Part shown: piece after piece, positions 1 through 23,941 of the stretch | How positions within the stretch are numbered: position 1 is the first letter of the stretch | Layout: each line of letters begins with the position of its first letter | Origin: Rhizaria sp. SCN 62-66 | Taxonomy: Eukaryota | Assembly (NCBI GenBank): GCA_001724265.1 | Contig: MEDY01000086.1 | Span: 62,001 to 85,941 of the forward strand | DNA: 23,941 nt | Direction of reading: 5' to 3' | The notes under the pieces: generated by a model | What the model saw: only the letters and a program-made list of their open reading frames with translations | Told to the model about the DNA's origin: nothing | Databases searched by the model: none | Translations under genes and position numbers: made by a program

Positions 1-1
1 T

Positions 2-3000
2 GACGAGCGCGACCTCATGCGCCGCATCATCATCGCGCTCGAACACACAGGCGTTCCGCCCGTCATTACTGCACACGGCGACGTCGTTGCAGGCCGCGTC
101 TTCGGCCACGCGGATCTTGGTCAGGCCGCCTACCTGGCGGAAAGTCAAGCCACGTCTATGAATGCGAACACTTACGCCGCCTCTGTGTCCGCGAACGTTG
201 CTGCGATGTTCAACCGAGGCGGTCTGGTCAAGCTAGCGGCGCCGTTCGCCACAGAGCCCCCGGCGGCTGCGGCGGGCTCTGCGAAGCGGGGAGCCGCGCT
301 TGCCGCGGCTGCTACTGCGGAGGCCGAGGCTGAGGCCGAAGCCGAGGCTGCCGCCGCTGCTGCTGATGCTGCGAACGAGGCTGACTACGATGACGACAAC
401 AATAATGATAGCGATGAGAGTGGTGCTTACTACAACGCGAGTAACGGCCATAGCAGCGCCGGCGACGGGAGCGATGGCGAGTATTACTACAACAGCCACG
501 GCCGTCACACCGGCACGGCCACTGCGTTGGGCTCACTCACCATTGATTGTGGCGATGACGATCAGCACAACAGCGGTTTTAACTCTGCTAGTGACAACGA
601 CAATAGTAACAGCGCCTACGTCAGTGACAGCGACGCCGGTATTGCACCGGATGCTCGCAAAGTTAAGCCGCCGCGTGGCGCTCGTCCGTCACTCCAACAG
701 GGTGGCCGAGCCTCCCACAGTCGCAGCTCGAGCTTGAGCTCTGACGTTCACAGCAATCACCACGACGGCGACACTAGTTTCTCCGGGAACGGTGACCACA
801 ACGACGTCTATCTTTCCCCGCAGCAACAATACCAACGTCAACTCTTCAGTAACAACGCTCGTAGCAGTCACACTCAGAACCAGACTCAAACCCATAGCCA
901 GAGCACCAGTCAGTCTCAGGCGCCGACTCAGGGTCAGACCCAGACTGGGCCCACGTGGCACCTGCTGCCGCCGCACGTCGCCGGCGAGTTGGCCCTGCTC
1001 CGCGCGTACGTGCGCCTGTTATCGCACTCGCATGAGTTGCACCACCTGCAGGACGAGCTGGCCACCGCCGGGACCGGTGCGGACGCCTCGGTGTCGTACT
1101 TCGGTGACGTGTCGCTGCATGCGTTCAAGCTCGTCGTCTCCTATAGCACGGGCAATGCGAAGCTGCTGGAGTCGTTTCTCCCGCAGGCCTTCACGCCCGC
1201 CGCGGCGAACACCGCGCCCGCCAACACTCGCGCGAGCAGTAGCACGAGTGCGAGTGCAGTACAGGCGCAAGCGCAGTCGCAACATCAACAAACCGCAGCA
1301 ACAGCAGCAGCAGCAGCAGCAGCAGCTGATGATGACGGCGTTATGAACAGCAAGACCGCGTCTCTGTACAACTTCGAGGTCGCGCCGCGGTCCGCGCTGT
1401 CATTCCTGCGCACCACCACGAGCACCGCGCTGGCGCCCTACGCCGCCGCCGCGCTGCGCGCCGCCACCTCGGCGCTGCTCAACATTAACTCGGCCGCGCT
1501 CACGGTTGCGCCGTTGCGCGTGCGCCACAGCCTCGCCGCGTCGCAGGCATTTCAGGCCCAGGTCGCGCGCCACTACGGCATCGCGCTCGCGGCGAACTTA
1601 CATCGGATTCTCGGCGCTGCGGAAGTCTTCGGCAATCTGGGCGGACTCACTGACGCGCTCATCAACGCATTCATGGACTATTTCTCGGAACCCGTCATCG
1701 CGGTCTCGGACTCGGCACGCGCGGCGCCGACTACCCTCGCCGTCCCGCTCGCAGTCGCGCGCGGCTTGACTTCCGGTCTCGCCCACGGCCACCGCGCGCT
1801 GGTGCAGCACATCGTCTTCGGGGTCGCCAACACCATCGCGCGCACGACGACGTCCCTGGCCAAGGGCACTGCGGCGCTGACCGCCGCGCTGGGCGTGTAC
1901 TGTGAGCCCGACCCGGCCGAGCTCGAGGAGGCCGCGGCGCGCGGGCTCACGGTCGCGAACAACGCGGCCGGCGCTGCGGCGGCTCCTATGGGCGAGGCGG
2001 GGGCCGAGGGGTGGTGGTACCAGTCGGTCGGCGCGGGACAGGGCGTGGCGCTTGCCGTGGCGCCGTGGCTGCTGCGGGCTCTGGTGCCGGTGGCATATGT
2101 CCTCGCACCAGACACTGACGACGACAACACTTCGAATCCTGCCGGCAGCATTGCCAACACGGACCTGATTGGTAACAATGCCGCTGCACAGTTAGAACAG
2201 CAGCAGCAGCAGCAGCAAGGTGATAGTAACAGTGTTCCTGTCGCTGCTCGTAATAGCAGTGAGAGCACGACGAAGGGGATTCTGTATCGCATCGGTCTGC
2301 TGTTGCGTACGTTCATCAATGAACACAGCAACAACACCACCAACACGAATATTGCGCACTCGAATGCTTCTTCTGTTGCCCCGAATTCCGCCAACAATGC
2401 TTTGACTACTACAGCTCTCGTCAACAACCCTTACACGGTTGACTACCCCACTTACCCGGGTAAGTACCCCTGGCGCGGCCTACGCTCCCACGTGCTCATG
2501 CTGCTCACTCTGCCCCCGCTCGGCGCTCTCAACACGCTCAGCCGCGCCGCCCGCGCCGTCGCCCGCTACTCTGACCCGGTCTCTCTGTCGCCTACGCACC
2601 GACCCGTGGCGCCCGTGCGGCCGCCGCGGCTACTGCACCTGGGCCAGCTGCTGCTGCCTTCGCAGTACTACCCTGGCTTTGTGCGGGACGTCGTTGCGCA
2701 GTACCTTGCGCAGAACCCCGGCCAGCGCTTTGTGACGTACGCGCTCAGCGAAGGGGTAAGCTTCGGAGCGCGGATGCTCGTGCTGATCACAACGGCAAAG
2801 CTGCTGGTGTTTACGGTTGAGCTCGAGTGTGACCCGCCGTCGACAGCCTCTGTGCGCGTCACGAACGAGGGCGGTAGCACGAGGAGCAACGCAGCGAACG
2901 TTACTGACTCGAGCGGTGGTGTCAACGGCAACGACGCGAGTTTAAATGCAGGCGGTGATAACAGTCACGCGAACTCAAGCTCTAGCGCGAATGACCCAAG

Positions 3001-4891
3001 TGCCCCCTCAGACTCCATCAAGGCTGGCTCCAGCGGCTCCGTTGGAGGGAATGGTGTGCACAACAGCGGTGGCAACGGCTTTAGCAGTTGGCGCGCTTTC
3101 CTGTTTGGCTCCACGTTCCTCTCACGCGCTAAGTACAGCAGCAGCACCAGCAGCACCAGCGGCACCAACGCCAGGGCGGCGGGCGGCGGCCAAACCAAGA
3201 GCAAGACGACCGTCGTCAAGCGCATCGCGCTCCCAACCTCTGTTGCGGCGACGACTGCGGCGCTGCTGGCCACCGTGCGTCGTATTGCGGACGCTAGCCG
3301 CAACAGCAGCGGCAACAACAGTGGCAGGCGTTACTACTCGTACAAGCAAGCCGGTGCCGCCAAGAGTGGCGCTGCCAATGTGGACGCAAATCCTGGCGGG
3401 TTTAGCCCCACTGCTGGCGCTGCTGCTTCTGCGAATACTCGTTGCAGCAGCACTGTGGTCAGCGAATGCGACGGCGGGCACTGCTGCAGTCACGACTCCG
3501 CGCTCCGGCCCATCAAGCTTGAGCAAGTTTGGTCTGCGATCATCCAGTTCAACAACAACAATAGAAACAACAACAGCACCACCAACATCACGTTTGCTAC
3601 CCGCAATCGCGCCACTCGCTCCCACGGGCCTGCCGCCGCTCTTACCGCATCAAGCGCGTCGCACCACCGCAGCTCCCGGGGCGGCACTCGCGTGGTGCTC
3701 TCCCTGGCCGGCCCCGGCGCCGGCACGGGCGCTCTGGCGCGGCTGCGCGCGCTGGTTACGGCCAACACCGTCTCCCGCGCGCGCACACACACGCACAGCG
3801 CCGACGCCGCCGCCTTCGCTTCGGCCTATGCGCGCGCCGCCGCGACTCAAGTGCTTGCGCGTATCGCCGCCTACAAAGCCGCCGCGGCCGCCAAGGCCGC
3901 GCGCGCGGCGGCGCTTGTCGAGGACACGCCGGCCGCCGCGGGGCCCGCTGCTGCCGCAGCCGCCGCGGCCGCCGCAGCCGCCTCCGCGAACGCCGAGGCC
4001 GCGGCCGCGCTGGAGCAGGCGTTCATCACGGGCGCGGCGCGCGCGGCTGCGGTGAAGCGGCGCCTGCTGGCGAGCTACTGCAACACCACGCCCACGGTCA
4101 CCGCGGTGACAATGCCGACGCTGGAGACGCTCGCGGCGGAGCTGGTGCGCAGTCACAGTCACATGCATGCGCACACCAGTGGGGGCAGCAGCCACCAGTA
4201 TCAAGACTCGCTGCTTGTCGGTGTCCCGAAACACGTTTCTGCTGCGCTCGTCTCTGCATTAACGCTGCCCGCTGCCGCGCCTGCGCCTGTGCCTGTGCCG
4301 GCCCCCGCGGCTGCCGCAGCGGCCGCCGCGCCCGCCGCCGCGGCTGCTGCCGCGGCTGCCGCAGCGTCCATCAACGGCGTCTCCGCTGCGACGGCGACTG
4401 CGGCTGCCGCTGCCGCTGCCAGCGCCGTCGTGGCCGCCGTCACCGACGCCGCATCCGCGCACGCCAGCGTGGGCGAACTGCTGTCGTCGCTGCACCACAC
4501 AGTGCGCACCAGCGGCGGTGGCGGCGTCGGCAACGGCGCGGGCGCCAGTGTGCTGCTCGCCGCCGCGCGCCGCGTTGTGCTGGTGCACGAGTTCGACCTC
4601 AAAACCATCGCGGGTTTCGCAGCCAGGCCCGCGGCGCTGCGGCTGAACCTGCGCATGGAGCCCGGATTCGTGTACAACGACAAGAAGATGAAGAAAGAGC
4701 TCATGCGGCGCGCCGAGGCTGCGGGCGTAAGCAGCCGCGTCGCGCTGAGCCACAAGATCGTGCTGCAGCCGGGCGGCGTCGTGGTCGAGAACTTTGTCGA
4801 GGTGGAGCTCGCGTGCCCGCTGCCTGCCGAGACGATCCGTGAGGTAGGCCGCTGTGTCGCCTTCATCAAGGACAACGCCGGGGTGATCTAA
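2..4891 (+). CDS. VPS13: VPS13-family lipid transfer protein, C-terminal part (5'-truncated by the window; no intron seen)
   Basis: Frame open from base 2 to TAA at 4889-4891, followed by AT-rich sequence. Segments match the VPS13 C-terminal/ATG2_C region: YFGDVSLHAFKLVVSY, LNINSAALTVAPL...VARHYGIALAANLHRILGAAEVFGNLGGL...FMDYFSEP, GLAHGHRALVQHIVFGVANTIARTTTSLAKG, RGL...LLTLPPLGALNTLSRAARAV, RPPR, then a PH-like end. Recognised from motifs by eye. Confidence 0.85.
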   Translation, partial: DERDLMRRIIIALEHTGVPPVITAHGDVVAGRVFGHADLGQAAYLAESQATSMNANTYAASVSANVAAMFNRGGLVKLAAPFATEPPAAAAGSAKRGAALAAAATAEAEAEAEAEAAAAAADAANEADYDDDNNNDSDESGAYYNASNGHSSAGDGSDGEYYYNSHGRHTGTATALGSLTIDCGDDDQHNSGFNSASDNDNSNSAYVSDSDAGIAPDARKVKPPRGARPSLQQGGRASHSRSSSLSSDVHSNHHDGDTSFSGNGDHNDVYLSPQQQYQRQLFSNNARSSHTQNQTQTHSQSTSQSQAPTQGQTQTGPTWHLLPPHVAGELALLRAYVRLLSHSHELHHLQDELATAGTGADASVSYFGDVSLHAFKLVVSYSTGNAKLLESFLPQAFTPAAANTAPANTRASSSTSASAVQAQAQSQHQQTAATAAAAAAAADDDGVMNSKTASLYNFEVAPRSALSFLRTTTSTALAPYAAAALRAATSALLNINSAALTVAPLRVRHSLAASQAFQAQVARHYGIALAANLHRILGAAEVFGNLGGLTDALINAFMDYFSEPVIAVSDSARAAPTTLAVPLAVARGLTSGLAHGHRALVQHIVFGVANTIARTTTSLAKGTAALTAALGVYCEPDPAELEEAAARGLTVANNAAGAAAAPMGEAGAEGWWYQSVGAGQGVALAVAPWLLRALVPVAYVLAPDTDDDNTSNPAGSIANTDLIGNNAAAQLEQQQQQQQGDSNSVPVAARNSSESTTKGILYRIGLLLRTFINEHSNNTTNTNIAHSNASSVAPNSANNALTTTALVNNPYTVDYPTYPGKYPWRGLRSHVLMLLTLPPLGALNTLSRAARAVARYSDPVSLSPTHRPVAPVRPPRLLHLGQLLLPSQYYPGFVRDVVAQYLAQNPGQRFVTYALSEGVSFGARMLVLITTAKLLVFTVELECDPPSTASVRVTNEGGSTRSNAANVTDSSGGVNGNDASLNAGGDNSHANSSSSANDPSAPSDSIKAGSSGSVGGNGVHNSGGNGFSSWRAFLFGSTFLSRAKYSSSTSSTSGTNARAAGGGQTKSKTTVVKRIALPTSVAATTAALLATVRRIADASRNSSGNNSGRRYYSYKQAGAAKSGAANVDANPGGFSPTAGAAASANTRCSSTVVSECDGGHCCSHDSALRPIKLEQVWSAIIQFNNNNRNNNSTTNITFATRNRATRSHGPAAALTASSASHHRSSRGGTRVVLSLAGPGAGTGALARLRALVTANTVSRARTHTHSADAAAFASAYARAAATQVLARIAAYKAAAAAKAARAAALVEDTPAAAGPAAAAAAAAAAAASANAEAAAALEQAFITGAARAAAVKRRLLASYCNTTPTVTAVTMPTLETLAAELVRSHSHMHAHTSGGSSHQYQDSLLVGVPKHVSAALVSALTLPAAAPAPVPVPAPAAAAAAAAPAAAAAAAAAAASINGVSAATATAAAAAAASAVVAAVTDAASAHASVGELLSSLHHTVRTSGGGGVGNGAGASVLLAAARRVVLVHEFDLKTIAGFAARPAALRLNLRMEPGFVYNDKKMKKELMRRAEAAGVSSRVALSHKIVLQPGGVVVENFVEVELACPLPAETIREVGRCVAFIKDNAGVI

Positions 4892-5884
4892 GATATTAAA
4901 GCAAAACCGGAGAGCTGGAAGTAGAGCTCGTCGGTTGTAAGGTTGGAGAATACGAATTTTATTATGTAGCTTTGTTAAGACTTTGGAACTCGCGTTTAAC
5001 CGCGCTCTATTAATTTTTTACTAATCATACAAACAATGTTATTTCTCGCTCAACATGCGACCCAGCTTTGAAAGGAAACGACAGGAGAATACAGGAACCG
5101 CGCAATGAAAATGCTCTGACGATTGCGAGCGCCGAGAACCGATGACCAAAATGGTGACGGTGATGAGCCGGAAAATGCTGACGGGTTCCACAATAGTTCG
5201 CGGATCCGTCGACTCGTGGGCTGGAATGAATTTCCGCAAACCGTGTTTGTTGACTTGACTGGTATGGCCCCCTGTGACTCACCATTACGGTGACACTCCC
5301 TCTAGTATTGGCTGTCACCATGATCATGACAAATTTAGGATATGTTTGCTCAATTTTATCGTTTATGGTGTTTCGGTGAATACACTCGAGTGTATTCTAA
5401 GTTTCCGTATTGCTCGATGGGACGAGACCTCTCACTATATCACTGGCGGTCAAGTCTGAATGTCGTGCGTGTTGTCATGATTGTTCTGAGTACGTTGTTA
5501 CCATTGTTATTATTGTTGTGGCTGTTGCCCGTGCATATACCTGCTGTTGACTTACAATCACACGTACCTCACAAGAACATGATCGTGATCATGAGTGCGT
5601 CGTGTAAGTAAACTAGTCTTCGTACAAAGTGTACACTCCTCTAAGTTGGTAGCTTACTCATTGTTCTTCTGATTTCGAACAATGTAAGTGAGTCCATCTC
5701 GGCTCCTGTGTGCTTGCTACTTAGATCGCCCACTCTTAAGTGCGAGATCATGGGTACTTAGACAGTAGGTACACAAACGTGTAAACCTATGACTCGGTCG
5801 AAGTACGAGAGTCACGAGCGCACTAAAAGCATGTTAGCAGTAGATTGAACGCGTATCGCGCACTTAGGTCTTGAAGTGCGCCAC

Positions 5885-6750
5885 TTAGAGCTTATAGACG
5901 ACAGAGACGCCGTCCGACAGTGGGAGCATGCACACCTCCACACGCTCGTCCTTGAAGATCTTCTCGTTGAGCGCCTTGATGGCCACCGTGGACGGACTCG
6001 ACTCGCGGCTCGTGTCGGCGCCGGCGGGCGCGTCGGGGTTCGAAGCCACGGAGCCGCCCATGAGGGTGTTGTCGACGACGACGATGCCGCCCTTGCGCAG
6101 AAGCTGCAGTGCAAGCTCGTAGTAGGCGTCATAGCCAGTCTTGTCGGCGTCCAGGAAGACGATGTCGACGGTGCCCGCGGCGCCGGCGTCAAGCAGCTGC
6201 TGCATCGACTGCGTCGCGGGCGCGACCTGGAGCTTGATCTTGTCTTCGACGCCGGCCTCGGCCCAGAAGGGCTTGCCCACCGCGGGGAACTCGCTGCTGA
6301 TGTCGAATGCGTGCACAACACCGTCAGCGGGCAGCGCGAGCGCGAAGGCAAGCGCAGTGAAGCCGGTGAAAACGCCCACCTCGACCACGGTCTTGGCGTT
6401 GGTAAGGCGCACGAGCATCTGCAGGAAGGACGCCGAGTCGAGCGGGGAGACCATGCCGGCGCAGGACGCAGAGACGTCGTTAGCGTACGTCTCGCGGTGC
6501 AGCGCGAGCAGGGCCGGGTGCGTGCGGCACGAAACCGAGATTAGGTAGTTGTGGAGATGCGGCGGGAGGCCGCGGCTAGGTGGAGATTGGAGAATAATGC
6601 GGTGAGAAAGGAATCGACATAGACGAAACAGGGTGAGATGATGTGTTCCAAATGCTGAAAGATATAGCAAGTTATACGCAGTGCAGAAGCAGTATGATAA
6701 AGAAATAATAAAGAATTAGTGTGAAAGTACCTTTTGCTGGGAATAGACAT
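5885..6750 (-). CDS. SAM-dependent O-methyltransferase, caffeoyl-CoA OMT / COMTD1-like (Methyltransf_3 type), 236 aa
   Basis: Exons 6750-6731 (MSIPSK) and 6575-5885; intron 6730-6576 GTACTT...CCTAG keeps the frame. Motifs VEVGVFTGFT, AFDIS, FLDADK, VVDNTL, MLPLSDGV. Stop TAA. Confidence 0.92.
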
Positions 6751-7477
6751 GAGTTTCACGAAGATACTCTGTGTAGACAGACAAAATGCAGAGAGATCAA
6801 AGGGGGGTCTTGACAGACGTCGATCGCTCGCGTGCCACAGGCCACTGTCTCGGACTTTGAGTTGTGCTGGAATTCACGCAATAGAACGCGATGTTGGTCA
6901 AATATAAGCTTGTCCACTGTTATTTTGAGTTATGGTGTATTGTGTCGATGTTCTATATCTTGCTTTGGAACAAAGTATGGGCTAGATCTGCCAAGATATT
7001 GGTATATGACATTGGGTTTTGATAAGATATGACGCGGATATCATCAGTTTAAACCTAAATAAGAATCTGATTTGGTTACATCTTAACGATTGGCGTAAGA
7101 AATCAAAAATTCAAACTAATATAACCAAGATAAAATGTAGTTTGAAGCGTGACTAGAGTCTGACCACGAACGGAAATGAGCTCAACGGCTAGAGCAGTCC
7201 AGAGAGACTACAACCCTCACTTTGCACTGCGTCTACGCCATCAATATATCGTCATTATGGAATTTTACAGCAAAAACCTCGTATTAATTTGTGTTTTTAA
7301 TCTTATATTTCTATTAAACTTTCACCGCTGACATTTACATCTCTAATAACGACAACCGAAGTCGTTACTCTTTTCAAACACAAATCTCTTCCTCGCGCCC
7401 CTGTGCCTCCCTCGCAGCCCCTCGTAGTCTTCCTCCGCAAGTGCATCCGCGGGCTCGCGACTGCTTCCTGTGGCAAG
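6751..7477. promoter_or_regulatory. Putative bidirectional promoter region (O-methyltransferase / kinesin)
   Basis: AT-rich ~730-bp gap between divergent start codons; contains a reverse CCAAT (CGATTGGCG, 7087-7095). Confidence 0.55.
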
Positions 7478-10400
7478 ATGTCATCTTCGTCCGCGATCAG
7501 CTCCGGCGTGCGCGTGCTGGTCCGCATCCGCCCTCTGCTGCCCTCGCTCTCCGAGACCGGCCGGCCTGTGAGCCACCTGCAGCCAGATGCCGGCGACGGC
7601 CGCTCGGTCTCGCTCCAGCTCAACAACACGTTGCACCAGTACACCTTCGACTCGGTCATGCCGCCCGCGGCGACCCAGAGTGACGTCTTCTACTCCGGCG
7701 GCATTGACTCGATGCTCGACTGTGTCGCCGCTGGTTACAGCGCGACCATATTCGCCTATGGCCAGACCGGAAGCGGCAAAACGCACACCATGGACGGTGT
7801 CGGCGCCTCCACGGGCTCAAACAGTGGCAGCGGTGGCGGCGTTGGTGGCGCAACTGCTGCAGCCAATCAAGGAGGTAATCACGGCGTGTCAGAGGCAAGT
7901 GGTGTAACGATCCGCTCGATCTACGCTTTGTACGATAAACTCGCATCGGATCCCAACAATATCCTGGGCAACAACAGTAATAATCCGAGCAGTGGTCAGG
8001 ATCCTCAGCAGCAGCCGCAGTACGGTGTCTCTGTGACGTGCTCTTTTGTTCAGATCTATCAAGAACATGTGTACGATCTCCTCTCAACATCTCTTTCCAT
8101 CTCGTCCTCCTCCTCGTCCTCGTCCTCGGCGAACACGATGGGGGAGGCGGGCGGCCCCAACAGCAACGGCAGTCTCAAGGTCCGATGGGCTCAGGGCCGC
8201 GACTTTTACGTCGACGGCTTAACTTCAAGCACCTGTTCGACGCCGCAACAGGCGATCGCATGCTTTCTCGCTGGGACGAAGCGGCGTGTTGTGGCGCAGC
8301 ATCGGCTGAACACGGAGTCGTCGCGCTCGCACTCGCTTTTTACGCTCACAGTAACGAAGACGCCGGTTAACGGCAACGGCAACGGCAACAGTAACACTGC
8401 TGCTGCTGCCGTGATTGCACCAGGGTCCGTTGCGCGACATCTGACACTGCAACTTCGGCAATATATATCATCGAAAAAATTTTGCGCGTTAAAAGTGTTG
8501 TATCTTGGGCTCGATTTTTTGTTATTTCAATCAGCCGCGATATAATCAATCATGGTCTAAACTATATCCTCGCGTGTTATCATTTAACACGATAGCCTAA
8601 CCTCACTTACGATCCTCCTCCGACTTGCTTTGTTGTTTGCCCTTTTCAACTCTAAACTCCCCTCAGCGCCGTTGTCTCAAAGCTGACCCTGGTTGACCTT
8701 GCCGGCTCCGAGCGCAACGCCCAGACCGGTGCCACGGGCAAGCTGCTCAGCCAGGCCATCGGCATCAACCGGTCACTCTTCGTGCTGCGCAAAGTCATCA
8801 AGGCTCTCGCCACGGGCGGCAGCAGCAACACCAGCAGTAAGAGTGCGAGCGCGAACAGCGCCGTGCACGTGCCGTACCGTGACTCGACGCTGACTCGCTT
8901 GTTGCAACACTCCCTAGGCGGCAACTGTTTGACCCTCATGATCGCCTGTCTGGCCCCCTTAGACGCGTATCAGGAGGAGAATCTAAGTACCCTGAACTAC
9001 GCCGCGCTGACGACGAAGATCGTCAACAGGGCCACGGTTGGCGAGGACCCGCGGGCGGCGCTTATTCGCCAGCTCCGCGCTGAAAACCAGGTACGCGTGA
9101 CCTAGCGAACCATCGCATAACTCAAAACACTAGAACAGAGAGTGAACTGCATCTATCAAGCCTATAGTCAGTAATCTATTACTGACTCTATTCTGAACAA
9201 ATCATAACCATAGCATATATTTCAAATGAGTTTTTGCTTATTCACTGCTTTTGATCAAAATAATCTCACGTTTTATTCTGTGAATCTTTGTTTTTTGTTT
9301 TGTTTGTCTTCATAGACGTTGAAAGACACTCTGGCCCGAGCCAAGAGGCTCTTCATCATGGCTGGCTTAGTCAATACGGCCCCCGGTGCGGCGTCATCCT
9401 TATCGTCGCAGAATGTAAGCACCTCGGGTCCGAACGTAAGTGCCCTTCTGGGCTCAGTCTCCTGGGGCGACATCGAGACGGGCGCGTGGACGGGGGCTTC
9501 GACTCTGGCGAACCAAAGTCAGGCCGCGCTCCAACTGCAGCAGCAGCAGCAAAGCCAAGCCGCCTCGGGCCCTCACAGCGGCAATCCGAGCAGCGCTAAC
9601 TCTGCCGCTGCCGCCGCTGCTGCCGGCGGCGGTCTGAGTGGACGCGACTCGTTGCTGCTGCAACAGAGGCTGGTGGCGACTGTGGGCATGGCCCAGGCTC
9701 TGATGTCCGAGAACACAGAGCTGCGGGACAGGCTGGCGCAGGCGGAGGCCGAAGCGGAGGCTGTGGGCGACGATAACGCTGAGCTGCAGTATGAAAACAG
9801 CGACTTGCGCGAGAAAATCGACTTCCTTGAAGCTGTTTTGCTCGAAGGCAACAGCAACAACAACAACAATGGTAACACCACTGATGGCAGTCCTAGCACT
9901 CTTGACAGCGTCCTCAGTGCCCTTACTCTCTCGAACAGCAACGGCGGCAATAGCGCCAACGCTCATGCGAACGCGCACTCGAGAGCTGCTGCGATCGCGC
10001 TCACCAACAACAACAACAATGACCCGACTGCTGCTGGTATTCCCAGCGACGCGGCTGCCGCCGCCGCCGCCGCCGCCCGCGCCGAAGCGGCCGCGCTGCG
10101 CGACCTCGTGCTGCAGTCGCGCTTTGAAGCGCAGCGTGAGCACAAGCGGGCAGCTCAGCTTGCGGCTCAGCTCGCTAAGCTGCTCCAACAACAGGGCGGG
10201 GGCACAGGTACCCCCATGGGTTCTGGCGGCTCCGGCGGGGGCGGTCTGCGCAAGAGCGGCACAGGCTCCAGGGCTCAGTCTAACACTGGCTACGGCTCTG
10301 GATCCGGCGGTGGCGCTGGCGCGGGAGGCTTTGACCCGAGCCGGCTGGGCATGTCCGTGACCCGCCGCGGTGGCGCGCCCGTGGCGGCCACCGCAGGCAC

Positions 10401-10873
10401 CTACGCCGCTGTGGCCGGCGGCAAAAGCAGTCTCGGCGGTGGCGGCGGCGGCGGTGGCGGTGGCAAGATGAGTGTGAAGCAGCATAAGAAGCTTGTGAAG
10501 CAGCAAAGCAAGGCTGGGAGTGGCGGAAACAGGCGCGTCGTCGTCGCGCACACGGGCGAGAGCGCTGGCAGCTACAACAACAACAAAGCGCGGATCACGG
10601 GTGTCACGGGTTCTGGGACTGGGAGCGGCGGTACTAACAACAACAAGGCTAATATGCGTGACAATAGCGTCGGCTACGGCGATATCAACCCGTTCGCGAG
10701 CCAGCAGGCGTGGCAGGAGCAGCAGCAGCAACACCAGTATCAACCGCAGTCTCAACAACAGCAGCCGCCGCCGCAGCAGCAGCAATTTCAGGGACAGCAA
10801 CAGCAGCAGCAGCAGTATGCGGCATGGGTGTAGCAGCAGCGCCAGCTTGCCTGGGCTCAATACGAGCAGCAGA

Positions 10874-10918
<45 letters not shown>

Positions 10919-11160
10919 TGCAACAGGGCTCTCGTATTCCTATCATTCGGCATGATAACAGCAACTATGCGGGGCAGCGGCAGCATCAGCAGATGCAGCC
11001 GCAGCAACAGCCTTCGCAACAACTGCAACAGCAACAGCAGCAGCAGCAGCAACAACAGCAGTATTATCATCATCACCAGCAACAACAGCATCAACAGCAG
11101 AACGCAAATCAACTGCAGCAGATGTACTATCAGCAACAGCAGCAGCAGCCACGGCAATGA
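7478..11160 (+). CDS. Kinesin motor protein (KIF12/kinesin-16-like) with coiled coil and Gly/Gln-rich tail; 962 aa if TAG 10831-10833 is a stop, 1071 aa if read to TGA 11158-11160
   Basis: Exons 7478-8424, 8667-9090, 9316-11160. Motifs VRVLVRIRP, AYGQTGSGKT (P-loop), NTESSRSH (switch I), LVDLAGSER (switch II), HVPYRDSTLTRLLQHSLGGN. LKVRWAQGRDFYVDGL resembles KIF12-type motors; the subfamily call is less certain than the family call. Confidence 0.93.
10876..10917 (+). repeat. (CAG)14 perfect trinucleotide repeat, poly-Gln in the kinesin frame, downstream of the internal TAG
   Basis: Read directly from the sequence. Confidence 0.95.
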
Positions 11161-11678
11161 GCCTGTGTAGCTTATACCTATCAAGCGCAGCTGGAGAAAT
11201 GCAACAACACGTTGTTATTGACCCATTGCTCAAGTTAGGTAGATGCTGTGCAAGTGTGATGCGCATTGGCAGATGCTATATTGGAGTGATATTAATGATA
11301 TATTGAAAGCTACATTAGAAATCTACGATTATTTAGATACACACTTAATTATACAATACCTCACTTTGGATTCTGTACTATATCTAATAGTTTCATTGCT
11401 CTGTACCGCGAAATGTTGGTGTGACTAGAAATCGCGAGAATGCGACCAGAGCCGTTATGAGCGAAGTCGAAAGCGTGCACTCTCGAACCTCTCTGTATTC
11501 CATGCACGGACCGTGTGTGCAATAATCGACGATATAGTGGAATATTACAATTGACTTTAATTATTTTCGTGAAATAATACTTCTTAGAGATCTTGTTGTC
11601 GTGCTGGGGAGCCCTCCAACGAATGCCAAGAGCCCTGCTCTCACGTTTGAATCCTTTCTTTTCCTTTGCAGCGTCGAG

Positions 11679-13040
11679 ATGGCCACAGCTCCCGCTCTGA
11701 CCGCCAACGTTCTTCTTGTCGGTACGCATATTACACTGACTTTATAACGCTTCGCTCCTCTTGTACCAGCTGATTTAAGCTCTGTCTACATTCTCCTCTC
11801 CTCTCTTGATCAATCTCTAAACGCTGCTGTTGTTTCCTCTTCGTTTTGCGTTGCCACGGTGTTGTTCCGACCCCGCAGGCCCCGCCAAGGCCGGCAAGTC
11901 TACCCTTGCCCGCGTTTATCACGGCCGCCCCTACTCCAAGGTCTACGAAATGGTACGTAACCCCACAACACAGCCTACTACGCAAACGGCTTTCGCTACT
12001 CACTGTTGCCACACTCGTACACACTCGCACTCACTGCCTCACTCACACTCTCTCTGTGTCGTTCTGCTGCCTTTTGCAGACCGAGGGCGTGGAGGTTCTC
12101 AACTCCCCCGTCAAGGTCGACGGCACCACGGTCAACCTCATGGTCTTTGACTGCGGCGGCGACACCATCTACGCCGACATGAAGAAACACGTCGTACGTC
12201 GTAACTACAATACGCAGCAAACTACTGTCATAATCGGAACATATCACGCTTACAACTTAGTTCATCAGTTTATGTACTTGTTATTATATTATATTTAAAT
12301 CTAAACCTGTTATGAGTACATCCTCTTAGTGTGTTTATGGCTGTATTTTGCCTCACATGAATCTCTCCCATTCTTCCGTGGTCACGACAATCGCTGTTGT
12401 CATGTTGTCATCTTCCATCTCCCCAGGCGCCCCAAGCGAGCGCCATCGTTGCCTGCTTTGACCTCACCAGCAGCGACTCGCTGCGCGCCGCCCTCGCCCA
12501 GGCCCAGGAGGCCCTCCGTCTTGCCAACACAAGCTCTAGCTCCAGCTCCAATGCCAGTGTCAGTGCCAGTGCGGTGGGCGCTAAGCCGCTGGGGCTGCTA
12601 GTGGGCTGCAAGAACGACCTGCGCGACGTGGCCGAGGTCACGCCGGAGCAGGCGCAACAGGTACGACCATTACGCTTGATCTTGAGCCCCAAGGCGTGTA
12701 ACAATGCTCACAATAACAACAACGCTTTTTAAGAGGAATCCTAACGTGTATATATCGAGTTATAATATTAAAAAGTTAGTATATAACTGTATTGGCACTT
12801 GAATTATCTATATATCGTGCTTTTATCTCGTCAAAGCCTCACTCCATGGATATACCCCGCATTTCATTTCGTGGACTGTGCTTTTAGGCGGCCGACTCAC
12901 TGGGCCTGAGCCTCTTCTGGGCCTCGGCGCAGGACAGCCAGGGCGTGGAGGCGCCCTTCGCGGCGCTGGCCGAGGCCGTGAAGCAGCGCTACCTGGCCTC
13001 CGTGGCCGCCGCCAAGAGCGTCTTCGGCGACGGCCAGTGA
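11679..13040 (+). CDS. IFT27: Intraflagellar transport protein 27 (Rab-like 4 small GTPase), 205 aa
   Basis: Exons 11679-11721, 11879-11952, 12080-12193, 12427-12660, 12888-13040, all GT-AG and in frame. G1 GPAKAGKS, YEMTEGVE, G3 FDCGG, G4 GCKND, G5 WASA. The VEAPF...LA...Y C-terminal helix and absence of a prenylation cysteine fit IFT27. Stop TGA. Confidence 0.85.
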
Positions 13041-13173
13041 GAGGGCCGTTGTGACGTCGCAACAAGCTAATAACCAGTTAGCTTAACGAAGTGCGAGTCT
13101 CAATCCCACTGGTGACTGTTGTGTGACCTCCGGTGACTCCCCTCAGAAGGCGTGAGGCGTAAAGCGGGTGCTC

Positions 13174-13706
13174 TCACTTGTCGCTGTCGTTGTCCGGCTC
13201 CCGCCCTGGCTCGGGCTGCTGTTGTTGCTGCTGCTGAGCAGTGAGGGCCTGGCGCAGGCCATCGACTACAGGAATACAAAACACGTTGAAGTCGGAACAA
13301 AAACGTTAGGCATCCACGATTAACTAAAGTATAATAAATAAACCGAGATATAGTTAATGCAATACAGTGTTATATCTTGTTTATGTGTGAATACGTACTA
13401 TGCGACTGGAAAAGGGCCTGCTGCGAAGCCAAAAAGGCCTTGAGATCGTCCATCTCGGCACGAGCGGCAGTCGCCTCAGCGCGCAGAATCGCAATCTTGG
13501 CGCGTGCCTGCAAGCAAAAACATATAAAACATAATGTAAATAACGTGAAAATCATGAAAAAAGTGCGACAAGAGGACATGACATGGTTGTGTATGAAGCG
13601 TTAGGTGATAAGAACGTACCTCGTCCTTGGTGAGCTTCTGGCCAGGCGTGAGGCCAAGGGCGGTCTCAGCGGCCTCGGTAGTAGAGTTCAAATTAGAATC
13701 AGACAT
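13174..13706 (-). CDS. Small coiled-coil hypothetical protein, 95 aa
   Basis: Exons 13706-13620, 13507-13399, 13265-13174, both introns GTACGT...AG. Joined product MSDSNLNSTTEAAETALGLTPGQKLTKDEARAKIAILRAEATAARAEMDDLKAFLASQQALFQSHIDGLRQALTAQQQQQQQPEPGREPDNDSDK. Stop TGA. Confidence 0.8.
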
Positions 13707-14236
13707 AATGCACCTGAACACAACGGTATGTCAAGCTATAGCACAACTGACAGATGTTTGACGGCGTATGAAGCGGTGAACAAATCGATGGCTTGCAGAC
13801 AATGACCGTGAGCAGATGCAGGGGGCCGAAAAAGGAAAAGGAATTTACGTTTTCCATGATTCACGGCCCAGCGATGCGCGGAGCTTTGAGCTACTTATAT
13901 GCGTTCCCATGTCCATCGCAGCCTCTGATATTGCTGTGAATAACACTGCCCTCTCGTGGAAAATATCCTTTTCAAATTGTGATCTGTTCCCGATCCGTCT
14001 GAATCCCGCACGAGCGTGTCCCTTAAATCCCGACCCCCACTCACTCACATTCTCACCTTCGTTCATATTTGCCGCCCTCTTCTGCTTGACTGCGTCCCGC
14101 TGTCGCTTTCGCGTGCTTTTCTCCGCGTTGCCGCACACTTCGTGTGCATCTTTTCTCCTCCTGCTTGGTCTCTGTCGCGGTTGCTCCCGTTGCCCATCGC
14201 TCTTTGCCACCTTCGTCGCACTCTTCAGTTAGTCGT
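13707..14236. promoter_or_regulatory. Putative bidirectional promoter region (small coiled-coil gene / RPLP2)
   Basis: 530-bp gap between divergent start codons; long pyrimidine-rich tract on the RPLP2 side. Confidence 0.55.
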
Positions 14237-14587
14237 ATGAAGCACATTGCCGCCTACCTCCTCGCCGCCATCGCCGGCAACGAGAAGCCCACCGCCGCCG
14301 ACGTCACCAAGATCCTCGACTCCGTTGGCATCCAGGCCGACGAGGCCCGCCTCAACAAGCTCATCGAGGAGCTCAAGGGCAAGTCCCTCGACGAGGTCCT
14401 TGCTGCTGGTGAGGCCCTCCTCGCCACCGCCCCCGCTGCTGGCGCCGCCAAGTCTGGCTCTGCCAGTGGCTCCGCGAGCGGCTCTGGCTCCGGCTCTGGC
14501 TCTGGCTCCGCCTCTGGCTCTGGCTCTTCCTCCTCGTCTGGCTCCGACGACGGCAAGGGCAAGAAGGCTGGCTTCTCCCTCTTCTAA
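14237..14587 (+). CDS. RPLP2: 60S ribosomal stalk protein P2 with atypical C-terminus, 116 aa
   Basis: MKHIAAYLLA...PTAADVTKILDSVGIQADEARLNKLIEELKGKSLDEVLAAG is the P2 N-terminal domain. Strong C-ending codon bias as expected for a highly expressed gene. Ends GFSLF-TAA. Confidence 0.95.
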   Translation: MKHIAAYLLAAIAGNEKPTAADVTKILDSVGIQADEARLNKLIEELKGKSLDEVLAAGEALLATAPAAGAAKSGSASGSASGSGSGSGSGSASGSGSSSSSGSDDGKGKKAGFSLF

Positions 14588-15083
14588 GCAAAACACTCCA
14601 TACTATCGGGTGTTACCACGCTCAAAACGCTATTGTAACACACGTTGTACGCTGTGGCAGCTCGCTGTCGGTGGTGCGCCGCGCGTGTGAAGTAGCGAAC
14701 GGACGAAGGACGGACGGTGGATCTTAACACGGTACTGGTCGCTGCGCAACAAGACTCTTGCTGCGCCGCACTAATGCTCATGTCGACTCTCTAAAAGCGG
14801 GGCGGGATTGCTAATAATACATTCTACACTCTGCTTTTACATGAATCACAAACAAATTTTCACGATATATATGTTTCTATCAATACTTCCTTATCATAAG
14901 TACTCATAACACTCGCTCTGACTCTTATCTCGTAATTGATGTTTGTAAATGGTATACTCTTGTTTATGGCCTAATATCTCGTCATGAGTTATTAATGAAT
15001 CACAAAAAAATGTGTACATAAGTGAACAGCGCAGTCACACGACGATTGTAATTGACAGTAACGGCCTGACATATTGCTGTGGT

Positions 15084-15116
15084 GGCACTTACATATCGAG
15101 AGGCACTTACATATCG
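15084..15116. repeat. 15-bp direct repeat GGCACTTACATATCG x2 just 3' of the large minus-strand gene
   Basis: Copies at 15084-15098 and 15102-15116. Confidence 0.85.
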
Positions 15117-15122
15117 TTGCTC

Positions 15123-18100
15123 TCATTGTTGCTGGTTACTGAGCGACTGCTGCAGCAAATCGTGCCACTCCTGCACCGACAACGCCCCGCCAGCACTCCC
15201 ACTTGCACTCACACTCGCACTAGCGCTGCTACTGCTGCGGCTGTTGTTGTTGCTGCTGCTGCTGTTGTCATTGCCGCGCTCGTTAGCAATCATGCCCATA
15301 AAGAACTCTGCAACGCGAGCATAGTCGCCCCCGCCGCCACCGCCGCTGGCCGGGTGACCGTGGGCACCGCGAGTACCGCTGGTGCCCTGGCCCTGCTGCT
15401 GCTGTGCGTCTAAGTAGGCTGAGAAGGCCTCGGCAGCCGTCTGCGTCTCTGCCTCCTCCTCCTCGTCGTCGTCGCCGTCGTCGTTAGCGTCGTCACCTTT
15501 GATGTCAGTGCGAGCATTACCCCGGCCTCGGCGGCCGCCGCTACTGCGAATGCTGGCGTGACTGCCGCCGCCGCCGCCGACGACGCCGCCGTTGTTGTTG
15601 TTCTTACGGCCGATGGCGTTGAGTTGGCGCATGAACGCGCGCATCGCCGCCCCGTGAGGGTCAGTCCCATCATCGTCACCGTGAGTGTAACCAGTGTCAT
15701 CGGCGTCGTCGTCGTCGCCGTCGCCGTCAGCAGCGGCGGCGGAGGCCTTGGCCCTGGCGGCGTTGGCCCGGGCTGCGGAGATCACAGCGGAGCCGCCGCC
15801 GACCCACTTTGCCATGGCGTTTGCCTTGGACTTGGCGTTGGCAGCAGAGATGTCGGAGCCGGTGTACCCAACGTAGCCATCCTCGACGTCGTCGACATTA
15901 TTGTTCTTACCGTAGCTATCACCGTTGTCATCATCGTCGTCGTCGCTACTAAGGTCGTAGCCACTGCTCTCTTCCCCTGCCTCATCGTCGTCATCGTCAC
16001 CGTCGTCTTCGTCGTCACCGCCATCGCCACCATTAGCGGCATGGTTATGAACATCAGCATTACCTTGCTGCTGTTGCAGCTGCTTGTGCTGCCGCAGCCA
16101 TTGCTTCCTGAACTCCCTCTCTTGCTCCTCCTTCTCCGCCGCAGCCTGGACCTGCTTCGTGAACAGCATCGTTTCGGTCAGCGCCCGTTGCGAGGCCGCG
16201 TCCAGCTGCCGCGGCACGAACGGCAAACGCGCAGGCTCTTCAAGTTTAGCCGCGTCGGCGTCGGGAAGCTTAGCCGCGTCTGAGTTCGCGTTGTGGCTGT
16301 CAGTCATGGCTGAACTCTGAGCGTGAACGTGGTTCTTTGCAGTGAAGCTTGTGGTTGGAGTTGTTTGGAAAGCAGCGAAATCCCGGTCGATGTCAACAAT
16401 GCCGTTGAGAGTCCTGTTGCTGACGGCTGCGGTGGCAGCAACAAACAGTGCCCTATCATCGTCATCATCGTCATCGTCGTTGTTGTCTTCATCGCCGTTG
16501 TTGACAACGGTGATCTTTGCACTGCGAGTGATGTGACTTCGACCAGGAGTACTGCCATTTGCAGCATTCGCAGCAGCCGCAGAAGCAGCAGGGGCAGCAG
16601 CAGCGGCAGCGGCAGTGGCGGCGGCAGTGAGCCTAGAGAGAGCTTGTGTGAACTCGGCGTCAGCCTCGGCGTCAGCCTTGGTCTTGGCCTTCGTCTTTTG
16701 CGTCGTGACCCCCGCGTTGGCCTTGCTAGCGCTGTGAGAGGCGCCAGCTGACGTGTAAGTAGCAGTGTTGGGCTCTAAAGGGGGAGGACCCGCGTCGTCG
16801 TCATCGTCACCGTCATTGTCGCCCATCGCAGAGTGGGCCTTGCGAGTCTTGGTCTCGGCCTCCGCCTCCGCCTCGGCCTCTGCCTCTGCCCGGGCCCGTG
16901 CAACCTCGTTCGCAGAGTCCGCAAAGGGGTCGTCTTCGGCGGCCAGAGACGACGACATGTTGCTGAACGCCTTAATTAAAGCCGCCTTGGCTTCGGCATC
17001 GAGCCATGCAGGGGGCTCGTTTGACTGAGCCTTAGACTTAGACTTCGCGGACTTGCCCTTGCCCTTAAACTCGTCCTCGTCGTCTAAGGGGCTCTTAGTG
17101 ACGTCAGCGCCGTCCTTAAGCCACTTGTTGACCGTGGCCAGCAGGTCGCTCGGAAGCTTCGTCTCACTCTCACGACCATTGCCGTTATCGCTATCACTCG
17201 CGTCGTCGTCGATGTCGCCGTCGCCGGTCATCAAATTGTGGCGGCGGGGCTTCCGCGTGCTCTTAGCAGCGGTCTTCGCTGTCTTCGTCTTCGAAGCAGC
17301 CTTAGACGCGCTCTCGGCAGCATCATTGCGCTCGCTGTCACTGTCACCGCCGCCGTCGTCATTGCTGTTCTGACGCCTTCGCTCCTCGCGCCGCTCAGCT
17401 CGCCGCTGCGCACGGTCGGCGGCGGCCACGGCGGCCCTCAGCGCTGCCGCCGCAGCTGGCGGCAGCGCCCGCGAGGCCGCCGCCACCAGCGTCTCCCCGG
17501 GGGGCAGCCAGGACCGCGGCAGACGGGCCTGGGCGCGCGCCATGGCCGCGGCCATAGCGGCCTCATCAACATCATCAGCATCAGCAGCAGCAGCAGCAGC
17601 GGCGGCGGCGGCGCCAGTGTCTGCGATGTCAGTCATCGCGTCTGCATGAGCATTCGGGGCCGCACTAGAGTCTGTAGCAAAGGTGTTGTTGTTGTTGATG
17701 TCCACAAAAGGAGCGAATGTGGGCATTGGCGGCGCAAGCATTGGACCGAAAAAGGACGGGTCACTGTAAAAAAAGTTGTCACCGAACTCGTTGTTGCTAA
17801 CCGCGTTAGCAGTGTTGTTGTTGCTGTTAATAATGATGCCAGCAGCAGCGGCAATAGCAGGGTCAATGGTACTAAGATCCACAGCAGCAGCGCTGGTGTT
17901 ATTCGAGAACACCATGGAAGGCAGCTGGAAGGGAGTTGAGATAAGGGTCGTGCGACTCGTGATATCAGAGTCAACTGCTGCAGCAGAACTGCTAGCGTTA
18001 ACGGTGTCGTGAGACAACATAGCAACAGCAGCGTTACTTTGTTGTTGGCTTAACAGACTGCCTTGTTGGCTCAAGAGAAGCTTCGTATCAGCGTCAAACT

Positions 18101-20414
18101 CAGGCTTTGGCAGCTGCGGCAGCTTCATGGCCATCAACACGTCATACGACGGAGTCAAAACGAAGCCAATATCACTCGTAGCAGCGTTCGCAGCGTTAGG
18201 AGCAGTCACATTCGCCTCAGTCTTGACAGTTGTCTTTCGGCTCTTGTTCGCGTTGATCGAAGCATTATTGGCAACCGCGTCGCTAAAGGCCTTGCTATAG
18301 TTATTGTCGGTGATGGTGAAGGCCTCAGTCACCGCAGCGGCGGCCTCGGCGTCCCGCTTCGCCTCCCCCTCCAGGCCAAACAACTGGAACCGCTTCTGCT
18401 GCCACTCCGCAGCGGCGTCCGGGGTGACAAGCGCAGTCTCGGCCAAAGTACGCCCCTCGGGCAAAACAGCGCCCTCAGCATCAGCATCAGCATCAGCATC
18501 AGCGTCAGCGTTCGCGTCAGCGTTCGCGCGAACGTGCGCACTCTTCGTGTGGGCCTTGGCAGCGGCGCGCGTCTTGGCGGACTCCGCGGCCTTGGCCTTC
18601 ATATGCTGCGCGATTTGCTCCGTGAGCGCAGCAATCGTCTCGGCCTGCTCGCTCCCGGAGACCGATGGCGGCTTAAATTCCGTGTAAGTACCACTTAGAC
18701 CGCCGTCCTGGTCGTCCTCCAACGCAGTCGCGTCGGCGCGGATCGCGTCATGAGGGTTTTCGCTATTTTCGCTGTTGTTGTTTTTGTTTTTCTTGGCGCG
18801 GACAAGACGCGGATTAGTCGCAGCGTCGGCGGCGGCGGCCGCCGCAAGAGCAATGGCCAGTGCCTCGGCCTTGGTCTCAGCCTCAGTCTTGACAATCCCG
18901 GCGCTCGCACTCGCAAAGTCGGTGTCATCGGCCACAGTCGTGTTTGAGCTCGAACTAGAGCTACGACTGTTGTTGCTGCTGCTGCTGCTGGTGTTGTTGC
19001 TGTTGTTGTTGACGTTATTGTTGTTGACGCTGTTGACGCTTGCGACGGAAGGGAGGTAGTCGTCGTCGTCATCGTCGTCGTCGTTGCGACTGCTCTTGGC
19101 GCCCTTACCCTTGCTCCCACCGGCAGTCACCTTGCCGCCCGCACTGGTGCGGGTGCGACTGGAGCTCGAGCTGTTGGGGCTAGAGGCAGTCTTGGTGAAG
19201 TCAAACGCGGAAGCTGCTGCCTTTCGCTGTTGTTGCTGCTGTTGCTGCTGTTGCAGCAGCTCAGAGTCCTGGTGTTGCTTGTGCAGAGCCAAGACCTTCA
19301 TCGCCACTTCCCACTCGTCGGCGTCGTCTAAGGAGGTGCTTACACCGACACTGGCACTCGCGCTGTAAGGGGCGGTTGCTGCTGCTGCGGTGCTACTGAC
19401 ACCGAGGTTCGCGACGCCGTGCGCCATCATCCGCACACTTACATCGTCGTCTATGTAAGTACCAGCGCGGTAAGCAGTCTCGGCCTCAGCACCAGCCGCC
19501 GCCGCAGGCGCAAGGTCGTAGAGCGCGGCAGTGCCGTCCCGAGCCGCCTCGAGTGCGTCAGCCCACAGGCCGGCCTGGCGCGCGCTTACACCAGCTAAGG
19601 GCGCTCCGAGCCTGTGTAAGGGCGCGCCGAGCTGTGCATCGAGCTCGTTTTGAGCGGCGAGGAACGCGACGCCCGCGCGGGCCTGCTGCTCCTGCCGCTG
19701 CGCCGCCAGAGAAAGCACGCGGGCAGTCTGCGTCTCCGTCTCGGCATCCGTGTCGGTCATCGCGCCCGCCTTTGCAGGCGCAGGCTAGTTCGAGGTCGAG
19801 GTCGAGGTCGTGTGGGAGCTGCTCGCGAGGGAGGCCAACAGGGGATTAGAGCGCTGGCGCGGCACGAAGTTGAAGTCGACGGCATCGCCATCGTCGTCGC
19901 CGTCGTCGCCGTAGCCGCCGCCGAGCGCAGTCAGGCTGGCAGCATCAGCGTCGGCGTCCGGACTGGGGTTCCAGTCGCCGTTGCCATTGCGGGTACGGGC
20001 AAAGGCGTTCGTGTTGTTCGCGGCGGCAGCGGCAGCGGCGTCAGCAGAGGCGCGGGCGGCGGCGCGTGAGGCTGAGAAGGCGTCGCTGTTGTTGCTGCTG
20101 GTGCTGACAATGTTGCTGAATGTCACCCTCTTCGTCGTTGATGTAGCAGGCTTGCTGCTGCCGGTGGAGGCGCCAAAGCTAGGAGCGGAAGCAAAGCCGC
20201 TAGCGCTAAGGGGAGAGCTAGAGCTGGCGCCAAAGGCGAAGCTTGACTGGGTTGCAGCAGTAGTGCCAAATCCAGCGCCAGCAGTTTGGCTGACGCCGAA
20301 GGCAGTGCTTGCCGGGAGACTACTGCTGGCTGCGGCGGAGGGCTCCGGCTTGACTGCGGGGGCCGGGCGGGGCTCGGGCTTGACTGCCGGGCCGCTCCGG
20401 GGGTGGCCGCTCAT
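15123..20414 (-). CDS. Large low-complexity, acidic/Ala-rich hypothetical protein; 1763 aa if the in-frame TAG at 19787-19785 is decoded, otherwise 1545 aa from ATG 19760
   Basis: ORFs 20414-19785 and 19760-15123 share one frame and are separated only by TAG plus 8 sense codons. GC and codon style are uniform across the junction. Stop TGA. No recognisable domain. Confidence 0.75.
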
Positions 20415-21132
20415 GCAATCAGTCGCAGCAGCACGGTGCAGTAACGCGGCAGAGTGATAAGGGCGCGCGCAGAGAAGGGAGCGGGGGCGGGGACTGGGGC
20501 GGCTTGGTGATGAACGCAAGCGAGGGTAGTCTGCGGGATAGACGTACCTGCCTTGCCTCTAGACAAGTTATAACCAAAAAAAGAAAAAGAAATTATGAGT
20601 TCTAGTCAATGAACACTGTTTTGATTTCACAGAGGTTGCTTAAGAGTTGATACTTGCGAGGAATGACGTGCCACCGAGGCCGATGCGATTGGCGCGGTTC
20701 TCTGAAGTCGCGAAAAATCGGAACTGCGGACTCATAGAGTGGCGCCATCGCTCCGTCAGTGGCACTATGACTACGCTCCTATGATACAATAGCATGTATT
20801 CTATATTTGTTCGTTTACATTGTTTGAACTAGGGATTATCTATACCACTTCCGAGTACCAATTCGCCCTCGCCTCCGCATTCCTGTCTGACACCCCGCCA
20901 GCAAACACCACAAACTGTTCGACCACGCTCGACCACTATATTATATCAACATTTTATTGTCATATCTCACACGCCAATTACGTAGTCGATTCGTTTATTG
21001 CTTTCTTTTGTCACAACTCCTCTTTGCTCCACTGAAAACAGACAACTCCACTCTTCCTCTCCCTCAGCCCCAGGTCACATCGGCACACCAGCAGCAGCAG
21101 CAGCAGCGCTTCGCAGCCCAAGCCTCAGCAGC
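20415..21132. promoter_or_regulatory. Putative bidirectional promoter region (large protein / 280-aa protein)
   Basis: ~720-bp gap between divergent start codons; contains CGATTGGCG (20686-20694) and TGACGTG. Confidence 0.5.
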
Positions 21133-21772
21133 ATGTCTTTCCTCGGCGTCTCCGGCTCCATCACCCTCGCGGGCGGGCCCATCTCGGCCACGGCCCCCGT
21201 TTCGGCCTCGTTTCCATGCTCTGATTTCGCCGCCGCGACCTCGTTCCCGGCCTCGGCGCCACCGAGCGTCTCCGCCGCGCTCGCCAAGACCCGCAACGGC
21301 AACGCCGACCCGAGCAACGGGGCGGGGGCCGCGATGGGCGAGGAGCAGCAGCAGGCGGAGGACGAAAAGACCCTCAACTCCTACGTCGCCACCGACGCCT
21401 ACACCTCCTCTCTCATCCCTACTAACAACGGCAACGCGAGCAGCAACACCACCAGTACCACTCAGAGGACGGCCACCGCGGCCTCGCTGCTGCAGCTGAC
21501 TCACGCGCTGGCCGCCGCGCGCGCCTACAGCGACAAGGTCCTCACGGAGCTGCTGACGGCGCAAATGCAAGCCGCCGGCCGGCTGCCTGCCGCCAGCAGC
21601 AGCAGCACGGGCAAAGTGACGCTCGGACAGGTGCGTCCCCCCAGCAAGCGGCATACTGTGATATATCTCGTCATATTCGCACAAAACGGTGAATATTTCT
21701 TACTATTCGTATTTTTTCTAGTGATATTCGACTTGAAATTTGTTTTATTTCTCCAAACTCACATTTTTTTGC

Positions 21773-21820
<48 letters not shown>

Positions 21821-22183
21821 AATATGGATCGAACTTAGGCCGCCGCCGCGGTCGTGGCCACCCGCAACGCCGTTGCCGCGGCCACCGGCCAGGCGGGCAA
21901 GCCCGGCGAGACCGTGCTCCTCGCTGCCCCCGGCACCTTCTCTGTCGGCAGCAACAGCAACAGCAACAGCAGCAGCAGCAGCCATGGCGCCAGTGGCGGC
22001 ATCAATGCGAGCGCGGGGGCCGGCGTCAGCGGCTACAGCGTCGGCTGCGGCGCCGTGGCCGCCGTGCTGACGGGCGAGAGTTGCGGTCTCAACTCCGCTG
22101 GCGCGGGGAATGCTATGGGCGACTGCGATGATGCGAGTGAGAAGGAGGTTGCGGGCACGATTAAGAAGGCGCGCGTCGCGTAA
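21133..22183 (+). CDS. Hypothetical protein, 280 aa, with a central amphipathic helix and a C-terminal KKAR basic patch
   Basis: Exons 21133-21630 and 21839-22183; phase-0 intron GTGCGT...TTAG. GC-rich exons, AT-rich intron. Stop TAA. Confidence 0.8.
21779..21814 (+). repeat. (CT)18 microsatellite in the intron polypyrimidine tract
   Basis: Read directly from the sequence. Confidence 0.95.
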
Positions 22184-22491
22184 CTAAGGTGTACTTCGAC
22201 GGTCTAAGGGGGTACTTAGAGCAATAATGCGACTAAGTAATCCCGTGTCTCTGCCAAAGCACATGAAGATAGATTGGATTCTGCTTTGTTGCTGCAACTG
22301 TAAGTTTTGACGTTTTGTTCAGCAGCGATTTGTGTTGCTTTCTGTGTATTGATACTGTCAAAGAAAATAAGGATAAGACGATAGTCGCATGGTTGTAATA
22401 TGTCTGTATTGTATTATCGTGTTTTGACAACAACAAAAATCACTATTGATCGTACATTCGTATTGTGACAATGCTGCTTAGAGATGTGTCG

Positions 22492-22526
22492 CTGTTGTTG
22501 TTGTTGTTGCTGTTGTTATTGTTGTT
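22492..22526 (+). repeat. Imperfect (GTT)n microsatellite between convergent genes
   Basis: ctgttgttgttgttgttgctgctgttattgttgtt-type run. Confidence 0.8.
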
Positions 22527-22676
22527 AAAGATCGGAAAAAATACTATGTATACAAAGAAATTACCTAGAAACCAAACTATAAGTACTTCTTTTAAGATAT
22601 GGTGTTATGTAAGCGATGGATAAAGATTAAACAACATGAAACACAGCACAAACTGTCAGCCTCGTATGTTGTGGTC

Positions 22677-23443
22677 TTAGTTGCGGCGGGTTCCAGTGGA
22701 AAAAGCAAGAAACTGGCGTACTTCTGGCGCCGCTGGCGTGAACTGTGACACGCAATAGGCACGAAAAGAGCGCAAATTCATTGAGGCAAGAAAGTAAGCG
22801 TCGGGGCAAGAGCACAGTGAAGAAGGAATAATGTTAGCAAGTATGACTAAAAAACGCAACGATTTGCTGGATCACGTCATTATGAACAGCTACAAAGACA
22901 AATGCATAAGAATTGTGTAAAAGCCGCATCAAATGAAGAATTGAAAGGCACAGCCCCACTTAAAGAGCGCATATGTCGTCAAATGTGTGATGTGGAACGT
23001 ACGACGTGGAAGTTGCCGACCGCCTCGAACACCCGAGGCTGCCCCTCGGCGTTGAGGCACAGCAGCTTGCCGGCCTCCGGCATGCTGGCGCCCTCAACGC
23101 GTTCGCCGTTGTCCGCAACAAGGCGCTGGAGCTCCTGGCCTGGGAGGTCGCCGAGCGAGTAGCTGCGCATCAGCGCCGTCTGCGGCTTCCTGTTGCCCTT
23201 GCGGTAGATGCCGGCAGCGTGCAAAGGCTCGTACAAGCCGCAGAACGCGAGGGCGTCGCAGGAAGACGTCAGGGACTGCGGGGGCGGCGGCGGCACGGGT
23301 AGGGAGGAGATCGGCACGATGTTTGCGTCGCCTGGCGCGGGACCAGCGGCGGCGCCGGCGGAGGGGATAGCGGCAGCCGGGGGAGCGGCTGGCAGCGAGA
23401 GCATGGGGCCCAGATTGAGCGTGAATACGCCCGGCGCCGACAT
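22677..23443 (-). CDS. Hypothetical protein, 168 aa; possible divergent Mediator subunit 19
   Basis: Exons 23443-23003 and 22742-22677; phase-0 intron GTACGT...ACAG. Stop TAA. LTSSCDALAFCGL and RSYSLGDLPG recall the two conserved MED19/Rox3 blocks. The gene model is well supported; the product call is weak. Confidence 0.6.
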
Positions 23444-23817
23444 CTTTTAATTCTTACAAGAAACAAAAGCGTTATTTTGTTGTGATATTCAAGCCACCAC
23501 TCTGTTAACGGATGTTCAGACCAGTTTCAGACTCGACAAAGTTGAATGACCACAACTCTGGAAAACTCGCCACAGAGACCCGTTAAAAGTGTGAGAGGAG
23601 CTACTCACTTTTGAGAGCGTATACGTTGATGAAACAACACCTGAGATCAATAAAAAGAGTAGATACGATAGAAAGAGATGTTGTTAATCCTTTGGAAGTC
23701 TGTGTATTCGCTATCTTGTGAAATCATTACCGAATTAGCCGGCAATAAGAAATTAGAATCAATCCTCCCTCTAGTAGCTTGCTTGATTTCTTGGCTGACG
23801 CTTAAGCTGTGATGAAC

Positions 23818-23941
23818 TTAGACGCCGAAGAGCTTCTGAGCGGGGCCCATGGTGGACTTGATGTACACGCGCTTGACCTGCTGCCAGTTCTTGGGGAGGA
23901 GGGAGACGAAGTAGTTGATGGCGAGGACGACGTTGGCAATG
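23818..23941 (-). CDS. RPL10A: 60S ribosomal protein L10a (uL1), C-terminal fragment
   Basis: Reverse strand reads [43 protein letters not shown]; the NWQ...YIKSTMG signature is uL1. Absent from the supplied ORF track. Confidence 0.95.

Follow-up and report, generated by a model that had tools for sequence, protein, structure and literature searches.

The window that we analysed, a stretch of 23,941 nucleotides, comes from a eukaryotic nuclear genome and is densely packed with genes. Its exons have a GC content of about 60–70%, its spacers and introns have one of about 30–50%, and the spacers scored as non-coding span roughly 520–990 bases. Ordered by their stop codons, its genes are an ORF of 1,629 codons (2–4891, plus strand; TAA at 4889), an O-methyltransferase gene (TAA at 5885), a kinesin gene on the plus strand (TGA at 11158), a five-exon IFT27-like gene for 205 amino acids (TGA at 13038), a three-exon gene for 95 amino acids (TGA at 13174), RPLP2 (TAA at 14585), the gene of a large low-complexity protein on the minus strand (TGA at 15123), a gene for 280 amino acids (TAA at 22181) and RPL10A (TAA at 23818); there is also a MED19-like region, and PDB matches support uL1 in the window. 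The name VPS13, which an earlier sequence-only reading of the window had given to the first ORF, finds a lead, and a lead only, in the VPS13_C clusters of the protein Atlas (0.88–0.89 for ORF 2–4888), but nothing in Pfam, where ORF 2–4891 has no match at E up to 0.1. A Pfam search with the 280-aa gene, ORF 2–4888 and the distal part of the kinesin tail discussed below likewise returned no family above cut-off. The window contains no tRNA genes and no Rfam matches.

Eight introns were modelled, with lengths of 112–232 bases. Seven of them start with GTACG and one, in the 280-aa gene, with GTGCG, and the GC content of the six for which it was computed lies between 0.34 and 0.54. The donors are unusually uniform (9090, 11722, 11953, 12194 and 12661 on the plus strand; 13619, 13398, 23002 and 22721 on the minus strand), and the MED19-like region holds two more GTACG sites that resemble donors. 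An intron of the 280-aa gene also holds a (CT)n microsatellite of about 40 bases (21776–21817, plus strand).

An in-frame TAG in the Gln-rich tail of a kinesin gene

By its motor domain, the predicted plus-strand gene at 7478–11160 is a member of the kinesin superfamily, as the sequence-only reading had recognised. The gene model begins at ATG 7478 and draws on PF00225, PDB matches and the intron ends. The motor domain is encoded by 7478–8398 and about 8667–9089; these two motor exons match Pfam PF00225 at E = 2.7e-43 (7301–8542) and E = 3.4e-35 (8656–9102), and kinesin motors of the PDB match with E down to 2.5e-22. An intron at 9090–9315 precedes the last exon, which spans 9316–11160 if the TAG described here is read through.

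That TAG (10831–10833, plus strand) is codon 506 of the last exon, lies in the Gln-rich tail and is followed by C. The ORF in front of it (9316–10833, 505 codons) shares its frame with a 108-codon ORF (10834–11160) that ends in TGA at 11158–11160, and 61 of the 108 codons in this post-TAG tail (10834–11157) are CAG or CAA. The sequence thus agrees with the earlier observation of a TAG in the kinesin frame followed by 108 Gln-rich codons, and the accompanying statement that composition turns UTR-like only past the TGA also stands: GC in three 100-base bins is 0.64, 0.54 and 0.46 past the TAG, and 0.45, 0.30 and 0.42 past the TGA. The TGA, which is followed by G and beyond which GC is 0.30–0.45, is the likely true end of the kinesin gene.

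Runs of CAG/CAA keep their phase with the TAG on both sides of it, five of five upstream and 12 of 13 downstream, and every spacer between the in-phase runs (27, 3, 3, 60, 9, 6, 3, 15, 3, 15 and 9 bases) is divisible by three. Together with a GC drop that comes only past the TGA, this phasing argues that the predicted post-TAG tail has evolved under this frame, now or until recently. The open frame in itself, which the sequence-only reading had put forward as an argument for decoding, does not rise above chance. Forward frame +1 is also open across the CAG-rich stretch (10499–11170, 223 codons), as is the minus strand (9454–11214, 586 codons), so that openness past the kinesin TAG is weak evidence; stops in this stretch occur only in forward frame +2, at 10953 and 10956. 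The codon-usage score introduced below is about 0 in the Gln-rich stretch on both sides of the TAG and does not distinguish the frames there, and a test for decay of the coding signal downstream is without power in this tail.

Between 10700 and 10870, a motif in which Ala-Trp is followed by Gln-Gln occurs three times, once before, once spanning and once after the TAG. The first copy has Glu at the position of the TAG, which is too little for assigning an amino acid.

A second in-frame TAG in a large, apparently orphan protein

A second in-frame TAG, absent from the sequence-only reading, lies at 19785–19787 on the minus strand and is also followed by C. Counted along the large low-complexity protein (15123–20414, minus strand), it is codon 210; the protein's frame of 1,763 codons runs from an ATG at 20414 through 209 codons, the TAG and a further 1,553 codons to a TGA at 15123–15125. 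Two minus-strand ORFs (19785–20558 and 15123–19784) abut here, with this one TAG as their sole separator, and an ATG is found nine codons downstream of it.

Repeats of Ala, Asp, Asn and Ser abound in the large protein (DA, poly-D and poly-N, with FG-like motifs near the N-terminus), which has the look of an orphan: it matches no Pfam family above cut-off, and an exhaustive HMMER search with its residues 1–1,200, in which the TAG was written as Q, gave no match among 1.84 billion representatives. A BLASTP comparison of its pre-TAG part with its post-TAG part returned nothing below E = 2. In word-indexed protein searches, one across each of the two TAGs, 8,000 candidates were scored per search and none passed; these searches say nothing on relatives, since the candidate list was probably flooded by low-complexity words.

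We scored codon usage as a log-likelihood per codon, trained on 2,825 codons from the window's other coding sequence. In the gene's own frame, the score is 0.511 on the upstream side of the second TAG and 0.505 on its downstream side; the other two frames score −0.52 to −0.90. For comparison, 216 non-coding windows, each of 100 codons, average −0.33, the highest value among them being 0.015. In 30-codon windows across the TAG the score stays between 0.52 and 0.33, with no dip, and GC past the TAG (0.71, 0.68 and 0.77) shows no drop. The 1,553 codons that follow contain no stop and keep their full codon bias, so that downstream decay is absent.

The same TAG is present in contigs of two separate studies, which are identical to the window there (X1 record 6, covering 19027–21762, and X4 record 21, covering 19407–20320). 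The second TAG is therefore not an assembly error. Its recurrence makes it real but not thereby old or conserved, since what recurs is apparently one strain. The second TAG is a stronger case than the kinesin TAG.

Recurrence of the stretch in metagenomes

Bioreactor and wastewater metagenome runs from several studies, dated 2015–2025, contain the stretch, and none of the runs listed is on record as RNA. We aligned contigs of four runs (X1, X2, X4 and X5) to window positions 3942–23941, an alignment in which low-complexity repeats produced thousands of partial matches and false joints. Between the window and contigs from three of the runs there are no differences over kilobases, and a single nearly identical strain seems to be present in all samples. 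Run X2 (2025) has a second variant at four positions (9029 G>A, 11919 T>C, 11928 C>G and 21270 C>G), where it makes up roughly 30–70% of the local depth; apart from these positions, the near-identity across runs points to a single widespread strain or to very low diversity. Over the start of RPLP2 (14268–14299), differing letters cluster in X2, X4 and X5, at a much higher depth in X5; they probably stem from contigs of other eukaryotes that match the conserved gene. Run X5, which is labelled RNA-Seq and which we judged to be probably DNA, gave no splice or transcript evidence over 3942–23941.

With the motor exon as query, a search of metagenome contigs returned 21 loci, of which the 19 at 39–45% identity were left out; the prokaryote genome contigs and viral contigs that we searched gave no match. 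Locus L001 equals window positions 8501–10341 at 1,841 of 1,841 bases and ends before the kinesin TAG. Locus L002 is a relative at 65% identity whose contig ends within the kinesin motor, and there is no in-frame TAG in its partial kinesin or in the neighbouring 499-codon ORF. That ORF (L002 1–1497, minus strand), which is IFT52-like by eye, lies upstream of the L002 kinesin, while an O-methyltransferase gene lies upstream of the kinesin in the window; with different upstream neighbours, the gene order is not conserved between the two.

Stop codon use at gene ends and within genes

At the nine verified gene ends, TAA is used five times, TGA four times and TAG not at all, which bears out, for these ends, the earlier remark that no other gene in the window ends in TAG; the end of the MED19-like gene is outside this set. 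Eight of the nine stops have G as the next base, whereas each in-frame TAG has C. The preference for G is a strong termination-context bias, considering how few ends were sampled.

Among the approximately 5,200 in-frame codons of the window, TAG occurs twice, CAG 207 times, TTG 31 times and CTG 151 times. If TAG were in settled use for Gln, the TTG to CTG ratio (31 versus 151) would by analogy predict about 40 TAGs, where two are observed. No in-frame TAG is found in the kinesin motor, the O-methyltransferase, RPLP2, the IFT27-like gene or the 1,629-codon ORF 2–4888.

By our own arithmetic, if 20% of gene ends are assumed to be TAG, then none in nine is expected about 13 times in 100. Across eukaryotes, TAG stop use increases with GC3 and remains below that of TGA, as stated in a passage of PMC9348620. 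From a tally of the codon counts, about two-thirds of the transition-type nonsense mutations that could arise here would yield TAG; the fact that both in-frame stops are TAG is therefore not discriminating.

Possible translation of UAG and its alternatives

The single hypothesis that UAG is translated covers both TAGs, the missing TAG ends and the odd following base. On this sequence evidence, we regard the chances that ribosomes translate UAG in this eukaryote as evenly balanced. If UAG is read through, the kinesin would end at the TGA at 11158–11160 with a Gln-rich tail longer by 109 residues, and the large protein would comprise 1,763 residues in a single chain. Mechanistically, we infer, the likeliest basis would be a tRNA with the anticodon CUA together with a release factor that is poor at UAG, with UAA and UGA staying stops. 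As neither TAG lies in a conserved domain, no amino acid is assignable from the window, and Gln, which the sequence-only reading took as most natural, is no more than a candidate. The great rarity of UAG as a sense codon, and the location of both cases in dispensable low-complexity sequence, would fit a young or inefficient reassignment better than a mature one.

The proposal of the sequence-only reading, that UAG is decoded, has thus gained a second TAG, the lack of TAG at nine ends and the C that follows both in-frame TAGs; weighing on the other side are the small count in some 5,200 codons and the fact that there are two sites only, both of low complexity, with none at a conserved residue or in a conserved domain. 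Their positions are also those at which a gene best withstands a premature stop, one towards the end of a disordered tail and the other early in a gene with a downstream ATG.

This placement gives weight to the main rival, under which both TAGs are recent nonsense mutations (CAG to TAG, for example) of a single clonal lineage with the standard code. The kinesin would then have lost a dispensable Gln-rich tail, the large protein would be dead or would start nine codons past its TAG, and the downstream frames would look intact only for want of elapsed time. Premature stops segregate in natural strains, and the present pair resembles them, with one near a 3′ end, in a dispensable tail, and one near a 5′ end with an ATG downstream, each in low-complexity sequence where truncation is best tolerated. 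TAG is also the commonest product of transition-type nonsense mutation at these codon counts and is otherwise missing from the roughly 5,200 codons, and nearly the same strain is present in all runs, with no differences over several kilobases. However, two such events among 11 genes are many. A dead frame of 1,553 codons should soon gain a stop or a frameshift, and this one has neither and retains its full codon bias, as do the 209 codons before the TAG, so that the flanks of the second TAG are undiminished on both sides. The absence of TAG at nine of nine gene ends is also left unexplained. We consider recent nonsense mutation in one lineage unlikely.

Alternatively, both TAGs could be ordinary, long-standing stops. 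The kinesin would end at 10833 with a CAG-rich 3′ untranslated region, the large protein would be two ORFs that share a frame by chance and are separated by the TAG plus eight codons, and the tally of stops would become a normal-looking five TAA, three TGA and two TAG. At the kinesin site, the uninformative open frame, in a CAG-rich stretch that is open in other frames as well, and a codon score of about 0 past the TAG are what this explanation would lead one to expect, but in the Gln-rich stretch the score is about 0 upstream of the TAG as well, and the CAG/CAA runs and spacers past it keep the frame. At the second site, the coding score shows no dip, and a 24-base gap between genes is without parallel here, given scored spacers of about 520–990 bases. 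Past neither TAG does GC fall, unlike at the other stops, and both are followed by C rather than by the G seen at eight of nine other stops. Long-standing termination at the two sites is improbable.

For the kinesin site only, the T at 10831 could be an assembly or base-calling error, or a minority allele, with CAG as the true codon. The stretch is rich in repeats, at which short-read assemblers break, and none of the contig pieces listed for X1, X2, X4 and X5 bridges this position: the nearest leave a gap at 10428–11102, with X1 record 1 stopping at 10427, X1 record 2 beginning at 11103, and GGC and CAG repeats adjoining. No differing letter at 10831 is listed in any of the four runs, cover of that base itself not being demonstrable, while elsewhere the window matches independent contigs letter for letter; moreover, an error here would leave the second TAG, present in two studies, untouched. 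We give an error at 10831 a small chance.

Removal of the TAGs by splicing, with each AG serving as the 3′ end of an intron, is very improbable: both TAGs do read YAG followed by C, like the acceptor of the O-methyltransferase gene (by eye, CTAG then CC), and the minus strand has a GTACGT at 20547, ahead of the large gene's start codon, but GTACG donors are absent from kinesin exon 3 and from the interior of the large gene (no such site on the plus strand between 9091 and 11722, or on the minus strand between 20547 and 13619), the remaining donor-like sites near the kinesin TAG (GTGAGCA at 10136 and GTATGCG at 10815) would need a GC-rich intron, and an intron from 20547 to 19785 would have 763 bases at about 67% GC and would delete 209 codons with full coding bias. 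Neither TAG would be removable by an intron of the type modelled in this genome.

Comparison with read-through and with known codes

A C after the stop weakens termination, and a context of the CAR-YYA type favours read-through. Leaky or programmed read-through of UAG by near-cognate tRNAs resembles the present case in the C after both TAGs and in the CAG after the kinesin TAG. It differs in that the second triplet past the kinesin TAG is CAG and not YYA, and in that unusual downstream structure is absent. Read-through is also usually a minority product and would not keep a frame of 1,553 codons intact. Programmed read-through stimulated by an RNA structure finds no support: when the 100 bases from each TAG onward were folded, their stability did not stand out from that of shuffled sequences (z = +1.52 at the kinesin TAG, where 187 of 200 shuffles are at least as stable; z = −0.35 at the second TAG, with 60 of 200); the C after the stop is the only feature that fits a programmed context.

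Ciliate genomes are AT-rich with very short introns, a description that the 112–232-base introns and GC-rich exons found here do not fit. Codes in which UAG alone is sense, with UAA and UGA as stops, are described in passages of two reports for Iotanema spirale (Gln) and the rhizarian exLh (Leu), and also for Scotinosphaera (Ser), Protocruzia tuzeti (Gln) and phyllopharyngean ciliates (Leu or Gln) (PMC5304391, PMC11687900); the sequence-only reading was correct, to the extent of these passages, that UAG-sense codes with a UAA stop are documented. The window resembles these codes in having TAG in frame inside genes and TAA and TGA at gene ends, with TAG at none of nine. As those passages describe them, however, in-frame UAG is abundant and sits at conserved residues, with 384 in-frame UAG codons in 71 genes of exLh (PMC5304391), whereas here there are two in 11 genes and none is conserved. 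In Amoeboaphelidium protococcarum, UAA and UAG are both described as Gln in passages of the same two reports (PMC5304391, PMC11687900). That organism is similar in being a microbial eukaryote with a flagellate stage that reads a stop codon as an amino acid, but TAA ends five of nine genes here, and the code is therefore a different one. Among the papers listed by our full-text literature search, none deals with a GC-rich, intron-bearing wastewater eukaryote with a UAG change.

Two of the five features that define a UAG-only stop-to-sense code, the absence of UAG from gene ends and a frame that continues across TAG, are seen in the window and hint at such a code. The frame continues together with its coding signal across the second TAG; across the kinesin TAG, it shows only in the phasing of the CAG/CAA runs and of the spacers between them. 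A third feature, UAG in abundance and at conserved residues, is not seen, which in a window this small lowers the claim without excluding it. The remaining two concern a tRNA gene with a CUA anticodon and altered stop-recognition motifs in the N-domain of eRF1; the window contains neither a tRNA gene nor eRF1. If real, the code change would be of an already documented kind, distinguished by a very low use of UAG.

Implications

Translation of UAG could also be placed in time. It is possible, if doubtful, that the window records an early stop-to-sense change, in which UAG has been lost from gene ends and its return within genes has just begun. On this tentative account as a whole, UAG would reappear first in disordered, repeat-rich segments, where any residue is harmless, and nature would here offer an intermediate, either of codon capture or of an ambiguous stage, in the nuclear genome of a non-ciliate.

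The finding bears on how such genomes are annotated and studied. If UAG is sense, gene calling under the standard code truncates or splits proteins, and would here cut off the kinesin tail and divide the 1,763-residue protein into two. The organism turns up, nearly identical each time, in runs of bioreactor and wastewater material dated 2015 to 2025, so samples for sequencing, RNA work and proteomics should be within reach. Few nuclear codes treat UAG and UAA differently, and most of the known ones are mature, with many UAG codons inside genes. If true, a UAG that is missing from gene ends yet hardly used within genes would reveal how a stop-codon reassignment begins, and codon capture could be tested directly against an ambiguous intermediate.

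What the first reader, a model, noticed from the sequence alone, without database searches (positions are those of the whole stretch)
19758..20414. Second, independent in-frame TAG joining a 209-codon ORF to the 1545-codon ORF
Seen: the minus strand reads ...ACC TCG ACC TCG AAC TAG CCT GCG CCT GCA AAG GCG GGC GCG ATG ACC GAC..., i.e. TSTSN*PAPAKAGAMTD. Both sides are in one frame, with identical coding composition and no AT-rich intergenic or intron-like gap. VKPE motifs upstream match VKTE motifs downstream. Inference: this is one 1763-aa protein containing a decoded UAG. Two TAG interruptions and no internal TAA/TGA in roughly 5600 codons favours a codon-specific effect over random decay, but n=2 and TAG would be a very rare codon. 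Both TAGs are followed by C, the leakiest +4 context, so read-through is an alternative to full reassignment.
Basis: partly seen in the sequence, partly recalled or inferred. Interest (0 to 1): 0.75.

Follow-up and report, generated by a model that had tools for sequence, protein, structure and literature searches.

The report
Wastewater protist reads UAG as glutamate
The 'stop' codon splitting this long gene is most likely not a stop: this uncultured wastewater protist appears to read UAG as glutamate, using its own matching tRNA, while UAA and UGA still end its proteins, and it uses UAG so rarely that the code change may be young or unfinished.

Summary
The in-frame TAG at 19787-19785 (-) is real. 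It joins 209 and 1553 codons into one 1763-codon frame and is identical in another study's DNA. It is one case of a genome-wide trait of a 34.9-Mb rhizarian (probably cercozoan) assembly.

After coding-like sequence the frame runs on past 27 of 58 TAGs, but only 1 of 97 TAAs and 1 of 90 TGAs. None of 15 hand-read gene ends is TAG. The genome holds a tRNA with a CTA anticodon, closest to its tRNA-Glu. Its eRF1 gene carries an in-frame TAG at a column that is Glu/Asp in 116 of 117 homologues.

Best reading: UAG = Glu, with UAA and UGA as stops. The +4 base is not C-biased, so context read-through is unlikely. The residue rests on the tRNA and two informative columns; a neighbour test ranked Lys above Glu. 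TAG is very rare (about 0.3% of Glu codons), and T32S is neutral in human eRF1, so UAG may still compete with termination. I found no UAG=Glu-only nuclear code in the papers I could read; one relevant paper was not held.

The parts
19788..20414 (-). N-terminal 209 codons (ATG 20414): low-complexity, two VKPE motifs and a short run of FG-like dipeptides
   Evidence: residues 1-420 have no homologue among 1.84 billion representatives; no usable Atlas hit
19785..19787 (-). in-frame TAG, codon 210; inferred to be read as Glu
   Evidence: identical in X3 (DNA, other study) and X5 (RNA library) contigs; meaning inferred from the genome-wide tests
15123..19784 (-). remaining 1553 codons plus TGA; internal ATG at 19760; two VKTE motifs; Ala/Asp/Asn/Ser-rich, probably largely disordered (inferred)
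   Evidence: no Pfam family over its cut-off; no usable Atlas hit
10831..10833 (+). second in-frame TAG, in the last exon of the kinesin gene (context WV-TAG-QQRQ; EQQRQ recurs ten residues later); the frame ends at TGA 11158-11160
   Evidence: kinesin motor matches at C86:69523-71018
20531..20547 (-). donor-like GTACGT at 20547 with an AG 17 nt on; possible 5' UTR donor, not shown to be used
   Evidence: An intron from here to the TAG would be about 760 nt at GC 0.66, against 134-288 nt at GC 0.34-0.51 for four introns read by hand

Best explanation
The organism uses a variant nuclear code: UAG is decoded as glutamate, UAA and UGA terminate. A tRNA derived from tRNA-Glu, with anticodon CUA (G000:C84, about 76008-76080, -), pairs with UAG but not UAA. 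It is presumably charged by glutamyl-tRNA synthetase through its Glu-type acceptor stem and out-competes an altered eRF1 (T32S, M34V, G57S, T58K, L124M in human numbering). Ribosomes therefore insert Glu at codon 210 and make one 1763-aa low-complexity protein. Its function is unassigned; four VKxE motifs fit the recalled SUMO consensus and hint at a nuclear protein. SHOWN: the TAGs, their continuation in frame, their absence at checked gene ends, the tRNA gene, the eRF1 substitutions. INFERRED: charging with Glu, actual decoding, the effect of the eRF1 changes, a single mRNA. OPEN: whether decoding is complete or competes with termination.
For: (1) Frame continues past 27 of 58 TAG, 1 of 97 TAA, 1 of 90 TGA; in the 524-kb unselected sample 8 of 16, 0 of 37, 1 of 28. 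The most terminal-looking TAGs lay in introns, wrong frames or antisense frames when read by hand. (2) 15 gene ends: 11 TAA, 4 TGA, 0 TAG. (3) A CTA-anticodon tRNA shares its first five acceptor pairs and most of its T arm with tRNA-Glu(CTC). Identity is 47 of 73 to Glu(CTC), against 40 for the next type, 39 for Lys(CTT) and 33 and 29 for the two Gln tRNAs. It is followed by a T run, and its contig matches the genome's tetranucleotide signature, r = 0.90-0.92 against at most 0.63 for 30 foreign stretches. (4) eRF1, the only eRF1 found, has TAG at human Glu107: E 106, D 10 of 116 homologues and E in 75 of 78 covered loci. The gene is identical in a second assembly (L201). (5) UBE2J1-type E2 TAG column: D 71, E 21, S 11, T 9, N 5, G 2, M 1, Q 0, K 0 of 120. 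(6) Two TAGs inside an Ala-Glu repeat (L084). (7) 30 of 37 contexts favour E over Q, like GAG (80%) and unlike CAG (46%).
Against: Only two columns are informative for the residue, and the closest eRF1 relative (P0004, 84% identical) has Val there. Five kinase TAG columns are variable. The neighbour test ranked K, R, E; bootstrap best residue was K 589, R 144, E 85, Q 4 of 1000 (the set includes some wrong-frame sites). Some TAGs sit in Gln contexts: CAG runs in L069 and L133, a Gln-Ala repeat in L291, and a Gln column in a degenerate ubiquitin copy, L139. The genome-wide repeat test was inconclusive. [quoted passage not shown] One TAG (L102) could be terminal. No proteomics; RNA evidence is borderline.
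Confidence: 0.74

Rival explanations
1. UAG is a sense codon but gives another residue or a mixture (Gln or Lys): the A36 anticodon could be poorly read by GluRS and mischarged by GlnRS or LysRS.
For: TAGs in CAG runs and at a Gln column; neighbour test ranks K first; mischarging of amber suppressors by GlnRS/LysRS is known in bacteria (recalled, no call).
Against: The tRNA body is Glu-type. Q and K are 0 of 116 and 0 of 120 in the two informative columns. CAG to TAG is a common transition that unconstrained Gln runs would tolerate whatever TAG means (inference).
Confidence: 0.11
2. UAG is still mainly a stop. The in-frame TAGs are leaky-context read-through sites or recent nonsense alleles, and the CUA tRNA is a weak suppressor.
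For: TAG is about 0.34% of Glu-type codons (8 against 2338 GAG+GAA under one test). No exonic TAG in 54 kinesin, 18 dynein, 43 DEAD and 20 ABC matches. One tRNA gene found; T32S is neutral in human eRF1.
Against: A stop at residue 107 would remove the M and C domains of the only eRF1 found. No +4 C bias. No TAG at 15 gene ends. TAA and TGA do not interrupt frames. The window TAG and the eRF1 TAG are each identical in another assembly.
Confidence: 0.08
3. At this one site the TAG is a 3' splice acceptor (for example from the donor at 20547), or the 209- and 1545-codon ORFs are separate genes restarting at ATG 19760.
For: TAG acceptors occur in this genome and mimicked in-frame TAGs in dynein, DEAD and four kinase matches. 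A donor-like site and an ATG eight codons downstream exist. The Atlas holds the two pieces as separate predicted proteins (probably a standard-code gene call).
Against: The would-be intron is about 760 nt, GC 0.66 and coding-like throughout; the 90 nt after the TAG look nothing like a 3' UTR. RNA-library contigs 19472-19817 and 19795-20117 are ungapped, and no listed joint ends at this site (that list is cut).
Confidence: 0.05
4. Base-call or assembly error.
For: The genome is a metagenome assembly.
Against: Identical in contigs from two other studies (X3, X5); dozens of other TAGs show the same pattern.
Confidence: 0.01

Closest known systems
Rhizaria sp. exLh (Sainouroidea), UAG = Leu with UAA/UGA stop (Panek et al. 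2017, PMC5304391; passages and supplement rows seen)
   Same: A rhizarian with only UAG reassigned, and in-frame UAG also inside its eRF1 sequence.
   Different: Leu, not Glu. UAG is common there (11% and 30% of Leu codons in the two rows seen) against about 0.3% here. Its tRNA was only predicted. Its eRF1 keeps GTS and has L69A; here L69 is intact. AT-richer coding DNA.
Iotanema spirale (UAG = Gln), phyllopharyngean ciliates (UAG = Leu or Gln), Scotinosphaera (UAG = Ser) (PMC5304391, PMC9161772, PMC11687900; passages seen)
   Same: UAG-only stop-to-sense change; CUA tRNAs found in two ciliate MAGs; I. spirale also has Thr32 of the GTS loop changed (T32G).
   Different: Other residues and lineages. 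T32S here keeps the hydroxyl that T32G removes.
Oligohymenophorea sp. PL0344, UAG = Glu and UAA = Lys (McGowan et al. 2023, PMC10553269; passages seen)
   Same: UAG = Glu through tRNA-Glu-derived CUA tRNAs.
   Different: There UAA is also sense and 10 CUA tRNA genes exist. Here UAA is the commonest stop among hand-read ends and one CUA gene was found.
Blastocrithidia spp. and peritrich ciliates, UAR = Glu (PMC12153298, PMC11687900; passages seen)
   Same: tRNA-Glu(CUA) decodes UAG in Blastocrithidia.
   Different: Both UAA and UAG are reassigned there, UAG is 1.4-1.7% of codons in Blastocrithidia, and the change is linked to AT pressure. This genome has GC-rich coding DNA.
Plant eRF1-1 autoregulation by read-through and NMD (Nyiko et al. 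2017, PMC5397192; abstract seen)
   Same: eRF1 level could feed back on its own mRNA through a stop codon.
   Different: There it acts at the normal stop and 3' UTR; here the candidate is a UAG inside domain N. No regulation is shown here.

Membership tests
UAG-only nuclear stop-to-sense reassignment (exLh / Iotanema / phyllopharyngean type) | in-frame UAG in otherwise intact conserved genes | tested here: met
   eRF1, a UBE2J1-type E2, and 5 of 9 TAG-only kinase matches (4 dropped as likely acceptors)
UAG-only nuclear stop-to-sense reassignment (exLh / Iotanema / phyllopharyngean type) | UAA and UGA kept as stops, not as sense | tested here: met
   1 of 97 TAA and 1 of 90 TGA continue in frame; 11 TAA and 4 TGA at 15 gene ends
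UAG-only nuclear stop-to-sense reassignment (exLh / Iotanema / phyllopharyngean type) | UAG not used to terminate | tested here: inconclusive
   0 of 15 hand-read ends. Terminal-like automatic class: TAG 5, TAA 32, TGA 41; none of the 5 looked like a true end (3 read, 2 from the listing). One further site, L102, is ambiguous. Sample is under 3% of the genome.
UAG-only nuclear stop-to-sense reassignment (exLh / Iotanema / phyllopharyngean type) | cognate tRNA with CUA anticodon | tested here: met
   1 real tRNA among 8 pattern matches; Glu-type body
UAG-only nuclear stop-to-sense reassignment (exLh / Iotanema / phyllopharyngean type) | many UAGs at columns conserved for one residue | tested here: inconclusive
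   two informative columns, both acidic; neighbour and repeat tests did not single out Glu
UAG-only nuclear stop-to-sense reassignment (exLh / Iotanema / phyllopharyngean type) | eRF1 with reduced UAG recognition | not testable with these tools
   substitutions at five columns invariant in 116 of 116 homologues, but T32S is neutral in human eRF1; no paper on T58K or G57S found
UAG-only nuclear stop-to-sense reassignment (exLh / Iotanema / phyllopharyngean type) | proteomic proof of the inserted residue | not testable with these tools
   no proteome available
UAR = Glu codes (peritrichs, Blastocrithidia) and the PL0344 code | UAA also read as an amino acid | tested here: not met
   1 of 97 TAA continues in frame; TAA ends 11 of 15 genes
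Programmed stop-codon read-through | leaky context bias (+4 C) at a few genes while the codon stays a general stop | tested here: not met
   +4 C in 11 of 27, p = 0.21; TAG not found at checked gene ends
Context-dependent stop/sense codes (Condylostoma, Blastocrithidia UAA) | the same codon used internally as sense and at transcript ends as stop | tested here: inconclusive
   no convincing terminal TAG, but no transcript ends available and one ambiguous site
Pyrrolysine system | tRNA-Pyl with PylRS and PylBCD | not tested
   ARAGORN labels the tRNA 'Pyl' under the bacterial code; its body is Glu-like; PylRS was not searched

The most novel reading that the evidence does not exclude
The lineage is caught in an ambiguous intermediate. 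One tRNA-Glu(CUA) gene competes with an eRF1 that still recognises UAG, so UAG is avoided both as a stop and as a sense codon: it is rarer than the rarest standard codon and nearly absent from conserved domains. The UAG inside eRF1's own domain N then acts as a negative-feedback valve: more eRF1 means more premature termination on its own mRNA. That would be a eukaryotic counterpart of bacterial RF2 autoregulation (recalled) and a living test of the ambiguous-intermediate model of code change. Against it: with about 30 Glu codons in eRF1 and 0.34% TAG use, one TAG is expected by chance about 1 time in 10, and the closest relative has Val at that position.
Probability: 0.2. Interest if true: 0.92.

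Novelty: new variant of a known kind. Interest (0 to 1): 0.78.

Why it matters
UAA and UAG almost always change meaning together in nuclear genomes, and only a handful of UAG-only codes are reported (Leu, Gln, Ser). UAG = Glu with UAA and UGA kept as stops did not appear in the passages I read or in my six code-related searches. It would also be a second Rhizarian code change, with a different residue from exLh and with the tRNA gene in hand. UAG is unusually rare, the coding DNA is GC-rich, and a relative shares part of the eRF1 changes (P0004 has M34V and T58K but keeps T32 and G57). The clade could therefore order the steps of a code change and test codon capture against an ambiguous intermediate. 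The organism recurs in bioreactor and wastewater runs of several studies, so material is within reach. Standard gene callers split its genes at TAG, as the two separate Atlas records of this protein suggest.

Tried and rejected
Homologues of the protein itself: none for residues 1-420, no Pfam family over its cut-off, no usable Atlas hit for either piece.

Strain variation at the site: no covering contig showed another letter. X4 and X6 had no listed contig over the TAG, so no GAG/TAG polymorphism was seen.

TAGs dropped as intron acceptors or intron interior: both dynein ones, the DEAD one, the kinesin one in L185, four kinase ones at match starts (L150, L151, L155, L156) and two in kinase matches that also held TAA/TGA. 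Of three kinase matches with TAA/TGA only, two were read and lie in intron-like sequence; C178 was not read.

Genome-wide pattern [EKQ]-A-TAG-A-[EKQ]: 21 matches against 30 for the reversed control. Of 20 fetched, 18 were antisense or off-frame and 2 in frame, one K..E and one Q..Q; the 21st is the E..E site in L084. Inconclusive.

Neighbour-residue test: excludes Gln overall but ranks Lys first; held-out GAA sites were called E in only 97 of 300 draws, so it is weak. PDB alignments for two kinases were uninformative.

The apparent G29S in eRF1 is an artefact of intron phase and was discarded. The tRNA's folding energy does not beat shuffles (z = -1.18); the case for it rests on ARAGORN and the alignment. 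tRNA-Glu(TTC), GluRS, eRF3 and NMD genes were not examined.

A finer taxonomic placement was not reached: a one-gene FastTree puts the organism in a 9-sequence clade of unnamed sequences with no supported named sister (110 of 120 hits used). Earlier scan notes held nothing on this genome.

Full report
OBSERVATION. The minus strand carries one frame from ATG 20414 to TGA 15125-15123, broken only by TAG at 19787-19785: 209 codons, the TAG, then 1553 codons, 1763 residues in all. The stretch on both sides scores as coding in this frame only, and the 90 nt after the TAG are GC-rich and coding-like, unlike the DNA after true stops. A contig from a DNA run of another study matches 19407-20320 with no difference. 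A contig from a poly(A) RNA library matches 19472-19817 ungapped. The RNA contig has 30 letters 5' of the codon, at the edge of the tool's bridging rule, and that library also covers a stretch that looks intergenic (6780-7028), so transcription across the TAG is suggested, not shown. The protein has no detectable relative, so the residue at codon 210 cannot be read from orthologues.

ORGANISM. The window is the end of contig C86 of a 34.9-Mb, 714-contig assembly held by bioreactor and wastewater runs. Genes have GT-AG introns and GC-rich, low-complexity coding DNA. CCT-alpha's best named hits are Mataza, Lapot, Amorphochlora, Paulinella and Plasmodiophora. Ubiquitin starts MS-MQIF, which I recall as resembling the rhizarian ubiquitin insertion. 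A one-gene FastTree on 110 of 120 hits puts it in a clade of nine unnamed sequences with no supported named sister. Rhizaria is likely, Cercozoa probable, anything finer open.

GENOME-WIDE BEHAVIOUR OF TAG. I trained a codon model on 51 stretches (523,941 bases) and asked whether coding continues in frame after each stop triplet that follows coding-like sequence. It did for 8 of 16 TAG, 0 of 37 TAA and 1 of 28 TGA; control GAG gave 2037 of 2569. Over 196 loci plus the window the counts were 27 of 58, 1 of 97 and 1 of 90 (Fisher p = 1e-17). Of the 31 TAGs not continuing, 11 had a donor-like motif just upstream. The most terminal-looking ones read by hand were intronic, off-frame or antisense, apart from L102 (ambiguous) and L186 (apparently exonic). 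Fifteen gene ends read by hand are 11 TAA and 4 TGA. Several gene names there are my recognition by eye, two ends are not fixed by homology, and two assume the read-through. In-frame TAGs lie in eRF1, a UBE2J1-type E2 and 5 kinase domains among 142 matches. None was exonic in 54 kinesin, 18 dynein, 43 DEAD or 20 ABC matches (with 47, 52, 53, 99). TAG is about 0.34% of Glu-type codons, which by my estimate is several times rarer than ATA, the rarest standard codon (63 of about 100,000). The +4 base shows no C bias.

THE tRNA. A pattern for an intron-less CTA anticodon loop with a T loop gave 8 matches, one of them a tRNA (L041, contig C84). It shares the first five acceptor pairs and most of the T arm with tRNA-Glu(CTC). 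Among the 24 tRNA types compared it is closest to Glu(CTC): 47 of 73, next 40, Gln 33 and 29. It is followed by a T run. C84 has the genome's tetranucleotide signature and eukaryote-style coding frames either side of the tRNA. The family search scored only 63 of 506 tRNA candidates, so copy number and tRNA-Glu(TTC) are not established.

WHICH RESIDUE. For Glu: the tRNA; eRF1 column 107 (E 106, D 10 of 116; E 75 of 78 covered loci); the E2 column (D 71, E 21, no Q or K in 120); two TAGs in an Ala-Glu repeat; and 30 of 37 contexts favouring E over Q. Against: the nearest eRF1 relative has Val at that column; the same neighbour test ranks K and R above E; TAG also occurs in CAG runs and at a Gln column of a degenerate ubiquitin copy; and the genome-wide repeat test failed because 18 of 20 fetched matches were antisense or off-frame. 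I put Glu at about four in five, given that TAG is decoded.

eRF1. The only eRF1 found (the other family match looks like Pelota) differs from all 116 other homologues at T32S, M34V, G57S, T58K and L124M; K130Q is also unusual. The relative P0004 shares M34V and T58K but keeps T32 and G57. Thr32 is reported to bond to the G of UAG, and T32G marks I. spirale (PMC5304391, PMC9161772; passages). [quoted passage not shown] The sequence therefore does not show that eRF1 has lost UAG. The gene's own TAG is identical in a second assembly, L201, which may come from the same sample. Termination there would remove domains M and C, so UAG must be decoded at least part of the time unless another eRF1 was missed.

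HOW IT MOST LIKELY WORKS. The CUA tRNA reads UAG but not UAA, delivers Glu and wins over an altered eRF1; UAA and UGA end proteins. At the finding's site this gives one 1763-aa low-complexity protein. The rarity of TAG, its near absence from conserved domains and the mild eRF1 changes leave room for incomplete decoding. In that case the TAG inside eRF1 would form a feedback loop. That reading is bold: chance alone gives such a TAG about 1 time in 10.

COMPARISON AND NOVELTY. It works like the UAG-only codes of Rhizaria sp. exLh (Leu), I. spirale (Gln), phyllopharyngean ciliates (Leu, Gln) and Scotinosphaera (Ser), and uses the same kind of tRNA as PL0344 and Blastocrithidia (passages of PMC5304391, PMC11687900, PMC10553269, PMC12153298). 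It fails membership of the UAR = Glu and PL0344 codes because UAA is a stop. UAG = Glu with UAA and UGA as stops did not appear in those passages or in searches of a library that lacks most subscription journals. Panek et al. 2025 on non-canonical codes in Heterolobosea is cited in the library but not held. I recall, uncertainly, that it reports UAG reassignments, so it may hold a precedent for the code, though not for this lineage. Brown et al. 2015 was not held either and is cited only through Panek 2017. Of supplements I searched only those of PMC5304391; those of bioRxiv preprints were not available and could list further codes.

VERDICT. Observation confirmed; interpretation supported and extended. 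A new variant of a known kind: a probable UAG = Glu nuclear code in a rhizarian, with the tRNA identified and unusually low usage. Confidence 0.74 for the full statement, about 0.9 that UAG is decoded. Interest 0.78.

Noticed in passing
L007:1594-1596 (-), G000:C63 about 103463-103465: The eRF1 gene itself has an in-frame TAG in domain N and five substitutions at otherwise invariant columns (T32S, M34V, G57S, T58K, L124M).
   Followed up: yes
L041:1489-1561 (-), G000:C84: tRNA with CTA anticodon and Glu-type acceptor and T stems, A37/A38, followed by a T run.
   Followed up: yes
P0004 (JGI protein, 84% identical to G000 eRF1): A relative's eRF1 shares M34V and T58K but keeps T32 and G57 and has Val at the TAG column. 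Its code is unknown; it could be an earlier step.
   Followed up: partly
L006:1501-5945 (G000:C706): A very divergent SSU rRNA gene spanning about 4.4 kb with several insertions that look like group I introns by eye, one apparently long enough to carry an ORF. Its tetranucleotide signature does not match the bulk genome (r = 0.04; rDNA often differs), so bin membership is not shown.
   Followed up: no
L137, L138, L140-L144, L148: Ubiquitin genes seen are monomers starting MS-MQIF and ending RGG-HPQ-stop; no polyubiquitin junction in the 11 loci read (of 23 matches).
   Followed up: partly
L139:1-2100 (+), G000:C681: A ubiquitin domain inside a long frame with a duplicated upstream segment and a tail containing a GFIAEE motif (resembles phage tail-fibre chaperone domains, recalled). 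AT-richer, many C-to-T changes, and a TAG at a Gln column.
   Followed up: partly
window 2-4891 (+): An open frame of 1629 codons ending in TAA, no Pfam family. Part of it resembles a VPS13-type C-terminus by eye only.
   Followed up: no
window 20531-20547 (-): A 17-nt GT...AG stretch upstream of ATG 20414: a possible tiny 5' UTR intron or unused donor.
   Followed up: no
window 5885-6750 (-), 7479-11160 (+), about 11700-13050 (+), 13840-14570 (+), 23819-23941 (-): Neighbours: O-methyltransferase (Pfam PF01596), kinesin, and by eye an IFT27-like small GTPase, ribosomal protein P2 and the end of ribosomal protein L10a. All end in TAA or TGA.
   Followed up: partly
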